Positions 1 through 64,000 of a stretch of DNA of 64,000 nt are shown piece by piece. The notes under the pieces were generated by a model. That model was not told the origin of the DNA, did not search any database, and saw nothing but the letters and a program-made list of their open reading frames with translations. The stretch is from NCBI GenBank assembly GCA_964566225.1, contig CAZMHV010000004.1, positions 248 through 64,247 of the forward strand. The letters are read 5' to 3'. Numbering within the stretch: the first letter of the stretch is position 1; the number at the start of each line of letters is the position of its first letter. Origin of the DNA: an uncultured Gammaproteobacteria bacterium. GTDB taxonomy: Bacteria > Patescibacteriota > Patescibacteriia > Magasanikbacterales > UBA922. The translations under genes were made by a program, and so were the position numbers.

Positions 1-601
1 AAGCTTTGGGTAAAATATGCAGGGGGTACTGACCCATTTCGTGCATGGTAATCCAGAGGTCGTTTATATTATCGAATCGTTCAAAATAAAACCCACAGGT
101 GTTGAGAATCAAAAATACAGAGTACTGTATAATAATACCACAAACAAGAAGAAAAAATCCGAGCAGTGCATGTGACCAGCTGAGCGCAATGTCATACTGC
201 ACAAATAACCACACGGCAATGGGAATTTCAAAGAGAATATAATACGAAGAATCAATTTGAATGTTGCGAGAACTGAGCAAAAAGAGTGGACTTGCCGGCT
301 TTACTAAAAACAAATCAATATTGCCTTCGGTAATATCAATCGGGATTTTGAGTATTCCCGAAAAAAGCAGTGAAGAAAGTTGTACTACCAAAATCCAAAA
401 AATACTCATGAGGTACACTTCGTGTTTTTGCCAACCACCAATACTATTGGTGTGCCCAAAAAAAGTTTCAATAAACACAAACATCATACCAATCCACAAA
501 CAATTCAAAACAACTTGCATCCACATGTTGGCGCGATACTGGGCTTGGTACGAAATTGCATTTTCCAAAAATGTTTTGTAAATTTTCCAATATTTTTTCA
601 T
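1..601 (-). CDS. DUF990/ABC-2-family-like polytopic permease, paralog 1; 3' end cut by window start
   Basis: Own translation of the minus strand from ATG (rc at 599-601): MKKYWKIYKTFLENAISYQAQYRANMWMQVVLNCLWIGMMF... Hydrophobic and paralogous to the three downstream genes. Absent from the ORF track because no stop lies inside the window. Confidence 0.45.
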   Translation of the reverse strand, partial: MKKYWKIYKTFLENAISYQAQYRANMWMQVVLNCLWIGMMFVFIETFFGHTNSIGGWQKHEVYLMSIFWILVVQLSSLLFSGILKIPIDITEGNIDLFLVKPASPLFLLSSRNIQIDSSYYILFEIPIAVWLFVQYDIALSWSHALLGFFLLVCGIIIQYSVFLILNTCGFYFERFDNINDLWITMHEMGQYPLHILPKA

Positions 602-627
602 AAGCAAATACACGTATACAAAAAATT

Positions 628-1422
628 TTACATTCCACCGCCGTCATATCGACGCAGTCCGCGTTTCCACATGAGGGTAATACAGAGTCCTAACAAAAGA
701 ATCCACCCGAGTGCTTTGGTAAGATGTACCAATACTGCTGCTCCCGTTATTTTTCCTAAATATATTTGTGTAGGAATAAAGTACAGATATTGAAATGGCA
801 TCCATGCAGCAATAAGTTGCATTGAAACAGGCAACAGTGAAATTGGTGCAAACGCACCACCCAAAAGTTTTTCCAGCATGCTGCGTAAAAAAGAAATGCC
901 TTGAATTTCTTGCAAAAAGAAAGCGGAAAATCCAATAATAAGTTCAATAAACGCAAAAATAATGTGAGCACACAAAACAAACATCAAAAACAGTAAAAAA
1001 GTTTCGAGTGATGTAGGAAAACGAATAAGATCCGAGATAAAAAATGAACTAAAAAAAAGAATAAGAAAAAAAAGTGGTGCCATCATAACACGGTATCCAT
1101 TTTCTACCATATATCGGTATGGTGGATACCAAATTGGTTTTATGAGAAGGGTATTGAGACGTCCTTTTATAATATCTTCTTGGATATATCGAGAATTGTG
1201 CGCGTTGGTGCACATGCCAATAAAAATAGATACAATATAGTAGGTCACTATGTCTGCTTGGCTAAATCCACCAATATCACTTCTGCCCGCATAAATAGAG
1301 ATCCACAAAAAAGGGAAAATGAGAATGTGGGTAGTATCAACAATTATCCAGTTGATGACTCTGGCACGGTAGACCATGTGTTTTTGAAACGCAATCAAAC
1401 TACAGCGAAGATATTTACGCAT
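628..1422 (-). CDS. DUF990/ABC-2-family-like permease, paralog 2
   Basis: ORF track 628..1500. Probable start at internal Met (MRKYLRCSLIAFQ...) so that it abuts the upstream gene. C-terminal WKRGLRRYDGGGM matches WKKGLQKYTGDGI of paralog 4. Confidence 0.45.
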   Translation of the reverse strand: MRKYLRCSLIAFQKHMVYRARVINWIIVDTTHILIFPFLWISIYAGRSDIGGFSQADIVTYYIVSIFIGMCTNAHNSRYIQEDIIKGRLNTLLIKPIWYPPYRYMVENGYRVMMAPLFFLILFFSSFFISDLIRFPTSLETFLLFLMFVLCAHIIFAFIELIIGFSAFFLQEIQGISFLRSMLEKLLGGAFAPISLLPVSMQLIAAWMPFQYLYFIPTQIYLGKITGAAVLVHLTKALGWILLLGLCITLMWKRGLRRYDGGGM

Positions 1423-1423
1423 A

Positions 1424-2203
1424 TTAACTACTCGCACTCGAATAAAATTTGAGACTGTGTTTCCATAGCATAAGTGAAAAGCCAAAAAACAGCAAGGCAA
1501 GAACTATGGAAACAAAAAATGACCAGAGTGGCAGGGTGCCAAACAGAGCCTGTACTGGAAAGGCCACAATCACAATGACTGGTAAAAAGTAGGTAAAAAT
1601 AATTTGGAGTTTGGAAGATAAAATTTCAGGTGGAAATCGACCAAGGGCCACTACTTCGCGGTAAAGCCAAATCACATTATCACTCTCGGCAGTGCGCAAG
1701 CTGATGGCTGCCGAAAAAATGTGGATGCTGGTAGCAATAATAAGACCCAAAAAGAGAAGCAATAAATAAGAGAAAATGCGAGTAATATCGAGGTGGGGGA
1801 GAATGACAATATTTTTGACGAGCAAAAAAATAATTGGAATGAGAAAAATAAAATCCAGCAAATCTGTGAGACGACTTAAAGAATAAAAAAGCGCATTGAC
1901 TGGTTTGGTGAGCACTCCATCAAAAGCACCTCGCAAAACATCACCTTTGAAAAAATAAATGCCACGAAAAAAAGCAGAGGTGAGCACATCAACGACATTG
2001 AAGGTAAGAAAAAAAATAAGCGTCTGTGCTTTGGTATACCCAGCCAGGGTTGGGGTGTGTTCAAACAGGGATCCAATAAGTACCAAAAAAAATCCAAAGC
2101 GCAACAGCTTGCCGAGGAGGTAGGAAAGCGAATCAACCCGGTTCGATAAAAACGAGCTAAAAGCATTTTTAGTAAGTCTCATCCAAATGCGGAGGTGTTT
2201 CAT
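1424..2203 (-). CDS. DUF990/ABC-2-family-like permease, paralog 3
   Basis: 259-aa polytopic protein with the same N-terminal pattern as its neighbours. Overlaps the next gene by 4 nt. Confidence 0.45.
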   Translation of the reverse strand: MKHLRIWMRLTKNAFSSFLSNRVDSLSYLLGKLLRFGFFLVLIGSLFEHTPTLAGYTKAQTLIFFLTFNVVDVLTSAFFRGIYFFKGDVLRGAFDGVLTKPVNALFYSLSRLTDLLDFIFLIPIIFLLVKNIVILPHLDITRIFSYLLLLFLGLIIATSIHIFSAAISLRTAESDNVIWLYREVVALGRFPPEILSSKLQIIFTYFLPVIVIVAFPVQALFGTLPLWSFFVSIVLALLFFGFSLMLWKHSLKFYSSASS

Positions 2204-2994
2204 ATGCCGTCACCAGTATATTTTTGAAGTCCTTTTTTCCAGGTAAAAAAAGTAAGTATGCCAATAAGGGCAATCCACAATATTTGGAGCAACACACTGT
2301 GGAGAATGTCATTGGGTGACAGTTTGCCAAGGTATATTTGCATAGGTATAAACAATATATACAAATAGGGAAGTGCTGACAGAAGAACTCCAAAAGAATG
2401 CGTCACAATATTGATAGGAAAGTAGACCCCACTCGCAAATTCAAGAAGCCATTCAAACAAAAATCGTGGGCCCATGGCTTCTCGAGTCCAAAAGGCCAAA
2501 AAATTGAGCATGAGTGAAAGAAAAAAATAGAGTATATGGCCCAAAAACAAAGAAAGCGCAAATATACCCAAACTCCCAAATGAAGAAGGAAATAATATGG
2601 TTTCATTGAGGAGAATCAAAAAAAGAGCAACTTCCAAAAGAGAGGTGATGAATAAGGTTACCCGTTCCCCAAGTTCTCGAAAGTAAAAGAGTTTCCACAC
2701 AGAGATTGGTTTGAGTAAGTAAGATGAAAATGTCCCGTCATTGATATCCTGGGCAATTTTTCGAGACTGTTCACCAAACACCACGGCCTTGAGCACATTC
2801 ATGCCAAACACATAGGTGATGAGTTCTTGTCTTGAATACCCAGCAAATGCGGTACTCCCTTTGGTCAGGTACGTCCACACATAAAAGAGTACGAGCATCA
2901 CAATCACATTTCGAACTCTGCCCATCAAAAAATCAAGCCGATACGTAAGGATTCGACTGATTGAGAGTTTAAAAATTTTTTGGTACGGGGACAT
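2200..2994 (-). CDS. DUF990/ABC-2-family-like permease, paralog 4
   Basis: 264-aa polytopic protein. Shares the conserved C-terminal motif with paralog 2. Confidence 0.45.
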   Translation of the reverse strand: MSPYQKIFKLSISRILTYRLDFLMGRVRNVIVMLVLFYVWTYLTKGSTAFAGYSRQELITYVFGMNVLKAVVFGEQSRKIAQDINDGTFSSYLLKPISVWKLFYFRELGERVTLFITSLLEVALFLILLNETILFPSSFGSLGIFALSLFLGHILYFFLSLMLNFLAFWTREAMGPRFLFEWLLEFASGVYFPINIVTHSFGVLLSALPYLYILFIPMQIYLGKLSPNDILHSVLLQILWIALIGILTFFTWKKGLQKYTGDGI

Positions 2995-3126
2995 GGTGTC
3001 TATTGTAACAAAAATTTGTTGTTCTCACCATTTTCAATACAATTATCCACTTGTATTCGTCATTGTATCAAAATTGTGCTATAATAAAACCAGTTCAAAA
3101 AGAAATAACATTTCTTCTTTTTCACT

Positions 3127-4125
3127 TTGTATATTATGAGAGAACCTACATACCGTGATAGTTTGATTCATGGATGGTATCTTATGCTTGACCATAAGAT
3201 ACTTTGGATTTTTGGTTTGTTTGCAGCACTCCTTGGTCAAATGGGAGTATTGGAAATTTTTACAAAAGTGATTGTAACGGCAAAATACTATACGTATTAT
3301 CCACTCATCATGAGTGCTCCAGAAATAACCAAGGGTATAGTGAGTTCTTTGCAAGAGTGGAATCTTCCTTTGGATAAAGGAGTGTGGCTGATTTGGTTAT
3401 TGGTTATATTTTTGGCTTTTGCTTTTGTCTTTTTGTTTGTAGCTGTGGTATCTCAGGGGGCACTTATTCACTGCGTGCATCAATTTGTTCGAGGTAAATC
3501 AAAATTAGCCTCACACGAAGCGTGGCATGCAGGGGTAGGTCATTTTGGCCGGCTTCTGTTTTTGCAAGTTATCAAAAAAATAGTACTGAGTATACTTCTT
3601 TTCTTTACAGGGTATGCAACGTACCATTTTATTCTTACTCCAAGTCCTTTTTTTACGACATTGTTTGCTTTTTCTATTTTGGTGGCTCTCTTTTTTGGAA
3701 GTATTATTTCTCTGCTTACAACGTATGCAGCTGGGTATATTGTGGTTGAAGAGTATCAGGTAGAAAATGCTTTGTCTGAAGCATGGAAGCTTCTTCGTTC
3801 ACACAGTTTAGTCTCACTTGAAGTTGCCAGTATTATTTTACTCATGAATGTGGTGGTAACATTGGTAGCTGCGTGTGCTGTGATTCTCTTCAAATTTCAA
3901 CTGGCTTTGGTTGGAATTTTTGCATTGGCCACCAATAGTTTAGCTTTATGGTCAGTTGGCAATACGTTTAGTGCCTTGATTCTCACAGGTATTTTAGTTG
4001 TATTAGGTTCATTTATTACTGTGTTTAGTACTTCTGTTTGGACCTACCTATTTATGAAGATGCATGAAACTGGGCTTCAGCCACGTATGAAACTTTTGGT
4101 TCAGCGTTTGTTTTCTCGTGCTTAA
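3127..4125 (+). CDS. polytopic membrane protein, function unknown
   Basis: 332-aa ORF with multiple hydrophobic segments, immediately upstream of the GspE/PilB ATPase. Confidence 0.45.
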   Translation: MYIMREPTYRDSLIHGWYLMLDHKILWIFGLFAALLGQMGVLEIFTKVIVTAKYYTYYPLIMSAPEITKGIVSSLQEWNLPLDKGVWLIWLLVIFLAFAFVFLFVAVVSQGALIHCVHQFVRGKSKLASHEAWHAGVGHFGRLLFLQVIKKIVLSILLFFTGYATYHFILTPSPFFTTLFAFSILVALFFGSIISLLTTYAAGYIVVEEYQVENALSEAWKLLRSHSLVSLEVASIILLMNVVVTLVAACAVILFKFQLALVGIFALATNSLALWSVGNTFSALILTGILVVLGSFITVFSTSVWTYLFMKMHETGLQPRMKLLVQRLFSRA

Positions 4126-4134
4126 AAAAGTTGC

Positions 4135-5892
4135 TTGGATTTTGTAAAAATTATGTCAGATTTTCCTTCGCTCAATCAGCTCATGGCAAAAAAATCTCCT
4201 CTTACTCAGGCGGCGACTTCAACGACCGAACAAAAATTTGAAAAAAAAATGAAGGAAGTAGGAGAAAAAGAAAAAGAAGTTGAAACCCAACGATACGCAC
4301 AAGTAGTAGGGGTTCCGTATTTGAGTTTAGAAAAATTTCCTGTGAGCATGGAAGCACTCCGTCAACTTCCCCAAGAAACAGCCGAGGAACTTGGAGTGGT
4401 TTGTTTTTTTTATGAAAATGATCAGTTTCGTTTGGGAGCAGTTGACCCTACACAAAATGAAATTCAAGAGTTGCTTAAGACCATGGAAGAAAAAAATGGG
4501 GGAAAGGGGGCTCTCTATGTGATTTCAAAAAAAAGTTTTGAAACAGTCATAAAGCTCTATGCCTCACTCCCTATTGTGAAAGCGGTTACCAAAGACATTG
4601 AAATCAAAAGTGAAGCACTCGAGGCAGTTCAGGCAGACGTGACTGACTTTGCTTCTTTTCAAGAAATTTTAAAAAAAGCCAATACGACTGATATTTTGGT
4701 CTACGTAATTGCTGCTGCGCTCAAGCTTCGTTCTACCGATTTACATATTGAAGCCGAAGAAAGCAAAGTTGCCGTTCGTTTTCGTTTGGACGGAATTTTG
4801 CACGATGCTGCTACACTGCCTAACGAAGCCTACAAGCAGCTTATTTCACGTATTAAACTCACTTCATCATTGAAAATCAATATCACTGACAAACCACAAG
4901 ATGGTCGCTTTACGATTAAACTCAAAGATACCAATGTTGATGTTCGTGTTTCAACTCTCCCTACGGTATATGGCGAAAGTGTGGTTATGCGTTTGCTGCC
5001 ACAAAACAGAGAAGGTGTGAAACTTGAATCACTCGGACTTCGTGGTCGTGTATTTGAAGAGCTCAACCGTCAAATTCAGCGTCCAAGTGGCATGATTATT
5101 ACTACTGGTCCAACAGGAAGTGGTAAAACCACTACTTTGTACGCGGTAATGCATATTCTCAATGAACCAGGAGTAAAAATTTTGACACTGGAAGACCCAG
5201 TAGAATATAAAATGGAAGGAATCAACCAAAGTCAGATTGATCTTTCTAAGGGATATACCTTTGCCAAGGGGCTGCGTTCGATGCTTCGTCAAGATCCAGA
5301 TATTGCCATGGTTGGTGAAATTCGTGATCTTGAAACAGCAGATATTGCTATCCAGGCCGCGCTTACTGGGCATCTTATTTTGTCTACTATCCATACCAAT
5401 AGTGCAGCAGGAGCTATTCCTCGTTTTCTTTCTATGGGAGTGAAGCCATTTTTGCTCGCGCCTGCACTCAATGCTATTATTGGTCAGCGTTTGGTACGTA
5501 AATTGTGTGAAAAATGTAAAGAAAAAGTAACCTTGAGTGAAGATGAAGTGAAGCGCGTCAATGAACAGCTGGATACATTGCCAGAGATTGAAGCACAAGA
5601 AATTGCTCAAAAATATGCATATCAAAAGTCTGGTGCTGCTGGGCTTGTATTTTATGATGCCAAAGGGTGTAAAGAATGTAATGGTCTTGGATATAAAGGA
5701 CGTGTTGGTATTTATGAAATTATGGTTATGAGTAAAGAAGTCGAACAGTTGGTGCTTTCAGGTCATGTCTCTGAATATGAAATTGAAGAGTTGTCTGTGA
5801 AAAAAGGAATGGTCAAGATGGTGCAGGATGGACTTATTAAGGCACTCGAGGGACAAACATCGGTTGCCGAAGTATTTCGTATTATTGAATAA
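4135..5892 (+). CDS. type II/IV secretion system ATPase (GspE/PilB/PilF family), probable pilus-assembly ATPase
   Basis: Walker A GPTGSGKTTTLYA, Asp box and His box regions, C-terminal tetracysteine motif (CEKCKEK...CKECNGLGYKGR), GspE-N-like N-terminus. Confidence 0.85.
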   Translation: MDFVKIMSDFPSLNQLMAKKSPLTQAATSTTEQKFEKKMKEVGEKEKEVETQRYAQVVGVPYLSLEKFPVSMEALRQLPQETAEELGVVCFFYENDQFRLGAVDPTQNEIQELLKTMEEKNGGKGALYVISKKSFETVIKLYASLPIVKAVTKDIEIKSEALEAVQADVTDFASFQEILKKANTTDILVYVIAAALKLRSTDLHIEAEESKVAVRFRLDGILHDAATLPNEAYKQLISRIKLTSSLKINITDKPQDGRFTIKLKDTNVDVRVSTLPTVYGESVVMRLLPQNREGVKLESLGLRGRVFEELNRQIQRPSGMIITTGPTGSGKTTTLYAVMHILNEPGVKILTLEDPVEYKMEGINQSQIDLSKGYTFAKGLRSMLRQDPDIAMVGEIRDLETADIAIQAALTGHLILSTIHTNSAAGAIPRFLSMGVKPFLLAPALNAIIGQRLVRKLCEKCKEKVTLSEDEVKRVNEQLDTLPEIEAQEIAQKYAYQKSGAAGLVFYDAKGCKECNGLGYKGRVGIYEIMVMSKEVEQLVLSGHVSEYEIEELSVKKGMVKMVQDGLIKALEGQTSVAEVFRIIE

Positions 5893-5925
5893 ATATTTTT
5901 TTTACATTTTAAAGCCCTGTCATAT

Positions 5926-7068
5926 ATGGTTTCACGCCGTAAACAAACCAGCCTCCCCGAGGAGCAGCCGGTTCGATTTTATAAAATTATTGCGCTTACT
6001 TTTTTGTTTTTGACGGTAGTTTTGTTTGGTGCGGTTATTTTTATGTCTTCAAAACGCGCCGTGATTACCATTGAAACCAAAGCCTCTCCTGACAATATCA
6101 ACAACGATATTGTGGTGGGTGAAAAAGTGGACAATCCACAAATAGTAGCCATGGTTACTACTACGATAGTAAATGCAGTAGAAATTTTTAGCCCTACGGG
6201 CAGTAAAGAAGAACCAGGTATCTCAACAGGAGTTGTAACCTTGCACAACGAAACTGCCAGTGCACAGCCACTTGTTGCAACAACACGGTTACTTTCACCA
6301 GATGGAGTACTTTTTCGATTGAAAAAAGGAACCAATGTCCCTGCAAATGGTACGGTTATTGCAGAAGTGTATGCAGATAAATCAGGAGAAGAAAGTGATA
6401 TTGGACCAACTCAGTTTACAATTCCAGGATTGCCTACGGATAAGCAAAAGGTAGTCTATGCAAAAAGTGAATCACCTATGACTGGCGGACTCAAAAAAAC
6501 AGGTATTTTATCACAAGTAGATTTGGATGATGCAGAAAAACGTTTGAGTAGTACATTTGACGCAAAAATAAAGAGTGATTTACAAACTTTGTATGGAGAC
6601 AAACAAACCACTTACTTGGTTTCACCTATGGAAAAGAAATCAAATGCTAAAGTTGGGGACGTTGTGACTGAGGTGACTTTGGAAGCAAAAGCGAAAGTGA
6701 GTGTGGTTATTTATGACAAAACAGAGATGAAAAATTGGGTAGAAAAAACTATTCAAAATCGTGCGGTAGGAGATACTCAAATCTTTCGCTCGAGTAACGA
6801 AGAACCACAAGTTTCTCTGAAAGACTATAACGAAGAAAAAAATCAAGCAACACTGCATGTGTTTTCAGCAGGACTTGCTACCATTAACCCTGCGAGTAAA
6901 GAACTCGAAAAATCACTTTTCTTTGGAAAAACAAAAGATGAAGTAAAACGCTATGTAACTTCGCTCGAACATGTGACTGCTGTAGATGTAAATTTTCGTC
7001 CATTTTGGATGCAGACCGTGCCACATATACATGATCATGTACAGATCATTGTAAAAGAAGTGCCATAA
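5926..7068 (+). CDS. N-terminally membrane-anchored hypothetical protein
   Basis: 380-aa ORF. Single hydrophobic segment after a basic N-terminus; remainder hydrophilic. Confidence 0.45.
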   Translation: MVSRRKQTSLPEEQPVRFYKIIALTFLFLTVVLFGAVIFMSSKRAVITIETKASPDNINNDIVVGEKVDNPQIVAMVTTTIVNAVEIFSPTGSKEEPGISTGVVTLHNETASAQPLVATTRLLSPDGVLFRLKKGTNVPANGTVIAEVYADKSGEESDIGPTQFTIPGLPTDKQKVVYAKSESPMTGGLKKTGILSQVDLDDAEKRLSSTFDAKIKSDLQTLYGDKQTTYLVSPMEKKSNAKVGDVVTEVTLEAKAKVSVVIYDKTEMKNWVEKTIQNRAVGDTQIFRSSNEEPQVSLKDYNEEKNQATLHVFSAGLATINPASKELEKSLFFGKTKDEVKRYVTSLEHVTAVDVNFRPFWMQTVPHIHDHVQIIVKEVP

Positions 7069-7246
7069 AAATGCGAGTATTTGACACCAATGGCATTCTC
7101 AGGTAGTGTATATATATTCTGTGGCACAGCACCAGCCCAGTGGAACCTCCTCGGTAGGAAGTAAGAGCCATGACTGAAAGCTCTTTCGGGAAAGTCCATA
7201 TGGTACCAGGCTTTGAGATTTGACAATAGAAAAAAGTAAAACGTTC

Positions 7247-7330
7247 GGGTGGAACCGTCTTAATATTTTAGGACCCCGGCAAGTGGATTTCTGCAATATG
7301 TTGTGGAGGTTCACTTGTCGGGGTTTTTTG
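7247..7330 (+). promoter_or_regulatory. T-box-like motif (GGGTGGAACCG) followed by an intrinsic terminator, in the thrS leader
   Basis: 7247-7257 matches the T-box core GGGUGGNACCG. A 12-bp stem (7274-7285 / 7312-7323, one G-U pair) plus T6 follows. thrS is a classical T-box-regulated gene in low-GC bacteria. Confidence 0.3.
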
Positions 7331-7340
7331 TTTCTTCATC

Positions 7341-7512
7341 GTGAACTGATGTGAATGAAATTTTGTCTAAATGAAAAATGGGGGTCTCACCATTACTCAA
7401 AAGTTGAAACTCGGTCGCCTGAGACGACCTCAAACATCAACTTTTGCCCTTCGGGACGTAATGGTTCGCTCCACATTTTTCATGCGACAAAATTTCATTC
7501 ACATCAGTTCAC
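7341..7512 (+). repeat. 27-bp perfect inverted repeat (7341-7367 / 7486-7512) flanking a 118-bp structured core, directly upstream of thrS
   Basis: GTGAACTGATGTGAATGAAATTTTGTC and its exact reverse complement. The core contains a GTCTCA/TGAGAC stem and a CCC-TTC-GGG hairpin. Confidence 0.6.
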
Positions 7513-7553
7513 TCATCAACTTTTAAATTTGTATTTTCTAACTGTATATTTGT

Positions 7554-9302
7554 ATGGAAAAAGAACAACTCGAACACTTGCGTCACTCGTGTGCACACTT
7601 GCTTGCCGCAGCAATTCAGGAACTGTATCCAGAAGCCAAACGAACCATTGGTCCGGCTATTGATACTGGATTTTATTATGATTTTGATTTTGGCAATGTC
7701 AAAATTTCAGATACAGACTTGCCAAAAATTGAAGAAAAAATGCATGAGCTGGTGAAAGAATGGAGTGGGTTTGAGCGCCGCGAAGTCAGTGGAGAGGAAG
7801 CCAAACAATTTTTTGCAGGCAATGAATATAAAAATGAACTCATTGAAGAATTTGCTGGCGAAGGGAAAATGCTTACGTTTTATACTTCTGGAAAATTTAC
7901 CGATTTGTGCCGTGGTGGACATAGTGAAAAACCTTCCGAAGAATTAAAACATTTTAAATTGCTTTCATTGGCCGGAGCCTATTGGAGAGGCAGTGAAAAA
8001 AATAAAATGTTGACTCGTATTTATGGAACAGCCTTTGCGTCGGCCGAGGAGCTTGAAGATCACTTGAATATGCTCGAAGAAGCCAAAAAACGTGATCACC
8101 GCAAAATTGGGCAAGATCAAAAGTTATTTTTTGTAGATGAAACCGTTGGAAAGGGTTTGATTTTGTGGCAGCCAAATGGAACTATTATTCGTGACGAAAT
8201 TGAAACTTTGGCTCGTGAAGTAGAAAAAAATGGTGGATACAAACGCGTAGTCACTCCACACATGGCCAAAGAAGAGTTGTATCTGACCTCTGGTCACTTG
8301 CCATACTACAAAGACGGCATGTATCCAGCCATGGTGATGGATGATGGCACTTACTACCTCAAAGCCATGAACTGTCCACATCATCATATTATGTTCCGTC
8401 ATGAACAACGCAGTTATCGGGAACTTCCAGTTCGTTTTGCAGAATATGGAACCTGCTATCGCAATGAATTATCTGGTACGCTTGCAGGCTTGCTTCGTGT
8501 ACGTGGGCTTGCTATGAATGATGCGCATATTTATTGTCGTAAAGATCAAATTAAAAATGAATTCAAGGCTGTGATGCAAATGATTATTAATTATTTTGAA
8601 ATTTTTGGACTCCAAAATTATTGGTTTCGACTTTCTAAGTGGAGTAAAGACCATCTCGAAAAATATTTGAATGAACCAGAAAATTGGGAGTATGCTGAGG
8701 GCGTGCTACGCGAGGTATTGCAAGAAATGAATGTGAAATTTGTAGAAGCCGAAGATGAAGCAGCATTTTATGGACCAAAGGTAGATGTGCAGTTTAAGTC
8801 GGTGATTGGACGTGAAGAAACCATGTCTACGGTACAGCTCGATTTTGCAGCCAAAAAACGTTTTGGTTTGAGTTATGTAGATGAAACCGGTGCAGATAAT
8901 AACGAGGTGTTTGTGATTCACCGTGCTCCACTTTCAACACACGAACGTTTTACTGCGTTTTTGATTGAGCATTTTGCTGGGGTATGGCCATTGTGGCTCT
9001 CTCCAGTACAAGTGGCAATTTTGCCAGTTTCTACGGAGAAGCATTTTGAAGGTGCCAAAAAGATGGCAGAAGAGTTTATGGCAGCAGGTATTCGTGTAGA
9101 AGTTGATTCTGCGGACGAAACCGTGGGCAATAAGATTCGTAAATCTGCACAGGCAAAAATTCCATATGTTTTGGTAGTAGGAGACAAAGAACTTGGTGGT
9201 GAGCCACTCATGGTTCGTGTCCGTGGACAAGAAGCACAAGAAAAAATGACCAAAGAAGAGTTTGTGGCTCGAGTGACAAAAGAAAATACCCAAAGAGTTT
9301 AA
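7554..9302 (+). CDS. thrS: threonine--tRNA ligase
   Basis: 582 aa. Class II aaRS core with the zinc-site HxxxH context (CPHHHIMFRHE), motif 2/3 regions and anticodon-binding C-terminus. N-terminus EHLRHSCAHLLA is typical of ThrRS. Confidence 0.9.
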   Translation: MEKEQLEHLRHSCAHLLAAAIQELYPEAKRTIGPAIDTGFYYDFDFGNVKISDTDLPKIEEKMHELVKEWSGFERREVSGEEAKQFFAGNEYKNELIEEFAGEGKMLTFYTSGKFTDLCRGGHSEKPSEELKHFKLLSLAGAYWRGSEKNKMLTRIYGTAFASAEELEDHLNMLEEAKKRDHRKIGQDQKLFFVDETVGKGLILWQPNGTIIRDEIETLAREVEKNGGYKRVVTPHMAKEELYLTSGHLPYYKDGMYPAMVMDDGTYYLKAMNCPHHHIMFRHEQRSYRELPVRFAEYGTCYRNELSGTLAGLLRVRGLAMNDAHIYCRKDQIKNEFKAVMQMIINYFEIFGLQNYWFRLSKWSKDHLEKYLNEPENWEYAEGVLREVLQEMNVKFVEAEDEAAFYGPKVDVQFKSVIGREETMSTVQLDFAAKKRFGLSYVDETGADNNEVFVIHRAPLSTHERFTAFLIEHFAGVWPLWLSPVQVAILPVSTEKHFEGAKKMAEEFMAAGIRVEVDSADETVGNKIRKSAQAKIPYVLVVGDKELGGEPLMVRVRGQEAQEKMTKEEFVARVTKENTQRV

Positions 9303-9319
9303 ACATTTCAGTTATATTA

Positions 9320-9350
9320 AAAAATCCCAGTTTGATAACTGGGATTTTTG
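9320..9350. terminator. bidirectional intrinsic terminator
   Basis: AATCCCAGTT-TGAT-AACTGGGATT stem-loop flanked by A-run and T-run, between convergent thrS and a minus-strand gene. Confidence 0.6.
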
Positions 9351-9362
9351 GTACAAGTTTTG

Positions 9363-10751
9363 TTAGGCAACTCGTTTACTTTTTGTGAAGAAACTTGAAG
9401 GGTTTGTTGTTTTTTGAGTGGGGGGTGAAGGAAGCTGGTAGTGCTTTTGTTTATGAAGTTCTGTACGTCGACGAAGAAATTCAAGATAGAGTGTTTGAAA
9501 AATTTTGGCTTCTTTGGTATTGGACTTCAAGAGTTTTTGAGCTTGTTTTTCTTGTTGGGGTACAAAAGCTCCGCTATTTTCAATATCAATATGAAATATT
9601 TTTTTCATGTAGTTTCGTAGGGTATAAATATCCATTGATTTTGTTTTTTCAAGAAATGAATCAAGTTCTTCTTGTTGTTGAGCGGCTTGCTCTGCCTTGC
9701 GATCTACCCGGTTGGCAAAGTATTCAGAAATAGAACTCAAAGGCCAAAAAGTTTTTTTGAGAACAGGAAGAGATACGGTTTTTGTTGGAGGCAGATCATC
9801 AAACCAGGCGTCTTCATCTGACGTAGTTTGCTCTCGGGGGGGTGTTTGTTTGGGAGAAACTTCTGGGTGAAGAGCTCTTGGTGGTAAAGGTTTTGAATCT
9901 ACTTGTGAGGGTCCTTGTTGTGATGAACCCTCTTCAGGTTTGGTGATTTTGAGCGCAGGGAGTTCTTGGGTAAGAAATTGTGATGTCCAATCGTCAACGA
10001 GTCCTAAAAATCTATGGGCAATTTCGTCACACTTGGTATAATTTTGTTGCATGAGATATTTTTCTCCTTCTGCAATGAGATTTAAAATTTGTTGTTTTTG
10101 GTGTGGTAAAAATTTGTTTTCAAATTTTTCTTGGAGATCCATTTTTGCGAGTGCAAGTTTTACATTTGATTCAAATTGTTCTTGGTGTATTTGGTGAAAA
10201 TGAAGCTCTTTTGATTTGAGCGAGTTAAGTAATTCTTGAGATTTGGTGAGTGCAAACTCAAATTCTTGGTGTTCAATGTTTTCATACAGAGAAGCAATCT
10301 CCCTTGTAAGACTGGTCATTTGTTCGGGTGAAAGACCTATGGGTTTGTTTTTGAGGAGTTCAATTTCACCAAGAATAAGGGTAATGGATTCAAGTGGTAT
10401 GCGAGGTGTTTCTTGTGTGTCTGTCTTTTTTGGGGAGTCTTGTTTGAGTGCAATAGCTGACTCTAATGTTTCGTAGCGAACGCCGTTCTGTAGCCACTTA
10501 CGGAGCTGTGGATTGTTTGGATTGATTTGTCCTTGTTGAATATATGTATCAATATTATCTTGCATTCCTGATCTCTCGTCGATTGTTTCAAGGTCAATAT
10601 TATTTTCTAGCAAAAGATTCACAAATTCATCGCTGAGTTGTGTATATAAATCTGTACGTAATTGCAAAAGTTCTTGAAGGGGTTTTTGGTTGAACTCTCG
10701 AATTGCATCTTGTACTGTGGGGACTTCACGTCGCCCGGCAGCTTCTGCCAT
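9363..10751 (-). CDS. hypothetical protein, Gln/Glu/Pro-rich, partly low-complexity
   Basis: 462-aa ORF with no recognisable catalytic motifs. Confidence 0.5.
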   Translation of the reverse strand: MAEAAGRREVPTVQDAIREFNQKPLQELLQLRTDLYTQLSDEFVNLLLENNIDLETIDERSGMQDNIDTYIQQGQINPNNPQLRKWLQNGVRYETLESAIALKQDSPKKTDTQETPRIPLESITLILGEIELLKNKPIGLSPEQMTSLTREIASLYENIEHQEFEFALTKSQELLNSLKSKELHFHQIHQEQFESNVKLALAKMDLQEKFENKFLPHQKQQILNLIAEGEKYLMQQNYTKCDEIAHRFLGLVDDWTSQFLTQELPALKITKPEEGSSQQGPSQVDSKPLPPRALHPEVSPKQTPPREQTTSDEDAWFDDLPPTKTVSLPVLKKTFWPLSSISEYFANRVDRKAEQAAQQQEELDSFLEKTKSMDIYTLRNYMKKIFHIDIENSGAFVPQQEKQAQKLLKSNTKEAKIFQTLYLEFLRRRTELHKQKHYQLPSPPTQKTTNPSSFFTKSKRVA

Positions 10752-10762
10752 AGAAGAGAAAA

Positions 10763-12586
10763 TTAGTGAACACGCAGGGTAATACTCGCTTTTCCTGTAT
10801 TTTCAGGATCTTGGAGTGCTTCTTTGACACTGCGAAATGGAATTTTGGTAATTCCGTGGGATTTATAGAGTTTCATGTATTCTTTTGAAACTGCTTGCTT
10901 TAGAAAGTCAGGATTTGTTTTCATTTCTTTTTTGAGTACGGCGTCAGTCAATTTTTGAGCTTCTTTGAGTCCTACTCCAGTTTTTATATCAAGGTTATTG
11001 AAGTTGGCAACTTGACGGACTATCGCATCATAAAAATTTCCAGTTCTGCCTGCATTTGTAATGGTAACGGTTTTTTCTGCTGTTTCTTCTCTTTTGGGAA
11101 CTTTTGGCTCTATTTTTTTGCCAGAAGCACTTTGTTCATATTTATCAAAAATAGTGGTACGAGAAGATGTTTGAGGGAGCATATCGGCAAGTGCATCACT
11201 ATCGTCTTCTGCTTGTTCGCGAACAGCTTCTGTGTTTTTTCGTATTTCTTTTAAGGTGGCCTTTACGTCTTGTGTATTGTTTTCATTTGAAGGAGGTGTG
11301 GTTGTCTCGTCAGCAAGTGATGAGGTTTTACTAATTGGGCGTTCTGTTTGTGTTCGGGGTGTTTCTTCGGTAAGGGATTTTTGATGTGCTCTACTGTCTG
11401 GGTTTTTCCCGGCTCTTTTGAGCACATCTTCGATCACACTTTCATTTGGGTCTCCAAGTAAATTTTTAAGAGCTTCTTTGTTTGGGGCTGTTTTCACTGA
11501 AATAACTTCTCCTTTGGTCATGGCATCAACTTTGCCGTTGACAATTTTGTATATTCTTTGTGGAACACCTTCAAAACTTACCGTGAGAAAATCTTTGCCA
11601 TTGGAATCTCGGAAAGCTTCTACGGTGGTGGCACGGTTGAGTTTGGCAACAGTATTTTTGGAGTTATTTGTGAGGTTTTCAAAGCCTTGTAAGTATTTGG
11701 CAGGTACTGTATCACCAAGTTGAAAATCTACGACTGCTTCAAGGTTAGCTTCTTGAGCATCAAGGCCTTTTTCCCCGTGCATTTCAAAATCTACAAAAGG
11801 TGAATCAACACTACTTGGGGCACTTTCATTGGATAATCTTTGTGCCATTTCATCAATATTTGATTGCATCTGGTCATGAGCTTGGGACTCTTGTGAATGT
11901 GCAAAAGCACCTGCAACAGCTCCTCCCACCAAAGCTCCTGCTACCATGGCAGTACGGGGCATGCGATCTTTGCTTCGAGGTTTGGGTTGATGGTGAAAGA
12001 GGTTGACTGCTGCCTCATAACGAGATTTGAAGTCAGGATTTGTCTTCAACAGCATTTCAAAACGTTTTTTGTTTTTGTCAAACAATCCAAAGACTCCTCC
12101 GCGAGGAAGGGTTCCATCGGGGTTTATTTTTACGTTAAATTCAATAGCCAGAGTTGTACAGTTATCAGGTTCCAAATAAATTTCTTGAGACAGATCTGCC
12201 CATTGGTCTATGGGGAGGCTTCTATGAAATTCGTTTATTTCTGAAGCTCGAAGAGCTTGTTGTCGAGCTGTTGCTATTGCTTCTTGGTCGAAAAAGTTTT
12301 CGATTGATTCAAGAGGTTCGTCGTCTTCAATAGTTCTGGTTCGTCTCTCTTGTAATCTTGCCTCCTTAGGAATCGGTGGAGTATCGTTGAGTTCTGTATA
12401 TTCGTCACCTGTTCGTACACTCAAAAATGGAGGGATTTCGCCACTGTCTTCAGGGAGTGGACTCTGATTATGGTGGAGAGGGCTTATATCTCTGGCAAAA
12501 TTATGTGGTGATGGCATTCGTATAGCACGAAACTCATCGGTGGATCCATCTCTCATAAAAAAAATTAAGATATATGATAAAGGCAT
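10763..12586 (-). CDS. hypothetical protein
   Basis: 607-aa ORF, adjacent and co-directional with 9363..10751. Has a hydrophobic patch AMVAGALVGGAVAGAFA mid-protein. Confidence 0.5.
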   Translation of the reverse strand: MPLSYILIFFMRDGSTDEFRAIRMPSPHNFARDISPLHHNQSPLPEDSGEIPPFLSVRTGDEYTELNDTPPIPKEARLQERRTRTIEDDEPLESIENFFDQEAIATARQQALRASEINEFHRSLPIDQWADLSQEIYLEPDNCTTLAIEFNVKINPDGTLPRGGVFGLFDKNKKRFEMLLKTNPDFKSRYEAAVNLFHHQPKPRSKDRMPRTAMVAGALVGGAVAGAFAHSQESQAHDQMQSNIDEMAQRLSNESAPSSVDSPFVDFEMHGEKGLDAQEANLEAVVDFQLGDTVPAKYLQGFENLTNNSKNTVAKLNRATTVEAFRDSNGKDFLTVSFEGVPQRIYKIVNGKVDAMTKGEVISVKTAPNKEALKNLLGDPNESVIEDVLKRAGKNPDSRAHQKSLTEETPRTQTERPISKTSSLADETTTPPSNENNTQDVKATLKEIRKNTEAVREQAEDDSDALADMLPQTSSRTTIFDKYEQSASGKKIEPKVPKREETAEKTVTITNAGRTGNFYDAIVRQVANFNNLDIKTGVGLKEAQKLTDAVLKKEMKTNPDFLKQAVSKEYMKLYKSHGITKIPFRSVKEALQDPENTGKASITLRVH

Positions 12587-12665
12587 TATACCATGTTTTG
12601 GGAGTGTCTACAAAAAATTTGTGACTTGATTTTTTTGGTTTTTTTGAGTAGACTACGCTCTCACT

Positions 12666-14012
12666 ATGGAAACAAAAACATTTACCTATCACATTATTAC
12701 TTTTGGCTGTCAAATGAATAAAAATGACTCAGAAAGAATAGAGTCTGTGTTTGGTGCACTCAAAATGGTACCAGCTCGCGGTGAAGAAGATGCTGACGTG
12801 ATTTTGATGAATAGTTGTTCGGTGCGTCAGAGTGCAGAGGACCGAATTTTTGGTTTTAGCCGCAGATTTGCTGAAATGAAAAAAAATCGGCCTGGGCTAA
12901 TTGTAGCGGTAACGGGTTGTATGCCTGGGCGAGATAAGGATGGAAAATTTCGTGAAAAGTTGGAGGGGATTGATTTGTATTTTCCGACCAAAGACATGAT
13001 GCAGCTGCCCAAGTGGCTTTCTGAGTTAAACCCAGCTATTTCTCCAATGGAAAATTTGGATGAGCATTATTTTTCACTTCGACCCACTTTGCAAAAGAAG
13101 TATCAGGCCTTTGTTACTGTGCAGACCGGGTGTAATCACTTTTGTACGTATTGTGTGGTGCCGTTTTCACGTGGACTTGAAGTAAATCGATCTCTGCGTC
13201 AGATTTTGGACGAAGTAAAAAGTCTGGCAGAGGATGGTTGTGTTGAGATAACTTTGCTCGGACAAATTGTGAATCATTATGTGGCACCTGATCCGGAACA
13301 TTTTTCTCTTGAGAATCCCTATACCAAAAGTGATTTTGCCAAGCTTTTGTGGGAGTTGAACCAAGTGCCAGGCATTGACCGCATTCACTGGACTGCGCCG
13401 CACCCTATTTATATGACCGAAGAGGTGATTGATGCACTTACGTTGCCCAAGCAAGTGAATTTTTTGCATTTGCCTGTGCAGTCTGGAAATGACGAAGTAC
13501 TGCGACGTATGAATCGACGTCACAAACGGGATTTTTATATAGATTTGGTGAAACGAATTCGTGAAAAAAAACCTGATATTGCTTTGGCAACAGATATTAT
13601 TGTTGGGTTTTGTGGAGAAACCGAGGAGCAGTTTGAAGATACGGTTGATTTGTACAAGCAGTGTGACTTTGATATCTCTTACACTGCACAGTACTCTACT
13701 CGCTCTGGAACGCTTGCTGTAAAGGCATTTACCGATGATGTAAGTAAAGAAGAAAAAAAACGCCGTTGGTGGGTATTGCAGAGTCTGATGGAAGAAATTA
13801 CTGTACGAAAAAATCAGCAGTATGTGGGGCAAAATGTGTCTGTACTTATAGAGAAGTCAGATGGTGTATGGTGTGAGGGGAACTCACGTGAAATGAAGCG
13901 GGTTCGTGTGAAGGGGAATGAAAGTTTGGTAGGAAAGATAGTCGAGGCCGAGGTATACAAGGCAGACTTGTGGATGCTGTTTGGACGTAGGGGTGTTGAG
14001 GATAGTCAATAA
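12666..14012 (+). CDS. miaB: MiaB-family radical-SAM methylthiotransferase
   Basis: MTTase N-domain Cys (FGCQMN, NSCSVRQ), radical-SAM CNHFCTYCVVP (CxxxCxxC) and TRAM-like C-terminus. miaA is 4.5 kb away. Confidence 0.8.
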   Translation: METKTFTYHIITFGCQMNKNDSERIESVFGALKMVPARGEEDADVILMNSCSVRQSAEDRIFGFSRRFAEMKKNRPGLIVAVTGCMPGRDKDGKFREKLEGIDLYFPTKDMMQLPKWLSELNPAISPMENLDEHYFSLRPTLQKKYQAFVTVQTGCNHFCTYCVVPFSRGLEVNRSLRQILDEVKSLAEDGCVEITLLGQIVNHYVAPDPEHFSLENPYTKSDFAKLLWELNQVPGIDRIHWTAPHPIYMTEEVIDALTLPKQVNFLHLPVQSGNDEVLRRMNRRHKRDFYIDLVKRIREKKPDIALATDIIVGFCGETEEQFEDTVDLYKQCDFDISYTAQYSTRSGTLAVKAFTDDVSKEEKKRRWWVLQSLMEEITVRKNQQYVGQNVSVLIEKSDGVWCEGNSREMKRVRVKGNESLVGKIVEAEVYKADLWMLFGRRGVEDSQ

Positions 14013-14013
14013 A

Positions 14014-14046
14014 AAAACCGTGAGCAAGGGCTTACGGTTTTTTTAT
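14014..14046. terminator. bidirectional intrinsic terminator
   Basis: ACCGTGAGC-AAGGG-GCTTACGGT with A7 upstream and T8 downstream. Overlaps the stop codon of the convergent giant gene. Confidence 0.6.
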
Positions 14047-17000
14047 GGTACTCACGTTTTGGAGAAGTTTTTCAAGAGCCATCCATGTCTGAACTGTGGC
14101 GTTGCTTCGGACCTGTCGGTTTTTTGTTCGTTCTCGGTTTTCTCCTAAAAGAGATGTTATTTTTTCAAAAATTCCAGGAGGTTTTTCGGCCATGGCCGCA
14201 TGAATATCTCGGATAGAAATATTTTGGGCTTCAAGATCTTGTGCTACTTGCACACGCTCATTTTGAACGGCTGCTTCCAGTGTGAGGTGAGGATCCTCAA
14301 ACAGTGCTTGCATAATGTGTGGAGGTATTTGAGCATATTCTGTTTCACTGAGTACTTTGAGAAGTTGTGTACGAAATTCTTTTTGAAAAACCTGGACATC
14401 TTTGAGTGGACGACGTTGGTTGGTTCTTTCAAGTGCGTCAATCATGAATGCGTGTTGTGAAGAAAAAAAGACTTCGTCAATTTTTCGAATAGCACTCATA
14501 AAATTTCGAGAAACTGGATGGTTTGGTTCTTGGGCATCAAAAATTTCTTGTTGAAAAAGATGTTCGTTTGGATCTCCTTTTTTGAGGTGACTTCGTATAT
14601 CATCAAGAATTTTAATAAGGGCTGCTTGCTCTTTGCCGGTTATATGTACAATGATGTTCAAGAAGTACTCTCGGAGAGGCTCAAATTTATCTTCAAAAGC
14701 AGAAAGTACTTGAGGTTGAACGATTTTTCTTTCGATTTGTATTGGAAGATGGTCAACTTTCTCACGGACTGGAATTTTTGCTTGTAATCTTTTTTCACCT
14801 TGAGTGTATAAATAATCCACTTGTTGTCGAAATGTATTGAAGTATTCTGTCTGATTGGTGGTATCTGTGTGGTCTGCCAAAAAGTCCGCAAGAGTAGCAA
14901 GAAGGTCTCCAATAGAAGTGGTTCGTCGCATATGGGCACTTAAGGCTGAGAGCGCTCTTCTTTCTGCTGTTGTCAGATGTTCGCTTGAGTGGAGTGATGC
15001 TGCAATTGTTTCTTGGCTTATGTCGTTGATACGAGCCCTCAGTTGTTTTACTTCTGGTGAAGTTTCTCTTGAAATAGTTTCAACTGGTTCTGGTTCAACT
15101 GGTTTTATTTGGGGAGTCTTATCAATCTGTTTTCGATCAAAAAGTTCTACCATACCCAAAACAGCAGCCTGTAGATGTGAAAAATGGGTACTCGTAATGG
15201 GTTCGTGAAAGTTTCGAAAAATATTTCCAATATGAACCAATGTTTGTTCTTCATCTGCGGCGGTGTCGTTTTCGAGAAGTCGGAGCGTTTGTTCAATAAG
15301 TGTTGTTTCTGCATCGGTAAAGTTTGTCGTATGAAGTTCGTTTCGTACACGTCGAAATTCTCTTTCGAGTAAGGTATGGAGTTCTCGTCGTGGACCAATG
15401 TGAGCGTCTCGGTGAGGATAGTAGTCAGTTTCTGGAAGCACTGGTGAAAGTGGTGTAGTAACTCTGTCTGATCCGTAGTGAAATTCTTGGGTATGTGTTA
15501 TCGATGAAATAGGGTCTGAAACAGCTTCTGTCTCGGGTGTAAATTTTTGGTAAATATCTTCTAAAAATTCAAGAAATTCTGTTGAAAAATGTTCTCTTCC
15601 AGAATTATTTACATACATTTTAATGGTTTCGTAATAATCAAGCATCGCCTCTGCTTGTTTTTGGGGATCTGATGCAAAGTCTTGTTCTGTGAGAGCAAAG
15701 TTTGTTTGGATCTCTGCTTCTACACTTTCAAATGTATTTTCTGATGGAGTGGGTGTCTCTTGTTCTGTTAGTGATATTTGAATCGGAGAACCAGAAATTT
15801 CGGGCATTTTGTCTGTATCTGGTGTACCAACTTCTGTCGGTGAATCCAAAAGATCCGGAAACTCTCCATAGAGGGTAAGTTCTGGGTTTTCTTCAAAAGG
15901 TGAAAGATCTGGGTAAAGTTCTCGTAGTCGTACGATCTCACCCGTAGCTCGATCGGGGTCTGCATTTTTTGCTTTGGGAGTGAGTGCAATACCGTGTTCG
16001 TCTGTTGGATGAAAACTTGAATCTACATAGTGATCTTCAGTATAGAGCGGGATCAGTTCTACATCTTCTTGTCCTTTGCGACTGCCATGTTGTATTTCGA
16101 TATTTTTTTTATGATAGGTTCTCCCAAAAATAGGTTTTCCATTTTGGAAAGATCCTTTAAAAACAAGATTTTTTCTATCAATACGTGCTACGCAATTTTC
16201 TCCATGAGGGAGATAATTTTCATCAACAGGTCCTTCAACAACAACAATGTCTCCATGCTCGTTGAGGTATTCTACGGATGCATCAGATCCTATTTCACCG
16301 TGCAAAAATTCAGCATCTACGGTATAGTGAGATGTTCCACGAACTACGAGTTCTCTATCTTTGATAAATGCTTTTGTGAGAGTCACTGTGGCTCTATCTT
16401 TTACATAGCAGAGAACTTCTTTCTGACCTTCCTCTGTTTGTTTTTTAATATATTCAAGTTTTCCATGATTGTGATATCTTCCATCTTCGTCAACTCTACC
16501 AAAGTATACACCTTTGGTTCCATTTGGTGTTTCAAATGAAATTTTTATTTTGCCGAGATCTTGACTGGCCTTGGTTTCCTGTATCGTTTTTAGCTTAGCC
16601 TCTTCTACCGCGTCAAAATCATCCCAGCCTTCGTTGAAACGTCCAAATTCGTCTGTTGAAAGTCGTTCCAATACTGCGGGGTCCTGAAGATTAAAATTCT
16701 GTAGATTTACTCTTTGGCGAGGTGTAGGTTTAGGATCTGTTGGTTTATCAAAATTTAAATTTTCAGTAGCCTGAAGAAATCCTTGGAGAGAATCATCACT
16801 CATAGGGTTTTCTTCGGAAGAATCTGCTGGAGTGGGGGCGGCGGCAGTAGGTTCTTCTGGAGTTGGTTCGGTGATGACGGTTTCGTGTGGTGCGGCGAGA
16901 GGACTCTCTGGTTGAATTTCTGTGTTAGGCAGACTTTCTAAAGGGAGTGGTGTTACTGCTTGTCTAAGCGGCTCGCGAACGACGGGTTCAGCCAAAGTTT

Positions 17001-18465
17001 CTGGTGGGACGGGAGTATTTACTCGTTCAAGTGTTTCGTGAGCAATGGGTTCTACTGGAGCAACATCTTCAATTTGACCAACACGTGACCAATGAGGTCG
17101 TTCAAATGCTGTGACAGGAATTTCAGATAAAACTTTTGGCTCCTGTACGGGCTGAAGATTTTTTTGTAATCCATCAAGGAATGTTTTGAAGGCAAAAGAA
17201 CTCGTAGATTCTTCTTGAAAACGAGTAAGGTAGTAGAGAATTTGTTTTTCTTCTCTTTCAAAATTTTTGAAAGAGATAGCTTTGAAAATATTTTCAAGTA
17301 TAACAAATCTTCTTTTTTCAATAGGAGAAAAATTGGATGGGTCGGTCTCCTTTACATAGGTTTGAATCTTATTTTTCAATTCGTTAAAAGAAGCTTGTTG
17401 GTTGTGCTCTTTTTCGAGTAAATATTGAAATAAATTTTGTATATCAGTCAACAGTGTATTTTTTACTCGGTCAAAGTCTTTTCTTGTCACTGTGGAGCGT
17501 ATAATTTTTTGAGCTTCTGAAAGTACAAAAAAGGGAGACTGTGAAGTCGGTGTACGCAAAAGTTTAAGGAGTTCTAGGAGCATCTTTTTTTCTTCGAGTT
17601 GAAGCTCTGGATTTTTGCGAGGAAAAAAATCTACGTAATTCTGTTCAAAATTTTTGAGCAAGTCAATGAGATCTTGAATTGATATCAGATCATGCACCAT
17701 TGGTTCGGGTGCGGTTTCTTCAAGTGGTGCAACCGGGAGGTTGTCCGGTACTTGTCCAAGGGGTTCTTTGGAAAGATCTCTCTCTAGGCGCGTCTGTTCA
17801 GGGGAAACAGTCGCTGGTGCTGCAATATTTTGGTTAACATTTTCAAGAAAATTTTGATAGGCTGCTGTCTTCGTATCTGTCTCTCGGAGAAGAGTGTTTA
17901 CATGATTGACAAATTCATTTTTTTTGTTATTTTGGTCTTTTTTGGTCCATGGACTACTCAAAAGAGCATACAGCAGTTTAAATTTTCTTTTTTCGGTGAG
18001 AGTAAAGTGAGAAGTATCAACATTTTCAAAGAGTCGAATGATCCTTGGCTTAAAAAATTTATCTTCTATCACCGTGGGTATTTCAGGAGTCTTTGTGGGT
18101 GTTATTTGGGAGGTTTCATCACTACTTGACTCGGGTTGGTCAAAGTTAAAAAATGGATTTTTGAGACGGAGTATAAGCTCATCGTGTATAGGGTCCCATT
18201 GTATTTTTTGTGCAAGAGCAAGTGCTTCGGTAAGCGTATGGGTAGCTGTTTTTGTGTTGGCAGCACGCAAAAGTTCATTTATTTTGAAAAGTGTTTTTTT
18301 GTCTGCATCAGAAAGACCTTCTTCTGGCATGAGGTGATTTCTTTCAAAGTGGAGTGACGCCAAAAAATTGACAATACGGGCTATTGGCTTCGGAACTTCT
18401 TTTTTTGCTTCAGGTATTTGGATATCTCTGTCTTGTGAGCGACTATCCAATTTTTTCGCAAACAT
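14032..18465 (-). CDS. giant protein (1477 aa) of unknown function, with MORN-like repeats in its central part
   Basis: Uninterrupted 4.4-kb ORF. Repeats such as GTKGVYFGRVDEDGRYHNHGKLEY and GKPIFGRTYHKKNIEIQHGSRKGQ. Acidic/Pro-rich linker regions. Confidence 0.65.
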   Translation of the reverse strand: MFAKKLDSRSQDRDIQIPEAKKEVPKPIARIVNFLASLHFERNHLMPEEGLSDADKKTLFKINELLRAANTKTATHTLTEALALAQKIQWDPIHDELILRLKNPFFNFDQPESSSDETSQITPTKTPEIPTVIEDKFFKPRIIRLFENVDTSHFTLTEKRKFKLLYALLSSPWTKKDQNNKKNEFVNHVNTLLRETDTKTAAYQNFLENVNQNIAAPATVSPEQTRLERDLSKEPLGQVPDNLPVAPLEETAPEPMVHDLISIQDLIDLLKNFEQNYVDFFPRKNPELQLEEKKMLLELLKLLRTPTSQSPFFVLSEAQKIIRSTVTRKDFDRVKNTLLTDIQNLFQYLLEKEHNQQASFNELKNKIQTYVKETDPSNFSPIEKRRFVILENIFKAISFKNFEREEKQILYYLTRFQEESTSSFAFKTFLDGLQKNLQPVQEPKVLSEIPVTAFERPHWSRVGQIEDVAPVEPIAHETLERVNTPVPPETLAEPVVREPLRQAVTPLPLESLPNTEIQPESPLAAPHETVITEPTPEEPTAAAPTPADSSEENPMSDDSLQGFLQATENLNFDKPTDPKPTPRQRVNLQNFNLQDPAVLERLSTDEFGRFNEGWDDFDAVEEAKLKTIQETKASQDLGKIKISFETPNGTKGVYFGRVDEDGRYHNHGKLEYIKKQTEEGQKEVLCYVKDRATVTLTKAFIKDRELVVRGTSHYTVDAEFLHGEIGSDASVEYLNEHGDIVVVEGPVDENYLPHGENCVARIDRKNLVFKGSFQNGKPIFGRTYHKKNIEIQHGSRKGQEDVELIPLYTEDHYVDSSFHPTDEHGIALTPKAKNADPDRATGEIVRLRELYPDLSPFEENPELTLYGEFPDLLDSPTEVGTPDTDKMPEISGSPIQISLTEQETPTPSENTFESVEAEIQTNFALTEQDFASDPQKQAEAMLDYYETIKMYVNNSGREHFSTEFLEFLEDIYQKFTPETEAVSDPISSITHTQEFHYGSDRVTTPLSPVLPETDYYPHRDAHIGPRRELHTLLEREFRRVRNELHTTNFTDAETTLIEQTLRLLENDTAADEEQTLVHIGNIFRNFHEPITSTHFSHLQAAVLGMVELFDRKQIDKTPQIKPVEPEPVETISRETSPEVKQLRARINDISQETIAASLHSSEHLTTAERRALSALSAHMRRTTSIGDLLATLADFLADHTDTTNQTEYFNTFRQQVDYLYTQGEKRLQAKIPVREKVDHLPIQIERKIVQPQVLSAFEDKFEPLREYFLNIIVHITGKEQAALIKILDDIRSHLKKGDPNEHLFQQEIFDAQEPNHPVSRNFMSAIRKIDEVFFSSQHAFMIDALERTNQRRPLKDVQVFQKEFRTQLLKVLSETEYAQIPPHIMQALFEDPHLTLEAAVQNERVQVAQDLEAQNISIRDIHAAMAEKPPGIFEKITSLLGENRERTKNRQVRSNATVQTWMALEKLLQNVSTIKKP

Positions 18466-18564
18466 AGGGAATTATTTTGGTTGTAGTATATCATAAATAA
18501 TTATTTGGTAAAAGTATTTTTTTACTTGCTTTTTTGTGGGAGGGGAGTATGATATACTTCCATT

Positions 18565-19509
18565 ATGAATATTTCTCTGCCAAAAGTAATTGTACTCCTT
18601 GGACCAACTGCTTCAGGAAAAACTGACTGGGGTTTACGATTGGCAAAAAAATTTGGGGGTGAAATTATTGCTTCGGACTCTCGTCAAATTTATACAAAAA
18701 TGGATATTGGAACAGCCAAACCCAAGGGCGAGTGGCGATGGCATGCCAGTTGGAAAGGAATTCGAAAAACTTTTTATGTTGACGGTATTCCACATCACTT
18801 GGTAGATATTATCAATCCTGGAAAACGGTTTACTGCTGCTGAATTTAGAGATACTGCTGTAAAATATATCAAAATGACTCAGTTGAATGAGCATGTGCCA
18901 TTTGTGGTTGGGGGAACTGGTTTGTACAGTAGTGCGCTTATTGATAACTTTACGATTCCTCGCGTTCCTCCAAATACCAAACTTCGTGAGAGTTTGGAGA
19001 GTAAAAAAAATGAAGAACTTTTTTCATTGCTTTCTATTTTGGATCCAGAAGGAGCCAAAACTATTGATGCCCAAAACAAAAGACGACTTATTCGTGCCCT
19101 AGAAGTGTGTATTTTTACGGGAAAACCGTTTTCTTCTCAGAAAAAAAGAGGGGAACCTATGTTTCAATTTTTACAACTTGGTATTGATGTCCCACGTGAA
19201 GAACTCTATGCACGTATTGATGCACGTATTGATGTAATGGTTGAAACTGGCTTGGTTCATGAGGTGGAGGAGTTAGTGAAACGAAAGTATTCTTGGGATT
19301 TACCAAGTATGAGTGGTATTGGGTATCGGCAATTTCGTCCCTACGTAGAAGGGAAAGCTTCCCTTGCTGAATGTGTAGAAAATTTAAAACGAGATACCAG
19401 ACATTTTGCCAGAAGACAAATGACTTGGTTTCGCAGAGAAAAAAATATTGTGTGGTGTAAAAAGTATGAAGAAGCCGAAGAGTTGGTGGCTAATTTTTTA
19501 AAACAATAA
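18565..19509 (+). CDS. miaA: tRNA dimethylallyltransferase
   Basis: N-terminal P-loop GPTASGKT followed by IISADSRQIYTKMDIGTAKP, diagnostic of MiaA/IPPT. Confidence 0.85.
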   Translation: MNISLPKVIVLLGPTASGKTDWGLRLAKKFGGEIIASDSRQIYTKMDIGTAKPKGEWRWHASWKGIRKTFYVDGIPHHLVDIINPGKRFTAAEFRDTAVKYIKMTQLNEHVPFVVGGTGLYSSALIDNFTIPRVPPNTKLRESLESKKNEELFSLLSILDPEGAKTIDAQNKRRLIRALEVCIFTGKPFSSQKKRGEPMFQFLQLGIDVPREELYARIDARIDVMVETGLVHEVEELVKRKYSWDLPSMSGIGYRQFRPYVEGKASLAECVENLKRDTRHFARRQMTWFRREKNIVWCKKYEEAEELVANFLKQ

Positions 19510-19514
19510 ATTTT

Positions 19515-20210
19515 TTGTATATGGCCTCACCAAATTTACCTTTTAAATCATTTGGTTCCGCAAGTACTCCTTTACGACCAAGTATCAGTGCTGCCAGTGC
19601 TCGTGCACAAAATTTTAATGTTTCTAAACTCAATCAACAAACAGAGCGGGATGCATCGGCCGTTTCTATGAGTCAGGTGCTTGGGCGAAAAGCAGGACAA
19701 GAGAATTCTCGTTCCACTTCTGTGGCGCATATCGGACAGACTCTGTCTGCGGCTTCTACTTCGATTACTCATCCTGGTTCTGCCGTATCTATGAATGGTG
19801 GTGAGGGTCAAGATGCAGGGGCAGACAACCGCAGGTATGCGTATATGCGTAAACAAATCATGGCTCGTAAGGCAGAAGAAGCTGCTGCACTCAAAAAAGC
19901 AGCGATGGCCAAGAGTGGCTTGAATGTGGGTACAGGAGCCGCTCTACGAACAACGGGAACAGGGAGCGTGCACAAGGAACTCGGAAAAGAATTTCGAGGA
20001 CATCGTTCTACATATGGCACATTGAGTTCGAGTGAAAAAAAATTGGTCGAAGATACTATTGCGCAGCGGCTCAAATCAAAAACAACCGGGTCTGCGGTGA
20101 ATAGATATGACAAACTTGCTATGAAAAAGAAAATTAGTGATGCAAATCATGGTGGAGATGTAAGCTTTGGACATGCAAAAATTTTGAAAAAGATTGTTGA
20201 TAAACTTTAA
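19515..20210 (+). CDS. hypothetical Ser/Ala/Thr-rich, probably disordered protein
   Basis: 231-aa ORF, co-directional with miaA and separated from it by only 5 nt. Confidence 0.4.
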   Translation: MYMASPNLPFKSFGSASTPLRPSISAASARAQNFNVSKLNQQTERDASAVSMSQVLGRKAGQENSRSTSVAHIGQTLSAASTSITHPGSAVSMNGGEGQDAGADNRRYAYMRKQIMARKAEEAAALKKAAMAKSGLNVGTGAALRTTGTGSVHKELGKEFRGHRSTYGTLSSSEKKLVEDTIAQRLKSKTTGSAVNRYDKLAMKKKISDANHGGDVSFGHAKILKKIVDKL

Positions 20211-20216
20211 AAAATA

Positions 20217-20244
20217 AAACACCGGCTTTGAACCGGTGTTTTGT
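20217..20244. terminator. bidirectional intrinsic terminator
   Basis: AAACACCGG-CTTTGAA-CCGGTGTTT between convergent genes. Overlaps the pyrF stop codon. Confidence 0.6.
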
Positions 20245-21011
20245 TATATTGGAAGACGGTCCCTGTAGGCATTCCATCCAGATTGTTGGTATATTTTTGC
20301 AGTGGTTTTTGGGTCGTTGCTTTCTGTTATTCCTCTTCCAACAATAATGATGTCACTTTGACTTTGTGTAATTACGCTTTGCGGAGTTTTAAATTGTTGG
20401 CCATGTTTGTCTGTGCCAGCCTCGAGTTGTACCCCTGGAGTCATATAAATAAATTCGTCTCCAGCGAGTTTTTTGGTAGAAATAAAACCCATGACAAAGT
20501 CTTTGTGCGTTTCAGCCATGGCAATGCTTTTGGTGGTGTACTCACCTGTCGCCAAATTTCCCTGGGGAGACATTTCAGCGAGCAGTAAAAGTCCATTTTG
20601 TTTGGGGAGGCCAATTTCTTGGAGTGCTTCAATACTGCCAGGGCCAGCCACGGTGTGCGTGTTGGTAATGTGTGCCCAGTCTGCAATATGATAGATGCCG
20701 TGTTGGTATTGGAGTTGCACTGTTTTGCCAATGTCTGCAAATTTGCGGTCTTCAAAAATGAGAAAGTTGTGTGTGACGGCAAGCTCTTGCAATTTGGTAA
20801 TAAACTCTGGTGAAAAATCTTCGACAATGTCGATGTGTGTTTTGAAAATACAAATGTGGGGGCCGGTAGCTTTGGCAAGTTCGAGAATTTTTTTAGCATG
20901 AATAAAATCCGCTGCCACGCAGAGGTTGGTTTGTTTTTGTTCCATTATGGTGAGGAGTTTTTTGGCAGTTGGATTGTGTACGAGGGGGATGCGGGCGGCG
21001 TAGGTGAGCAT
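20244..21011 (-). CDS. pyrF: orotidine-5'-phosphate decarboxylase
   Basis: Motif FEDRKFADIGKTV (DxKxxDIxxT) and typical OMPdecase length. Last gene of the pyrD-pyrE-pyrF string. Confidence 0.8.
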   Translation of the reverse strand: MLTYAARIPLVHNPTAKKLLTIMEQKQTNLCVAADFIHAKKILELAKATGPHICIFKTHIDIVEDFSPEFITKLQELAVTHNFLIFEDRKFADIGKTVQLQYQHGIYHIADWAHITNTHTVAGPGSIEALQEIGLPKQNGLLLLAEMSPQGNLATGEYTTKSIAMAETHKDFVMGFISTKKLAGDEFIYMTPGVQLEAGTDKHGQQFKTPQSVITQSQSDIIIVGRGITESNDPKTTAKIYQQSGWNAYRDRLPI

Positions 21012-21012
21012 A

Positions 21013-21627
21013 TTATCTTTGAACAGGTTTTACTTGATTTTGAGCGAGGAATTGCTTTACGCTGTGGAAAGTTTCTTCGTCCACTTTTCCTGCATCTTTC
21101 AGAGAAAGAAGAATTTCACTGATAGGCATTACGGCGTGAAGGGTATATCCTTTTTCTGTAAGGTTTGCTTTGCCACCTTGTTCTCTATCAACAAGGACAA
21201 CAATATCTGTTACTTTGAGGCCTGCTTCCTCAAGTGGGGCAATAGTTTCAAACACACTGGTACCACTCGTAACTAAATCTTCAATGACCAAAACATTTTG
21301 ACCTGGTTCATATTTTCCTTCAAGCAACTTTTTGAGACCATAATCTTTTTTTTCTTTTCTTCGAATGACCATGGGTTTGTTGTGGAGAACAGAAATGACG
21401 GTTGCAAATGGGAGTGCTGTATATGGCACGCCACAAATAAGATCATATGGAACGTGTTCTATTTCTTTGTACATGAACTCAGAAATTTCTTTCATAATTT
21501 CTGGGTAGGAAATAGACATTTTTAAATCAAGATAAATGGGTGAAACAACTCCACTGACGAGTGTGAAGGCACCAAATTTGATAGCACCAATTTCAAAGAG
21601 TTTGAGAGCGAGTTCTTGTTTGGTCAT
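21013..21627 (-). CDS. pyrE: orotate phosphoribosyltransferase
   Basis: PRPP-binding motif VLVIEDLVTSGTSV. 204 aa. Confidence 0.85.
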   Translation of the reverse strand: MTKQELALKLFEIGAIKFGAFTLVSGVVSPIYLDLKMSISYPEIMKEISEFMYKEIEHVPYDLICGVPYTALPFATVISVLHNKPMVIRRKEKKDYGLKKLLEGKYEPGQNVLVIEDLVTSGTSVFETIAPLEEAGLKVTDIVVLVDREQGGKANLTEKGYTLHAVMPISEILLSLKDAGKVDEETFHSVKQFLAQNQVKPVQR

Positions 21628-22712
21628 AGTAATATGTTACAATTTTTTCCAACAGCTTGTTGGATGTGAGTAAATCCATCTTGTTCAAGAAGTTGTATGA
21701 GGCCAGTATTTATTTTTTTTACAATACTTGGTCCCTCGTAAATAAGTCCTGTGTAAATTTCTACGAGTGAGGCTCCGGCTTTGATTTTTTCGTACGCATC
21801 TGCAGCTGTAAAAATTCCACCGACTCCAATAATAGGAATGCTACCATGACTTTGTGTGTACAAAAATTGTATCACCTCGGTTGATCTTTTTTGGAGTGGC
21901 AAACCACTGAGGCCACCGGTTTCAGATTTTTTTTCTGACTTCAAAAATTCAGGTCGTTCAATGGTGGTATTGGTTGCGACAATTCCATTTAAATCTGTTG
22001 CTTTGACTACTTCTATCACATCGAGCAATTGATTGTTATTTAAGTCTGGTGCGATTTTTACGAGGAGAGGGAGCTCTGATCGCCCGTGTTCATTTTTATA
22101 ACTCACGAGTGTTTGCAAAAGCTCAGTGAGGGTACTTTTATCTTGGAGTTCGCGTAATCCTGGAGTGTTCGGTGAACTCACATTGACTACGCACATGTCC
22201 ATGTGAGGGAGGAGCATTTGAAATGTTTGCACGTAATTTTGTGTTGCATTTTTATTTTCAATATTTTTATTTTTGCCAATGTTGATTACTCTCACCATGG
22301 AACTGGGCTTTGACAGTGAAAAATTTTTGAGCAAAGTTTCTGCACCATTTCCATTAAATCCCATGCGGTTGATGATTGCTGCATCTTTCACCAGGCGAAA
22401 CAAGCGTGGGCGAGGATTCCCAGGTTGTGGTTCAAGCGTCACGGTTCCAAACTCTGCAAACCCAAAACCTAAGTGACTTAAAAATGAAATCATCTCAGCA
22501 TTTTTATCAAAGCCTGCAGCTAGGCCAACTGGATTTTTGAATTCTTTGCCAAAAATATTGATATGCAATTTTGGATTTTCAAATGTATAGAGAGCTCTCA
22601 AAATTTGAGATGAAAAAGGAATGTCACTTACTTTTTTGGTGAGGGATTTCATTTTTTCATGTGCTTGTTCTGCATCAAGCTTGAAGAGCAGGGGACGAAT
22701 CCATGAGTACAT
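21624..22712 (-). CDS. pyrD: dihydroorotate dehydrogenase (class 2-like, ~360 aa)
   Basis: GLAAGFDKN, NxGxNG and C-terminal GIGGIFTAADAYEKIKAGASLVEIYTG motifs. 4-nt overlap with pyrE. Confidence 0.85.
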   Translation of the reverse strand: MYSWIRPLLFKLDAEQAHEKMKSLTKKVSDIPFSSQILRALYTFENPKLHINIFGKEFKNPVGLAAGFDKNAEMISFLSHLGFGFAEFGTVTLEPQPGNPRPRLFRLVKDAAIINRMGFNGNGAETLLKNFSLSKPSSMVRVINIGKNKNIENKNATQNYVQTFQMLLPHMDMCVVNVSSPNTPGLRELQDKSTLTELLQTLVSYKNEHGRSELPLLVKIAPDLNNNQLLDVIEVVKATDLNGIVATNTTIERPEFLKSEKKSETGGLSGLPLQKRSTEVIQFLYTQSHGSIPIIGVGGIFTAADAYEKIKAGASLVEIYTGLIYEGPSIVKKINTGLIQLLEQDGFTHIQQAVGKNCNILL

Positions 22713-22714
22713 AC

Positions 22715-24037
22715 TTATTGAAGTTCAGTCAAACTCTTGGGCTCAAAAAATTTGTGAAATTCTTCTTCGTTCATAATGTTTTGCTCTTGGACTATGTCTT
22801 TCAGTTTCTTTTTTTCTGCAACTGCTTTTTTGACGAGTGCTGCTGTTTGATCGTACCCAATTTTTGGTGAAAGTGCTGTGGCCATGCATAAACTTTTTTG
22901 AAAGAGTTCTTCACATTTTTCAGTATTGGCTTCGAGTGTGGTGAGGCAGAGTGTAATAAATTGCGTAAGTCCGGTGGTAAGCAGGGTAATTGATTCACAA
23001 ATATTTTTGGAAACAATTGGCAGCATCACATTGAGTTCGAGTTGCCCAGCCTGCGTAGCCATGAGAATGGTTTGGTTGTTGCCAATTACTTGGAAGCAAA
23101 TTTGGTTCATCATTTCGGCCATAACTGGATTAACTTTGCCAGGCATAATTGAAGAGCCTTTTTGTATTTCTGGTAAGTAAATTTCACCAATGCCAGCAAG
23201 TGGGCCTGAACCAAGTAAACGCAAGTCATTCATCATTTTAATAAGATTTGCCGCGAGCAAGGTGAGCACTCCACTTACTTCTAAAAATGCATCAGGATAT
23301 TGTGTAGCCGCGATTAAATTTGGTGAAGCAAAAACTGGATACCCAGAAATATTTTTGAGGGCTTCGGTGGCAAATTCAATATACGCACGTGAACCAGTGA
23401 GCCCTGTGCCAACGGCAGACCCACCGAGGTTGAGTTCGTACAAAGATTTTTTTACATGTTCAAGTCGTTGCTTATCATGTTTCACGCGGTAAGCATGTGC
23501 TCCAAATTCTTGCCCAAGCGTAATGGGCACAGCATCTTGTAAGTGAGTGCGGCCAACTTTGATAATATCTCCAAATGTAACCGATTTTTTTTCAAGTTCA
23601 GTACCAAAAATTTCATACACGGCAATAAGTTTGTCGAGCAGTTGGAGCGTGGTAATTTTCATGGCAGTAGGGATCACGTCGTTGGTGGACTGTGACATAT
23701 TCACGTGATCATTTGGGTGCACTCTTTCACCCGTTGCCAAAATTTCTGTGGCACGTGAGGCAATTACTTCGTTCACATTCATGTGCATGGAAGTCCCTGC
23801 TCCACCTTGAATTTGATCCACCACAAACTGTTCTTGCCACTGTCCATTCAAAATTTCTTGACTGGCTTGCTTAATTGCCTCGGCCATTTGTTGGCTCAGG
23901 CGTCCTTCTTGTTTGTGTCCCTCTGCAGTAGCATATTTCACCATAGCAATACTTTGGGCGAGAGTAAATGAAAATGGTGTGCCAGAAATGATAAAATTTT
24001 GTAATGCCTTTTCTGTTTCTTTTTGGTAGAGTTGCAT
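22715..24037 (-). CDS. fumarate-lyase-family enzyme (aspartate ammonia-lyase / class II fumarase)
   Basis: Signature GSSIMPGKVNPV. The NPV variant favours aspartase over FumC, but I cannot discriminate with certainty. Confidence 0.8.
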   Translation of the reverse strand: MQLYQKETEKALQNFIISGTPFSFTLAQSIAMVKYATAEGHKQEGRLSQQMAEAIKQASQEILNGQWQEQFVVDQIQGGAGTSMHMNVNEVIASRATEILATGERVHPNDHVNMSQSTNDVIPTAMKITTLQLLDKLIAVYEIFGTELEKKSVTFGDIIKVGRTHLQDAVPITLGQEFGAHAYRVKHDKQRLEHVKKSLYELNLGGSAVGTGLTGSRAYIEFATEALKNISGYPVFASPNLIAATQYPDAFLEVSGVLTLLAANLIKMMNDLRLLGSGPLAGIGEIYLPEIQKGSSIMPGKVNPVMAEMMNQICFQVIGNNQTILMATQAGQLELNVMLPIVSKNICESITLLTTGLTQFITLCLTTLEANTEKCEELFQKSLCMATALSPKIGYDQTAALVKKAVAEKKKLKDIVQEQNIMNEEEFHKFFEPKSLTELQ

Positions 24038-24048
24038 AGTAGAAAAGT

Positions 24049-25335
24049 TTACAGTGGACTACTCAAAGTATATTGATTGAGTGCCAAGTTTCCAGGTCCA
24101 CCGAGAGAAGTCACTTCTTTGATGGCAGCAACTGGGTCACCGACTTGCAGGGAGTCAATATTTTCTTTTACGGTTTGATAAGCATCACGAAATGGCATGC
24201 CTTCTTTTACATATCTGTTTGCTTGATGCACAGCAAAGAGTTCTGGTGTAAATGAATTCATGAGCTTGTCAGTTTTGGGTGTGATGTGTTGCATGACGAG
24301 TGAGAGTACTTCAAGACTGCGACGAGTAATGCCAAGGCCCTTGATGAGAGGTTCTTTACTGAGCTGTGTGTCACGGTTATACCCAGAGATTAAGTTTTTA
24401 CAAATATCTTTGACTTGGGTTTGGAGTCCCACAATCACATTCACATTACTGCGTACGATTTCAAAAATATCGGGGTTGCGTTTTTGTGGCATGATACTGG
24501 AGCCAGTGGTGAATTCAATTGGCAAGTTGAAAAAATCAAATTCAGGAGTGGTGAACCAAATCATTTCATTGGCCAAGCGTCCAAGGGTCATCATGATTTG
24601 TGTGCACACTGAGAGGATGTAACTTTCTGTACTCCCACGACTGTTGACTGCGTAGAGTGAGTTGACCTGGGTTTTGCCAAAGCCGAGGAGTTTGGTGGTG
24701 TAGTCACGATCTGTTGGGAGGTTTACTCCAAACCCTGCTGCTGCGCCGAGTGGATTTTGATCATTGAGACGGTAGGCAGTTTCCAAAATCATGTGGTTGT
24801 TGATGAGTTCTTCGAGGTATGCAGCAGCCCAGTGACCAATGCTCGATGGCATGGCACGGCGGGTGTGGGTGTAGCCGGGCATGGGGATGAATTCGTAGGT
24901 GCGGGCTTTTTCCAAAAATATTTTTTGGAGATTCACAAGCTCGGCACTAATTTGTTTGAGTTTTTTTCGAGTATATAAACGAGTTGCTACCAGTACTTGG
25001 TCGTTACGTGATCTGCCTGTGTGAATTTTTTTCCCAAGGGGCCCAAGTTTTTCGACCAGATAATTTTCAATAGCAGTGTGGCAATCTTCGTCTGATTGTT
25101 TGATAATAAATTCACCTTTTGCATGAAGTTCAAGAATTTCATTGAGACTAAAAATAAGTTGGCTGAGCTCTTCACCTGTCAGAATTCCCATTTGTGCAAG
25201 CATTTTTGCATGTGCAATGGATGCTTCCACGTCAAATGGAACGAGACGCATGTCGAGTTCATAATCATTTCCTACTGTGTATTTTTCTACCATTGGGTGG
25301 AGTTTGGTTGATTCTACTTGCCAGAGTTTGGACAT
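24049..25335 (-). CDS. argH: argininosuccinate-lyase-like enzyme
   Basis: Signature GSSIMPQKRNPD. Same superfamily as the downstream lyase. No other arg genes in the window. Confidence 0.65.
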   Translation of the reverse strand: MSKLWQVESTKLHPMVEKYTVGNDYELDMRLVPFDVEASIAHAKMLAQMGILTGEELSQLIFSLNEILELHAKGEFIIKQSDEDCHTAIENYLVEKLGPLGKKIHTGRSRNDQVLVATRLYTRKKLKQISAELVNLQKIFLEKARTYEFIPMPGYTHTRRAMPSSIGHWAAAYLEELINNHMILETAYRLNDQNPLGAAAGFGVNLPTDRDYTTKLLGFGKTQVNSLYAVNSRGSTESYILSVCTQIMMTLGRLANEMIWFTTPEFDFFNLPIEFTTGSSIMPQKRNPDIFEIVRSNVNVIVGLQTQVKDICKNLISGYNRDTQLSKEPLIKGLGITRRSLEVLSLVMQHITPKTDKLMNSFTPELFAVHQANRYVKEGMPFRDAYQTVKENIDSLQVGDPVAAIKEVTSLGGPGNLALNQYTLSSPL

Positions 25336-25387
25336 ACGGGGATTTATTTTAAAAATAAATTTTGTTTGGTGTGTTTTTGGGGTCTTC

Positions 25388-25522
25388 GGGAGAGAGACTT
25401 TTTAAAAAATTTTTGGCTGCGGGATCGCTCTCACGAAGGTCCCTTCGCCCTGACGGGACTCGGGGGACCTTCGTGTATTCGCTAGGTCCTCGCTCAAAAA
25501 TTTTTTAAAAAGTCTCTCTCCC
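25388..25522. repeat. 28-bp perfect inverted repeat (25388-25415 / 25495-25522) enclosing a 79-bp GC-rich core with a nested 10-bp hairpin
   Basis: GGGAGAGAGACTTTTTAAAAAATTTTTG and its exact reverse complement. Inner hairpin CGAAGGTCCC...GGGACCTTCG. Confidence 0.6.
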
Positions 25523-25560
25523 TCCGAATTTGATTTTTACTTTTTTTGGATAATATTTTT

Positions 25561-26553
25561 TTACATTCTCTCCAAAATCGTTCTCCCATTCACAGATGCA
25601 ATATTCACAAGGTCAATAAAGTTGTAGTATCGGCAGGCTTCTTGCAGCATGCGCAGTTCAGTCCACATATCACCGTCTACAAATGGTTGGTAGTAGTCGT
25701 ATACATTGTCTATACCAAGGCCGACGAGTACGCCCGCTTCGAGCATTTCTGGCACATTGGCAATTGAATTGTGAACAGGTGAAGTAAATTGATCAAGTTG
25801 ACGCATGGCGAGGGCTGCTGAAGGGCAGACGACTACGGCAATGCCTGCGTCGGCGAGTTTTTTGTAGATTTCGCTTCGGTATTCTTTGGGTTGTGCTGCC
25901 GTAGAAATGGCGTGAATAGCCGTGACACGTCCTTGGTAGCCATGTTTGATGGTTTGTTCAATGAGTGTCTCGGTATCGCGTTCATTGGGGTTATTTTCTT
26001 GGTCAATATGTACGTGCATGGGTTTGTTTTGGTTTTTGGCGACACCAAAAAGCACATCATAGTGAGCAAGCATGTTTTCTGGTCTGTCTTTGGAAGGAAG
26101 TCCACCTACAATATCTGCCTTGGTAGTGATGGCTTCGTACAAATCTACGGCTTCTTTGTTGACCAGTCCTCCGAGGGGTTGTGTAATGGTGAGTAAGGTA
26201 ATTTGGTCTTTATATTTTTCTTTTACTTTCAGCGCTGCATTGATGGCCCGATGATCCACTGCTTCGTATGCATCAATAAAACTGCAGGTGAGGTTCACTC
26301 CTTGGGCAATCAAAATCTGAAGCCCTCGTTCAATACGCTCTTCAATCTGTTCTTCTGTGGAGGCACGTTTTAAACTGTCACTCATATTCCACTTTACCTC
26401 CATGTCGAGCATACTTTTGTCGAGTCCTTGTTTATCAATGTAAAAGGCTTTATCAAAATGTGCATGACAATTTACAAATCCTCCTCGATCGTTGATAGCT
26501 TTGAGCATGTGCTCTTTGAGGTTCCATGGTTCCATAAGGGTAATATTAAGCAA
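25561..26553 (-). CDS. amidohydrolase-superfamily protein, cytosine-deaminase-like
   Basis: N-terminal metal-binding HxH context VNCHAHFDKAF, internal His and Asp residues. True start may be the internal Met (MEPWNL). Confidence 0.5.
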   Translation of the reverse strand: MLNITLMEPWNLKEHMLKAINDRGGFVNCHAHFDKAFYIDKQGLDKSMLDMEVKWNMSDSLKRASTEEQIEERIERGLQILIAQGVNLTCSFIDAYEAVDHRAINAALKVKEKYKDQITLLTITQPLGGLVNKEAVDLYEAITTKADIVGGLPSKDRPENMLAHYDVLFGVAKNQNKPMHVHIDQENNPNERDTETLIEQTIKHGYQGRVTAIHAISTAAQPKEYRSEIYKKLADAGIAVVVCPSAALAMRQLDQFTSPVHNSIANVPEMLEAGVLVGLGIDNVYDYYQPFVDGDMWTELRMLQEACRYYNFIDLVNIASVNGRTILERM

Positions 26554-26590
26554 AAAAAAACGGCCAATCCACTAGGGGTTGGCCGTATAA
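26552..26590 (-). terminator. intrinsic terminator downstream of gatB (minus strand)
   Basis: CGGCCAA-CCCCTAGTGGA-TTGGCCG followed by T9 when read on the minus strand. Confidence 0.5.
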
Positions 26591-26682
26591 AATGATTCAA
26601 ATTGTGTTTCAGAAATAATCATATCCAACGCATTATATCAAGTTTGAAAGTGGTGCGCAAGGATAAGATATCCACTGAGTTT

Positions 26683-28290
26683 TTAGGCAGTAAGTTTTTC
26701 GCGAAGGAGCTTTTCTACTATCACTGGGTCAGCGGTTCCTTCGGTCGCTTTCATAACCATACCAATTAAAAATTTGATAATTGGATCTTTGCCAGATTTG
26801 AATTGTTCTACCTGTGCTGGGTAAGCCACAATAACTTCTTCAATTTTGAGCACCAAAACACCTTCGTCCGAAACCTGTCCATAGCCTTTGGTTTCCATTA
26901 TATGGGTTGGGTCCATATCCACTCCTGACTCAATCATATCGAGTAACAGTTTTTGTGCATTGGTGGAATTTATTTTGCTGGTATAAATAAGAGCAATAAA
27001 CTCTGCAAAATTTTCTGCTGAAATTTTTATATCTGTCACTGCCATATCACGTTCTTTGAGCAAGGCAAACAGTTTGGTGGTCACCCAACCACTCACCAAC
27101 TTGGCGATTTTACTGCGTTCTTCTTGAATTTGGGTTTCAGTTTTATTGGTGAGATCTTCAATCCAACTATCAGTTTCACTCATCACATTTTCAATAAAGT
27201 TCGCCAAATTTTTGTCTTCAGAAAAAAGTTTGGCATCGGCATACGAAAAGCCGTATTCGGTGTGAAAACGAGCACGTTTGGATTGTGGAAGTTCGGGCAG
27301 ATGTGTTCCTGCGGCAAGTTGTACTGGAGAAAATGGGGGAATATCTGGTTCTGGGAAATAGCGATAATCTGCTGCATTTTCTTTGACACGCTGCATGACG
27401 GTTTCACCCTTATCTTCATTCCATCCACGAGTTTGTTGGGGCCAGGTTTCACCAGCCTCGAGCAGTGATGTTTGTCTTTGAATTTCAAATTCAATGGCTT
27501 TTTCAACTGCTTTAAATGAGTTGATGTTTTTCACCTCAACTTTGTTGTTCAAAACATATCCGTCAAGGGGATTCACTCGTCCATTTACAATTTCAAATTT
27601 TCCGGTTTCTTGTACAGAAACATTGGCTTCGCAGCGCATCTGGCCTTTTTCCATGTCTGCATCACTTACACCGAGGCAGCGTAGGAGTGCGCGTAGTTCT
27701 TGGCAAAAGGTTTTTGCTTCGAGAGCGGTTTGAAAGTCAGGTTTCGTTACAATCTCTACAAGTGGTGTTCCTGATCGATTAAAATCTGCAAAGGTATTGC
27801 CTTCACTATCATGGAGCAGTCTTGCGGTATCTTCTTCAAGGTGTGCTCGTTCAATGCCAATAATGGCTACTTCACGAGGGTTTTCGTCTAAGAAAAACTC
27901 TAAGCGGAGTTTTCCATTTTCGGCAATAGGTTCGTCGTACTGTGAAATTTGGTATCCCTTGGCAAGGTCTGGATAAAAGTAGTGTTTGCGGTCAAATTTA
28001 GAGATTTCACGAATAGTACAGCCCAAAGCCTGACCAATAAGTACGGTCCAGATAATGGCTTGTTTGTTGGGTACTGGGAGCATACCAGGGTGGCCAAGGC
28101 AAATGCCACACACATTGGTATTGGGTTCTCGAATTTCTGGGTTATTGGCACAAGAGCAAAACATGCCGCTCTTGGTTTTGAGCTCTACATGGACTTCCAT
28201 TCCAATAATAGGGGTATATTTTGACATAGAGAAAGCAAAAAGAGGTGTCCTCACTATATCACTTCTTGGTTTGATTGAAAAGACCCCCAA
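26683..28290 (-). CDS. gatB: Asp/Glu-tRNA amidotransferase subunit B
   Basis: KYTPIIGMEVHVELKTKSGMFCSCAN...GHPGMLPVPNK N-terminus and C-terminal YqeY/GatB tail. True start is probably the internal Met at MSKYTPII. Confidence 0.85.
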   Translation of the reverse strand: MGVFSIKPRSDIVRTPLFAFSMSKYTPIIGMEVHVELKTKSGMFCSCANNPEIREPNTNVCGICLGHPGMLPVPNKQAIIWTVLIGQALGCTIREISKFDRKHYFYPDLAKGYQISQYDEPIAENGKLRLEFFLDENPREVAIIGIERAHLEEDTARLLHDSEGNTFADFNRSGTPLVEIVTKPDFQTALEAKTFCQELRALLRCLGVSDADMEKGQMRCEANVSVQETGKFEIVNGRVNPLDGYVLNNKVEVKNINSFKAVEKAIEFEIQRQTSLLEAGETWPQQTRGWNEDKGETVMQRVKENAADYRYFPEPDIPPFSPVQLAAGTHLPELPQSKRARFHTEYGFSYADAKLFSEDKNLANFIENVMSETDSWIEDLTNKTETQIQEERSKIAKLVSGWVTTKLFALLKERDMAVTDIKISAENFAEFIALIYTSKINSTNAQKLLLDMIESGVDMDPTHIMETKGYGQVSDEGVLVLKIEEVIVAYPAQVEQFKSGKDPIIKFLIGMVMKATEGTADPVIVEKLLREKLTA

Positions 28291-28307
28291 TAAGGGGGTC
28301 TCTGGTG

Positions 28308-29180
28308 TTATTTTTTAAGAGGATTTTTTTTGAGTTGGTCGTACAGAATCAGTGAAGGAAGGTATATAATGGGAATGGCTATAAAAAAGTTGATAAGAAA
28401 TGCTATGACAAAGTCGCTCAAGGCTGCGGCATTTTCACCATATTGAATTCGAATAACAAGGGTGATAATCGAGAGCAAGCCATATATACCCATGAGCAAG
28501 GCTTCTGGGGCAAAGAGTCGCCAACAAACACTCCACCAGCGACCTTCGATGAGTGATCGACTGTATTCAAAGGCATCTTTGACTTCTTTTTTGTCAAAAA
28601 TAACAGCATTAAATGTCATACTAAACAAAACAGAAAAGTATATAGCATGTACGAGACCATACAGAATTAGAAATACGAAAAAATATTCCAATACTCCACG
28701 AACCTCTCTCACTGCTATGTTTTGGGCAACAATGTTATTTGAAAATGAGTAAAAAAGTTCTGGAGTTTGTTTGCCAAACAATCCTATAATTCCTATAACT
28801 AGAGGGAAAGATGTAAAAATTCCAGATGCGATTGAAGCTAAAATTGAACGTATGGTAACTGATTTTGCCTCGGCGAGAGTTTGTCGGTAGGGATGTATTT
28901 TTTCGTGGTGGAGTACCTCTCTGAGGTGAAATTCATATCCAATTAAAAATTGAAATGAAAAAAACAAAACAATGACAAAACATATAATTCCGAGGCCCCA
29001 GGCAATAACCTGTCCCCACATGCCAGGAAAGACCGTTCCAATAATGAGTGCTGGGATTAATAAAAGAGAAAAAAGTGCTGTAATACCGAGCGACATGATC
29101 ATGTATTGGTTCAGCGGACGGAAAAATTTCTTATAGGTATCTAAAGAAATTTTAATCATTTCTCGAACAGAAGTAAGCAT
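28308..29180 (-). CDS. polytopic membrane protein (paralog of the next gene)
   Basis: 290 aa. N-terminus MLTSVREMIKISLDTYKKFFRP parallels MLPSPLELIKRSLDLYKKNKNLF of 29188..29934. Confidence 0.5.
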   Translation of the reverse strand: MLTSVREMIKISLDTYKKFFRPLNQYMIMSLGITALFSLLLIPALIIGTVFPGMWGQVIAWGLGIICFVIVLFFSFQFLIGYEFHLREVLHHEKIHPYRQTLAEAKSVTIRSILASIASGIFTSFPLVIGIIGLFGKQTPELFYSFSNNIVAQNIAVREVRGVLEYFFVFLILYGLVHAIYFSVLFSMTFNAVIFDKKEVKDAFEYSRSLIEGRWWSVCWRLFAPEALLMGIYGLLSIITLVIRIQYGENAAALSDFVIAFLINFFIAIPIIYLPSLILYDQLKKNPLKK

Positions 29181-29187
29181 AAAAAGA

Positions 29188-29934
29188 TTAGAGATTTTTT
29201 AATTTTTTCAGTTCATTGTACAGCAGTGTTGTGGTACCTGCTGAAACAGGTACGGTAATCATTTCAATGACAATGGAAAGAATAGAACCAATAAGTTTAA
29301 CTGCAGATACTAGAAAAGTCCAAGAAGCGACTGCATGTAAGAGAAGTTGTAAAATAAATGAGAGTATAAATTGAGCAAAAATTGTTACGATTACCACTAA
29401 GAACGTTGTGCACAGTAAAATCCATAAAACATCCCACCATTGTCCTTTGATAAGTCTTTTACTGAAGTGAAGTGCCTCTGTACCCCGTTTGTTATCAAGA
29501 ATAAGTGCATACACTGAGTAAAAATACCAAATAGAAAAAATAATTCCTGGGATGATAAAGAGAATAATCCCTCCAAATACGCAAAGTGCCGTGAGGGCGA
29601 CCACTATGAGTGCTGGGAAAACAAGGCGTATTGAACTGATAAGTTCTGTTTTGAGTGAAGGTGTTGGGGTATTTTGAATTTTACTTTGAATAATACGGAT
29701 AAAAGAGATACTTGCATAGAGGGTCAGTATATACAAAATAAAGAGTACCGTAGCCGCTCCTGCCATGGAAGAAAGTGGAGAATCTGGACTAAAACGAGGA
29801 GCAAAATAAATACGAAAGAGTCCTGAAAGAACAATAGGTATGGTCAAAATAAAAGTAGCAGAGAGAAAAAGATTTTTATTTTTTTTATATAAATCAAGAC
29901 TTCGTTTGATGAGTTCAAGAGGAGATGGAAGCAT
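29188..29934 (-). CDS. polytopic membrane protein (paralog of the previous gene)
   Basis: 248 aa with the same topology pattern. Confidence 0.5.
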   Translation of the reverse strand: MLPSPLELIKRSLDLYKKNKNLFLSATFILTIPIVLSGLFRIYFAPRFSPDSPLSSMAGAATVLFILYILTLYASISFIRIIQSKIQNTPTPSLKTELISSIRLVFPALIVVALTALCVFGGIILFIIPGIIFSIWYFYSVYALILDNKRGTEALHFSKRLIKGQWWDVLWILLCTTFLVVIVTIFAQFILSFILQLLLHAVASWTFLVSAVKLIGSILSIVIEMITVPVSAGTTTLLYNELKKLKNL

Positions 29935-30021
29935 AGAAACAAATTAAAAATCCAAGACTCCAAAGAGTCTGGCTGTAGTATATCAAATTTTTGGTCAAGA
30001 AAAAAGAGCTTTGACTTCGGT

Positions 30022-30708
30022 TCAAGAAGTTCTGTCTAAGTAAGGAGTGATGGTTGACCAAATTTTTTCGTGGATAATTTCTTTGTCCAAGATGGAATCT
30101 TGTTCTACACATTCTATAAGTTCAAACTCGCTATACATGGAGGCCATTTGAAGGTATGCAGATTCGGCATTTTTGAGGTGATCCAAATCGTCTTCGTGGA
30201 TATCTCTTTTTTTGCCATGCAAGTATTGACGGGCTTCTTTTTGATCTACTAATTTTTGTGAAATTTCAGGTCTAACGTGTAAGATAATATTGACATCAGG
30301 TTTGGGGATCTGAAAAATAGTGTATTCCAAGTTGTAGTTCCAGTCAAAATATTTTTTGCGTTCTTCAACATCGGCGATTTTTCCACCCTGGTGTCCCATA
30401 TTTGATCCTACATACCTATTGGCAATAACAATTTTTCCTGCGTCGAGCCACGTTTGAATTTGAGTTTTTGCCGAATATCGGTCAACCGCATACAAAATCG
30501 AAGCTCGATAGGGTCCAACTTCATTGGCTGTACCAAATTTTCCATTCAGATAGTCTTCTACCATGGCAGCACTTGGATTTCCGTATTGTGGAAAATGAAT
30601 TTGTTCTACATCAAAATTTTCTTTTTGAAATCGTTTGACCAAAAGTTCTGTCTGTGTTCCTTTGCCAGAACCATCAGTGCCTTCTATCATGATAAAGAGT
30701 CCTTTCAT
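30022..30708 (-). CDS. tmk: thymidylate kinase
   Basis: GLFIMIEGTDGSGKGTQ P-loop and DRY-like region YAVDRY. 228 aa. Confidence 0.85.
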   Translation of the reverse strand: MKGLFIMIEGTDGSGKGTQTELLVKRFQKENFDVEQIHFPQYGNPSAAMVEDYLNGKFGTANEVGPYRASILYAVDRYSAKTQIQTWLDAGKIVIANRYVGSNMGHQGGKIADVEERKKYFDWNYNLEYTIFQIPKPDVNIILHVRPEISQKLVDQKEARQYLHGKKRDIHEDDLDHLKNAESAYLQMASMYSEFELIECVEQDSILDKEIIHEKIWSTITPYLDRTS

Positions 30709-30711
30709 ATT

Positions 30712-31188
30712 TTACTTTCGTTTATATGTGACAAAGTCAAATCCTTCGTGTGTTTCTCGTTTGACTTCTTGCCATTGGTCTAAGTTAATTTCTGGAAAAA
30801 AGGTATCTCCGTCAACCACTTGTTTTACCTCTGTAATATACAGTGTATCTGCGAGGTCAATGGTTTGTTTGTAAATACTCGCACCACCTCCAAAAAAAAT
30901 TTCTTGTCCTTCAAATGCTGCGACTGCTTCGGGAATACTACGAAACACAAACACACCTTCGGGTGGCATCCAACTCTCGTCCAACGTCAATACAACATTC
31001 GTTCTGCCTGGAAGTGGTTTTTTAATATAACTTAAGATTGATTCAAATGTTCGTTGACCCATGATGACCACTTTTCCTTTTGTCATCTCTTTGAAGTGTG
31101 CGAGGTCTTCTGGAATATTCCAAGGAAGTTTATTGTCTTTGCCAATGCATAGGTTTTGAGCAACCGCGGCTATAATGGAGAGGGACAT
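30712..31188 (-). CDS. folA: dihydrofolate reductase
   Basis: IGKDNKLPWNIPEDLAHFKEMTKGKVVIMGQRTFESI and GGGASIYKQ motifs. 158 aa. Confidence 0.85.
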   Translation of the reverse strand: MSLSIIAAVAQNLCIGKDNKLPWNIPEDLAHFKEMTKGKVVIMGQRTFESILSYIKKPLPGRTNVVLTLDESWMPPEGVFVFRSIPEAVAAFEGQEIFFGGGASIYKQTIDLADTLYITEVKQVVDGDTFFPEINLDQWQEVKRETHEGFDFVTYKRK

Positions 31189-31263
31189 GGAATGAAAGTT
31201 AAAAATCTAATCCTAAAAGTTGTGTTGGAATTTTTTTTGTTAATTGTGATAACAGTGCTTATT

Positions 31264-32136
31264 TTAAACGGCAATGTCAAATTTAATGCCTGGATGACTT
31301 TGATACCCCACTACTTTGGTATCTTCATACTTCCATTCAAAAAGAGATGTAAAATTTTGTGTTTCAATCTGGCAGAGGGGATAGAGGTTTGGGTCACGAG
31401 TGATTTGTTCTTTGGCGCCTTCGATGTGATTGGAGTAAATATGTACATCTGCCAAAAAGCCCACCAACTTTCCTTCTTTGTATCCTGTTTCCTTGGCAAG
31501 CAAGTGCAAAAGAAGTGCATAGCTGGCAATGTTGAAGGGGAGTCCAAGCATGGTATCGACAGAACGTTGATTCCACAGCAAGTTCAGTCGTCCATTGATT
31601 ACCGTCACTTGATAGGAATAGTGGCATGGGGGCAGTGCCATTTCACTGAGCTTGGCTGCATTCCAAGCATTTACAATCATGCGTCGGTCAGAGGGATTTT
31701 TTTTCAGTGTGTCTACTAATTTTTGGAGTTGGTCAACACCTTGCCCCGAGTAATCACTGTCAAAATTTTGGTAGTCAGCACCAAAGTGTCTCCACTGAAA
31801 ACCATACACGGGACCGAGGTCACGCTCTTCCATCATTTTGCGTTTGGTTTCTTCGTCGTGTGCATAGGGAACCTTGCGTGGACTGCACCATTCGTCCCAA
31901 ATATGATTGTTGCGTTCTTGGAGCCAGTGTTTATCTGTGATGCCTTTGATAAAAAATTCGAGTTCACTCGCAATGACTTTGAATGGCATTTTTTTGGTGG
32001 TGAGCAAAGGAAATCCTGTGCTCATGTCGTGCTCAAATATAGCTCCAGCAATCGCAATGGTACCAGTGCCAGTGCGGTCGTCTTTTTGTTCTCCTGTTTC
32101 CAAAATTTTGCGAACAATATCAAGGTAGGCTTTCAT
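31264..32136 (-). CDS. thyA: thymidylate synthase (ThyA type)
   Basis: Active-site region LPPCHYSYQ and RLNLLWNQRSVDTMLGLPFNIASYALL. 290 aa. Confidence 0.9.
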   Translation of the reverse strand: MKAYLDIVRKILETGEQKDDRTGTGTIAIAGAIFEHDMSTGFPLLTTKKMPFKVIASELEFFIKGITDKHWLQERNNHIWDEWCSPRKVPYAHDEETKRKMMEERDLGPVYGFQWRHFGADYQNFDSDYSGQGVDQLQKLVDTLKKNPSDRRMIVNAWNAAKLSEMALPPCHYSYQVTVINGRLNLLWNQRSVDTMLGLPFNIASYALLLHLLAKETGYKEGKLVGFLADVHIYSNHIEGAKEQITRDPNLYPLCQIETQNFTSLFEWKYEDTKVVGYQSHPGIKFDIAV

Positions 32137-33416
32137 AGGTGTAAATCACGTAATGTATAAGAATTGGTACGGTGATAAAATTCAATCGATGCATCGGTTT
32201 TAATCTTTCCTGATCCATAGTTATCATTGGGACCATTTTTATCTGACATTCCGTCGGCTGGAACAATGGTTATTTCCATTCCATGAGAATCTGGCTTTGG
32301 GGTATAACTATGTCCTATTACCAAAGCATTTATTCCTCGGGTTTTCAGAAAATGTTCGAATTTTTTTGAGTACTTGCCGGTCGGAGAAGAAAGTTGTCTT
32401 GGTGTGTATGTACCTGTGAGTACTTTCCCTGGTTGATTTTTGTCGCCAAAGAATGTTTTAAAAAGGGTAGGGTCCATGGCATCCACATCGAGTTTTCCTT
32501 CTTTCATTGGGAAACTTTTTTCCAGCGTTGTCTTGTAGCTATTATTCCAAATTTCTACCAATTTTACAAAGGTCGGATATTCTCCGGTTTTATGAGAGTG
32601 AACTCTTTCATTTGTCAGAACCATAACCATGAATTCGTGTTCGTCTACGTCAGCATGAATAAAGAGAGTGTCATCTTCAATGTGGGCGATGCGTGACATT
32701 TTTTTTAAAAATTCAATGTGTTTGAGGACTGCTTGCGAATTGAAAATTTTTTCACGGTCAAAGTTTTTGAATTCAAATTCTTTTACTTCCACGACTCCTT
32801 GTGCATTATATTGTGGGATACGTTTTTTAAAACGTTCGGTGACAAACGGTTCAAGTTCTTGAAAGGTAGCATGAGCCGGATCAATTCGAAAACCATTATC
32901 ATTGGTGAGTTCTTGCAAAGTCGCAAGCCAGTATACATCATGATTCCCAATGTCCATGATAATGTCTCCTCCAGATTCCAGGGCTTGTCCCTTGAGTAAG
33001 GCCAAAGCTTCTATCACCAGGTCTCCCTGACCACTTCTATCTGCAAGAATATCTCCAAGACAAACCAACTTTTTATTTTCACCAGTCCAAGAAATTCGAA
33101 TCGATCGAAAAAATCGGAGCGCTTCTTCTCTGGAGTCGAGGTCATATTCTTCTATATTTTCAATCACTCGTTCAAATTTGTGGGGAGGTACACTTGGGTC
33201 TAATGTTTCTGTACTGTTTCCCACAAAAGTAATTTCAATACATTCAAGGCGGCTCAAATTTTTCAACAACCCTCGAAAGCTTCCATGATTATCACCCACA
33301 AACAAAATCTCATGTTTTCTTTCAACACGTTCAAAATCGATTGATTGGTCTGGTACTCTCAGAATTTCTTTTGGTTTTTCAAACCACGAAATTTCTCTCT
33401 CCGAAAAATCACTCAT
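32133..33416 (-). CDS. calcineurin-like metallophosphoesterase, substrate unknown
   Basis: GDNHG and GNHD motifs with surrounding His/Asp ligands. 4-nt overlap with thyA, implying co-translation within the thymidylate cluster. Confidence 0.6.
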   Translation of the reverse strand: MSDFSEREISWFEKPKEILRVPDQSIDFERVERKHEILFVGDNHGSFRGLLKNLSRLECIEITFVGNSTETLDPSVPPHKFERVIENIEEYDLDSREEALRFFRSIRISWTGENKKLVCLGDILADRSGQGDLVIEALALLKGQALESGGDIIMDIGNHDVYWLATLQELTNDNGFRIDPAHATFQELEPFVTERFKKRIPQYNAQGVVEVKEFEFKNFDREKIFNSQAVLKHIEFLKKMSRIAHIEDDTLFIHADVDEHEFMVMVLTNERVHSHKTGEYPTFVKLVEIWNNSYKTTLEKSFPMKEGKLDVDAMDPTLFKTFFGDKNQPGKVLTGTYTPRQLSSPTGKYSKKFEHFLKTRGINALVIGHSYTPKPDSHGMEITIVPADGMSDKNGPNDNYGSGKIKTDASIEFYHRTNSYTLRDLHL

Positions 33417-33440
33417 AACCGTAAGGCTTACTCTGGTGTA

Positions 33441-33863
33441 TTAAAATTTTCCAGTACTCCCCATCTTCCCTTGACCACGGGAGGTATCGGATAAAGTGTC
33501 TGTTTCTGTAAGTTCTGCAATCACCACAGGAATAATGAGCAATTGTGCCACCTTTTGGCCTTTTTCAATGGTATAGGGTTCATTTCCAAGATGTACGAGT
33601 GCTATACTGTATTCACCACGATATCCGGCATCGTAGACTCCTCCAAGGACGTGTAATCCTGCCATAGCAAGGCTACTTTTATCTTTTACAATAGCACCAT
33701 ACCCTTCGGCAAATTCAAGTGCAAACCCAAAGTGAAAGAGGTGTCGTTCTCCAGGTTGAAGTGTATGCCCTTCAAGAGCATAGAGATCAAGTCCAATGTC
33801 ACCTGGGTGGGCATAACTTGGGAGTTTGGCATCGGGGTGAAGTCGTTTTACTTTGATTTGCAT
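33441..33863 (-). CDS. dut: dUTP diphosphatase
   Basis: Motifs AHPGDIGLDL, GxRSxxAxxG-like and GYRGE. 140 aa. Confidence 0.85.
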   Translation of the reverse strand: MQIKVKRLHPDAKLPSYAHPGDIGLDLYALEGHTLQPGERHLFHFGFALEFAEGYGAIVKDKSSLAMAGLHVLGGVYDAGYRGEYSIALVHLGNEPYTIEKGQKVAQLLIIPVVIAELTETDTLSDTSRGQGKMGSTGKF

Positions 33864-33866
33864 AGT

Positions 33867-34418
33867 TTAATTCTTTACTTGGTCAATTATTTTTTCAATT
33901 TGGGTAAACAGTTCCTCACGTGTTCCATTGTTTACAATGGTAAATTCAGCTTCTTTGCCAAGACTCACAATCAGCTGATCAGCTTCAGACTGTTCGTCTT
34001 TGCAAAATTCTTCGTAACTTTTATTTTCATCACCTGGATTTTCTTTGCGTGCTACCAAACGTTCGTATCTGAGTTTTGACTCAGCGGTAATGTAGACCAA
34101 ATGAAATTCTGGAAGTTGCTGCAAATAGGTGATATCAGTAGGTCTGCGAATGCCATCGACAATTACAATAGAGTGTTCATCACGTTCTACGTCTTTGGCA
34201 ATTACTTTACTCATCACGTCTTGTCCATACTGTGCACGTACAAAGGTAGAAATGTTTTGTAAATTTTCACGAGTTTTTTCTACATATATTCGGTCAAGCA
34301 TGTCACGGAGCATGGTAGAAAATTTATATGATGGAGCATTATATTTTTCGAGTAAGTAGTGTGCGAGTGTACCTTTGCCTGCTGCGAGGTCACCGACAAA
34401 TCCAAGGATAATTTTCAT
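33867..34418 (-). CDS. P-loop nucleoside/nucleotide-kinase-like protein (candidate dNMP kinase)
   Basis: GFVGDLAAGKGT P-loop at the N-terminus, VIVDGIRRP lid-like region. Lies between dut and dCMP deaminase. Confidence 0.45.
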   Translation of the reverse strand: MKIILGFVGDLAAGKGTLAHYLLEKYNAPSYKFSTMLRDMLDRIYVEKTRENLQNISTFVRAQYGQDVMSKVIAKDVERDEHSIVIVDGIRRPTDITYLQQLPEFHLVYITAESKLRYERLVARKENPGDENKSYEEFCKDEQSEADQLIVSLGKEAEFTIVNNGTREELFTQIEKIIDQVKN

Positions 34419-34497
34419 AACCGAGTGAGTGAAAAAAAATTGAGCTTGATCAAGTTTTTTTGAGCGAATGAAGGTTCTATTGACTACGAAGTAATCA

Positions 34498-34995
34498 CTA
34501 TAATGTGGAATTTTCAGGGAGTGTGTATTTGCGATAGGTTATTTTCGCCGCGTCGAGCATTCGGCGTGAAGCAATGTATTCAGGCAAGTCATGGTATTTG
34601 TCACTTTCGTAAATCACTTCTGCGATGCCGTTTTGAATCAACATTTTGGCACATTCATTGCAGGGGAAGAGTGTTCCATAAATTTTGCATCCTTTTGTTG
34701 AGGTGTTTGCATTGTACACAGCATTTTCTTCTGCATGGCAAATATAAGCATACTTGGTATTTTCGTAACTTCCTTCGCGGTCCCAAGGAAAAGCATCGCT
34801 CTCAATACCTCGTGGAAATCCATTGTATCCAAGGCCAACCACTACATGATGTGTATCAACAATAACTGCTCCCACCTGAGTAGATGGGTCTTTTGACCTT
34901 TGTGCAATAAGGTGGGCCATGCGCAAAAAACATTCGTCCCAAGATATTGCTTCACGTGGTTGGGTGAGCATAAAAAGTAAAATTATATCTCTCAA
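34498..34995 (-). CDS. dCMP deaminase (zinc-dependent CDA fold)
   Basis: Zinc ligand motifs CHAEENA and PCNECAK. 165 aa. Confidence 0.8.
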   Translation of the reverse strand: MRDIILLFMLTQPREAISWDECFLRMAHLIAQRSKDPSTQVGAVIVDTHHVVVGLGYNGFPRGIESDAFPWDREGSYENTKYAYICHAEENAVYNANTSTKGCKIYGTLFPCNECAKMLIQNGIAEVIYESDKYHDLPEYIASRRMLDAAKITYRKYTLPENSTL

Positions 34996-35052
34996 AGTGT
35001 ATCAAAATCATATTGTATGGTCAATGTATTCACACTATTTCTCTCTGTTTTG

Positions 35053-35086
35053 CAAAAAATAAAACCCGGTAGAGTTACCGGGTTTA
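35053..35086 (-). terminator. intrinsic terminator after rplA (minus strand)
   Basis: AAACCCGGTA-GAGT-TACCGGGTTT followed by a T-run on the minus strand. Confidence 0.55.
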
Positions 35087-35107
35087 TGTTTCGTAGGTGT
35101 ATTTATT

Positions 35108-35833
35108 TTATTCAACACTAATTTTCACACTTGGTCCCATAGAACTGGTGAGGTATATTGCTTTCATGTAAGTACCTTTGGCAGAACTTGGTTTCATTTT
35201 TTTGAGTACATCGATGAAGGCAACGATGTTTTCTTTAATTTGATCAGCAGTAAACGATATTTTTCCAACGCCAAGGTGGATGTTGGCGCCGTCATCGTTT
35301 TTGAAAGCAGCCTTTCCTTTTTTGAGATCATTGATCATTTTTTTCACATCAGTTCCAACCGTATCTGTCTTTGGGTTCGGCATGAGACCTTTTGGACCAA
35401 GAACTTTGGCAACAGCTGCCATTTTAGGCATCATTTCAGGGGTGGCAATAGCAATTTCAAAATCGATTTTACCTGTATCTTTCAGACGTTTAATTTCTTC
35501 TTCAGTGTAGATCACATCAGCTCCAGCTTCTTTGGCAGCTTTTTCATCATTTGGTCCTACAAACGCAGCAACTTTTTTGGTTTTTCCCGTTCCATGAGGA
35601 AGAGAAACGGTTGAGCGGATTTGTTGGTCACTCTTTTTTGGATCAATTCCAAGGCGTACATGCACTTCTACGGTAGCGTCAAACTTGGTGTTGGCTGTTT
35701 CTTTGACCAGGTTTACACCTTCAGTCAAGGAATATGTTTTTGTTTTGTCGATCTTTTTCAAAAGATCTGTCATTCTTTTTCCCATATAGGTAATGGTTAG
35801 TGGTGATAGCCCAAAGGATTGCTTTGGTCCCAC
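35108..35833 (-). CDS. rplA: 50S ribosomal protein L1
   Basis: L1 family sequence. The true start is probably an internal Met (MGKRMTDLL...), giving the usual ~225 aa. Confidence 0.85.
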   Translation of the reverse strand: MGPKQSFGLSPLTITYMGKRMTDLLKKIDKTKTYSLTEGVNLVKETANTKFDATVEVHVRLGIDPKKSDQQIRSTVSLPHGTGKTKKVAAFVGPNDEKAAKEAGADVIYTEEEIKRLKDTGKIDFEIAIATPEMMPKMAAVAKVLGPKGLMPNPKTDTVGTDVKKMINDLKKGKAAFKNDDGANIHLGVGKISFTADQIKENIVAFIDVLKKMKPSSAKGTYMKAIYLTSSMGPSVKISVE

Positions 35834-35937
35834 GGTTAATAAAGTAAGATGAGTATAATGGAAAACAGTGGTTTTGTCAAGAGGGGATTAAGTACCAAAA
35901 AACCGCTTGTTTAGCGGTTTTTTGAATTTTTTGAAGA

Positions 35938-36828
35938 TTATTTGGTCCAAATCACCTTGCAGTTTGATTCTTTCCAGTTTGGACAGGCACTGTCGTTCAT
36001 GCCTGGGTAGCAAGCCACTTCACCATTTGAGGTATACAGCACTTTGAAACAGTTAGAACAGTCTTCTTTTTGGTAGTAGTAGGTATCTGCTCCGAGAGGA
36101 CACTCAGCAACGGTAATAGGGGATTCCGAGGAGCTATTTTCTAACAGAGCGGTGAGATTTTGAATCCATTCGTCTGAGCTGGCGTTTTTGGATGTTTTGG
36201 TATGTTCAGGTTCAGATTTTGCGGCTGTATTGCCAGTATTTACACTGGTTCCTCTCCCTCCACCAATATAGTCGTGTGAAGCCGGCCAAGAAGCATCTCG
36301 TACTTCATAGGTTCCACTCTCAGCGGTATCACTCGGGAGTTTTTTTATGGGATTTTGTTTTGATGGAGCTTGTAAGTCAAAAGGTTCTTCATTTTCACTA
36401 CAGACCCCTTCATGTTTTACTTTTTTACCTTGAGTTTCGGCAATACAGCGGTTGGTATAGGTTTTGTTTTCTGTGGTACACACTGGATTTGCTACGGGTG
36501 CACAGTTAAATCGGTCTCCTGGTGGCGTGAGACTCGCATTGATATCACTTTGTCCTTCGGCTGTTTTGTGACTACACTTTCCGTCCATGAAGTTCAGGGC
36601 ATCGCATTCTTTGCCTGTGTCAAATGTACAGTAGAGGCGATTTCGGTTTACTTCACTGTCGAAACGGATTTGTGCTTTGTATCCTTTGTTGGTACAAAAA
36701 ACATAGGCTTGTTGTTCACGAGTCGCTGCGCTTGTGGCGGCTATTTTGGGGTCAACAGTATTTTTTTGACATCCTGCGCCGATAAGCACAAGAAGAGCGG
36801 CTCCAAACATTGGAAGAAATTTTTTCAT
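35938..36828 (-). CDS. secreted Cys-rich lipoprotein, function unknown
   Basis: Signal peptide with lipobox LIGAGC, about 20 Cys residues, inserted between rplK and rplA. Confidence 0.5.
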   Translation of the reverse strand: MKKFLPMFGAALLVLIGAGCQKNTVDPKIAATSAATREQQAYVFCTNKGYKAQIRFDSEVNRNRLYCTFDTGKECDALNFMDGKCSHKTAEGQSDINASLTPPGDRFNCAPVANPVCTTENKTYTNRCIAETQGKKVKHEGVCSENEEPFDLQAPSKQNPIKKLPSDTAESGTYEVRDASWPASHDYIGGGRGTSVNTGNTAAKSEPEHTKTSKNASSDEWIQNLTALLENSSSESPITVAECPLGADTYYYQKEDCSNCFKVLYTSNGEVACYPGMNDSACPNWKESNCKVIWTK

Positions 36829-36859
36829 ACAAAGTGATATAGAGAATATCTATAGTATA

Positions 36860-36886
36860 ACAAAACTCGCCTAAAAAAGCGAGTTC
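36860..36886 (-). terminator. intrinsic terminator after rplK (minus strand)
   Basis: AACTCGC-CTAAAAAA-GCGAGTT with a T-run on the minus strand. Confidence 0.5.
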
Positions 36887-36912
36887 TGTAATATTTATAT
36901 TTTGTATGACTC

Positions 36913-37338
36913 TTAGTCAACAATGGTAACACCCATTTGACGAGCCGTTCCTGCCATAGTGCGCATTGCTGCTTCTACATCAGTAGTGTTGAGGTCTGGC
37001 ATTTTGGCAATAGCTACTTCACGAAGTTGTGCTTTGGTAATTTTGCCAACTTTGTCTTTGAGTGGGTTGCCTGCGCCTTTTTTGGCTCCAGCTGCTTTGG
37101 CAATGAGAGCACTTGCAGGAGCTACTTTGAGGATGAAGTCAAATGAACGATCTTCATACACATTGATGATCACCGGAACGGTTTCACCTTTGCGATCTTG
37201 TGTTTTGTCATTGAATTCTTTACAGAATCCTTGAATGTTCACACCGTGCTGACCAAGCGCCGGTCCGACTGGTGGCGCTGGATTAGCAGCTCCGCCAGTA
37301 ATTTGTAATTTGATTTGGGTCATGAGTTTTTTTGCCAT
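36913..37338 (-). CDS. rplK: 50S ribosomal protein L11
   Basis: [36 protein letters not shown] is diagnostic of L11. Confidence 0.9.
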
Positions 37339-37417
37339 AGTTCAATCAGTTTAGTTGAAATTTTTGATCTCCCGGTAAGAAGCTTGGGGAGTTCTCAGAT
37401 TTCATGAATTTTGCTCT

Positions 37418-37446
37418 ATACTAGCCTAAATTTGTTTTTTTGTCAA
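37418..37446 (-). promoter_or_regulatory. sigma-70-type promoter for rplK (minus strand): TTGACA-N17-TAGTAT
   Basis: Reverse complement reads TTGACAAAAAAACAAATTTAGGCTAGTAT, about 75 nt upstream of the rplK start. The leader contains CCGGGAGA, a possible L1-binding site. Confidence 0.4.
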
Positions 37447-37460
37447 TGGGTTTGTGGTCT

Positions 37461-38006
37461 TTACATCTTTTTTACTTGGAGAGCATCGAGTTCAACCGGA
37501 GTTTCACGTCCAAACATATTTACGAGTACTTTCACTTTTCCACGAGTTTCATCAACACTTGCTACTTTTCCTTCAAAGGCTTTAAATGGTCCGTCCACAA
37601 TTTGTACCGCATCATCAGTATGCAAATCAATTTTGTGTGAAGGTTCATTGACTCCCATTCTCTTTTGGAGTGAGTCCATTTCTTTGGCATCAATTGGGGT
37701 TGGAGTGGTTCCTGAACCCACAAAACCAGTGACATTTGGAGTATTGCGTACCACGTACCAAGAGTCATCGGTTACAAACATTTCAACGAGAACATATCCT
37801 GGAAAAATTTTTTCTTCTACCGTAGTACGTTTTCCATTTTTGATTTTAATTTTCTTTTCTTTGGGAACCAAAACCTGGAAGATTTTGTCACCCATATCAA
37901 AAGATTCGATACGTTGTTCAAGGTTGCGTTTTACATTGTCTTCGTACCCACTATACGTGTGAAGTACATACCAGCGGCGTCCTACGTTGACGTTTTGTTT
38001 TGACAT
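37461..38006 (-). CDS. nusG: transcription termination/antitermination factor NusG
   Basis: N-terminal KWYVLHTYSGYE NGN domain and C-terminal KOW (DAVQIVDGPFKAFEGKV). Confidence 0.9.
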   Translation of the reverse strand: MSKQNVNVGRRWYVLHTYSGYEDNVKRNLEQRIESFDMGDKIFQVLVPKEKKIKIKNGKRTTVEEKIFPGYVLVEMFVTDDSWYVVRNTPNVTGFVGSGTTPTPIDAKEMDSLQKRMGVNEPSHKIDLHTDDAVQIVDGPFKAFEGKVASVDETRGKVKVLVNMFGRETPVELDALQVKKM

Positions 38007-38039
38007 AAACTTTGGTGTAAAAAACGAAAAAGATCAAAA

Positions 38040-38234
38040 TTATTTTAAAAGTTGTGACAGTCCAAGGTTCAAAACACGGTCAACTACTGCAAAAAAGATG
38101 GCCAGTCCAAAGGTAAGTACGACTACGACAATACTATAGTTGATGGTTTGTTTTCGTGTTGGCCAGGTCACCTTGCGAGCTTCATGGTATGCGCCGTAGA
38201 AGTAATCTTTCATTTTCGTGAGGAGGTTCGTCAT
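38040..38234 (-). CDS. secE: preprotein translocase subunit SecE
   Basis: 64 aa with a single C-terminal TM and conserved synteny secE-nusG-rplK. Confidence 0.7.
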   Translation of the reverse strand: MTNLLTKMKDYFYGAYHEARKVTWPTRKQTINYSIVVVVLTFGLAIFFAVVDRVLNLGLSQLLK

Positions 38235-38345
38235 ATATTTTTTAAGTATTTAAAAAAGGCCTTTGGCCTGTTTCTAAGATGTAGTATAGGACAAAAGGGG
38301 GGATTTGTCAAGGTGAGTGGTATTGGTTATCCACACAAAAATAAA

Positions 38346-38374
38346 AAAAATGCTCATTTTCAGAGCATTTTTTG
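38346..38374. terminator. intrinsic terminator after gyrB; a second hairpin lies at 38258-38270
   Basis: ATGCTC-ATTTTCA-GAGCAT flanked by A8 and T6. Second hairpin AGGCC-TTT-GGCCT with a T-run on the minus strand. Confidence 0.55.
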
Positions 38375-38383
38375 ATGATTTTT

Positions 38384-41468
<3,085 letters not shown>

Positions 41469-41480
41469 GAGGGGGCTGTA

Positions 41481-42608
41481 TTGCTTATGAGTTTGCTTGA
41501 CCGAATTTCTCTTCAGGTACGGTATATTGATTTTCTTCTTCCGTTATCGGTTTTTATTTTGGTTACGGTTGGTTTGGTTTCACTTTATAGTATTGATTTA
41601 TCAAGAGGAACCGAGCTTCGATTTTTTACTACACAATTTGTTTCTTTTTGTCTTGGTATTGGTGTTGCTTCGCTTGCAGCGAGTTTGCATGCGACTCGGT
41701 ATCAGACCTTGTCGAGAGTTGTTTACTTGGTAGCTCTGCTGTTACTTGCAGGAGTGCTGCTTTTTGGTGAAACCATACGTGGAACGACTGGGTGGTTTCG
41801 TTTTTTTGGTTTTTCTTTTCAACCTGCGGAGTTTGCCAAAGTGGCACTCATACTCATGCTGGGAAGACTTGTTTATAAAAATGGGCGTCAATTTAATAGT
41901 CTTAAGTTTTTAGTCTCGAGTGCTGTTATTACAGGGAGTCTTGCCGGTCTTATTATGTTGCAGCCAGACTTAGGTTCAAGTCTCGTACTTTTTGGTATTT
42001 GGGGTGGGATTCTTTTTTTGAGTGGGCTCAAAAAAAGGTATATTTTTGGACTTTTGGGGTTGGTAGTTTTGGTAGCTGTATTGGGGTGGTTTTTTTTCTT
42101 AAAAGACTATCAAAAAGAACGTATTTTGACTTTTACCAATCCAGAGCGTGACCCCCTGGGGACTGGATATAATGTGACCCAGTCGATTATTGCCGTAGGA
42201 GCTGGGCAATTTTTTGGCCGGGGTCTCGGAAGAGGGTCTCAGAGCCAGCTTCATTTTATTCCAGAAGCACAAACTGACTTTATTGTTTCTGTGATTGGTG
42301 AAGAGCTGGGATTTTTTGGAATGCTGCTTATTTTATCGCTCTATGGACTGATTATTTACCGGCTTACCCGTATTGCCTCGCGGTCGAGAGATGATTTTTC
42401 AAGTTTTACGGTGATGGGCATAGCCTGTTTGTTTTTTCTCCAACTTATCATTAATCTTGGTGGGGCTATTGGTTTATTACCTGTGACTGGGGTGACCCTG
42501 CCATTTTTGAGCTATGGAGGATCTTCGCTTATTATCAATATGCTCCTTATTGGGATTGCAGAGAGTATTTCTCGCTCTACTGAGATGTCTCTGCGGCGGG
42601 CAGGGTAG
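41481..42608 (+). CDS. SEDS-family peptidoglycan glycosyltransferase (FtsW/RodA)
   Basis: About 10 TM helices and conserved C-terminal GGSSLIINMLLIG and VTGVTLPFLSYGGSS motifs. Confidence 0.8.
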   Translation: MLMSLLDRISLQVRYIDFLLPLSVFILVTVGLVSLYSIDLSRGTELRFFTTQFVSFCLGIGVASLAASLHATRYQTLSRVVYLVALLLLAGVLLFGETIRGTTGWFRFFGFSFQPAEFAKVALILMLGRLVYKNGRQFNSLKFLVSSAVITGSLAGLIMLQPDLGSSLVLFGIWGGILFLSGLKKRYIFGLLGLVVLVAVLGWFFFLKDYQKERILTFTNPERDPLGTGYNVTQSIIAVGAGQFFGRGLGRGSQSQLHFIPEAQTDFIVSVIGEELGFFGMLLILSLYGLIIYRLTRIASRSRDDFSSFTVMGIACLFFLQLIINLGGAIGLLPVTGVTLPFLSYGGSSLIINMLLIGIAESISRSTEMSLRRAG

Positions 42609-42621
42609 GTATCTCCGGCAC

Positions 42622-42650
42622 TTGACTTTTTTCTCTTCATCTGGTATATT
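42622..42650 (+). promoter_or_regulatory. promoter TTGACT-N17-TGGTATATT giving a near-leaderless mRNA for the 42660 gene
   Basis: The -10 ends 9 nt before the ATG at 42660, with no SD sequence. Confidence 0.4.
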
Positions 42651-42659
42651 TTCCCCACT

Positions 42660-43010
42660 ATGAGCCAAAAGCCTCGTGAGCAAAATGAAAGTTTTGCCGA
42701 AGTTGGCTTGAAGCTTATGAAGGAATGTCCGCTGTGTGGTAAAAATTATACAGCTCCTTCCCTCAAAGTTATTGAGCAACAAAAAGATACCCGGTTGGTA
42801 CACTGTACTTGTCAGCACTGCAAACAGTCGCTTTTGGCAGTCATTGTGACCACTCGTTTGGGGGTGAGTTCCATTGGTATCCTCACAGATCTCACCATCT
42901 CTGATGTCTACTCGTTTCAAAACAAAAATCCAATCTGTGAAAATGATATTTTGGATTTTCATCAATTTTTAGAAAAAAATACCAAACAATTTAGTCAATT
43001 ATTTAAATAA
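42660..43010 (+). CDS. small Cys4 (zinc-ribbon-like) protein
   Basis: CPLCGKNYT...CTCQHCKQS pairs of CxxC. 116 aa. Confidence 0.4.
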   Translation: MSQKPREQNESFAEVGLKLMKECPLCGKNYTAPSLKVIEQQKDTRLVHCTCQHCKQSLLAVIVTTRLGVSSIGILTDLTISDVYSFQNKNPICENDILDFHQFLEKNTKQFSQLFK

Positions 43011-43016
43011 TATTTT

Positions 43017-43688
43017 ATGTCATTTGCTATTTCTGCAACGAAGCGTACCGCTGAAGCACAAATGGTGCGCGCCGAAGGAAAAGTTCCTGCTGTTTTGTAT
43101 GGACCTGGTGTACAACCAGTTTCTGTAACAGTTGCTTACAATGATTTTGATAAAGTGTATAAAGAAGCTGGAGAATCAACTCTGGTAGACTTTAGTATTG
43201 ATGGTGGTAAATCTGCCAAGGTCCTTATTCAGGATGTTCAGTACGATCCACTCACTCGCCGTGTTTCACACATTGATTTCCGTCAAATTCGTATGGATCA
43301 AGAAATTGAAGCTGCGGTAGAACTTGTGTTTGTAGGTGTTGCTCCTGCGGTAAAAGAACAAGGTGGTACCCTTACGACAACTCTGTCTGAAGTGTATATC
43401 AAATGTTTGCCAGAAAACTTGATGACTACCGTTGAAGTAGATCTTTCGACTTTGAAAACATTAGAAGATACTATTTATATCAAAGATTTGAAATTTCCTG
43501 CAGGCGTTGTTTGTACTGAAGAACCAGATACTTTGGTTGCCAAAGTTGCTGCGTCTCTTACTGAAGATCAAATCAAGGCTATGGAAGAAAAGAATGCTGC
43601 TCCAGTGGATTTGAGTAAGATTGAAATTTCAGAAGATCGTGGTAAGAAAGAAGAAGACAAAGAAGCTGAAGGTGACAAAAAAGAATAA
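43017..43688 (+). CDS. rplY: 50S ribosomal protein L25 / general stress protein Ctc
   Basis: N-terminus R..GKVPAVLYGPG and two-domain L25/Ctc architecture with acidic C-tail. 223 aa. Confidence 0.8.
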   Translation: MSFAISATKRTAEAQMVRAEGKVPAVLYGPGVQPVSVTVAYNDFDKVYKEAGESTLVDFSIDGGKSAKVLIQDVQYDPLTRRVSHIDFRQIRMDQEIEAAVELVFVGVAPAVKEQGGTLTTTLSEVYIKCLPENLMTTVEVDLSTLKTLEDTIYIKDLKFPAGVVCTEEPDTLVAKVAASLTEDQIKAMEEKNAAPVDLSKIEISEDRGKKEEDKEAEGDKKE

Positions 43689-43754
43689 TTTCTCTGAAGA
43701 AATAAAAAGACCCGCTGTAAAAGGCGGGTTTTTTGTTGTATACTATGGAGTACT

Positions 43755-44891
43755 ATGAAAAAGAAAAAACAAACATCGATAAAAAAACTTGAAAATACTA
43801 GAGAGCGTGCAAAAATTTTAGATAAAAAAATAAATTTCCAAAATTTTCTCTCTTTTTCTGTTGTCTTGGGAATATTGTTGGGTACAATTTTTTTAATTTT
43901 TTATACCAAGAATTCCCAAAATACGAAAACTTCTGTATTGACTGAGATAGGTTTGACAACAAGTACTCTTGAGTCTGTTGGATCAGAGATAACCTGTACC
44001 TTTCATCGTAGTCTCGATGGTGTTTGTGTGAATACTCAAAATGAAGTAAATCCACCCATTGTAGGTGTCATGGTTGAAAATTCACTTGATGCGCAGCCGC
44101 TCTCAGGTATTTCACATGCACAGGTTGTGTACGAGGCTCCTGCCGAGGGCAATATTCCACGTTTTCTTGCTATCTTTCCTTTGGATGCACAGGTAAAAAA
44201 AGTTGGTCCGGTTCGTAGTGCTCGACCCTATTATATTGATTGGTTGAGTGCTTATGGTGATGCCATGTATATGCATGTGGGTGGCTCGCCTGAGGCATTG
44301 CAACAAATTCGTGACTATGGCTTGTTTGATATGAATGAAATGTATAATGCCAAGTCATTTTGGCGTGCAAATAATCGATTTGCTCCACACAATACCTACA
44401 CGTCTTCAGATTTATGGAGTACTGCACACGAAAAAAATATTGATGAATTTAAAAATGATGAATATACTGCGTGGCAGTATGATCAAAAAGAACGTTGCAA
44501 AAGTAATTGTATTGAACATCTACAGCTCGGGTTTTCTCCGGCTTACACTATTGTTTGGAAGTATAACCAAGAGAGTGGCTTGTTTGAACGTTTATTGAAT
44601 GGTCGAATTCAAAAGGATGAAGATGGAACTGTATACACGGCCAATAATGTTATTGTACAAGAAACAAAAATAACGATACTTGACGAAGTGGGACGAAAAA
44701 AAATTACCACGATTGGTGAGGGGAATGCCACAATTTTGAGTGGGGGAAGAGCTACTGTCGGAACTTGGAAAAAGAAAAGTAGAACCGCACCAACACAGTG
44801 GTTTGACGAAGTTGGAAATGAAATGAAACTGGCTCCAGGGAAAACATGGGTTGAGGTTGTGGAGTCGCACATGGTCCTAGAGATGAAATAA
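43755..44891 (+). CDS. DUF3048-like secreted/anchored protein (YerB-like)
   Basis: N-terminal anchor, then a domain with PVRSARPYYIDW and GNIPRFLAIF motifs resembling DUF3048. Confidence 0.5.
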   Translation: MKKKKQTSIKKLENTRERAKILDKKINFQNFLSFSVVLGILLGTIFLIFYTKNSQNTKTSVLTEIGLTTSTLESVGSEITCTFHRSLDGVCVNTQNEVNPPIVGVMVENSLDAQPLSGISHAQVVYEAPAEGNIPRFLAIFPLDAQVKKVGPVRSARPYYIDWLSAYGDAMYMHVGGSPEALQQIRDYGLFDMNEMYNAKSFWRANNRFAPHNTYTSSDLWSTAHEKNIDEFKNDEYTAWQYDQKERCKSNCIEHLQLGFSPAYTIVWKYNQESGLFERLLNGRIQKDEDGTVYTANNVIVQETKITILDEVGRKKITTIGEGNATILSGGRATVGTWKKKSRTAPTQWFDEVGNEMKLAPGKTWVEVVESHMVLEMK

Positions 44892-44904
44892 GAAAATAAA
44901 TGGA

Positions 44905-44934
44905 AAAGACCATCCACACAGGATGGTCTTTTTA
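44905..44934. terminator. bidirectional intrinsic terminator
   Basis: AAGACCATCC-ACACA-GGATGGTCTT with flanking A-run and T-run, between convergent genes. Confidence 0.6.
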
Positions 44935-44956
44935 GAGATCAATAAGATTTCGATGT

Positions 44957-45784
44957 TTAGTCAAGTGCTTGTACTTCTCGAACCGCTGTATTGATGATAT
45001 CTCTCAGAGTATTATAAGCATCTAAAAATTTTGGATCTGAAGAAAGTTGTATTTGGCTTTTGTAGAGACTATCTTCAATTTGCGCTCTTTTTGTTTCAAG
45101 CGTGCTCAACTCTTTGTTTGCATAAAATACATCATTTTCTGTTGAATCTGGATTTTTTATGATATTGAGGTTTTCTTGCATTTGCCGAAGCGTTGTATTT
45201 AACTCAGTACCAAGTTTGGCATATGGCTGTGAAAAAGCATCGAGTTCATCTGGGACGTGTTGCTTTCCTTGGATATATTCTTGAACCTCTTTTACTTGGG
45301 AGGCTTTGATATTTTCAAAGACTCTTGGTTGATTTCCTGAAAAAGGGATAGTTTTTCCTTGCATGTCTAAGTGAGGTTTTGTATTCCAGTCACCCATGGT
45401 ATATTTATTGCGTGTATAAAATTGTAAGAGGTCCTGCGCAAGTGGTCTCATGGACTGTGGAATATTTGTGGCTGCTTCAAGGGAGGCAAGTGCTTTTGTC
45501 TCGATTTCTTCTTTTTCAATTTGTCTCTTTTCTGTTTGGAGTTTTTGTATTGCGGCTTCAAGGGAAATAATTTCACTTTGGAGGTCGTCTATTTCGGCTT
45601 GTGTTGCTGGGTCGTTTGTTTCAAGGGCTTGTAACTCTGTAAGTTCCTGTCTTGTCCCTGCGAGACTTTCTGCTTGTGCGGCAAGAATGGAGGTTATAAA
45701 TTCTTTAGTGAGTTTTTCTGGGTTTTGTGTCTCTGGCTTGAAGTCTACTCCTTGTTCTGCTTGATTCAATTCTCCTTTTGACAT
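44957..45784 (-). CDS. coiled-coil hypothetical protein
   Basis: 275 aa, heptad-rich with Gln/Glu/Leu/Lys, no TM. Confidence 0.45.
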   Translation of the reverse strand: MSKGELNQAEQGVDFKPETQNPEKLTKEFITSILAAQAESLAGTRQELTELQALETNDPATQAEIDDLQSEIISLEAAIQKLQTEKRQIEKEEIETKALASLEAATNIPQSMRPLAQDLLQFYTRNKYTMGDWNTKPHLDMQGKTIPFSGNQPRVFENIKASQVKEVQEYIQGKQHVPDELDAFSQPYAKLGTELNTTLRQMQENLNIIKNPDSTENDVFYANKELSTLETKRAQIEDSLYKSQIQLSSDPKFLDAYNTLRDIINTAVREVQALD

Positions 45785-45830
45785 ATAACTAAATTTTATC
45801 TATACTAAAAAAGTTTTTAATTGTTTTCGT

Positions 45831-45989
45831 ATGAAAGCTCAGTATGGTCATATTGTAGAAGATTTACAAAAAATTATCAAGAGAGTTCAAGATTTACAAA
45901 AAAAGAAAGGGGATATAAGAAAAAAAGTTATTGCTCAAAAAGATAGCATTGAAATTGATCGACTTCGAAAGATTATTGAAACGCAATAA
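45831..45989 (+). CDS. small 52-aa basic protein (not in ORF track, below its length cutoff)
   Basis: ATG...TAA frame in an intergenic gap. Internal direct repeat AGATTTACAAAAAA x2, followed by a strong bidirectional terminator. Confidence 0.3.
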   Translation: MKAQYGHIVEDLQKIIKRVQDLQKKKGDIRKKVIAQKDSIEIDRLRKIIETQ

Positions 45990-46002
45990 AAAGACAAAAT
46001 AA

Positions 46003-46033
46003 AAAGACCACTCATTTAAGAGTGGTCTTTTGT
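46003..46033. terminator. bidirectional intrinsic terminator
   Basis: AAAGACCACTC-ATTTAA-GAGTGGTCTTT plus T-run, between the small ORF and convergent gyrA. Confidence 0.6.
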
Positions 46034-46038
46034 TTGGT

Positions 46039-48519
46039 TTAGAGGAGTGTAATACTCGCTACACAGTCTCCGTCTTCTTTGAATCGCATAATGCGCACGC
46101 CTTGTGTGGCACGGCCCAGCGTTGAGATTGATTTCAATGGAATGCGGACGACTTGTCCGTTCTTTGAAATAATGAGGAGGTCTTGTTCTTCGGTGTTGTT
46201 GATAATTTGTGCACTCATGAGTGGGCCAGTTTTATCGGTAATGTTCATGGTTTTAATTCCACTGCCACCACGTCCTTGCACTTTGTATTCACTAATTTCC
46301 GTACGTTTTCCAAGACCGTTTTTGGAAACTACCAAAAGTTCAAGCACCTTTTTCTTGACCAGTTCGGGTGACACCACATCCATACCTACAATTTGGTCAT
46401 TGGATTTGAGGCGGATACCACGTACACCAGCTGCGGTGCGGCCCATGCCACGAACCACAGACTCTTTGAAGCGAATCGCTTGACCATCTGAAGTCGCAAG
46501 CACAATGTCGTCACTGCCACTTGATGGGCGTACCCATTCGAGGAAGTCATCACTGTGGAGTTTGAGAGCAATGATTCCTGATCGACGAACATTTTCAAAG
46601 TCAGAAAGTGCAGTCTTTTTGATGGTTCCTTGGGTGGTTACCATCACCAAATATTTGTACACACTCACGTCTTCCATGGAGAGCATGGCGGAGATCTTTT
46701 CATTTGGTGCGAGCTGCAAGAAGTTCACCAGTGCCTGACCTTTGGCAGTACGACTGCCTTGTGGAATGTCATAGGCATGGAGTTGGAACACACGTCCACG
46801 AGTGGTGAAGAACAAAATATTGTCGTGGGTGTTGGTGGTAATAAGTTCTTGCACCACATCTTCTTCTTTGGTAGTTACACCAATGACACCCTTGCCACCA
46901 CGACCCTGCAGTTTGAATGTGTCTGGAGGGAGACGTTTGATGTAGCCGTCGGCTGTGGTCATGATAATGGTTGGTTCATTTGGTACTAAGTCTTCAATGG
47001 TAAATTCTTTCACGCCATGTGCCACAATTTTGGTACGACGGTCATCCCCAAATTTTTCTTTCACTTCAAGGGTTTCTTTTTTGATGATATTCAAAATCTT
47101 TTTTGGACTTGCCAAAATTGCTTCCATTTCTGCAATAAACGCCATTTTTTCTTTGAGTTCGTCTTCAATTCTTTTGCGTTCGAGGTTAGCGAGTTGTTGC
47201 AAGCGCATTTCCAAAATAGCGACCGTTTGACGATCGGTAAATTTAAATTTACTCATCAGGTTTACTTTGGCTTCGTCTTTGTCTTTGGACTTGCGAATGG
47301 TTTCAATTACTTGGTCAATGTGGTCAAGTGCTTTTTTGAGACCTTCGAGAATATGGGCACGTTCTTTGGCTTTGTCGAGATCAAATTGCGTACGACGAGT
47401 AATCACTTCTTGGCGGTGTTTTACAAATTCTTCAAGAACACTCTTGATATTGAGTACGCGTGGCTGAATACCATCAACGAGCGCGAGCAAGTTCACGTGG
47501 AAAGTGGTTTGCAAATCAGTCATTTTGTAGAGTTGATTCAACACTTTTTTGGGATACGCATCTTTTTTGAGTTCAATTACAATGCGAACACCATCTTTGT
47601 TGGATTCATCACGCAAATCTTTGATACTTTCAATTTTCTTTTCTTGTACCAAGGTCGCGATTTTTTCAATAAGTACGGCTTTGTTTACTTGGTAAGGAAC
47701 TTCGGTCACAATAATGCGAAATTGATCACCCTTGCCTTCTTCAATATCTGCTTTGGCACGAACCACAATGCCACCACGACCAGTGGAGTAGGCTGCTGTA
47801 ATGTCTGCTTTGTTGTACATGATGCCACCGGTAGGGAAGTCTGGTCCTTTGATGTATTCCATGAGGCCTTCGACAGAAATTTTGGGGTCTTCAATCAGTG
47901 CCGCCACACCGTCACAGAGTTCTGTGAGGTTGTGTGGAGGAATGTTGGTTGCCATACCAACCGCAATACCCATGGAACCATTCAAGAGTAAGTTTGGAAG
48001 TTTACTTGGAAGTACACGAGGTTCGTTGTGTGAGCCATCGTAGGTAGGACTAAAGTTGACCGTGTTTTTTTCAATGTCACTGAGCATTTCTTCGGCAATG
48101 GCTTGGAGTTTGGCTTCGGTATAACGCATGGCCGCAGCAGAGTCGCCATCCATAGAACCAAAGTTTCCTTGACCAAACACCAACTGGTAGCGCATAGAAA
48201 AGTCTTGCGCCATACGTACCATGGAATCATAAATAGCGGCATCTCCGTGTGGATGGTACTTGGCCATCACTTCACCGACTACGTGTGCAGATTTACGAAA
48301 TTTGGCACTGTGTTTGAGACCAATTTTCCACATGGCATACAAAATACGACGGTGTACTGGTTTCAAACCATCACGCACATCTGGCAGTGCACGCGATACA
48401 ATCACACTCATGGCATAGTCAAGGTATGAGGTCTGCAGTTCATCAATAATTTGAATGGGTTCAACTTTTCCAACTGGGTTAAAGTCTGTGAGCTGTGGTT
48501 GGTTTGGATTTTTCTTCAT
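46039..48519 (-). CDS. gyrA: DNA gyrase subunit A
   Basis: Active-site Tyr region (AAMRYTEA), GyrA-box-containing C-terminal beta-pinwheel repeats. 826 aa. Confidence 0.95.
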
Positions 48520-48536
48520 AGATCAAATTTAATGTG

Positions 48537-49190
48537 TCATTCTGATGTAGTTGTTGAGGTAAGTGTTGATGTGGTTACTGCAGGAGTACTTGTGGCGGTT
48601 TCAATGGTGGATGTACTTGCAGAAGAACTCACAAACGACGATAAATTTTGTACTAAAATATTTTTGATTTCTTCTTCGGAAAGTTCTTGTTGGGTTGATT
48701 CTTTGGAAAAAAACTGATCGTGTTCTTGTTCTTTTTGTTTTTTTCTGGGTTCACTTACGAGGTTGGTAAAATCAGATTTTCCTATCTGCCAGAGACTTTC
48801 ATCGCTTCCTTTGTGAAATTTCGCATTGGTAAATTGAAATTGCACATTGATAACCCAGAGTACCGCAATAAAAATCATGGTAATCCCTACTACGGTATTG
48901 AGCAAAAAACGTTTTTTTCTTTCAAGCTGCGACGACGTATACCTGTGTGTTTTGTTCCCTCCATGCGGTGAGGGGGTAGGGGGTGGTGTCGTCTCAGTAA
49001 AAGGTTCTGTTACGTTTTGTGTCAAAAGACGGGGAAGTGAGTCCACGGCCTGGCGTATGTGTGCCCGTTCTTCACGAGAAATTTTTTTTACTCCATTTTT
49101 GGTGAGTAAATTTTTTTGTTTTGATTCCTGTGATTTTTTGGGTGAACGTTTGGCTGCACTTTTTTGAGTTGTAATTTTTTTGACAGGCAT
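48537..49190 (-). CDS. hypothetical single-TM protein with basic N-terminus and Ser/Thr-rich C-tail
   Basis: 217 aa with TM at VVGITMIFIAVLWVINV. Only 18 nt from the gyrA start, so likely co-transcribed. Confidence 0.45.
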   Translation of the reverse strand: MPVKKITTQKSAAKRSPKKSQESKQKNLLTKNGVKKISREERAHIRQAVDSLPRLLTQNVTEPFTETTPPPTPSPHGGNKTHRYTSSQLERKKRFLLNTVVGITMIFIAVLWVINVQFQFTNAKFHKGSDESLWQIGKSDFTNLVSEPRKKQKEQEHDQFFSKESTQQELSEEEIKNILVQNLSSFVSSSASTSTIETATSTPAVTTSTLTSTTTSE

Positions 49191-49218
49191 ATACTTGGTA
49201 TTTCTTTTCCGTAGAATG

Positions 49219-49833
49219 TTATTCTTTTTCGAGCAATATAACTTTCATTTCATCGGCAGGTAAATCTTTTTTCTTTAAAATTACTTTTGTTTGGGGTTCT
49301 TGTGCTTGTAAACCAATAGCTTTTATAAAGTTACTGACATCTGCTGCGTTGGGATTGTTGTCACTTTTATACGCCATTGGAATAACGATTCGAGGCTCAA
49401 TAGCATTTACTACTTTTACTGCTGTTTCAGCGTCATAACAATTTTCACCACCAACCGGTACAAATAAAATATCAACACCAGTAACAATATCAAGTTCTTC
49501 GTCGTTCAAAGATTTTTGAGCCAGTCCAAGGTGTCCAATACTGAGCTGTTCGGCATCAATACGAAGCAATGTTTGGCCAGGTGTTTGGCTGGTAGCCGCA
49601 GTAATGAGAACGCCTTTGGTTTCACATTCTCCTGGGGAGGTAAGTACAAAAGGATTTCCAGAGAGAGTCATGAGATTTTCTTCACCTTGGCTTCCTACCA
49701 CAACATCTGCTGTGAGACTTCGTGGAAATTCTCCTGCTTTTGGCTTATACGGATCAAGCAGAATAACAACATCGTCAGCAAGAGGTTTGGCTTGTATTTT
49801 GAGGGTGGTTCCGCCGAGCCATGATATATGCAT
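49219..49833 (-). CDS. UPF0173-like metal-dependent hydrolase (metallo-beta-lactamase fold)
   Basis: N-terminus MHISWLGGTTLKIQ and C-terminal IPMAYKSD resemble the short MBL-fold hydrolase family. 204 aa. Confidence 0.5.
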   Translation of the reverse strand: MHISWLGGTTLKIQAKPLADDVVILLDPYKPKAGEFPRSLTADVVVGSQGEENLMTLSGNPFVLTSPGECETKGVLITAATSQTPGQTLLRIDAEQLSIGHLGLAQKSLNDEELDIVTGVDILFVPVGGENCYDAETAVKVVNAIEPRIVIPMAYKSDNNPNAADVSNFIKAIGLQAQEPQTKVILKKKDLPADEMKVILLEKE

Positions 49834-49905
49834 ACATTCAAGAAAATTAGGATTTTAATCCCTCATAGTATACTCTGTTTAAAATCTCTTTGCAAGCTAA
49901 AAAGG

Positions 49906-49938
49906 AATAAAAAATCACCGGTATTTGACCGGTGATTT
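49906..49938 (-). terminator. intrinsic terminator after the 702-aa gene (minus strand)
   Basis: ATCACCGG-TATTTGA-CCGGTGAT with a T-run on the minus strand. Confidence 0.55.
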
Positions 49939-49956
49939 ATATATTTTTGTGGTGGA

Positions 49957-52065
49957 TTATCTTGTTTGACTCGCTCTGGTTACTTTTACATATTGGTAAC
50001 CACTCCAGGTAGATTTGCCTGTTTTGTCCCATACTTTGGCACCATAACTAACACTGGTTCCAGAGTATTTTGGATAACTGCCAGAAACTTCACAAGTAGT
50101 AGTACCAGTACAAGTTTTTACTACACGAGCGTTGACATACATGTCAATTTTTTTGATACCATTTTCGTCACTGGTATTTGCTTTGAAGGTAACGGTTTGA
50201 TTGGCTGGAATACTGCTGCTTGATGCTGAAACATTTAAGACTGGTGCATTATTGACTACTGGTCTTGCTGTGACAGAAATTGTTTTACTGTCAGAACTTC
50301 CACCCATACCTGTGCGGTTGTCCCAAGCAATGGTCCATACTTTGACAGATTGACCTGCATGTCCGGTAAATGGTCCAATAGTAAGTGAACAAGTTTGAAC
50401 ACTATTTGCAGTGGTAGTCAAGATACATGTTCGAGAAATAGTTTCGTTTGACCAACTTGGCAGAGCACGAACTTCCATGCCCCAGATTCCGTTTTGACTG
50501 GTAGCACGTCCGGTTACGACCATGGTTTTATCTTCTTGCACTGAGTAAGAATATACTTGTGTTTCTACCCATGGAGCAACAGAAGGATTATAGTTATCAA
50601 TAGGGTATGGATAGTAGCCACTGTTGTTTCCTACGGTAAAGGTAAAGAATTGTGAATACACGCGGTGTCCGTTGGTATCAAGTACGTCAGCCCAGACATC
50701 AAAAGATTGGCCAATGTAGCTGTTGAAGTTACTAATATCGAGAGTACATGTGGCGTTATGGGTATTGTATCCAAGGTCACAGGTGCGGTTAAATGTATAT
50801 TGAGAATACATGTTGCCATAACCATTCCAATATTGGCGTGGAACTACATTGACACTCATACGTGAGAGTCCTTCGTTGTCCCAACCATCAGCACGAATAC
50901 TGAGTCCTTGGTTTGGAGCAACAGTAGAAGGAATTTTGGCTGGATCAATATAAATACCCGGAAGTTGATCATTTGAAGAAACATTTCCGTTTGAAGTATT
51001 ACCAACACGCATGCTATAAATATTTGAAACAGCACGTTGACCGTTGGTATCAATTACTTCTGCCCAAACATAGAGATTTTGGTTGGCAAAGTTTTGAAAG
51101 TTGGCAATATCAAGAGTACAGGAAAGATTGTGGAGTACTGTGTAGCAGTGACGACTAAAAGGGAATTGGTAGGTATCGTTTGAAGTAAACCCGTCCCCAA
51201 TATAACTTTGTCGTGTCACATATACAGAAACACGGTTGACACCTTCGTTGTCCCAACCATCGGCACGAATGTGAACGGTTGAGTTCACGCCAACTTGTTC
51301 TGGAATTGTTCCACGATCAAGGTAAACACCAGGCATTTGATTGCCTGAGGTTTGTGGAAAGTTACCACGAACATGAACCGTGATACGACTTGAGTACCCA
51401 GTATTGCCTTCGGCATCAGTAGCACGGGCTTCATAGGTATAGGTTTTGCCAGCATCACTACTACTAAATGTTGGATAAAAATTTGTGGTACAGTCAAATG
51501 GGTTGTTGTTACAGGTATTGGTCATTTGGAGTGCCCAGTCATCAACGCGGTAAATACGAACATCACGAATAACAGAGTTATCAGTAGCGCGGGATTGGAT
51601 ATACATTCCAGAGTTTGCAGTTGCGTCAACATCATAACTACTTGCAGATAAGGTAACGGTAGGAACCTGGTAGTTGTTATATCCATTGTTGTACGCGGCT
51701 ACACCCTGAAGACTCATGACTTGTGAATACAAAAGAGTGCCGTTGACATCATAGCCAACTGCTTGCAAAAAAGTAGTCCCGTTTTTTACAGAAGAAAGGG
51801 AGTAATAACAGGTATTTTGGATGGAACAACTTGCGAGCACAGAGTTTCCTTCACGAATTTCAATTCGGTTGAGGGTGCGGTAGTTGAGTGGGTATACCTG
51901 GGCAGTAAAGGATAACTGGGTTCCTGTCTGAACGGTCCAGTTGTTATTTGAATTGGTGAGAGTAATATAGGGAGCAGCATCAGCCTGTGAGTTTTGGATG
52001 CCAGTGGCCAAGGCCAAAATGGCAATAACGGTCACTCCTACTGTTCGCAGAAGGAATTTTTTCAT
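49957..52065 (-). CDS. large secreted protein with at least 3 tandem ~100-aa beta-rich repeat domains
   Basis: Signal peptide. Repeated blocks IRADGWDNEG(V/L) and CTLDI(A/S)NF...VWA(E/D)V(I/L)DTNG. Rich in Asn/Thr/Tyr. Confidence 0.6.
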   Translation of the reverse strand: MKKFLLRTVGVTVIAILALATGIQNSQADAAPYITLTNSNNNWTVQTGTQLSFTAQVYPLNYRTLNRIEIREGNSVLASCSIQNTCYYSLSSVKNGTTFLQAVGYDVNGTLLYSQVMSLQGVAAYNNGYNNYQVPTVTLSASSYDVDATANSGMYIQSRATDNSVIRDVRIYRVDDWALQMTNTCNNNPFDCTTNFYPTFSSSDAGKTYTYEARATDAEGNTGYSSRITVHVRGNFPQTSGNQMPGVYLDRGTIPEQVGVNSTVHIRADGWDNEGVNRVSVYVTRQSYIGDGFTSNDTYQFPFSRHCYTVLHNLSCTLDIANFQNFANQNLYVWAEVIDTNGQRAVSNIYSMRVGNTSNGNVSSNDQLPGIYIDPAKIPSTVAPNQGLSIRADGWDNEGLSRMSVNVVPRQYWNGYGNMYSQYTFNRTCDLGYNTHNATCTLDISNFNSYIGQSFDVWADVLDTNGHRVYSQFFTFTVGNNSGYYPYPIDNYNPSVAPWVETQVYSYSVQEDKTMVVTGRATSQNGIWGMEVRALPSWSNETISRTCILTTTANSVQTCSLTIGPFTGHAGQSVKVWTIAWDNRTGMGGSSDSKTISVTARPVVNNAPVLNVSASSSSIPANQTVTFKANTSDENGIKKIDMYVNARVVKTCTGTTTCEVSGSYPKYSGTSVSYGAKVWDKTGKSTWSGYQYVKVTRASQTR

Positions 52066-52272
52066 ACAGAAAATAGTTAAATAATCAAATTTTGCTTAAT
52101 TTAGCTTAAAATTATAGTTTTTGAATCTACTCCTACTAATAGTAGCACATTTTGGCGTAAAAGTCAAGTCTATTTTGGTGCAAAAATAAGCGAAATTTTG
52201 CTACAATATAAGCTTTTTTTTGAAAAATGTGCACTGTCTTTGACGTGTGGACAAGCACCTTCTTTCACCCCT

Positions 52273-52300
52273 TGCCAAAATAAAAAAATTTTGGTATACT
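52273..52300 (+). promoter_or_regulatory. promoter TTGCCA-N16-TGGTATACT upstream of rpsA, with ~140-nt leader
   Basis: Same extended -10 (TGGTATACT) as the promoter at 57370. Confidence 0.45.
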
Positions 52301-52438
52301 CGGCTCACTATCTATTATTTATAACCTCCTTTTTGAGCAAAAACAAAAAGAAGAGGTTCACTTATTCGCTGTTTGGCGAAGGGTTAATGTATACGGTAGC
52401 TTAGGGTTTGTACTCTTTGACTCCGTTTTTTTGTACTT

Positions 52439-53599
52439 ATGTCACAAAAACAAAATTTTGCAGATCTTTTGAAGGATCATATCATGAAACTTCCAAAGAA
52501 TGGTGAAATCGTAAAAGGAACTGTTATCTCTGTAGATAATGGTGCTGTTCGCCTTGATATTGGCGGTATTATTACTGGTATTATTCGCGGCAAAGAACTC
52601 TTTGCTGAATCTGCTGAATACACCAACATTAAAGTTGGTGATGAAGTAGAAGCCACTGTTCTTGAAGATGAAAACGAACACGGTGAAATGGAACTTTCTT
52701 TCCGCATTGCTGGCAAAGAACGTGTGTGGGACCGCATGGTGAAATACATGAAAGAAGGAATTTCTCTCAAAGCCAAAGTGGTTCAAGCCAACAAAGGTGG
52801 TCTTATGATGGTGGTAGATGCCCTCAATGGTTTTATGCCAGTTTCTCAGCTCTCACCAGATAACTACCCACGTGTTCCAGGTGGCGACAAAAACCGAATT
52901 CTCGAACATTTGCAGCAACTGATTGGCAAGGACATGACCGTAAAAGTGATTGACGTTGACCAAAAAGAAGACAAGCTGATTGTATCTGAAAAAGAAGTAT
53001 GGGAAGACGAACAAAAAGCTGTTCTTGACTCATACAAGATTGGTGACGTAGTAGAAGGTGAAATTTCTGCTCTTACATCATTTGGTGCATTCTTGAAATT
53101 TGGACAAGGCCTTGAAGGACTTATTCACATTTCAGAAATCGTATGGCAACGCATTGATCACCCGAAAGATGTGCTCAAAGTGGGTGACCGTGTGAAAGCA
53201 CAAATTATTGACCTCAACAAATCAAAGATTTACTTGTCTGTAAAAAGACTCGTAGACGATCCATGGAAACATGTGAAAGAAAAATATAAAGTTGGAGAAA
53301 TTGTAGAAGGAACCGTGCACAAAGTAGAACCATTTGGTCTCATGGTAAAACTCGATGACCAAATTCATGGACTTGCGCACATTTCTGAACTTTCTGATGC
53401 TCCAATGGCTGACGTCAAAGACGTTCGCGAGAAATTCCCAATTGGTTCCAAACATCGCTTTGAAGTGATGAACGTAGAACCAGCGGAACACCGCCTTGGT
53501 CTCAAGGTAGAAGGTGTAAAAGGAAAAGTTCGCGCTCCAAAAAAAGCTGAAGAAGCTGCGCCTGCTGAAGCTGCTGCAGAAGAAAAAGCTGCGGAATAA
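52439..53599 (+). CDS. rpsA: 30S ribosomal protein S1 (short 4-domain form)
   Basis: Four S1/OB repeats (GxV.G.V......GAFV-type) and an Ala/Glu-rich C-tail. 386 aa. Confidence 0.8.
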   Translation: MSQKQNFADLLKDHIMKLPKNGEIVKGTVISVDNGAVRLDIGGIITGIIRGKELFAESAEYTNIKVGDEVEATVLEDENEHGEMELSFRIAGKERVWDRMVKYMKEGISLKAKVVQANKGGLMMVVDALNGFMPVSQLSPDNYPRVPGGDKNRILEHLQQLIGKDMTVKVIDVDQKEDKLIVSEKEVWEDEQKAVLDSYKIGDVVEGEISALTSFGAFLKFGQGLEGLIHISEIVWQRIDHPKDVLKVGDRVKAQIIDLNKSKIYLSVKRLVDDPWKHVKEKYKVGEIVEGTVHKVEPFGLMVKLDDQIHGLAHISELSDAPMADVKDVREKFPIGSKHRFEVMNVEPAEHRLGLKVEGVKGKVRAPKKAEEAAPAEAAAEEKAAE

Positions 53600-53614
53600 G
53601 ATTTTGAAAATAAA

Positions 53615-53647
53615 AGAAAATCCTCCAGAAATGGGGGATTTTTTTGA
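53615..53647 (+). terminator. intrinsic terminator after rpsA
   Basis: AAAATCCTCC-AGAAAT-GGGGGATTTT plus T7. Confidence 0.55.
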
Positions 53648-53683
53648 CCAAACCAAGAGAAAGAGGATATAATAAGAAAAACT

Positions 53684-56353
53684 TTGAACTTACTTTGTAT
53701 GCAATCTGCTCGTCGACATGAAATCTTACAAGAGAGGAGTCTTTTTGTTGATGAACCCGAAAATGATAGAAGAGAAAAAGAATGGAATCCAGAAAAAACA
53801 TTTTTGATTCGTCAATTAGTGGGTGTGCTTGATCGGGTTGATGCACAAACTGGACCAGTCGGAAGAAAAATTTTACATAATTTTTCGAGAGGTCAAATTA
53901 CTCTCGAAGAATTACAGACAGAATTAGAACAGGCTCCAGATTTTGGTGATTTTTGTGAGCATGTATATGATTACCTTGAAAGAGAGGGTGTGCTTATGCG
54001 TAAAGGGGAAGATTTCTTGGTAGATATGTATCGACTTACACACAGAAAGTTTGCAGGAATTGATAATAAAAAATATGAAACAAATAGAATTAAGAAGAGT
54101 AGAAAAAATAAATTTAGTGATGAATGGCTAGAACAAAACGCAAATTTGCATCATGGTAGATTGGTAGATTTACTCCAAAATGCCTTTTTACAACAAGAAG
54201 TATATGACCTGGATGCTTATGAAGATTGGGAAAAATCTGGTGCAAATCCACAAAAAAAACCTGAAAAAAAATTTCTTTTTTACAACCCACAATCAACTAC
54301 AGAAGCCTTTGATAGAGAAACGATTCAAGGGGCTCACTTTCATATTTTACCTTCTGAAATTTTTGGCAAAAAAGCAGATCATTATTCAGATAATTTAGCT
54401 GATGCAGCTTTTGATGAAGTCACCCTCGCCTGTCTTATTTTTCATCCAAACTATGGTGATGGCAAAAGGGAATCCGGTGTGCTCTTTGTGCGTGATCATG
54501 AGACAAGAGAGTATAGAAAAATTTCTAGAGATTGGTTTGCCAAATCAGGAATGAAATTTGGAGGAGAGTTAGAAGAAGGTAATATTCGAAAGTTTCTTGC
54601 TTCTCCAAAGTTTTTTTTGGCAGAAGGTGGCTACCCTCATCTCACTGAAAAGAATCTTTTAACCGCAACAGATTTTAAGACCATGGCAGGGAGTGAATAT
54701 GCCGAGAAGTATGGAACAAGTCGGGATATTACTCAGAAAAGGGGTATGGTGATGATTGATAAAGTCCACTATACGCTTGGGGTAGAATTTGCCCCCACTT
54801 CTGAAAAGAAATATCGTCTGTATCAACTGTCAGAAATGGTTGGGGGCATTGTAGAAGTTGATCCTGAAACTGGCGAGGATATTCAAATGACCCATGTCAT
54901 TGATATGGTAGGCAAAGATGATCCTCGTCGAGCTGAAAGAAAGGTCTTGACTGCTCCGCAGACCAGTATACATATTCGAGATTTCAATACTGAAGAATCC
55001 AAAATTCTTTTTGAAAAACATCTCACAGGAGGAGAAGCTTTTGAGTTTGCCACTCTGTTGCAGCTCAAACAAAAATTGGCAAAAAAGGCGAATGTTTCTT
55101 TTGAAAGTCTCTCGCCGGGAGAACAGGCTGGGCTTTTGCTCGTCTATCGTAACTGCACTGAAGAAGAACAAAAGAAAATGGATAGTTTTTTGGAAACAAA
55201 AAAAGAAGCGGGCTTTCCTGTGCTTCTGCTTGGTCAGTATGAAAAAAATTTATTTCCTTTGCTTGAAAAGATTGATCAAAAATATTCAGTGCATGAACAG
55301 GCTGCTATTTTTGAAAAAATTGCTGACGTGATTCGTTCACTTCAAACTGTGGAAGAAAAGGTGAAAGAATTTTTTGTTGAAGAGGGAAAGGAAATAAACA
55401 CCAATGATATTTCGCAAGAAATAATGAAACGGGCGGCCAAGCTTATTGAAAAATTTGCCACTGAACCAAAAGCAACCATAAAAATAAGTGAACTGGTCAT
55501 GCGGCTTAGTAGAATCAAAGAAGACATCATGCTTTTTGCTGTTATGTTTAAAGTCGCTGTTAAAGGAGACAAGCATATTGATGTAAAGGAAGTAAAGGGC
55601 ATGGATTTGCAGCATTTAAATTTTGAAGAACTCACTGACAGCGATAAAGAACAAATGGATGAAATTATTCAAAAAAATTGGAGTGATCGAGATCTGTATG
55701 GAGAAAAGAAAATAAAAGAATTTCATGAACTCATGAAAACAGACAAAAATTCACGATACTATGTTATGCGAAAAGATGGAAAGATTACTTCGTTTATTCG
55801 TTTTAAAGATAAAGAAAAAGTGTTTGGGGAACCCATACGCAAAGAGGGTGGATACTTTAATGTCGATCCAGACTTTCGTGGTTCGGGATTTGGTGAAGCT
55901 ATGATGCTCGCTTCTATTATTAAAGAAGGTGAAACAGGTATTATTGATGCAGTGGTCCATCCGGATTTTGATATTGGTATTAGGTATGTAGAAGAAACTG
56001 GTTGTGATATTGTTGGGTTTGGACCAGATAAAGTTGGGACCATGCGTTTTATTTTGGAGTGTGACGATCAAAAAAATAAAAAATCTTTTACTCGTAACCA
56101 AACGGAAGAAGAAGTAATGAATTTTATCGTGAATGATTCTGTTGAAAACCAAATACGGCAACAAAAAAAAGTAATTGGTATAAACTTCAACCCAAAATCT
56201 CGTGAAGATGGAGAAAAGATAAAACTTTTGGCAAGAGAGGGTTACCGAGGAACCAGATATTTTAATAATCCGAATGGAAAAGGGAGAATTATTGTTTTTG
56301 AGTTAGACGAACAAAAAAGGATGGATATTATACAATCGAAGATTGCGAGGTAG
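53684..56353 (+). CDS. 889-aa protein of unknown function with C-terminal GNAT-like acetyltransferase domain
   Basis: C-terminal RGSGFGEAMM (acetyl-CoA-binding Q/RxxGxG/A motif). The rest is unrecognised. Confidence 0.55.
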   Translation: MNLLCMQSARRHEILQERSLFVDEPENDRREKEWNPEKTFLIRQLVGVLDRVDAQTGPVGRKILHNFSRGQITLEELQTELEQAPDFGDFCEHVYDYLEREGVLMRKGEDFLVDMYRLTHRKFAGIDNKKYETNRIKKSRKNKFSDEWLEQNANLHHGRLVDLLQNAFLQQEVYDLDAYEDWEKSGANPQKKPEKKFLFYNPQSTTEAFDRETIQGAHFHILPSEIFGKKADHYSDNLADAAFDEVTLACLIFHPNYGDGKRESGVLFVRDHETREYRKISRDWFAKSGMKFGGELEEGNIRKFLASPKFFLAEGGYPHLTEKNLLTATDFKTMAGSEYAEKYGTSRDITQKRGMVMIDKVHYTLGVEFAPTSEKKYRLYQLSEMVGGIVEVDPETGEDIQMTHVIDMVGKDDPRRAERKVLTAPQTSIHIRDFNTEESKILFEKHLTGGEAFEFATLLQLKQKLAKKANVSFESLSPGEQAGLLLVYRNCTEEEQKKMDSFLETKKEAGFPVLLLGQYEKNLFPLLEKIDQKYSVHEQAAIFEKIADVIRSLQTVEEKVKEFFVEEGKEINTNDISQEIMKRAAKLIEKFATEPKATIKISELVMRLSRIKEDIMLFAVMFKVAVKGDKHIDVKEVKGMDLQHLNFEELTDSDKEQMDEIIQKNWSDRDLYGEKKIKEFHELMKTDKNSRYYVMRKDGKITSFIRFKDKEKVFGEPIRKEGGYFNVDPDFRGSGFGEAMMLASIIKEGETGIIDAVVHPDFDIGIRYVEETGCDIVGFGPDKVGTMRFILECDDQKNKKSFTRNQTEEEVMNFIVNDSVENQIRQQKKVIGINFNPKSREDGEKIKLLAREGYRGTRYFNNPNGKGRIIVFELDEQKRMDIIQSKIAR

Positions 56354-57134
56354 AATTTGGTTTTATATTTGAAGGGGCAATACCCGCATTCCAGATAAAT
56401 TCGAAAATATTTTTAAACATGCCAGCAATTTCTGGATTCATGATTTCAAAACCAATCTGTTCTTTTTCAGTGAGAGTAAAGAAAAGGATACTGTTGTCAA
56501 ATATTTGAATATTGGTTTTAAATGGTGAAAAATCTTTGGGCAAGAATTTGACGTCAGTTGATGTAATATCATTTTTAGCATATCGCTCCAATGCTTTTGG
56601 TGTTTCTACCACAAGCATTTTTTTTACAATATTTTTTTCTTTTCGTTTTTTGACATATTCCGTGTTCAAGTCTCCTGCAAATTCCAAAATAGGATCAATA
56701 GTCATAAAAGTATAAATACAGTTTTTGGCTTCGAGTGAGGTAAATAAGGCATCTTTGATACCGTCTAATCCTTCGTAGTATTTGACGCCTGGTTTGTTTA
56801 TACCGAGGTTGTATATCCCAGCCAGTGACTGCACCATATTTTTGAACTCACCCTCGAGAAGCGACACCTCACGTTTTTTTTCTTCCATGAGGGTAAAGAG
56901 CTTAGTTGGGTGATTTGGCTTGTAGTAGGCTACGCGGCCTTCTTTGCGGTATTCCACAAAGCCTTCTGCAAGGAGGGTGGGGAGGGCTTCGTACACTGTG
57001 GCGCGAGAGAGGGGAACCTTTTCAAGGAGCCTCGGCACGGTCATTTCTCCGTTTTCCACCAGGGTGAGGTAAATCTCGGCAGTGGTGGGTTCCATGCCGG
57101 TTTTGAGGAGGGTTTCGTGGAGGGTGGTGTTCAT
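56328..57134 (-). CDS. TrmB-family transcriptional regulator
   Basis: N-terminal winged HTH (TVPRLLEKVPLSRATVYEALPTLLAEGFVE) and TrmB-like C-domain. Operator-like palindromes lie upstream. Confidence 0.65.
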   Translation of the reverse strand: MNTTLHETLLKTGMEPTTAEIYLTLVENGEMTVPRLLEKVPLSRATVYEALPTLLAEGFVEYRKEGRVAYYKPNHPTKLFTLMEEKKREVSLLEGEFKNMVQSLAGIYNLGINKPGVKYYEGLDGIKDALFTSLEAKNCIYTFMTIDPILEFAGDLNTEYVKKRKEKNIVKKMLVVETPKALERYAKNDITSTDVKFLPKDFSPFKTNIQIFDNSILFFTLTEKEQIGFEIMNPEIAGMFKNIFEFIWNAGIAPSNIKPNSTSQSSIV

Positions 57135-57369
57135 AGGGGTAGGGGAGACTTCCTTTTGAGGAGGTTTTTTTGTTTTAATTTAGCCAAATTTTGAACTTTG
57201 ACCAATAAAGAGTTTAGCTGCCAAAAACACGTTTTTTCTCTTATTCTAGCATTATTATACCATATCTGCTTTAATCTGTCAAGTATTTACTAGACAGATT
57301 ATTTTGACTACTATTTATTATATTTTAGCCAAATTTGGTATAACATATAAACCAAAGTCTGGCATAGTA

Positions 57370-57398
57370 TTGACAAATTCGGCAAAACCTGGTATACT
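57370..57398 (+). promoter_or_regulatory. near-consensus sigma-70 promoter TTGACA-N17-(TGG)TATACT
   Basis: Read directly: TTGACAAATTCGGCAAAACCTGGTATACT. Divergent from the TrmB-like gene. Confidence 0.55.
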
Positions 57399-57404
57399 AG
57401 CTTG

Positions 57405-57545
57405 TTACGATGAAAGACCGAGAAGAAGAACGAACCGAGTAACACCTTACAACTGAACCAAAGTAGCCCCAAAGGAAGGAGAGAGCCTACGGGGAGCAAG
57501 CCAAGCAACAGCCTGGTAAGCAACTACTCTATATATAGATATAGA
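57405..57545 (+). ncRNA. candidate ~170-nt small RNA or riboswitch-like leader (unclassified)
   Basis: Bounded by the strong promoter at 57370 and the terminator at 57546-57575. No ORF apart from a 10-codon leaderless frame. Internal repeats ACCGAG x2 and GTTAC/GTAAC pairing. Confidence 0.3.
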
Positions 57546-57575
57546 AACCACTCTCTCCACAGGGTGGTTTTTTTC
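57546..57575 (+). terminator. intrinsic terminator
   Basis: AACCAC-TCTCTCCACAGG-GTGGTT followed by T7. Confidence 0.55.
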
Positions 57576-58187
57576 GCAAAGACGAATCCGCCTTGGGCGG
57601 ACATCACTTAGGGCGCTGGAGCTCTTGATCAAAAGTACTCACTTTCAATGCTTGTGTGAGGAAGGATCAAGACCCAAGCGGCCTACATGATTCCCACTGC
57701 TCAAATAATACTTGGTTTGCTCTCTGGAGAGATGAGCGAAGCAGGGTGAGAACAGAGGTTGAGTCCAAAAGCCATTACAATGAAATAATTTCTTTGACCC
57801 ATATGAAAAATAGGAGAGAGAATCCTATCGGTGAAAGAAATTTTCAATTCTGAACCCTCTGTGAGACTGAAACATGTCGTAACAGAGAATTTGCTCGAAG
57901 GTTACACTTTGAGAACCTACGGAGGTCGATAGATGCCCTTGACGAAAGTCGAGCAGCAACTCCCTCGCGGCAGGTCTACTACTCGCCTCAGAACGAGAAG
58001 TAGTACCGAGTGCGTCCCGCCTTCATGGATCTGTCAAAAGATTGATGGAGGCAGGGATACTCTGTATTACAGAGAGATCTTTAGAAAAAAACAAGGCGAT
58101 GAGGAAAGGCATTTTGATTATCACGAGAGTGGTGAGAAGAATGCCTTTCCCCGCGCCTGGCAAGCGTAGTCAACAAATGGAGATTGT

Positions 58188-58823
58188 GTGGATACCACCA
58201 AGCCGGATTTCGGCACACTCAACACCCTCAGCGCGTTCGACCACAACACCGTCGGCACCAAGGTGACCGACCCCCGCAAGTTCTACAAGTTTCTGACGGT
58301 CGCGGTTGCCACCCACGACACCTCGAAGGACAAGGCGACTGGCCAGCACTTCCTGATCCTGCCGAAGGAAGCCTTCAGCACCGTCACGGCGGGAGTCGGA
58401 CGTCGGAGCAAGGAACCCAGGGACTACGTGCCGCGCCTTCACCGGGACACCGTCGAGCTCTACCTCAAGCGTGATTTCGCGGCCGCCGTGGAGAGTCTGT
58501 CCGTCGTGGTGTACACGCGGCAGGCCTACCTGGCGGATCCGGACATCAATCCGGACAAGGTGGCCGAGCGCTTCCCCGGCAACGAGGAGAAGCTCGCGGA
58601 CGCCATCAAAGAGACGAAGCGGATTGAAGGATCATCCTTCACCCACATCGTCGTCGCCGTTCTGGCATCCGCAGGCCCACGTGCTCCGTTGTCGCCCATT
58701 CGGTTGGTGAACAACCTCGCCGGTGGCAACAACGAGGTCAACGAGTGGAGCAAGGAGGACATCGTCATGAAGGCGCAGCTGACCAAGGCCTACTACGATG
58801 AGTGGTGCACGGTCGCGGACTGA
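58188..58823 (+). CDS. hypothetical protein A of the GC-rich module (211 aa)
   Basis: GTG start 5 nt after GGAG. Third codon positions almost all G/C. No family recognised. Confidence 0.6.
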   Translation: MDTTKPDFGTLNTLSAFDHNTVGTKVTDPRKFYKFLTVAVATHDTSKDKATGQHFLILPKEAFSTVTAGVGRRSKEPRDYVPRLHRDTVELYLKRDFAAAVESLSVVVYTRQAYLADPDINPDKVAERFPGNEEKLADAIKETKRIEGSSFTHIVVAVLASAGPRAPLSPIRLVNNLAGGNNEVNEWSKEDIVMKAQLTKAYYDEWCTVAD

Positions 58824-59557
58824 TCTCGGCGACGCGGTGCCAAACAAAGAAACCCGGTAGCATCCCACTCACAGACCGACAAGGTCTGGGACAAGCTACC
58901 ACTCAACGGTTTCACTCAGCACAAAATCCAGTGCTGAAATAAATGTTATGAGTCACCTGCATGTTCCAAAAGAACAAAGTGGTGAGCCAAGAGGAAGCAG
59001 TATCCTCCACGGCGAGAAGCCAAACGCACCGGTCGGCGAGAGAGAAGCACTCACTCGCCAACCCTGCAGAAATTTCAATTCGTTGAAGTTTGTGAAGGGG
59101 AGAAAATAGTAACAACTGAAGTTTTTCTTCAAAAGTGGAGAAAAGAACAGTCGCTACTACAACAAGAAAGTCCAGAATACAAAAGTAACTTTGGTCTCAC
59201 AAGAGCAAAGTGAAAAATTGGATGAAGGATGTTACAGCAGCATAATGCATGTGGTGTAGAGAGTGAAGATCATTACAACTGAATATTGCCAAAGTGAAGA
59301 AGAATGTTATTTTCTTTGGCAAGCGCAGGTTTACCAAAACGTGCGTATTGAAAATTGCTTGTCGCTCTGCTGTCTTTACTCAAGGGCAGTGAATGCGATA
59401 AGCAACTCCGGGAAGATAATGTCTTCGACCCGGAGTCCCGACAATCCTCCTCCTGTGAACCGGCGGCACGAGTGCCAATGGAGCAGGCGTCCAGAGGTGG
59501 ACGAAAAATGGAGGCTCCCCCGAGGGTTCGTGGGGAGAGAAGTGGAGAATTTCGACA

Positions 59558-60400
59558 ATGAAGAACGGGCTCAACCCCCAGCGTGGTTCTTTTTCCTGCC
59601 ACCCCGCCATCAGCGCGACGGTCAACTTCCCCCTCACCCTGAACATGGCCAACGCCTTCGTGCCCCAGGTCACCGAGTTCTTCCAGAACTGCGGGGACCT
59701 GCGCGGCTTCAGCAGCTACGGCCTCCCGGGCCAGGGCGTCGCGGCCATCCTGACCCTCCCGGTGCTGGAGATGGCGTGCGGGTTCCCCGTCACGCCGATC
59801 TACGACATCGGGCAGAAGAAGGTGGTCGGCGGGCTCAACCTGGGCGAGTTCCGTCACAGCGTGGTCCGCCCCCGCCGCGCCGAGCTGACCCGCACCGAGG
59901 CCTACGCCGGATACACCGTCATCGACGGCGCCGGTCGGGGTCTGACCCCGCTCCAGCGCGAGGAGCTCGAGGGCATCCTCAGCTCCACGGACATCCGGGT
60001 CGTCGCCGCACCCACGGGCCAGATGGACTTCGGCGACCCCACGAAGGGGATCGTCGAGACCCTCCTGGCCACGGGGCTGAGCTTCGACGACTGGACCTCC
60101 GGCCGCGTCGTGTACCTGCCCCCGGGAATGGGGCTGGCCGCGGTCGTCCAGGCAACGGCGATCTACGGTCTCTCCGAGGCCTGGCCCCGTACCCTGCGCC
60201 TCAACAAGCGCGAGGCCGATGGCCAGTTCCACCTCGACGAGATCGTCGACCCCCAGGCCCTCCGGCAGTTCGGGGTCAGCCTGGCGGCGGCCTGGCGCGA
60301 CGCGGAGCCGACGGTCACGCTCAGCGGCGCGGTCTCTGAGGACTTCCGCCGGCTCCTCACCGAGCTGGCCGAGGCCCACGGCGTCACGATCCGCGGCTGA
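59558..60400 (+). CDS. hypothetical protein B of the GC-rich module (280 aa; alternative start at 59645)
   Basis: Very high GC3 in this frame only, GGAG 10 nt upstream. The overlapping 358-aa and 384-aa ORFs are Arg/Pro/Gly-rich shadow frames. Confidence 0.6.
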   Translation: MKNGLNPQRGSFSCHPAISATVNFPLTLNMANAFVPQVTEFFQNCGDLRGFSSYGLPGQGVAAILTLPVLEMACGFPVTPIYDIGQKKVVGGLNLGEFRHSVVRPRRAELTRTEAYAGYTVIDGAGRGLTPLQREELEGILSSTDIRVVAAPTGQMDFGDPTKGIVETLLATGLSFDDWTSGRVVYLPPGMGLAAVVQATAIYGLSEAWPRTLRLNKREADGQFHLDEIVDPQALRQFGVSLAAAWRDAEPTVTLSGAVSEDFRRLLTELAEAHGVTIRG

Positions 60401-60657
60401 CGCGACGTTCCGCGTCGCTCTCCTCACGAGTAGCGTGTGAGTGAGAGGTCAACATCCTACCAAACCGCTACATTCTCGCCCAGTTCTGGGCAAATCCAAC
60501 AACAATGCACGAGGTCAGTGGGAAGCAAGCACAACGCTTCCCACCCTCAAATAAGTTCTCCAAACAAGTTTGGATGGAGGGCTTTGAGAGGAAAAGTCGT
60601 TCCGTAAAAACACCGGAACGCCTGGGCGCTCACCCAGTCCCGACAAACGGAGGAAAT

Positions 60658-61206
60658 GTGAGCAAGCGAATCGGTGATCGGGTTTTTTCCCTTCAGTTCA
60701 TGATCATCTTCGGTATTCTAATCGGAATCCTGTCCGCGTTGTTCGACTGGTGGAGCTGGATCGAGCCCATCACTGGGGTCGCGACCCTCGCCCTCTCCGC
60801 CGCCGCATGGTGGCAGACGAGACGGGCGAAGGAAGCGTACTACCAGGTGTCCGACAACCACGACGGCAACTGGATCGTCGCGCTGGAAGTCGGCCGCCCC
60901 ATCAGCGAGGCGGTCAAGGATCGTTTCGGCAGTCTGGATGTTCTCGTCCGTGTTCAGGATGTGATTGGAACCTCGGTTCTTCTCACGGAAGATCACTACG
61001 AGAAGGTGGCGCGTGCGGTTTACTCCGCGTGTGCTCTCTGCCAGAACAAGCCGATCGACTTGATCGTTTCAGGCCCGAACGGGCTGGTTTTCATCGTTGG
61101 ACAGATGCTGGGCATGGATCGCTTCCGCGTCCAGGTCTGGCAGTACTACAACGGCGAATACCAGCTAATCCCGCGACCGACGCGGGACTGGCTCGAGCAC
61201 CGCTGA
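60658..61206 (+). CDS. 2-TM membrane protein with ~115-aa C-terminal alpha/beta domain (candidate membrane effector/sensor)
   Basis: GTG start 4 nt after GGAGG. Basic N-terminus, TM1 FMIIFGILIGILSALF, TM2 ITGVATLALSAAAWW, then a domain with DLIVSGPNGLVFIVGQMLG and RVQVWQYYNGEYQLIP. Confidence 0.55.
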   Translation: MSKRIGDRVFSLQFMIIFGILIGILSALFDWWSWIEPITGVATLALSAAAWWQTRRAKEAYYQVSDNHDGNWIVALEVGRPISEAVKDRFGSLDVLVRVQDVIGTSVLLTEDHYEKVARAVYSACALCQNKPIDLIVSGPNGLVFIVGQMLGMDRFRVQVWQYYNGEYQLIPRPTRDWLEHR

Positions 61207-61484
61207 CCCTCTCAAATGTCCCGACTCCACACATGTCGGGAAAGTCCAGAGATCCTTCTTTGGGCGACACTCGGTAGTTCGCGATCAGCACTCACGATCG
61301 CAGCTCCCACGAGATTTTTATTTGTAAAAGTTTCATGGGAGAAAATAAAAACAATGGGTGGCTGGCAGCGCCCAAAATTTTTTTCTTTGTATCTGCCAGA
61401 AATTTTTTGGAAACCATTGCCATAAAGCCCCACGAGCAAATGCTCGACGGAAGTGTGGGGAACAAACGGCAGTGGTGGAGGAAA

Positions 61485-61853
61485 ATGACGAAATCGATTT
61501 TCGTTGTTGACCACCCCTTTCAGCAGGTCAAGGTGATGACGGTCAACGAGGACGGAGAAATCTGTTCCTCGACCGGTGATCACCTCTATGACCTGTCGGA
61601 AGACGGGGACGAGGTCAGCACGTCCATCGACTACGCGAGGGCTTTTCCTCACGTGGCGTTTTACGAGCGCAAGCTCGATGATGCCAGTGGGGACAAGCCG
61701 TTCTTCAGTCTGAGCCAAGAGCGAGCGCAAAGCTTTGTCGATTTCAAGCAGGCGTGCCTGCGAGAGATCAACGACGCTGGCCTCGATGACACTGCTGCCG
61801 CAATCAAGCGGCAGAACGTCATCGACGCCCTGCGCACGCGCTTCGGCTTCTGA
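61485..61853 (+). CDS. hypothetical acidic protein D (122 aa)
   Basis: ATG 4 nt after GGAGG. The upstream part of track ORF 61335..61853 is AT-rich and probably non-coding. Confidence 0.45.
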   Translation: MTKSIFVVDHPFQQVKVMTVNEDGEICSSTGDHLYDLSEDGDEVSTSIDYARAFPHVAFYERKLDDASGDKPFFSLSQERAQSFVDFKQACLREINDAGLDDTAAAIKRQNVIDALRTRFGF

Positions 61854-62301
61854 AGAGCGCGTAGTCGTATCCTCCCCTAGGTCTTGAGCAGATGAGGGGG
61901 AGTGAAAAAGAAAGCGGACCGGCAACGCGCCGACTGAGTGGGGAGAAAGATCTCACTTTGAGCTGCCAGCAACCGTGCAGCAAGACCGCAAGCTTAGGTT
62001 GGTAACCTCAACAACCAAAACTCGGGATTTGGCGATGTGCACACGTCGCCACCCAACACAAGCCCAGCAAAAATTTTTTTGAGGAGAGCACGATGAAACT
62101 CTCTCCTCGGAGTGCATGAAGATTTTCTTTGAAAATTTTTAGCTCCTTGAACGGATAATTGCTGTGCTGCTGTTGGGTGAAACGATTTTTATTTGAGAGA
62201 GAAATAAAAATTGAACCTAAATTCGTGTTATACGAAGTGTTCTTTGTAATTCATCTCGTGCTCTCTCCACCCAGAGAGTTTTTTTGTTTCAGACAAAAAA
62301 A

Positions 62302-62352
62302 CTTCTGCCGCTTTGAAAACATTTTTAGGAGTGTTTGATGAAGCGGCAGAAG
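62302..62352 (+). promoter_or_regulatory. 10-bp perfect inverted repeat CTTCTGCCGC...GCGGCAGAAG sequestering the RBS and start of a 13-codon upstream ORF (62338-62379) that ends 12 nt before gene E
   Basis: AGGAGTG-N4-ATG lies inside the loop. The mini-ORF MKRQKFLNTNNFL stops just before GGAGG-N6-GTG of the 62392 gene. Confidence 0.35.
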
Positions 62353-62391
62353 TTTCTGAACACCAACAACTTTCTATGACGGAGGTGAAAC

Positions 62392-62904
62392 GTGGGAAAT
62401 CAGCCCACCAAAATCCTCGGCCGCTTGCGAAGCGGCGAGGTCGTGCAGGATCGGGCGCAGTCCCACCTGCACGCGGGAGTCATCGAGCTGCTCCCGGAAG
62501 TGCTCAGCTCGACCGATTCGCGCGGCAAGGCGAATTTCGTCCGTGAGTTCCGGTTCAATCGCGTGGTTGGTATCAACAACCGCGTGAAGACCGGAGCGAA
62601 CGACGAGATCGTCTTCGCCCAGCGCGTGGGGCGCACCGGGCTGTCGCGGTTCGTGAAGAATCGCCAGCCCGAGCCGACCCGGTATGTGACCGTCGTCCTC
62701 AACCGCCGCGCGAGTGGCGTGTATGAGGTGTTGACGGCCTACATCGGTTCGGCCGCCCCGCGCGAGCCATGGGATCCTCGCGCGGATCGAGAAGTCTCTG
62801 CACGGTTCTGGGCCTCCGAAGCGCTGCTTTGGGGCTCTGAGCCGGTCGTCGATGGAACTGAAACAACGAACATGCCGGATTCGTTCCGGCTCGAAGGAGT
62901 GTGA
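62392..62904 (+). CDS. hypothetical protein E (170 aa), immediately upstream of and nearly abutting the AAA+ ATPase gene
   Basis: GTG start after GGAGG, high GC3, stop 3 nt before the ATPase ATG. No family recognised. Confidence 0.55.
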   Translation: MGNQPTKILGRLRSGEVVQDRAQSHLHAGVIELLPEVLSSTDSRGKANFVREFRFNRVVGINNRVKTGANDEIVFAQRVGRTGLSRFVKNRQPEPTRYVTVVLNRRASGVYEVLTAYIGSAAPREPWDPRADREVSARFWASEALLWGSEPVVDGTETTNMPDSFRLEGV

Positions 62905-62907
62905 GAC

Positions 62908-64000
62908 ATGGCCGACCAGGCCACCCTGAAGCGGGCCATGGCACTCAAGCCCAAGATTGAGGCCAACACCAACGTCGTCCTGCGCGAGTTCATCAAGCGG
63001 GACGACATCGTGCGGGCAGTCTGGCTCGCGCTCCTCTCCGACTCCGCCGCGTTCTTCCTGGGCCCGCCGGGCGTCGCCAAGACCGCCACGGTGCAGCGCC
63101 TCGCGCGCGAGATCACCGGGTGCGTGTTCTTCGAGGCCCTGATGCCGGCCATCGTTTCGGCGGATCAGCTCTTCGTGGAGTCCACCTCCATCGAGGAGCA
63201 CCCGACGGACGACGGTGGCAAGGCCATCGCGGTCAAGAACAAGCTGGGGCGGGCCACCAAGGCGCACGTCTTCTTCGCCGACGAGGTGTGGAAGACCGAG
63301 CCGATGGTGCTCCAGCCCCTGCTCGACCTGGCCCGGGCCGACGGAGTCCGTCACGATGGGTCGTTCCATGCGACCCCGATCATGGCCTTCCTCGCCGCGT
63401 CGAACGAGCTGCCCGAAGAGGGGAGCAAGCTCGGCGCGATGTGGAGCCGGATGATCATTCGCGTGGACGTTCGGGGTCTCGACCGCTCCGGCCGCAAGGC
63501 CATGGTCGCCTCGCGTCTCCGTCAGGAACGCAAGGAGCCCGTGCCCCAGGCCACGACGAACGACCGCCTCAGCGTGGAGGACTTGAAACTCCTCCAGCAG
63601 GCGCGGCCGCACGTGGAGCTCCCCGACGAGATCATCGAGATCGTTCTCGACCTGATCGAGGAGTTGACGAAGCAGGACGAGGCTGGATTCGGTTGGCTCC
63701 GCGAGGACGACCGCCGGTTCGGATTCATCTGCGACGTCCTGCAGTCGGCTGCCCTGCTGGCCGGTCGCTCGGTCGTCACCAAGGCCGACCTCGCCGCGCT
63801 GGAGTGGATGATGTGGAATGAGCCGAGCCAGATCCCCGCGATCAAGGCCGTACTCGCCCCCCTCATTCGGACGCCGGCCGGCGAGGCACAGGAGATGGTC
63901 GACGCCCTCATGGCGCCGGATGGCGTAGTGGATGGCTTCCTGCAGAACAAGCACGAGAAGTCCACCGACGCCCTCCGGCAATGCCGGGAAACCATGGCGG
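62908..64000 (+). CDS. RavA/MoxR-family AAA+ ATPase, 3'-truncated by window end
   Basis: Own translation: ...FFLGPPGVAKTATVQRLAREI (MoxR-type Walker A GxPGxAK[ST], cf. RavA LLGPPGIAKS) and Walker B HVFFADEVWK. Open to the window end, hence absent from the ORF track. Confidence 0.75.
   Translation, partial: MADQATLKRAMALKPKIEANTNVVLREFIKRDDIVRAVWLALLSDSAAFFLGPPGVAKTATVQRLAREITGCVFFEALMPAIVSADQLFVESTSIEEHPTDDGGKAIAVKNKLGRATKAHVFFADEVWKTEPMVLQPLLDLARADGVRHDGSFHATPIMAFLAASNELPEEGSKLGAMWSRMIIRVDVRGLDRSGRKAMVASRLRQERKEPVPQATTNDRLSVEDLKLLQQARPHVELPDEIIEIVLDLIEELTKQDEAGFGWLREDDRRFGFICDVLQSAALLAGRSVVTKADLAALEWMMWNEPSQIPAIKAVLAPLIRTPAGEAQEMVDALMAPDGVVDGFLQNKHEKSTDALRQCRETMA

What the first reader, a model, noticed from the sequence alone, without database searches (positions are those of the whole stretch)
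57576..58190. Abrupt compositional breakpoint: AT-rich host chromosome switches to GC-rich, GC3-saturated coding DNA
Upstream genes use A/T-rich codons and have AT-rich intergenic DNA. From 58188 onward the ORFs have nearly every third codon position G or C, and opposite-strand shadow ORFs become Arg/Pro/Gly-rich, which is typical of >65% GC genomes. A sharp switch like this within one contig indicates very recent horizontal acquisition from a high-GC donor, a chimeric assembly or window, or an engineered insertion; an actinobacterial host of an epibiont is one conceivable donor (speculation). The 600 bp between the host sRNA terminator and the first GC-rich gene is mid-GC, hairpin-rich and non-coding.
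Basis: seen in the sequence. Interest (0 to 1): 0.8.

Follow-up and report, generated by a model that had tools for sequence, protein, structure and literature searches.

The report
GC-rich defence operon in Patescibacteria chromosome
The sharp jump from AT-rich to GC-rich DNA is real and marks where a horizontally exchanged, GC-rich anti-invader operon (SAVED/Csx15-type genes plus a MoxR-VWA module) starts behind a long, structured leader RNA in an ultra-small (Patescibacteria) bacterium; the same split recurs at related loci in other genomes, so it is not an assembly error.

Summary
Bases 1-57,000 are about 40% GC, with host gene GC3 of 0.27-0.44. From 58,188 on, the + strand genes are 57-70% GC, with GC3 of 0.74-0.94. 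The 612 nt in between are 47% GC, match no Rfam family and fold far better than shuffles (z -8.6).

The GC-rich block is foreign-type DNA in a real Patescibacteria chromosome (gyrA, gyrB, thrS, gatB). A close relative has an empty site there. An independent contig from the same sample joins a GC-rich gene to the host gene expected on the far side. Chimeric assembly and engineering are therefore very unlikely. No actinobacterial donor signal was found.

The same layout recurs in at least three other assemblies, two of them Patescibacteria:
- a large GNAT- or methyltransferase-fused protein;
- a convergent TrmB regulator;
- a 0.6-1.2 kb structured leader;
- a GC-rich operon of variable Csx3, Csx15-like and TM-SAVED genes, then bpMoxR, VWA and a ~775-aa protein.

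The regulatory half tracks host GC. The operon stays at 57-71% GC and has a different phylogeny, which points to repeated operon exchange.

The leader holds a ~70-nt hairpin (57,995-58,075) with covariation across four loci. Spacers between cassettes are conserved above synonymous sites.

Verdict: a compositionally atypical horizontally acquired defence island, a known kind of feature, carrying a new system variant and a new RNA motif.

The parts
53684..56353 (+). Large 889-aa protein with a C-terminal GNAT domain. It has host-like composition (GC 0.36, GC3 0.27) and is the first gene absent from the syntenic relative. Counterparts at related loci carry GNAT (L015) or a SAM methyltransferase (L014, L007).
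56328..57134 (-). TrmB-family winged-helix regulator. Its 3' end overlaps the GNAT gene. The same convergent pair precedes the GC-rich operon in L007, L014 and L015. Its 5' third is GC-richer (0.53) than the rest (0.34).
57254..57398 (.). Divergent promoter region. TTGACA-17-TATAAT on the - strand (57282->57254) serves TrmB. TTGACA-17-TATACT on the + strand (57370-57398) points into the leader. TAGCCAAATTT repeats are possible operators.
57404..57574 (+). It ends in an 8-bp stem plus U7. It is only modestly structured (z -2.3) and may be a separate sRNA or an attenuator.
57577..58187 (+). The finding proper: a 611-nt leader without Rfam match, 47% GC, with exceptionally stable predicted structure.
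57995..58075 (+). Conserved long hairpin RNA motif. The 5' arm is GUAGUAYCGAGUGCG and the 3' arm is ACUCnnUAYUAC; the distal stem covaries. It is shared with the leaders of L007, L015 and L014.
58188..58823 (+). Gene A, 211 aa, GC3 0.85. It belongs to a ~190-aa family with over 400 database hits and unknown function. The AF2 model is confident, with no close solved fold.
58824..59557 (+). Spacer 2, 734 nt, 47% GC, z -12.8. It holds a second, weaker copy of the hairpin motif (59101-59165). It also holds a block (59149-59405, 83% identical overall; its 200-nt core 59206-59405 is 88%) that in L008 precedes different cargo genes.
59558..60400 (+). Gene B, 280 aa, GC 0.70, GC3 0.94, with a Csx15-like C-terminal region. 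Its homologue (47%) occupies the same position in L012.
60658..61206 (+). Gene C, 182 aa from GTG 60658: a predicted N-terminal membrane segment plus a SAVED domain. Homologues lie in L007 (53%) and L012 (32%). L015 has a SAVED protein too.
61304..61341 (.). Palindromic module Y (CTCCCAYGA...TCAWGGGAG). It is repeated upstream of other genes (L008 1977-2015 and the L011 far-end leader) and lies at the left edge of the gene-D indel.
61485..61853 (+). Gene D, 122 aa, no family match. It is part of a ~712-bp segment (61342-62053) missing from the related contig L008.
61969..62032 (+). Repeat module X. It occurs again (95% over 59 nt, with an identical 30-mer) at the start of the leader of the far-end GC-rich gene on L011. 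It coincides with breaks in the Logan contigs.
62054..62391 (+). Conserved structured leader of E-MoxR-VWA. It is 94% identical to L008, against 81-83% at neighbouring third codon positions. All 9 substituted paired positions keep their pairing. It contains a terminator-like hairpin (62260-62285) and a 15-bp perfect-arm hairpin (62299-62355).
62392..62904 (+). Gene E, 170 aa, matching only phrog_23674 (unknown function).
62908..64000 (+). bpMoxR-type AAA+ ATPase, 401 aa in full, running off the window. A 562-aa VWA protein follows (L005), and in relatives a ~775-aa protein H.

Best explanation
What it is. The breakpoint is a real biological boundary. On its low-coordinate side is a Patescibacteria (probably Magasanikbacteria-related) chromosome. 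It includes a host-composition regulatory half: a large GNAT-fused protein, a convergent TrmB-family regulator and a pair of strong divergent sigma-70 promoters. On its high-coordinate side is a co-oriented GC-rich conflict or defence operon:
- A, function unknown;
- B, Csx15-like;
- C, membrane-anchored SAVED;
- D and E, function unknown;
- a bpMoxR ATPase and a VWA protein, and in relatives a ~775-aa partner H.

The finding's 612 nt are the structured 5' leader of that operon. The whole block sits in a variable hotspot between the S1-domain gene and an ATP-grasp gene.

What is shown:
- the composition split;
- the empty site in a relative;
- host DNA linked to GC-rich DNA at the far end;
- recurrence of the same architecture and the same GC split in L007, L014 and L015;
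- different phylogenies for the regulatory half and the operon;
- a covarying hairpin in the leader;
- spacers conserved above synonymous sites.

What is inferred:
- The operon is exchanged horizontally as a unit, probably by recombination within or near the leader. Exchange outpaces amelioration to host composition, so the operon keeps a GC-rich signature while the regulatory half drifts to host GC.
- TrmB represses the + strand promoter. Transcription then passes or stops at the terminator-like hairpins, and the conserved long hairpin is a protein-binding or RNase III-type processing site that sets operon output.
- MoxR-VWA-H senses an invader, and the SAVED membrane protein is a nucleotide-activated effector tuned by the Csx15- and Csx3-like proteins.
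For: - Composition.
- Host identity: gyrA, gyrB, thrS and gatB. ATP-grasp relatives are named Magasanikbacteria or Patescibacteria.
- Empty site: L010 is syntenic from gyrB to S1 and then continues directly with ATP-grasp, PfkB and Pyr_redox.
- Far junction: the ATP-grasp orthologue P0138 lies on the same 164,371-bp contig. On Logan contig L011 it is followed within 300 bp by a 228-aa gene of GC 0.60 and GC3 0.77.
- Near side: Logan L002 runs from host DNA to 57,852. All Logan pieces are 100% identical to the window.
- Gene content.
- Recurrent architecture and GC split.
- Incongruent histories: for TrmB the closest pair is L014-L007 (51%). For MoxR and VWA it is L015-L007 (73% and 78%), with L014-L007 at only 54% and 52%.
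- Structured leaders in all loci: z from -4.5 to -8.9, with host coding controls near 0.
- Hairpin covariation: 93.8% of cells paired against 33-47% in slid controls, 10 compensatory pairs, 0 of 500 shuffles as good. A fourth locus was found by the model at E 4e-5 with a compensatory basal stem. The + strand scores 75-86 bits against 14-21 bits for the - strand.
- Spacer constraint.
Against: - No read-level data were available. No independent contig that I could retrieve covers 57,853-57,927 or 58,977-59,348. The X repeat at 61,969 gives the assembly graph two exits, so cassette order inside the island is not independently proven.
- No integrase, tRNA or flanking direct repeat was found in the window, so the insertion mechanism is unknown.
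- The island's far boundary and total length were not seen.
- No GC-rich reservoir organism was identified. In every locus recovered the operon is richer in GC than its flanks. This fits active maintenance of GC-richness as well as it fits frequent transfer.
- The regulatory and defence roles are inferred from domain families only. H, A, D and E have no assignable function.
- No nucleotide cyclase or Cas10 that would feed a SAVED sensor was detected.
- Covariation rests on four to five sequences.
Confidence: 0.72

Rival explanations
1. The operon is a long-term, largely vertically kept resident of these loci. Its GC-richness is actively maintained. Possible causes are selection (mRNA stability or structure, throttled translation of toxic genes through rare codons, or escape from an AT-preferring nuclease) and GC-biased gene conversion at a recombination hotspot.
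For: - The split recurs in hosts of about 40%, 43-48% and 50% GC, with the operon always at 57-71% GC.
- The two closest copies differ at 19% of third positions, yet both keep GC3 of 0.74-0.91.
- No GC-rich donor genome was found.
- MoxR identity between the window and L015 (61%) is close to their GyrA identity (65.5%).
Against: - Trees for the regulatory half and the operon disagree.
- The locus is absent from a relative with 90% identical GyrA.
- Cassette content differs between 91% identical copies.
- The spacers are not GC-rich, as unselective gene conversion would make them.
Confidence: 0.18
2. Recent direct transfer from a high-GC actinobacterial host of the epibiont.
For: - Island GC3 is very high.
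- Patescibacteria are often epibionts of Actinomycetota.
- MoxR-vWA sensing clusters exist in oral Actinobacteria (PMC13622651).
Against: - Among 45 MoxR relatives at E<1e-40, the named ones are Patescibacteria and Colwellbacteria. The best genome hit is labelled Gammaproteobacteria and has the same TrmB architecture.
- The nearest non-self relatives are only 66-68% identical.
- Spacers of 45-54% GC are unlike actinobacterial intergenic DNA.
Confidence: 0.05
3. Chimeric assembly: two organisms joined at a shared repeat in the MAG contig.
For: - Logan short-read contigs break inside the spacers (57,852/57,928, 58,976/59,349 and 61,969-61,984).
- The X 30-mer is repeated.
Against: - Host DNA is linked to GC-rich DNA on L011.
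- Host-like TrmB lies next to a GC-rich operon in four other independent assemblies.
- Both sides are found in the same two sequencing runs at 100% identity.
Confidence: 0.03
4. Integron-like cassette array or prophage remnant.
For: - The small cassettes are co-oriented.
- Hairpin or palindrome modules (Y, X) lie at an indel boundary.
- E, MoxR and VWA match PHROG families.
- L014 has a tyrosine recombinase 4 kb upstream, and L008 starts next to a tRNA-Ser gene.
Against: - No integrase is in the window.
- No repeated attC-type site separates every cassette, and no GTTRRRY cores were seen.
- Spacers are 258-734 bp and mutually unrelated.
- No phage structural genes were found, and there are no matches in viral contigs or plasmids.
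Confidence: 0.02

Closest known systems
Compositionally atypical genomic (defence) islands acquired by horizontal transfer, as reported for Patescibacteria in PMC12455944
   Same: GC, codon usage and tetranucleotide usage are foreign. The block is absent from a close relative at a syntenic hotspot. Its cargo is of defence type.
   Different: - The window has no integrase, tRNA or direct-repeat borders.
- Only the operon is atypical, while its dedicated regulator genes have host composition.
- The same split recurs at distantly related copies.
- 31% of the island is structured non-coding spacer, in a genome that is otherwise at least 91% coding.
MoxR-vWA ternary conflict systems (Kaur, Burroughs, Iyer and Aravind 2020, eLife; PMC7159879)
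   Same: A bpMoxR-family AAA+ ATPase (PF20030) is immediately followed by a VWA protein and then a large third protein.
   Different: - The third protein (~775 aa) shows no beta-propeller or any other Pfam domain.
- The module is coupled to Csx3, Csx15-like and TM-SAVED genes and to a TrmB regulator plus a GNAT- or MTase-fused giant protein.
- That paper excluded CPR organisms from its statistics.
Type III CRISPR / CBASS cyclic-oligonucleotide signalling accessory genes (SAVED, Csx15, Csx3)
   Same: There is a SAVED domain on a predicted membrane-anchored protein, a Csx15 match above the NCBIfam cut-off, and Csx3 in the sister loci L008 and L014.
   Different: No cas10, CD-NTase, cas genes or CRISPR array lie in 64 kb. 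The source of any nucleotide signal is unknown.
Long structured cis-regulatory leaders (attenuators, RNase III-processed leaders)
   Same: A strong promoter is followed by terminator-like hairpins and a conserved, covarying, ~27-bp stem ahead of the first gene.
   Different: No Rfam family matches. The leaders are very long (0.6-1.2 kb). Further long structured spacers separate individual genes within the operon.

Membership tests
Horizontally acquired genomic island | Base composition, codon usage and oligonucleotide signature deviate from the host | tested here: met
   GC is 0.57-0.70 against 0.40 and GC3 is 0.74-0.94 against 0.27-0.44. Tetranucleotide correlation with the host is 0.41 against 0.84-0.95.
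Horizontally acquired genomic island | Absent from the syntenic site of a close relative | tested here: met
   L010 (GyrA 90%) goes from S1 directly to ATP-grasp. Another relative, P0139, has different genes there.
Horizontally acquired genomic island | Mobility hallmarks at the borders (tRNA gene, integrase, direct repeats) | tested here: not met
   The window has no tRNA and no integrase homologue. The far border was not seen. L008 abuts a tRNA-Ser gene and L014 has an integrase 4 kb upstream.
MoxR-vWA ternary conflict system | bpMoxR-type AAA+ ATPase | tested here: met
   PF20030 scores 78 bits against a cut-off of 27, with AAA_5 and AAA_lid_8 also matched.
MoxR-vWA ternary conflict system | Adjacent VWA-domain protein | tested here: met
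   L005 2164-3852 matches VWA_2 at 28.5 bits against a cut-off of 27. It starts 18 bp after the MoxR stop.
MoxR-vWA ternary conflict system | Third sensor component (beta-propeller or equivalent) with effector domains | tested here: inconclusive
   A ~775-aa protein follows VWA in L007, L008, L012, L014 and L015, but it has no Pfam domain. It was not seen for the window's own genome beyond 65,985.
Cyclic-oligonucleotide signalling (type III CRISPR accessory / CBASS) | SAVED or CARF sensor fused to an effector | tested here: met
   Gene C matches PF18145 at 29.2 bits (cut-off 26.2) and PADLOC SAVED4--SAVED at 64 bits and SAVED_TM at 50 bits.
Cyclic-oligonucleotide signalling (type III CRISPR accessory / CBASS) | Signal-producing enzyme (Cas10 or CD-NTase) in the locus | tested here: not met
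   There are no such Pfam, PADLOC or NCBIfam hits among A-F, VWA, or the tested cargo genes of L008, L014 and L015. There is no CRISPR-like array.
Integron cassette array | IntI integrase plus attC sites between all cassettes | tested here: not met
   No tyrosine recombinase is in the window. Spacers are unrelated to each other apart from modules X and Y.
Any Rfam RNA family (for leader and spacers) | Covariance-model match | tested here: not met
   There are no hits at gathering score in the window or L010. Over 57,100-64,000 at E<=1 only chance miRNA hits appeared.
Conserved structured RNA (generic criterion) | Compensatory base changes supporting one structure on one strand | tested here: met
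   For the hairpin at 57,995-58,075 there are 10 compensatory pairs in 3 sequences and 15 in 5. None of 500 shuffles did as well, and slid controls pair at 33-50%. There is strand asymmetry in bit score. The sample is small.

The most novel reading that the evidence does not exclude
The GC-richness of the operon is not a leftover of recent import but a maintained, functional property. Two forms of this are possible:
- The operon's own transcripts or DNA are spared by an AT/AU-preferring effector.
- Translation of toxic components is throttled by codons that are rare in the host.

In this reading the unusually long, conserved, hairpin-rich leader and inter-cassette spacers are a new class of RNA control elements for a Patescibacteria-associated immune system. 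That system joins cyclic-oligonucleotide-type sensors to a MoxR-VWA module.
Probability: 0.15. Interest if true: 0.8.

Novelty: new variant of a known kind. Interest (0 to 1): 0.5.

Why it matters
Taken alone, a GC-rich island in an AT-rich genome is textbook horizontal transfer, and the main practical value here is showing that it is not a misassembly.

Three things go further:
- The compositional boundary runs through a single functional locus. The regulator half has host composition and the effector operon is GC-rich, and this recurs at distantly related copies. That gives a natural system for asking whether defence operons are swapped faster than they ameliorate, or whether composition itself is selected.
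- Patescibacteria are thought to be poor in classical immunity. This locus type combines SAVED, Csx15 and Csx3 genes with a MoxR-VWA sensing module and no CRISPR or cyclase, which hints at an uncharacterised signalling route.
- The leader carries a covarying hairpin absent from Rfam, and the inter-gene spacers evolve about three times more slowly than neighbouring synonymous sites. These are candidate new regulatory RNAs.

Tried and rejected
- Rfam at gathering and at E<=1, and ARAGORN, on the junction: nothing.
- Repeats between the spacers and the rest of the window: none.
- BLAST of the island against plasmids: no match.
- Two conserved spacer motifs against viral contigs: no match.
- The 15-mer of the hairpin against viral contigs: 37 hits, none of which matches the covariance model, so they are chance.
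- The source contig itself could not be fetched, and the P0126 look-up failed. The genome contigs and metagenome-contig scans each returned one relative.
- SRA run numbers in the literature: none.
- Protein A:
  - No Pfam, PADLOC, NCBIfam or PHROG match.
  - The PDB sequence profile search gave nothing.
  - Foldseek gave nothing (best E 0.17).
- Integron reading rejected: no integrase and no attC.
- CRISPR reading rejected: no array.
- I first placed the start of gene C at 60659 and of gene D at 61487. Both were out of frame and were corrected to 60658 and 61485.
- The terminator-like hairpin at 57,547-57,574 is visible in the sequence and in the fold, but the consensus scan did not list it.
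Full report
**1. The observation**

The window is about 40% GC for its first 57 kb. One-kb windows range from 0.36 to 0.46, and 150-bp windows have mean 0.40 and sd 0.051. After 58 kb it rises to 55-67%.

Codon-phase analysis shows one phase reaching 0.75-0.99 GC from 58.1 kb to the end of the window, always in a + strand frame. The long Arg/Pro/Gly-rich minus-strand ORFs are shadows of these frames.

The real genes are:
- A, 58188-58823;
- B, 59558-60400;
- C, 60658-61206;
- D, 61485-61853;
- E, 62392-62904;
- F, 62908 to beyond 64000.

Their GC3 is 0.74-0.94, against 0.27-0.44 for host genes.

Tetranucleotide usage deviation correlates with the host at 0.84-0.95 for host chunks. For island coding DNA the value is 0.41.

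The 612 nt named in the finding are 47% GC and hit no Rfam family. They fold at -226.7 kcal/mol, against -167 +/- 7 for shuffles. I did not test the short ORFs there (65 and 78 aa) for homologues.

One refinement applies. The GC-rich genes are separated by five long spacers of 258-734 bp and 45-54% GC. Spacers make up 31% of the island, whereas the host part of the window is at least 91% coding with intergenic GC of 0.36.

**2. Is it an artefact?**

The AT-rich part is a real chromosome carrying gyrA, gyrB, thrS, gatB and a type II/IV secretion (T2SSE-family) ATPase gene. Homologues of a neighbouring housekeeping gene are named Magasanikbacteria or Patescibacteria.

Exact-sequence look-ups place proteins from both sides (GyrA, TrmB, A, E) on one NCBI contig of 164,371 bp.

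Independent Logan assemblies of two runs reproduce the sequence at 100% identity in pieces:
- 47,926-57,852, which crosses the finding's start;
- 57,928-58,976;
- 59,349-61,984;
- 61,969-65,985.

A relative with 90% identical GyrA (L010) is syntenic from gyrB to the S1-domain gene. It then continues directly with ATP-grasp, PfkB and Pyr_redox genes, so its site is empty.

The orthologue of that ATP-grasp gene lies on the same 164-kb contig. On an 18-kb Logan contig from the same sample it is followed within 300 bp by a 228-aa gene of GC 0.60 and GC3 0.77. In window orientation that gene is on the + strand.

Host DNA is thus joined to GC-rich DNA in an independent assembly on the far side. On the near side the join is nearly but not fully covered.

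The Logan breaks have a simple cause at one point. A 30-mer at 61,969-61,998 is identical to the end of L011, so it is a repeat (module X).

Chimeric assembly, a chimeric window and engineering are therefore very unlikely. The gaps at 57,853-57,927 and 58,977-59,348 could not be bridged with the tools.

**3. What the GC-rich genes are**

| Gene | Result | Calls |
|---|---|---|
| B | Csx15-like region; NCBIfam 38 bits, cut-off 35 | 16 |
| C | predicted N-terminal membrane segment plus SAVED domain | 8, 15 |
| F | bpMoxR-type AAA+ ATPase | 17 |
| next gene after F | VWA protein | 21, 56 |
| A, D, E | no informative match | see below |

A belongs to a ~190-aa family with 414 hits at E<=0.001, including Patescibacteria members. 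Its model is confident (pLDDT 96) but has no close solved fold. E matches only a PHROG family of unknown function.

There is no tRNA, integrase or CRISPR-like array in the window.

**4. Related loci change the picture**

Only 45 proteins in the 5.8-billion-sequence database resemble the MoxR protein at E<1e-40. The named ones are Patescibacteria and Colwellbacteria.

Four other loci were read:
- L007, a MAG labelled Gammaproteobacteria;
- L012, a JGI contig;
- L014, a 217-kb Patescibacteria contig;
- L015, a 301-kb contig carrying gyrA.

L007, L014 and L015 share one architecture with the window:
- a large + strand protein ending in a GNAT or a SAM-methyltransferase domain;
- a TrmB regulator on the opposite strand, overlapping its 3' end;
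- 0.6-1.2 kb of non-coding DNA;
- a + strand operon of variable small genes (Csx3, Csx15-like, TM-SAVED, a DHHA1-like protein), then MoxR, VWA and a ~775-aa protein H;
- after which composition returns to that of the flanks.

L012 holds the B-like, C-like, MoxR, VWA and H genes, but no TrmB was recognised there.

In every case the operon is GC-rich and the regulatory half is not:

| Locus | Operon GC3 | Comparison GC3 |
|---|---|---|
| L014 | 0.71-0.95 | flanks 0.37-0.49 |
| L015 | 0.70-0.93 | GNAT and TrmB 0.44-0.46 |
| L007, L012 | 0.72-0.92 | flanks 0.47-0.49 |

The big protein and TrmB track the GC of each host. The operon genes stay at 57-71% GC whatever the host.

The histories of the two halves also disagree. 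TrmB is closest between L014 and L007 (51%). MoxR and VWA are closest between L015 and L007 (73% and 78%), and only 54% and 52% between L014 and L007.

The simplest reading is that the operon is exchanged as a unit, independently of its regulatory half. 'Very recent transfer from one high-GC donor' is too narrow, and no such donor was found.

The alternative is that GC-richness is actively maintained. I cannot exclude it and give it about 0.18.

**5. The leader and spacers**

Two strong divergent promoters lie at 57,254-57,398. The + strand promoter would start a transcript near 57,405. That transcript first meets an 8-bp stem plus U7 ending at 57,574 and then the 611-nt structured stretch.

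Predicted folding is far more stable than for shuffles in all five loci:
- leaders: z -8.1, -8.9, -6.0, -4.5 and -4.8;
- the window's internal spacers: -12.8, -5.6, -6.6 and -6.5;
- host coding controls: near 0.

Inside the finding, 57,995-58,075 forms a long hairpin.
- Its 15-nt 5' arm (GTAGTAYCGAGTGCG) and its 3' arm are shared exactly with L007 and L015. The inner stem differs but stays paired.
- 93.8% of cells are paired, against 33-47% when partners are slid.
- There are 10 compensatory pairs, and none of 500 shuffles does as well.
- A covariance model then found the element in the L014 leader (E 4e-5, with a compensatory basal stem). It also found a weaker second copy at 59,101-59,165.
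- An invariant U-G pair and 75-86 bits on the + strand against 14-21 on the - strand point to RNA.

The sample of four to five sequences is small.

A 91% identical copy of the island from another sample (L008) gives a further test. Spacer 5 (62,054-62,391) is 94% identical, while third codon positions of E, MoxR and VWA are 81-83% identical. All nine substituted paired positions keep their pairing.

L008 also shows modular exchange:
- A 257-nt block of spacer 2 precedes different genes there (Csx3-like and Csx15-like).
- Gene D with its surroundings (61,342-62,053) is missing.
- A 38-nt palindrome (Y, 61,304-61,341) and a ~60-nt module (X) recur in other leaders.

**6. How it most likely works**

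Shown:
- a foreign-composition operon behind a promoter and leader region next to a TrmB gene;
- conserved RNA structure in the leader;
- cassette-level variation between close copies.

Inferred from family knowledge:
- TrmB-type repression of the + strand promoter;
- conditional read-through of terminator-like hairpins;
- protein binding to, or RNase III-type processing of, the long hairpin;
- invader sensing by MoxR-VWA-H (PMC7159879);
- a nucleotide-activated SAVED membrane effector, modulated by the Csx15- and Csx3-like proteins.

The signal-making enzyme is missing from what I could see.

**7. Comparison and novelty**

Genomic islands, and enrichment of defence genes among transferred genes, are already described in Patescibacteria (PMC12455944). 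MoxR-vWA ternary systems are also described (PMC7159879).

What I did not find in the papers I read is:
- this combination of genes;
- the split composition within one locus, recurring across hosts;
- the leader hairpin;
- the long constrained spacers.

I file it as a new variant of a known kind, of moderate interest.

Noticed in passing
L010 5294-6254 and 16958-18108: The relative's two unusually long intergenic regions each hold a small GC-rich reverse-strand ORF. At least one begins like a lipoprotein signal peptide (MWRLIFIGLFITSTTGC...). Both share the motif CAGAAGAAGAAGAAGAAGTCAA. GC-rich mini-genes in AT-rich DNA may therefore be a recurring feature of this lineage.
   Followed up: partly
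window 7069-7553: The 485-nt intergenic region upstream of the threonyl-tRNA synthetase gene folds much better than shuffles (z -7.6) but has no Rfam match. It could be a divergent T-box or another leader.
   Followed up: no
window 56835-57134: The first 100 codons of the TrmB gene (the winged-helix part) are 53% GC with GC3 0.64. The rest is 34% GC with GC3 0.32, so the gene may be mosaic.
   Followed up: partly
L008 24-99: In the related contig from another sample, a tRNA-Ser(UGA) gene lies about 280 bp before the spacer-2-like element. That copy of the island may sit at a tRNA site, unlike the window's copy.
   Followed up: partly
window 61969-61998 and L011 12427-12456: An identical 30-mer (module X) occurs in spacer 5 and at the start of the leader of the far-end GC-rich gene. 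It explains the short-read contig breaks. It could also mediate deletion of E-MoxR-VWA in part of the population.
   Followed up: partly
[not shown]
   Followed up: partly
window 14032-18465: A 1,477-aa ORF on the minus strand has no Pfam match at E<=1e-5.
   Followed up: no
window 57169-57336: The motif TAGCCAAATTT occurs twice and a degenerate form once around the divergent promoters. A similar AGCCAAATTT occurs in an L010 intergenic region. It is a possible operator or promoter element of this lineage.
   Followed up: no
contig of P0139 (no DNA available): In a relative whose ATP-grasp protein is 84% identical, the gene is followed by two large genes (595 aa and 438+ aa) without Pfam hits, rather than by S1 or this island. 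The site looks like a variable hotspot.
   Followed up: partly

What the first reader, a model, noticed from the sequence alone, without database searches (positions are those of the whole stretch)
58188..64000. Six-gene same-strand GC-rich module (4 unknown small proteins, a 2-TM protein, a MoxR/RavA-like AAA+ ATPase): candidate novel conflict/defence system
All six genes are co-directional and each has its own SD and start. None of the four small proteins (A 211 aa, B 280 aa, D 122 aa, E 170 aa) matches a family I can name. One encodes a membrane-anchored small domain and the last is a MoxR-type AAA+ ATPase tightly coupled (3-nt gap) to protein E; a VWA-type partner would be expected beyond the window if it follows the RavA-ViaA pattern. 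A foreign block of unknown genes including a membrane effector-like protein and a AAA+ ATPase fits the pattern of defence or toxin islands, but this is inference.
Basis: partly seen in the sequence, partly recalled or inferred. Interest (0 to 1): 0.75.

Follow-up and report, generated by a model that had tools for sequence, protein, structure and literature searches.

The report
SAVED-linked MoxR–vWA conflict island
The GC-rich block is real: it is a rare, mobile island carried by tiny Patescibacteria-type bacteria that joins two cyclic-nucleotide-sensor (SAVED/Csx15) proteins, one of them membrane-anchored, to a MoxR ATPase–vWA pair, so it looks like an undescribed variant of a known kind of bacterial immune or conflict system, although nobody has tested it.

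Summary
At about 57.9 kb GC jumps from ~40% to 55-67%, and six co-directional genes with Shine-Dalgarno sites follow.

The six genes are not one conserved unit:
- **Core:** B, C, MoxR (F) and vWA (G), plus an ~800-aa unannotated protein H in related loci. B is a stand-alone SAVED protein made of two Csx15-like lobes. C has two TM helices plus one SAVED lobe. Parts of this core recur in five other metagenomic loci, four of them beside a divergent TrmB regulator.
- **A:** belongs to a widespread phage/Patescibacteria family that stands alone elsewhere.
- **D:** an orphan.
- **E:** a variable accessory, fused to AAA-Csx3 in one relative.

Best reading (confidence 0.5): a cyclic-oligoadenylate-type membrane effector with its buffer, coupled to a MoxR-vWA-H trigger. 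No cyclase or CRISPR array was found nearby, so the signal source is unknown.

One oddity is unexplained. In the four loci measured, the coding sequences are GC-rich, while the spacers measured in three of them have host-like GC.

Verdict: new variant of a known kind; interest 0.62.

The parts
56328..57134 (-). TrmB-family transcription regulator, divergent from the island; candidate regulator of it
   Evidence: Pfam TrmB on the identical product in L005. A TrmB gene in the same position and orientation lies next to the island in L014/L015, L016 and L010. Regulation of the island is inferred, not shown.
57254..57398 (.). Back-to-back sigma70-like promoters with a 14-nt palindrome (57272-57301) between them; start of an ~800-nt ORF-poor leader before gene A
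   Evidence: Minus strand 57282..57254: TTGACA-17-TATAAT, 12/12 matches. Plus strand 57370..57398: 11/12 matches. Inverted repeat I17. These are consensus matches only.
58188..58823 (+). Gene A, 211 aa: member of a widespread unannotated family; probably separate cargo, not part of the conserved system
   Evidence: 414 homologues of ~190 aa. The family stands alone in a Patescibacteria chromosome (L008) and beside a terminase (L009). 23 loci lie on large IMG/VR contigs. A is absent from L010, L011, L014 and L016. No hit in Pfam, PHROG, PADLOC, NCBIfam or PDB.
59558..60400 (+). Gene B, 280 aa: stand-alone SAVED-fold protein built of two Csx15-like lobes; predicted cyclic-oligoadenylate binder (buffer/sponge or sensor)
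60658..61206 (+). Gene C, 182 aa (233 aa if started at 60505): two TM helices plus one SAVED/CARF-like lobe; predicted ligand-gated membrane effector
   Evidence: Pfam SAVED 29.2 bits against a cut-off of 26.2. PADLOC SAVED4--SAVED 3e-18 and SAVED_TM 6.5e-14. Weak SLATT_1 hit on the TM part, 7e-4, below cut-off. The family profile hits the second lobe of the CalpL SAVED domain at 3.4e-4, 9R8S at 0.013 and the Cap14 SAVED domain at 0.19. Homologues in L010 (53%), L011 and L014 (32-33%).
61485..61853 (+). Gene D, 122 aa, acidic; orphan of unknown role in the variable slot between C and MoxR
   Evidence: SD GGAGG and ATG. Codon-position GC pattern is like its neighbours. No hit in Pfam, PHROG, PADLOC, NCBIfam, PDB, GenBank phages or the related islands.
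62392..62904 (+). Gene E, 170 aa: phrog_23674-type domain; variable accessory, possibly an output domain tied to Csx3
   Evidence: phrog_23674 at 3.8e-23. About 40% identical proteins in jumbo phages GAP32, CBB and Milchi. In L016 the same domain (48% identity) is the C-terminus of an AAA-Csx3 protein (PADLOC C3a67, 6e-44). Invariant H25, H27, D71, E72, R78, R81, R86 and N90-R91. No PDB relative.
62908..64000 (+). Gene F, first 364 of 401 codons: MoxR-clade AAA+ ATPase, RavA-like. The gene would end at about window-equivalent position 64113. It is followed on the identical contig L001 by vWA protein G (562 aa, L001 2164-3852).
   Evidence: For F: Pfam bpMoxR 78 bits, AAA_5 and AAA_lid_8. Best NCBIfam hit is RavA at 1.3e-36, far below its cut-off. 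Walker A GPPGVAKT and Walker B FFADE. For G: VWA_2 28.5 bits, ViaA-like, MIDAS DxSxS..T..D invariant in six orthologues, phrog_24053 at 1e-52.

Best explanation
The block is a horizontally mobile conflict (probably anti-invader) island of Patescibacteria-type bacteria. It sits next to a TrmB regulator and has two coupled arms.

**Arm 1, cyclic-oligonucleotide output (inferred mechanism).**
- C is a small inner-membrane protein with two TM helices and one SAVED lobe. On binding a cA4-like nucleotide it would pair or stack and perturb the membrane.
- B is a soluble, effector-less SAVED protein made of two Csx15-like lobes. It would bind the same ligand and set the threshold or switch the response off.
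- Because B has Arg where Csx15 has its catalytic His, it probably acts as a sponge or sensor rather than a nuclease.

**Arm 2, NTPase trigger.**
- A RavA-like MoxR hexamer (F) and a ViaA-like vWA protein with an intact MIDAS site (G) are present.
- In all five related systems an ~800-aa protein H follows. H has a conserved ~500-aa Cys-rich N-terminal module and a variable C-terminus.
- By analogy with MoxR-vWA ternary systems, vWA would hold a peptide of H, and ATP hydrolysis by MoxR would remodel it when an invader is sensed.
- That step would either produce the nucleotide signal or release the effectors.

**Other genes.** E and D occupy a variable accessory slot between the arms. A is unrelated cargo.

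**Shown:** domain identities, gene order, and recurrence.

**Inferred:** ligand, direction of signalling, coupling of the arms, and a defence role.
For: **Domain identities.**
- C: SAVED above the Pfam cut-off, plus 2TM.
- F and G: MoxR and vWA with intact motifs.

**Recurrence.**
- L011: B-C-F-G-H, compact.
- L014: TrmB|B-C-x-Z-F-G-H, with host gene content like the window.
- L010: TrmB|Csx3x2-C-X-y-Z-F-G-H.
- L016: TrmB|X-B-...-AAA-Csx3-E-...-F-G-H'.
- L013: Z-F-G-H.

**Functional substitution.** In L010, B's place is taken by a tandem Csx3 protein. Csx3 is another head-to-tail cA4 binder or ring nuclease (PMC13148439).

**Rosetta-stone fusion.** The E domain is fused to AAA-Csx3 in L016.

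**Signs of an arms race.** Modules are shuffled between islands, and there is a hypervariable patch in the G C-terminus and H N-terminus between two otherwise identical hosts.

**Precedent.**
- MoxR-vWA ternary conflict systems with nucleotide-signalling and SAVED/Csx3 domains (PMC7159879).
- CARF/SAVED proteins coupled to vWA-MoxR-VMAP near type III CRISPR (PMC10910872).
- TM effectors gated by cA4 (PMC11229360).

**Self-containment.** No cas10 or CD-NTase family appears among the precomputed Pfam hits of the called genes within ±10 kb of L014 and L016. The ORFs I scanned in L010 and L011 gave none either.
Against: - No signal-making enzyme has been identified. H matches no Pfam family in 50 members and no PDB sequence. 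Its AF2 model is unusable, pLDDT 45.
- Whether H exists in this genome is unknown. The contig could not be followed beyond 165 nt after G, and 20 H-family clusters checked did not come from it.
- C carries only one SAVED lobe, and its SLATT hit is below cut-off.
- PADLOC has no model hit for F, G or H.
- B also occurs alone between HicB-like antitoxin genes in an Uhrbacteria MAG.
- Co-location of two arms could simply reflect a defence island.
- There are no experimental data.
Confidence: 0.5

Rival explanations
1. Two independent systems lie side by side. B and C would be ancillary effector and buffer for a type III CRISPR or CBASS system encoded elsewhere in the genome, which supplies the cyclic nucleotide. 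F-G-H would be a separate MoxR-vWA system that merely shares a defence hotspot next to TrmB.
For: - Csx15, Csx3, SAVED-TM and AAA-Csx3 are families described from type III CRISPR loci.
- No cyclase is recognisable in any island.
- B occurs without F-G in L017-L019.
- L013 shows Z-F-G-H at a contig end with no B or C visible.
Against: - No CRISPR-like array in the 64-kb window.
- No cas hit among the ten host ORFs scanned with Pfam and the six host ORFs scanned with PADLOC.
- The two arms travel together in four distinct loci despite module shuffling and different hosts.
- In L011 they are packed with almost no spacing.
- Patescibacterial genomes are small and only rarely carry type III CRISPR (my own knowledge, not tested here).
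Confidence: 0.2
2. The block is not a conflict system. It would be a RavA-ViaA-like chaperone pair that matures or inserts a membrane or respiratory-type complex. C would be its membrane client, and the SAVED/Csx15 folds would sense an ordinary metabolite or nucleotide.
For: - The best named relatives of F and G are RavA and ViaA.
- Well-studied MoxR-vWA pairs are assembly chaperones (PMC7159879 section 8; PMC9976466).
- Related F-G pairs occur in large phages without B, C or H.
Against: - F and G fall far below the RavA/ViaA equivalog cut-offs: 127 against 681 bits, and 48 against 500 bits.
- The island is compositionally foreign, rare and shuffled, with a hypervariable patch. This is not how housekeeping genes behave.
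- The partner domains (Csx15, Csx3, AAA-Csx3, SAVED) are so far described in immune signalling.
Confidence: 0.12
3. The block is a counter-defence or addiction cargo of a mobile element or phage. B would act like the viral SAVED ring nuclease AcrIII-2 or a sponge, neutralising another organism's cA4 signalling. The rest would be phage-derived genes (A, E, F and G all have relatives in large phages).
For: - The best structural match of B is the viral anti-CRISPR SAVED protein 9R8S (PMC12751052).
- The B region aligned to Csx15 motif-I has Arg in place of the catalytic His, as expected for a binder or sponge (PMC13148439).
- A, E, F and G have PHROG or IMG/VR relatives.
Against: - No integrase, terminase or structural phage gene lies next to the island in the window, L014 or L016.
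- No B homologue was found in IMG/VR.
- A sponge does not explain a conserved TM-SAVED partner, nor the conserved chromosomal position beside TrmB in four hosts.
Confidence: 0.1
4. The block is an assembly artefact: a GC-rich contig from another organism wrongly joined to a low-GC genome.
For: - There is an abrupt GC change.
- The Logan contigs of the same sample break at 57852/57928 and inside other spacers.
Against: - The same junction (large protein, TrmB, island) is assembled independently in L014, L015, L010 and L016, from different samples and assemblers.
- L014 has host genes on both sides of the island.
- The spacers inside the island have host-like GC.
Confidence: 0.02

Closest known systems
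vWA-MoxR 'ternary' conflict systems (Kaur, Burroughs, Iyer & Aravind 2020, eLife; PMC7159879)
   Same: - A MoxR AAA+ gene is directly followed by a vWA gene with a MIDAS site, plus a third large protein with a variable region (H in relatives).
- It is linked to nucleotide-signalling domains; that paper reports SAVED and Csx3 as fused domains.
- It shows diversification and patchy distribution.
- F passes the Pfam bpMoxR model built from these systems.
   Different: - The third component H has no VMAP, iSTAND, FtsH or beta-propeller signature.
- G has no beta-propeller after its vWA domain.
- The SAVED and Csx15 modules are separate small proteins, not domains fused to vWA or VMAP.
- The hosts are Patescibacteria-type organisms with small genomes rather than multicellular bacteria.
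CARF/SAVED proteins coupled to vWA-MoxR-VMAP near type III CRISPR loci (UAS-55, -64, -66 of Altae-Tran et al. 2023, Science; PMC10910872)
   Same: A cyclic-oligonucleotide sensor domain is combined with a MoxR-vWA ternary system, read as a multi-protein signalling cascade.
   Different: - Those sensors are fused to EAD7 or TCAD9 adaptor domains and were found by association with CRISPR arrays.
- Here there is no adaptor domain and no CRISPR array in view.
- The sensors here are a 2TM half-SAVED and an effector-less full SAVED.
Nucleotide-gated membrane effectors: Cam1 (TM+CARF), Csx23, CBASS Cap14 (2TM-SAVED)
   Same: C has N-terminal TM helices and a C-terminal CARF/SAVED-type sensor. The C family profile weakly hits the Cap14 SAVED domain (9OM7) and hits CalpL SAVED.
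   Different: - C has only one SAVED lobe (~115 aa) and is much smaller than Cap14.
- No cyclase is encoded beside it.
- Neither ligand nor pore activity has been tested.
Csx15 / Crn3 (Csx3) ring nucleases and sponges, and the viral SAVED ring nuclease AcrIII-2 (PMC13148439, PMC12751052)
   Same: - The C-lobe of B matches Csx15 by sequence, and whole B matches AcrIII-2 (9R8S) by fold.
- It is effector-less.
- It is replaced by tandem Csx3 in L010.
- A Csx15 dimer is reported to superimpose on one AcrIII-2 SAVED monomer, which is what a tandem Csx15 protein would mimic.
   Different: - B is a covalent tandem of 280 aa, against 125-145 aa for Csx15.
- The Csx15 catalytic His (motif I) aligns with Arg in the invariant DGxGRG motif of B.
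- B is not next to cas genes.
RavA-ViaA of Enterobacteria
   Same: They are the best named sequence relatives of F and G. They share the RavA-type Walker A (GPPGxAK[ST]; the E. coli motif is from my own recollection), an ATPase-then-vWA gene order, and a vWA domain at the C-terminus of the partner.
   Different: Scores are far below the equivalog cut-offs. F has 401 aa, against a RavA model of 498 positions. The partners and genomic setting are different.
Esr threat-sensing pathway of Actinomycetales (MoxR-vWA-beta-propeller-kinase-FHA; bioRxiv 10.64898/2026.09.08.750141)
   Same: A MoxR-vWA-centred sensing module in the Patescibacteria/host conflict arena.
   Different: Esr is in the host, not the epibiont. 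It signals through a kinase and FHA protein to Esx secretion and has beta-propeller sensors. None of these parts is present here.

Membership tests
vWA-MoxR ternary conflict systems (Kaur et al. 2020) | MoxR-clade AAA+ ATPase with intact Walker A/B | tested here: met
   Pfam bpMoxR 78 bits (cut-off 27), AAA_5 and AAA_lid_8. GPPGVAKT and FFADE are conserved between F and its L010 orthologue.
vWA-MoxR ternary conflict systems (Kaur et al. 2020) | Adjacent vWA protein with a MIDAS motif | tested here: met
   G on L001 is 18 nt downstream of F. VWA_2 scores 28.5 bits (cut-off 27). D401, S403, S405, T469 and D497 are invariant in six orthologues.
vWA-MoxR ternary conflict systems (Kaur et al. 2020) | Third conserved component of a described type (VMAP, iSTAND, FtsH, or beta-propeller/TPR protein) | tested here: not met
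   In relatives the third gene is H. No Pfam family matched in 50 H-family members at E<=0.001, and there was no PADLOC, NCBIfam or PHROG hit. For the window itself the gene after G could not be retrieved.
beta-propeller subtype of the ternary systems (source of Pfam bpMoxR) | [quoted passage not shown] | tested here: not met
   The conserved vWA region of G runs to the last residues of the 562-aa protein, so no domain follows it.
RavA-ViaA | Scores above the NCBIfam equivalog cut-offs for RavA and ViaA | tested here: not met
   RavA 126.8 bits against 681; ViaA 48.5 bits against 500.
Csx15 (NCBIfam NF040560, CARF superfamily cA4 binder/ring nuclease) | Sequence match above the curated cut-off | tested here: met
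   B scores 38 bits against a cut-off of 35, aa 129-237. The B-family profile hits PDB 9TEU Csx15 at E=2e-5.
Csx15 (NCBIfam NF040560, CARF superfamily cA4 binder/ring nuclease) | Single-domain ~125-145 aa protein forming dimers; catalytic motif-I His in nuclease-active members | tested here: not met
   B is a 280-aa tandem of two lobes. The position aligned to the motif-I His of 9TEU is R127 in the invariant DGxGRG motif.
Csx15 (NCBIfam NF040560, CARF superfamily cA4 binder/ring nuclease) | Binds cA4 | not testable with these tools
   Needs biochemistry.
SAVED domain proteins (Pfam PF18145) | SAVED fold (two fused CARF-like lobes) | tested here: met
CBASS | CD-NTase (SMODS) cyclase encoded with the effector | tested here: not met
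   None of the island proteins of the window, L010 or L011 scanned here matches a cyclase model. The precomputed Pfam hits for the called genes of L014 and L016 list none.
Type III CRISPR ancillary module | cas10/effector complex genes or a CRISPR array nearby | tested here: not met
   No repeat array in the 64 kb. No cas hit among the host ORFs scanned or in the flanks of L011, L014 and L016. The rest of the genome was not visible.

The most novel reading that the evidence does not exclude
The island is a self-contained, CRISPR-independent cyclic-oligonucleotide immune pathway of Patescibacteria.
- The unannotated ~500-aa Cys-rich module of H would be a new kind of nucleotide second-messenger synthase.
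- The MoxR-vWA pair would keep it off and switch it on when the variable C-terminus of H meets an invader.
- The tandem-Csx15 SAVED protein would buffer the signal, and the 2TM half-SAVED protein would execute the response.

A further twist is possible. The persistently GC-rich coding sequence might be selected, for example to spare the system's own mRNAs from an A/U-directed nuclease.
Probability: 0.15. Interest if true: 0.85.

Novelty: new variant of a known kind. Interest (0 to 1): 0.62.

Why it matters
- Patescibacteria (CPR) are ubiquitous, mostly uncultured epibionts with tiny genomes, and little is known about how they defend themselves.
- This island suggests they carry a compact signalling system that joins two well-studied immune themes. 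These are cyclic-oligoadenylate sensors of the CARF/SAVED type and MoxR-vWA NTPase 'thresholding' chaperones. The combination has so far only been glimpsed bioinformatically.
- It singles out testable proteins:
  - a naturally fused tandem Csx15, which behaves structurally like a SAVED domain;
  - a minimal 2TM half-SAVED protein;
  - an unannotated family (H, about 157 clusters among 1.84 billion representatives) that is the obvious candidate for the missing sensor or signal generator.
- The compositional pattern (GC-rich genes with host-like spacers, at the same chromosomal site in diverged hosts) is an evolutionary puzzle about how such islands move and are maintained.

Tried and rejected
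**Reaching the rest of the contig**
- The gene after G could not be reached. Exact-protein look-ups of A, E, TrmB and G returned only short Logan contigs. The 164-kb NCBI contig is not in the index.
It was not found.

**Proteins that stayed unresolved**
- The AF2 model of H from four sequences has pLDDT 45, so I did not use it for fold search.
- PDB sequence searches gave nothing significant for the E profile, the A profile, the H profile, D, or L010's 300-aa protein X.
- E and the small protein Z, which occupies the same slot in L010, L013 and L014, are not related (hhalign probability 0.3%).

**Collection scans**
- Close relatives of F are rare: one locus among 185,579 species genomes, one in the JGI metagenomes, none in IMG/VR.
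- B has no relatives in IMG/VR.
- A and D have no match in GenBank phages.

**Spacers and non-coding sequence**
- There is no repeat shared among the spacers or with the host.
- There is no nucleotide similarity to the spacers of related islands.
- There is no Rfam family apart from chance miRNA-like hits on one hairpin.
- The leader RNA 57400-57580 is not unusually stable (z -1.6).
- There is no tRNA or tmRNA in the window that could mark an integration site.

**Ideas rejected**
- A synthetic or engineered construct. This is excluded by the diverged natural homologues in the same genomic setting.
- A prophage. No phage structural or integration genes are adjacent.

Full report
**1. The observation**

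The window runs at 36-46% GC for 58 kb. It then switches to 55-67% GC for its last 6 kb.

The low-GC part is an ordinary bacterial chromosome. It carries gyrA, gyrB, ThrRS, GatB and a type IV pilus ATPase.

Each has a GGAG/GGAGG 3-8 nt before its start.

GC3 of the island genes is 0.74-0.94, against 0.27-0.44 for host genes. The spacers between them (734, 257, 279 and 538 nt, plus 1053 nt upstream) lie at 42-54% GC.

Two details need correcting:
- C most likely starts at GTG 60658, giving 182 aa. That form is called in an independent assembly and aligns from residue 1 with homologues.
- NCBI's call for D is the longer 172-aa ORF. The 122-aa start has the better ribosome-binding site.

**2. Extension and authenticity**

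An exact-protein look-up of E returned Logan contig L001. It is 100% identical to window 61969-64000 and continues for about 2 kb.
- F is a complete 401-aa MoxR protein.
- 18 nt later comes G, a 562-aa protein whose C-terminal third is a vWA domain.

The join between host and island is not an artefact. The same arrangement (large ~900-aa protein, then a TrmB gene on the opposite strand, then the island) was assembled independently in L014/L015, L010 and L016. In L014 host genes flank the island on both sides.

**3. What the proteins are**

*B (280 aa).*
- It passes the curated NCBIfam cut-off for Csx15 over residues 129-237.
- A profile of its 35-member family hits the Csx15 crystal structure 9TEU at E=2e-5. 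The N-terminal half weakly hits the second Csx15 structure.
- The AlphaFold model is confident, with pLDDT 94.6 and pTM 0.88.
- So B is an effector-less SAVED protein made of two Csx15-like lobes.
- According to PMC13148439, Csx15 dimers bind cA4 by head-to-tail stacking and act as sponges or slow ring nucleases. A Csx15 dimer also superimposes on one AcrIII-2 monomer.
- In B the position aligned with the catalytic motif-I histidine is an arginine inside an invariant DGxGRG motif. This points to binding rather than cleavage. That last step is inference.

*C.*
- It has two predicted TM helices, followed by about 115 residues.
- These pass the Pfam SAVED cut-off, match PADLOC's SAVED4-TM models, and align with the second lobe of the CalpL SAVED domain.
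- The TM part gives a sub-threshold SLATT hit.

*F and G.*
- F passes the Pfam bpMoxR, AAA_5 and AAA_lid_8 models. Its best named relative is RavA, far below the equivalog cut-off. It has intact Walker motifs.
- G is ViaA-like. All five MIDAS residues are invariant in six orthologues.

*E.*
- It belongs to phrog_23674. About 40% identical proteins occur in jumbo phages.
- Several invariant His, Asp, Glu and Arg residues suggest an enzyme. Nothing in the PDB resembles it by sequence.

*A and D.*
- A belongs to a large unnamed family.
- D has no relative anywhere I searched.

**4. What travels together**

| Locus | Arrangement |
|---|---|
| L011 (JGI metagenome) | B-C-F-G-H, tightly packed |
| L016 | TrmB, AAA_14, X, B, a HAD-like protein, p147, an AAA-Csx3 protein ending in an E domain, small ORFs, F, G, H' |

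The conserved core is therefore a [Csx15-type or Csx3-type binder], usually a TM-SAVED protein, then MoxR-vWA-H, with a variable slot between them. D and E sit in that slot in the window.

Three facts tie the two halves to cyclic-oligoadenylate signalling:
- B is replaced by tandem Csx3 in L010. Csx3 is another head-to-tail cA4 binder.
- E is fused to AAA-Csx3 in L016.
- C's nearest solved relatives are cA4-binding SAVED domains.

A is not part of this system.
- Its relatives stand alone in a Patescibacteria chromosome and beside a terminase.
- They are frequent on large IMG/VR contigs.
- None of the related islands has one.

**5. The third component, H**

- The word-indexed search found only four H proteins.
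- The exhaustive HMMER search found 157 cluster representatives, 98 of them at E<1e-30.
- These share an N-terminal ~500-residue module with four conserved Cys pairs. Their C-termini vary widely in length.
- None of 50 members has any Pfam domain apart from one zinc finger.
- There is no PDB, PADLOC, NCBIfam or PHROG match.
- The AF2 model from four sequences was unusable.
- Named members come from Parcubacteria, Sungbacteria and WOR-3. The one named B homologue is from Uhrbacteria.
- Together with the TrmB-rich, small-genome gene content, this makes a Patescibacteria host likely for the window. That is an inference, not a classification.
- Whether the window's own genome encodes H could not be established.

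**6. How it most likely works**

*What is established in the literature.*
- In MoxR-vWA pairs the vWA MIDAS site captures a peptide of a client. ATP hydrolysis in the MoxR ring then remodels the client (PMC7159879, section 8).
- In the 'ternary' conflict systems of that paper, a third protein with a variable region and nucleotide-signalling domains completes the system.
- CARF/SAVED proteins coupled to such systems have been noted near type III CRISPR loci (PMC10910872).
- TM proteins with CARF-type sensors depolarise membranes on cA4 binding (PMC11229360).

*The proposal.*
- H is the sensor, and possibly the signal generator. G and F hold and release it.
- C is the membrane-acting output. B is the buffer. 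E and D are swappable accessories. TrmB is the local regulator.

*What supports the TrmB role.* There are back-to-back promoter-like sites with a palindrome at 57254-57398.

Every mechanistic step here is inferred. Only the domain identities and the gene linkage are shown.

*The weakest point.* No cyclase is recognisable in any island, and no CRISPR array or cas gene is visible.

*Rivals.*
- Most serious: the SAVED arm answers to a signal made elsewhere, and the MoxR arm is simply a neighbour in a defence hotspot.
- Less likely: a housekeeping chaperone, a counter-defence cargo (B as an AcrIII-2-like sponge), or an assembly artefact.

**7. Oddities**

*Composition.*
- In the four loci measured, the island coding sequences are much GC-richer than the host.
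- In the three loci where I measured them, the spacers inside the island have host-like GC.
- Neutral amelioration should affect third codon positions and spacers alike.

*Location and conservation.*
- The island occupies the same chromosomal position in hosts whose gyrA is only 65% identical and whose TrmB is 27-32% identical.
- Yet F and G are 59-83% identical between islands.

*Shuffling.*
- C of the window pairs with L010's C. C of L011 pairs with L014's C.

*Hypervariable patch.*
- L010 and L012 have 100% identical flanks.
- They differ by 10-50% at nucleotide level in the C-terminus of G, the G-H spacer and the N-terminus of H.

These patterns fit repeated exchange of cassettes from a GC-rich pool and diversifying selection at the vWA-H interface. 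I could not test this.

**8. Comparison, novelty and score**

*Closest known kinds:*
- the vWA-MoxR ternary conflict systems;
- the CRISPR-associated CARF/SAVED versions of them.

*Membership fails on the third component.* H is not a VMAP, iSTAND, FtsH or propeller protein, and G lacks a propeller. It also fails for RavA-ViaA, CBASS and type III ancillary modules.

B is a Csx15 by the curated score but not by architecture.

I file the island as a new variant of a known kind, and give these reasons for the score:
- PADLOC 2.0 recognises only B and C, not the system.
- I could not run DefenseFinder.
- I found no paper describing this architecture, but my literature search was limited to open-access text.

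Interest is 0.62. It is a coherent, rare and testable system in an under-studied lineage, with an unannotated key protein and a real compositional puzzle. There is no functional evidence yet, and the conceptual distance from published predictions is moderate.

Noticed in passing
window 57254-57398 and leader to 58187: Back-to-back strong sigma70-like promoters: minus strand 12/12 for the TrmB gene, plus strand 11/12 toward the island. A 14-nt palindrome (57272-57301) lies between them. An ~800-nt ORF-poor leader follows, with a T-run hairpin at 57551-57574. The leader RNA is not unusually stable (z -1.6).
   Followed up: partly
window 62260-62355: A terminator-like hairpin with a T-run (62260-62284) is followed by a perfect 15-bp stem (62299-62313 / 62341-62355), about 35 nt before the start of gene E. 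This suggests E-F-G is a separately controlled transcription unit. The only Rfam hits are chance miRNA-like matches.
   Followed up: partly
window 58188-64000; L014 10001-18472; L016 8835-20863; L017 7746-8630: Island coding sequences are much GC-richer than their hosts in all four loci measured (GC3 up to 0.94). The spacers between the island genes, measured in the window, L014 and L016, have host-like GC. Simple amelioration after transfer does not explain this.
   Followed up: partly
L010 12087-18893 versus L012 1-6789: Two assemblies have 100% identical host flanks. [quoted passage not shown] This looks like allele replacement or diversifying selection at a protein interface.
   Followed up: partly
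L016 12120-13817: A 565-aa protein joins an AAA-Csx3 architecture (PADLOC C3a67, 6e-44) to a C-terminal domain 48% identical to window gene E. The same island also has a HAD-like small protein and a DHH-motif-like 317-aa protein (X), which is shared with L010.
   Followed up: partly
L026-L048 (IMG/VR contigs of 50-400 kb): The gene A family occurs on 23 large 'viral' contigs, and beside a terminase in L009, yet has no match in GenBank phage genomes. Some of these huge contigs may be Patescibacteria fragments rather than phages.
   Followed up: no
L020-L025 (IMG/VR, 73-210 kb contigs): Large phage-like contigs carry MoxR-vWA pairs 26-35% identical to F-G (phrog_19600 plus phrog_24053) but without B, C, E or H.
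   Followed up: no
window 57852/57928, 58976, 61969 (ends of Logan contigs L005, L003, L001): Independent Logan assemblies of the same sample break inside the island's spacers rather than in genes. This hints at strain variation or coverage changes there.
   Followed up: no
window 14032-18465 (-), 10763-12586 (-), 32133-33416 (-): Large host ORFs of 1477, 607 and 427 aa have no Pfam or PADLOC match at all.
   Followed up: no
window 53684-56353 (+) and 56328-57134 (-): An 889-aa protein with a weak C-terminal GNAT match converges on the TrmB gene, and their 3' ends overlap by 26 nt. A protein of similar size sits in the same position in L014 (900 aa), L016 (795 aa) and L010 (936 aa, with a methyltransferase end).
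   Followed up: partly
L017-L019 (Uhrbacteria-type contigs) 7746-8630: A B-family gene (GC3 0.91 in a ~51% GC contig) stands alone between two HicB-like antitoxin genes, without MoxR-vWA within the contig.
   Followed up: no

What the first reader, a model, noticed from the sequence alone, without database searches (positions are those of the whole stretch)
58827..59557. Long, hairpin-dense, mid-GC non-coding spacers between the GC-rich genes
The GC-rich ORFs are separated by spacers of about 730 bp (58827-59557), 255 bp (60404-60657), 275 bp (61210-61484) and 535 bp (61857-62391). All are non-coding in every frame and much lower in GC than the flanking genes, unlike normal high-GC intergenic DNA. 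They are packed with perfect 6-10 bp inverted repeats, for example GACGCG-ACGTTC-CGCGTC directly after the stop of B, GGGAAGC-N9-GCTTCCC, CGTTCCG-N9-CGGAACG, CTGGCAG-N25-CTGCCAG and GGCGAG-N13-CTCGCC. Each gene is thus insulated by terminator-like and possibly promoter-like elements. This fits an unusually modular organisation, structured RNAs, or synthetic design.
Basis: seen in the sequence. Interest (0 to 1): 0.6.

Follow-up and report, generated by a model that had tools for sequence, protein, structure and literature searches.

The report
Conserved structured RNA spacers, swapped genes
The long gaps between GC-rich defence genes in this small-celled (CPR) bacterium are selectively conserved, hairpin-rich RNA elements not found in Rfam, and sister genomes keep two of them while the genes beside them differ.

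Summary
Genes A-F have GC3 of 0.74-0.94. They are separated by 257-788 nt spacers of 45-54% GC. The spacers hold 2.6 times the perfect inverted repeats of shuffled controls. They fold far better than shuffles (z -6 to -12), and better on the sense strand.

They match no Rfam family or tRNA. I found no sign that they are repeats, gene remnants, attC sites or promoter carriers.

The host is a Candidatus Magasanikbacteria chromosome. It carries a TrmB-flanked island with a Csx15-like protein, a TM-SAVED protein and a MoxR-vWA pair. CPR relatives share this architecture, and several also share the raised GC.

Two sister genomes keep the leader (N1, 57400-58075) at 94-97% identity, while neighbouring synonymous sites are 77-87% identical. 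They also keep most of the reported spacer (N2, 58849-59405). Gene A is replaced and B is absent there.

Two motifs recur with strong covariation:
- a 196-nt, seven-helix leader domain (57880-58075);
- a 68-nt two-hairpin element upstream of effector genes (60596-60663).

Best reading: these are cis-acting structured leader and intercistronic RNAs of one TrmB-controlled operon, built from portable modules around acquired GC-rich genes. Transcription and function are inferred, not shown. "Synthetic design" and "promoter insulation" are not supported.

The parts
57254..57301 (-). Promoter of the TrmB-family regulator gene (TTGACA-17-TATAAT, 12/12) overlapped by a 14+14 nt palindrome (57272-57301), the probable TrmB operator.
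   Evidence: A similar AATCT..GTCAAGTA..GACAGATT sequence lies next to the TrmB gene in L023.
57370..57398 (+). Strong sigma-70-type promoter (TTGACA-17-TATACT, 11/12, with TG) pointing into the GC-rich cluster. It is the only strong + strand promoter match in 56000-64000.
   Evidence: The intergenic region is 94-95% identical in sister genomes L039 and L040.
57400..58075 (+). Module N1: a conserved, structured non-coding leader RNA.
   Evidence: z = -8 to -10 for the whole 788-nt leader 57400-58187. Positions 57400-58014 are 96.7-97.5% (L039) and 94.4-96.5% (L040) identical; identity falls to 87%/58% over 58015-58083. Codon position 3 of adjacent TrmB is 80%/77% identical and of rpsA 87%/77%. 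Stem changes: 9 compensatory, 15 one-sided pair-preserving, 4 pair-breaking. No Rfam match.
57478..57575 (+). Putative transcription attenuator within N1. An intrinsic terminator hairpin plus U-tract (57546-57575) competes with an alternative pairing of GGAGAGAG (57478-57485) to the terminator's left arm.
   Evidence: The MFE shows the terminator and the centroid shows the alternative pairing. The terminator is conserved in L039 and L040. Function is inferred.
57880..58075 (+). N1c: a 196-nt, seven-helix domain that recurs in the TrmB-to-B leader of other islands.
   Evidence: Model R2 hits: L023 (E 3e-12), L019 (1e-4), L035 (2e-4), all on the + strand between TrmB and B. 35 of 61 pairs change on both sides, 93.8% of cells paired, 0/500 shuffles reach this, slid controls 40-46%.
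58076..58848 (+). Cassette A: GC-rich ORFan gene A (58188-58823, 211 aa, GC3 0.85) with its own 112-nt 5' UTR.
   Evidence: Homology with L039 stops at 58075 and resumes at about 58849. L039 has 346 unrelated nt there. A has no Pfam, PADLOC, PHROG or PDB match.
58849..59405 (+). Module N2: the core of the reported 58827-59557 spacer. It is a host-like-GC (about 43%), hairpin-rich conserved non-coding module.
   Evidence: 92.5% identical to L039. 59148-59361 is 78% identical in L040, directly after N1. The whole spacer has z = -8.6 to -11.8. Paired positions differ less than unpaired ones: 6.4% vs 11.7%, p=0.04, using the window-only structure. Model R3 finds it only in these three genomes. L040's last hairpin has a different sequence but the same shape.
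59406..59557 (+). GC-rich (about 0.6) hairpin-bearing 5' UTR that belongs to the B cassette.
   Evidence: Homology with L039 ends at 59405. GC profile; fold.
59558..60400 (+). Gene B (280 aa, GC3 0.94), with a Csx15-like domain.
   Evidence: PADLOC Csx15, E 3.5e-6. The family profile hits the Csx15 structure 9teu, E 1.2e-5. Only 35 homologues in 5.8 billion proteins; the few with a taxonomic label are mostly CPR.
60401..60657 (+). Spacer 2: an array of stable hairpins.
   Evidence: z = -5.5 to -6.3.
60596..60663 (+). Effector-leader motif. Hairpin 1 has an A-rich loop and hairpin 2 has a GCUCA loop. They are followed by UCC, an A-rich tract, GGAGG and an (A/G)UGAG start.
   Evidence: Model R1 hits upstream of SAVED-TM genes in L035, L028, L023, L033 and L011, and upstream of a CxxxCxxC (radical-SAM-like) gene in L035 (E 7e-9 to 3e-13). 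10 of 12 pairs change on both sides, 96.9% of cells paired, 0/500 shuffles reach this.
60658..61206 (+). Gene C: transmembrane + SAVED protein (182 aa).
   Evidence: Pfam SAVED, E 4.8e-7; PADLOC SAVED4, E 1.9e-18.
61207..61484 (+). Spacer 3. Its AT-rich core (61293-61402) is a portable two-hairpin module that includes a terminator-like hairpin at 61355-61384.
   Evidence: z = -6.4. 61293-61402 is 78% identical to L040 in a different gene context, with a second partial copy there. Terminator scan.
61485..61853 (+). ORF D (122 aa, with an SD sequence). It is an ORFan with an exceptionally strong predicted RNA structure, so its coding status is uncertain.
   Evidence: Only itself is found among 1.84 billion representatives. 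z = -8.6 to -9.9 globally and -4.24 in local windows. GC3 is 0.74.
61854..62391 (+). Spacer 4: hairpin array with a terminator-like site (62260-62286) and a perfect 15-bp hairpin (62299-62355) before gene E.
   Evidence: z = -7.6 to -8.2. Terminator; inverted repeat I7.
62392..64000 (+). Genes E (170 aa, phrog_23674) and F (bpMoxR AAA+ ATPase), 3 nt apart. A vWA gene follows 18 nt after F, beyond the window.
   Evidence: L002 continues the contig: MoxR 401 aa, then vWA 562 aa.

Best explanation
**What it is.** The spacers are cis-acting structured RNA segments: a 5' leader plus intercistronic leaders. They belong to one long sense-strand transcript. That transcript starts at the consensus promoter at 57370-57398, divergent from a TrmB-family regulator gene. 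It runs through a horizontally acquired, GC-rich conflict island (A, Csx15-like B, TM-SAVED C, D, E, MoxR, vWA) in a Candidatus Magasanikbacteria chromosome.

**Shown.**
- The spacers are non-coding and far more structured than chance. The structure is stronger on the sense strand.
- The leader N1 evolves about 4-8 times more slowly than neighbouring synonymous sites. N2 and the spacers of the L016/L021 island pair evolve about 2-3 times more slowly.
- Stems keep pairing through compensatory and G-U/A-U changes.
- A 196-nt leader domain recurs in islands of unnamed or differently binned hosts. A 68-nt two-hairpin motif next to the ribosome-binding site recurs upstream of effector genes in other islands. 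Both show strong covariation.
- The non-coding modules N1 and N2 persist in sister genomes where the adjacent protein genes differ.

**Inferred.**
1. TrmB gates the promoter through the palindrome at 57272-57301.
2. A terminator/antiterminator pair at 57478-57575, and U-tract hairpins at 61355-61384 and 62260-62286, attenuate read-through.
3. The many U-less hairpins act as decay barriers or processing sites. These would set segment-specific mRNA stability and so the dose of potentially toxic effectors.
4. The two-hairpin motif controls translation initiation. It may do so by pairing its GCUCA loop with the (A/G)UGAGC start region, or by binding a protein.
5. The mid-GC, A-rich composition is what RNA-structure constraint produces whatever the genome GC. 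This explains the contrast with the GC3-rich cargo genes.
For: - **Structure and strand bias:**
- **Only one strong promoter, few true terminators:**
- **Attenuator alternative pairing:**
- **Purifying selection.** L016/L021 spacers are 85-90% identical against 67% at codon position 3. N1 (57400-58014) is 94-97% identical against 77-87% at position 3 of rpsA and adjacent TrmB.
- **Compensatory changes:**
- **Motif R1:** E down to 3e-13, 10/12 covarying pairs.
- **Motif R2:** E 3e-12 in L023, 35/61 covarying pairs, always between TrmB and B on the sense strand.
- **Relatives.** Spacers in relatives have z from -2 to -10, most between -4 and -8. Several relatives share the architecture, and in low-GC hosts the raised GC.
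- **Literature.** Long, relatively GC-rich intergenic regions in bacterial genomes are known to be enriched for structured ncRNAs (PMC6429828, PMC8723152).
Against: - There are no expression data. Co-transcription, attenuation and processing are all inferred.
- Ribosome-binding sites of island genes are no more occluded than those of housekeeping genes: 0.46 vs 0.47 unpaired probability. A stop-proximal anti-SD closing helix is not supported (p=0.31). Simple translational masking is therefore not the general role.
- N1 and N2 persist in L039 and L040 although the downstream genes differ. This fits a gene-independent (trans or scaffold) role as well as a cis role.
- At about 65-72% protein identity most spacer sequence is not alignable.
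- Covariation counts come from 6-9 sequences aligned to the models, which favours the model structure.
- With a structure predicted from the window alone, the paired/unpaired contrast is modest (N2, p=0.04) or absent (N1).
Confidence: 0.55

Rival explanations
1. N1 and N2, and perhaps other spacers and ORF D, are stand-alone large structured non-coding RNAs. They would act in trans or as a ribonucleoprotein partner, sensor or scaffold of the TrmB/MoxR-vWA/SAVED system. They would not be mere leaders of the adjacent genes.
For: - N1 is conserved at the level of codon positions 1-2, in paired and unpaired positions alike.
- N1 and N2 persist in L039 and L040 where gene A is replaced and B is absent. 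In L040 N1 is followed directly by part of N2.
- An intrinsic terminator 150-175 nt after the promoter could release a discrete small RNA.
- N1c recurs in other islands at the same position.
- ORF D is an ORFan with z about -9.
Against: - No RNA ends are known.
- Every instance lies upstream of, and co-oriented with, protein genes. This is typical of cis-regulators.
- N2 was found only in three closely related genomes.
- No known large ncRNA class matches.
Confidence: 0.2
2. Each gene is an independent transcription unit, and each spacer is an ordinary terminator plus promoter.
For: - Three hairpins have U-tracts.
- In the related islands L016 and L021, gene B has its own consensus promoter, conserved in both.
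- Spacers of 150-250 nt in relatives are not far from normal unit boundaries.
Against: - In the window the spacers contain only one 9/12 promoter match, and it sits inside a conserved hairpin.
- Most of the roughly 40 inverted repeats lack U-tracts.
- Spacers reach 734-788 nt, against roughly 80 nt for typical gaps between ORFs of >=150 aa in the same genome (read).
- A terminator/promoter model does not predict the conservation and covariation of multi-helix domains.
Confidence: 0.12
3. The hairpin modules act at the DNA level as recombination or landing sites. They would allow GC-rich gene cassettes to be exchanged, in an integron-like framework that lacks a classical integrase.
For: - Sharp homology breakpoints fall at the bases of hairpins (58075, 59405) and about 25 nt after the stop codon of A.
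- The cargo is co-oriented and compositionally foreign, downstream of one strong promoter next to a divergent regulator.
- The sp3 module and the R1 motif occur next to unrelated genes.
- In L021 the island abuts a tRNA-like 3' end.
Against: - The scan for attC-type end pairs found one pair, in mid-spacer, against 0.5 expected.
- No integrase was found among the proteins scanned. The scan did not cover every ORF.
- G-U-preserving substitutions and the sense-strand energy bias point to RNA, not DNA, as the selected molecule.
- Homologous recombination in conserved flanks explains cassette replacement without a dedicated machinery.
Confidence: 0.08
4. The spacers have no function. They would be decayed genes, MITE-like repeats, template-switch palindromes accumulating in junk DNA, an assembly chimera or a synthetic construct.
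For: - Spacer sequences are unique and mostly not alignable beyond close relatives.
- Logan contigs break inside N1 and N2.
Against: - The spacers evolve about 2-8 times more slowly than synonymous sites.
- Compensatory changes and cross-lineage motifs are present.
- No protein remnants and no repeats.
- Identical sequence in separate assemblies of two runs, and natural diverged copies in other samples.
Confidence: 0.03

Closest known systems
Cis-regulatory leader RNAs (riboswitch/attenuator and ribosomal-protein-leader type)
   Same: - Located between a promoter and the regulated ORFs on the sense strand.
- Conserved multi-helix domains with covariation.
- A terminator/antiterminator alternative lies 80-175 nt after the promoter.
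- A motif next to the SD sequence and start codon precedes effector genes.
   Different: - No ligand or binding protein is known, and there is no Rfam match.
- Total untranslated length (0.26-0.79 kb per spacer, about 2.6 kb in all) is far above that of typical leaders.
- Elements also sit between cistrons.
- Ribosome-binding sites are not measurably occluded.
Large structured bacterial ncRNAs found by long/GC-rich intergenic-region screens (OLE, GOLLD, HEARO, ROOL, raiA; Breaker-lab GC-IGR approach, PMC6429828, PMC8723152)
   Same: - Hundreds of nucleotides long.
- Higher GC than the host's non-coding DNA.
- Very negative folding z-scores, with purifying selection and covariation.
   Different: - None of those covariance models matches.
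- The distribution seen so far is a handful of CPR islands.
- The elements are interleaved with protein genes rather than forming one discrete gene.
Intercistronic stabiliser hairpins / REP-BIME elements in polycistronic operons
   Same: - Arrays of stable stem-loops without U-tracts lie between co-oriented cistrons.
- They plausibly set segmental mRNA stability.
   Different: - REP elements form a dispersed repeat family. Here every hairpin is unique and nothing recurs elsewhere in the 64 kb.
- The spacers are far longer.
Integron gene-cassette arrays (Pc promoter, attI, ORF-attC units)
   Same: - One strong promoter next to a divergent gene.
- Co-oriented, compositionally foreign ORFs are separated by hairpin-forming DNA.
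- Cargo is exchanged between sister genomes.
   Different: - No IntI was seen.
- The spacers are multi-hairpin and 2-10 times longer than attC sites.
- They lack the R''/R' core sites at ORF ends.
- Selection acts on RNA-type pairing.
MoxR-vWA NTP-dependent conflict systems (Kaur et al. 2020, PMC7159879) with cOA-type sensor domains (SAVED; Csx15, PMC13148439)
   Same: - A bpMoxR ATPase is followed immediately by a vWA protein.
- Variable sensor/effector genes accompany them (TM-SAVED, Csx15-like; Csx3, HD and a CxxxCxxC radical-SAM-like protein in relatives).
   Different: - That paper did not classify CPR organisms for its multicellularity analysis, and its main text never uses the word "intergenic".
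- No nucleotide cyclase was identified in the locus.
- The TrmB regulator and long structured leaders are not part of the described systems.

Membership tests
Any Rfam 15 family (including riboswitches, T-box, OLE, GOLLD, HEARO, ROOL, raiA, 6S, RNase P, group I/II introns) | Covariance-model score at or above the family's gathering threshold | tested here: not met
   There are 0 hits at gathering threshold in the whole window. In E-value mode on 57100-62500, and on N1 and N2 alone, only sub-threshold microRNA/snoRNA-type chance hits appear.
Intrinsic (Rho-independent) terminators | GC-rich stem-loop followed directly by a U-tract | tested here: inconclusive
   The feature is met at 57546-57575, 61355-61384 and 62260-62286. 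The other hairpins in the five spacers lack a U-tract. The class describes a minority of the elements.
Sigma-70 promoters inside each spacer (insulated transcription units) | -35/-10 hexamers with 16-18 nt spacing in each spacer | tested here: not met
   The only strong + strand promoter is at 57370-57398. Inside the spacers there is one 9/12 match, at 59286-59313.
Integron cassette array | attC site (57-141 nt, R''=RYYYAAC ... R'=GTTRRRY) directly downstream of each cassette ORF | tested here: not met
   One end-pair match exists, at 62051-62178 in mid-spacer, against 0.5 +/- 1.0 expected. No match was found in the other four spacers.
Integron cassette array | Adjacent IntI tyrosine recombinase with attI | not tested
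   Proteins next to the island are a TrmB regulator, a GNAT-domain protein and S1. Ten other large ORFs are housekeeping or unknown. The remaining ORFs of the window were not scanned.
Dispersed repeat / MITE / REP family | Multiple similar copies in the genome | tested here: not met
   BLASTN (word size 7) of the spacers against each other, the 64-kb window and related loci gives only chance-level or self-palindromic matches. Only 64 kb of the genome was available.
Pseudogene remnants | Residual protein-level similarity to genes of related islands | tested here: not met
   tblastn hits of all ORFs from 10 related loci fall inside B, C, E and F. The one exception is a weak hit in the leader (57693-57809, E 3e-4, 31% over 39 aa), from a short antisense ORF and judged spurious.
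Riboswitch/attenuator-type leader | Conserved structured domain upstream of mutually exclusive terminator/antiterminator helices | tested here: inconclusive
   The terminator (MFE) and the GGAGAGAG:CUCUCUCC alternative (centroid) both occur in 57400-57585. The segment is 96.5-96.7% conserved. No ligand is known and there is no covariation in this nearly invariant part.
Conserved structured RNA (generic criterion) | Compensatory base-pair changes above controls in homologues from different lineages | tested here: met
   R1 motif: 10/12 pairs change on both sides, 0/500 shuffles reach this, slid controls 29-42% paired. R2 domain: 35/61 pairs, 0/500 shuffles, slid controls 40-46%. Caveat: the alignments are fitted to the models and hold 6-9 sequences.
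MoxR-vWA conflict system (for the gene set) | bpMoxR-type AAA+ ATPase immediately followed by a vWA protein | tested here: met
   PF20030 bpMoxR, E 6.7e-22. In L002 a vWA gene lies 18 nt downstream. The same pair occurs in relatives.
Csx15 (for protein B) | Sequence/profile similarity to the Csx15 Rossmann-like cOA-binding domain | tested here: met
   PADLOC Csx15, E 3.5e-6, residues 165-237. The B-family profile hits PDB 9teu (csx15), E 1.2e-5, profile positions 115-232. This is domain-level similarity only; activity was not tested.

The most novel reading that the evidence does not exclude
The hairpin-rich modules (N1, N2, the sp3 core and the two-hairpin effector leader) may form a conserved RNA framework specific to CPR bacteria, into which foreign GC-rich defence genes are plugged and swapped. 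N1/N1c may be a new large structured RNA that works with the TrmB regulator and the MoxR-vWA/SAVED/Csx15 proteins, for example as an infection- or nucleotide-sensing switch. On this reading the RNA, not the proteins, is the invariant core of the system.
Probability: 0.2. Interest if true: 0.8.

Novelty: new variant of a known kind. Interest (0 to 1): 0.62.

Why it matters
**For RNA biology.** CPR/Patescibacteria have tiny, tightly packed genomes. About 2.6 kb of selectively maintained non-coding RNA in one locus is therefore a notable investment.

**Candidate RNA motifs.** The data yield two motifs with covariation support and no Rfam match:
- a 196-nt, seven-helix leader domain;
- a 68-nt two-hairpin element next to the start codon of SAVED-type effector genes.

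**For defence biology.** Post-transcriptional RNA control may be an integral, conserved layer of MoxR-vWA and cyclic-oligonucleotide-type conflict islands.

**For genome evolution.** Non-coding modules can outlast the protein genes they flank.

**Next steps.** The covariance models can be run across CPR genomes, and the attenuator and the start-codon motif can be tested directly in vitro.

Tried and rejected
1. **Known RNA families and tRNA/tmRNA.** Nothing found.
2. **Spacers as repeats or MITEs, or sharing k-mers with the AT-rich genome.** No significant BLASTN similarity.
3. **Spacers as decayed genes.** No credible tblastn hit from relatives' proteins.
4. **Long-range translational coupling.** I tested whether the first 30 nt after each stop codon pairs with the next SD sequence. 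For 19 spacers the Fisher combined p is 0.31, and only 1 of 19 falls below 0.05. Rejected.
5. **General occlusion of ribosome-binding sites.** Unpaired probability is 0.46 for island genes against 0.47 for housekeeping genes, p=0.78. Rejected.
6. **Integron attC sites.** One match against 0.5 expected. Rejected.
7. **Conservation due to recent transfer of the leader rather than selection.** Rejected: the directly adjacent TrmB codons are 20-23% diverged at position 3, while 57400-58014 of N1 is 2.5-5.6% diverged.
8. **Paired/unpaired divergence contrast from the RNAalifold structure.** The raw figures (1.9% vs 16.5%) are biased by the method. With a structure from the window sequence alone they shrink to 6.4% vs 11.7%.
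9. **N2 in other islands.** Not found.
10. **Empty site in a closer strain.** The strain with 94% identical GyrA has lost synteny beyond the Big_7 gene, and no DNA was returned. Uninformative.
11. **Homologues of D, and the L040 72-aa ORF as a D relative.** None found.
12. **MAFFT alignments of the two-hairpin motif.** They were out of register. I replaced them with a single-sequence covariance model followed by model-based realignment.
Full report
**1. Observation**

The + strand from about 57.4 kb carries six GC-rich ORFs:
- A, 58188-58823
- B, 59558-60400
- C, 60658-61206
- D, 61485-61853
- E, 62392-62904
- F, 62908 onwards

They are separated by spacers of 734, 257, 278 and 538 nt and preceded by a 788-nt leader. 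E and F are only 3 nt apart.

Composition:
- Gene GC is 0.57-0.70, with GC3 of 0.74-0.94.
- Spacer GC is 0.45-0.54 and A-rich.
- The other 57 kb has GC 0.40.

Hairpin density and folding:
- Perfect inverted repeats (stem >=6, loop 3-30) number 40 in the five spacers, against 15.3 in dinucleotide shuffles. In the genes the counts are 50 against 36.
- Whole-spacer folding energies have z-scores of -6.3 to -11.8 on the + strand and -3.5 to -5.9 on the - strand.
- Mixed composition can inflate such z-scores, so I repeated the test in 120-nt windows. Spacers average z = -2.64 on the + strand and -1.83 on the - strand (Wilcoxon p=0.0014). Island genes average -1.32. Two 6-kb samples of the low-GC genome average -0.08 and -0.32.

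Logan contigs from two sequencing runs match the window at 100% across most of the region, including the B-C-D junctions. They leave 57853-57927 and 58977-59348 uncovered. This makes a chimeric assembly of the gene/spacer alternation unlikely.

**2. Context**

The low-GC part is a bacterial chromosome carrying gyrA, gyrB, gatB, thrS, argH and rpsA. GyrA is 77-80% identical to named Candidatus Magasanikbacteria MAGs, so the host is a CPR/Patescibacteria bacterium.

The GC-rich genes form a conflict-type island:
- B has a Csx15-like domain (PADLOC E 3.5e-6; family profile against PDB 9teu E 1.2e-5).
- C is a transmembrane SAVED protein.
- F is a bpMoxR ATPase. A vWA protein follows it 18 nt later, beyond the window.
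- A and D are ORFans.
- A TrmB-family regulator gene lies divergently upstream. Perfect-consensus divergent promoters and a palindrome separate it from the island.

B has only 35 homologues among 5.8 billion proteins. The few with a taxonomic label are mostly CPR: Saccharibacteria, Uhrbacteria and WWE3, plus one bin labelled Gammaproteobacteria.

Related loci share the architecture, although none carries every element. It runs: TrmB, a long leader, B, variable genes (SAVED-TM, Csx3, HD, a CxxxCxxC radical-SAM-like protein) separated by 110-720 nt spacers, then a tight MoxR-vWA pair. In the low-GC hosts examined the island runs roughly 10-30 GC points above the host. In those loci the spacers have z between -2 and -10, most between -4 and -8.

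**3. What the spacers are not**

- No Rfam family or tRNA matches.
- They show no similarity to each other, to the rest of the window or to relatives' spacers at 65-72% protein identity.
- No credible protein remnants are detectable.
- There are no attC-type ends beyond chance.
- They contain no strong promoter.
- Only three hairpins carry a U-tract.
- Ribosome-binding sites are not unusually occluded.
- A stop-proximal anti-SD closing helix is not supported.

**4. Evidence that they are functional RNA**

(a) *The island pair L016/L021.* Overall identity is 84%. The three spacers are 85-90% identical, while codon third positions are 67% identical. Paired spacer positions are 91% identical and unpaired ones 84%. 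Stem changes are mostly G-U/A-U switches, and indels fall in loops.

(b) *Two sister Magasanikbacteria contigs, L039 and L040.* Their rpsA regions are 94.7% and 87.4% identical to the window.
- They carry the TrmB N-terminus, the promoters and the leader up to 58075 (module N1).
- L039 also carries 58849-59405 (module N2), which is most of the reported spacer.
- L040 carries 59148-59361 directly after N1.
- Positions 57400-58014 of N1 are 96.7-97.5% and 94.4-96.5% identical. Third codon positions are 87%/77% identical in rpsA and 80%/77% in the adjacent 117 TrmB codons. The conservation therefore reflects constraint, not recent transfer.
- In N1, stem differences comprise 9 compensatory, 15 one-sided pair-preserving and 4 pair-breaking changes. 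Several hairpins in L040 are rewritten on both arms.
- In N2, paired positions diverge less than unpaired ones: 6.4% against 11.7% (p=0.04) with a structure taken from the window alone. The larger contrast from the RNAalifold structure is method-biased.
- In L040 the last N2 hairpin is replaced by an unrelated sequence of the same shape.

**5. Recurrent motifs**

*Two-hairpin effector leader (R1).* A covariance model built from the window's last 62 nt of spacer 2 plus the first 6 nt of gene C (60596-60663) finds the same element elsewhere. It lies upstream of SAVED-TM genes in L035, L028, L023, L033 and L011. It also lies upstream of a CxxxCxxC (radical-SAM-like) gene in L035 (E 7e-9 to 3e-13).
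- 10 of 12 pairs change on both sides.
- 96.9% of cells are paired.
- None of 500 shuffles reaches these values, and slid controls give 29-42%.
- Loop 1 is A-rich.
- Loop 2 is GCUCA, complementary to the conserved (A/G)UGAGC start region. This hints at a pseudoknot that sequesters the start codon. Because both sides are nearly invariant, the idea is inferred, not demonstrated.

*Leader domain N1c (R2).* A second model, of 57880-58075 (61 pairs, seven helices), hits L023 (E 3e-12), L019 (1e-4) and L035 (2e-4). Each hit lies on the sense strand between TrmB and B.
- 35 of 61 pairs covary.
- 93.8% of cells are paired.
- None of 500 shuffles reaches this, and slid controls give 40-46%.

*N2c (R3).* A model of 59230-59405 is found only in the three Magasanikbacteria.

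**6. Modularity**

Homology between the window and L039 breaks sharply at three points:
- at 58075, the base of a hairpin;
- at about 58849, where it resumes 25 nt after the stop codon of A;
- at 59405, the base of another hairpin.

Gene A with its 112-nt 5' UTR is replaced in L039 by 346 unrelated nt. B with its own 152-nt GC-rich 5' UTR is absent, and other GC-rich genes follow.

The AT-rich core of spacer 3 (61293-61402) recurs in L040 beside an unrelated small ORF.

The reported spacer is therefore composite. It consists of a conserved, host-like-GC module (N2) plus the 5' UTR of the incoming B cassette. At this locus the non-coding modules are more persistent than the protein genes.

**7. 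Mechanism**

*Shown:* sense-strand RNA-type structure, selection, covariation, a single strong upstream promoter, three U-tract hairpins, and a terminator/antiterminator alternative at 57478-57575.

*Inferred:* a TrmB-gated polycistronic transcript whose leader attenuates read-through. Its U-less hairpin arrays would act as decay barriers or processing sites. Its two-hairpin motif would tune initiation at effector genes. The mid-GC, A-rich composition is what structural constraint imposes whatever the genome GC. Long, relatively GC-rich intergenic regions are a known signature of structured ncRNAs (PMC6429828, PMC8723152).

I put this cis-regulatory reading at about 0.55. The alternatives are:
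- a trans-acting or scaffold large ncRNA, about 0.2;
- ordinary terminator-promoter insulation, about 0.12;
- a DNA-level cassette-exchange role, about 0.08;
- no function or artefact, about 0.03.

**8. Novelty and caveats**

Structured leaders, attenuators and intercistronic hairpins are known kinds of element. New here are four things:
- the scale (about 2.6 kb in a compact CPR genome);
- two covarying motifs with no Rfam match;
- their association with a TrmB/MoxR-vWA/SAVED/Csx15-like island;
- the persistence of RNA modules while cargo genes are exchanged.

The literature held in the searchable library describes the protein systems but, in my searches, not these RNAs.

Caveats:
- There are no expression data.
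- Few homologues are available (3-9 per motif).
- Model-fitted alignments favour the modelled structure.
- ORF D may itself be structured RNA rather than a gene.
- Only one metagenome scan and one genome scan were available.

Noticed in passing
window 7341-7512 and 25388-25522: Two unique, near-perfect long palindromic hairpins of about 170 and 135 nt. Each has AT-rich outer stems and a GC-rich core. They lie in intergenic regions of the low-GC genome (upstream of thrS, and between argH and its neighbour). Region z-scores are -8 to -13. They are self-complementary only and unrelated to each other or to the island spacers.
   Followed up: partly
window 7069-7340: The region upstream of thrS also holds a strong 24-bp hairpin followed by a U-tract (about 7270-7330). 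This might be a divergent T-box-like or other leader. Rfam reports nothing.
   Followed up: no
window 56328-57134 and 53684-56353: The TrmB gene is mosaic among sister genomes. Its first 117 codons are about 95-97% identical at codon positions 1-2. The C-terminal half and the adjacent 889-aa GNAT-domain gene do not align at the nucleotide level; whole-protein TrmB identity is 58-63%, and the neighbouring gene is 1158 or 963 aa in L039 and L040. The N-terminal part is also GC-richer (0.59) than the rest of the gene.
   Followed up: partly
window 61485-61853: ORF D has an SD sequence and GC3 of 0.74 but no homologue among 1.84 billion representatives. It folds into three long nested helical domains (z -8.6 to -9.9; local windows -4.24). 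It may be structured RNA rather than a protein gene, or both.
   Followed up: partly
window 62051-62178: A single inverted-repeat pair (ACCCAAC ... GTTGGGT, 128 nt apart) matches the generic attC end consensus. It sits in the middle of spacer 4, and its count is at chance level.
   Followed up: yes
L021 about 1085-1160 (left edge of the related island): A tRNA-like 3' end (GGTTCGAATCC T-arm, possible UUG anticodon) lies directly upstream of B's promoter in L021 but not in its 84%-identical relative L016. This suggests a tRNA-adjacent insertion site.
   Followed up: no
L035 7937-8800: A second copy of the two-hairpin effector-leader motif precedes a 266-aa protein with a CNFACPYC (CxxxCxxC) motif typical of radical-SAM enzymes. 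The protein was not scanned against family libraries. The motif is therefore not specific to SAVED genes.
   Followed up: partly
L023 5117-5613 (- strand): Two small overlapping ORFs of 87 and 78 aa sit inside the long TrmB-to-B non-coding region. I judged them RelE/ParE-like (a toxin-antitoxin pair) from the sequence by eye only.
   Followed up: no
L026 1893-2143 vs L027 5348-5599: A segment of about 250 nt downstream of B is duplicated at 89% identity within a related island. L026 also has an extra segment of about 120 nt relative to L027.
   Followed up: no
window 57853-57927, 58977-59348 and about 61969-61984: Logan assemblies of the same runs break inside N1, inside N2 and in spacer 4, not at gene boundaries. 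Strain heterogeneity or low coverage in the structured regions could explain this.
   Followed up: no
E domain: window 62392-62904; L014 12120-13817; L007 8510-10219; L017 13055-15040: The 170-aa protein E (phrog_23674) is free-standing here. In related islands it forms one domain of 565-661-aa proteins: C-terminal in L014 and L007 (the L007 protein has a faint Csx3 match) and N-terminal in L017.
   Followed up: no
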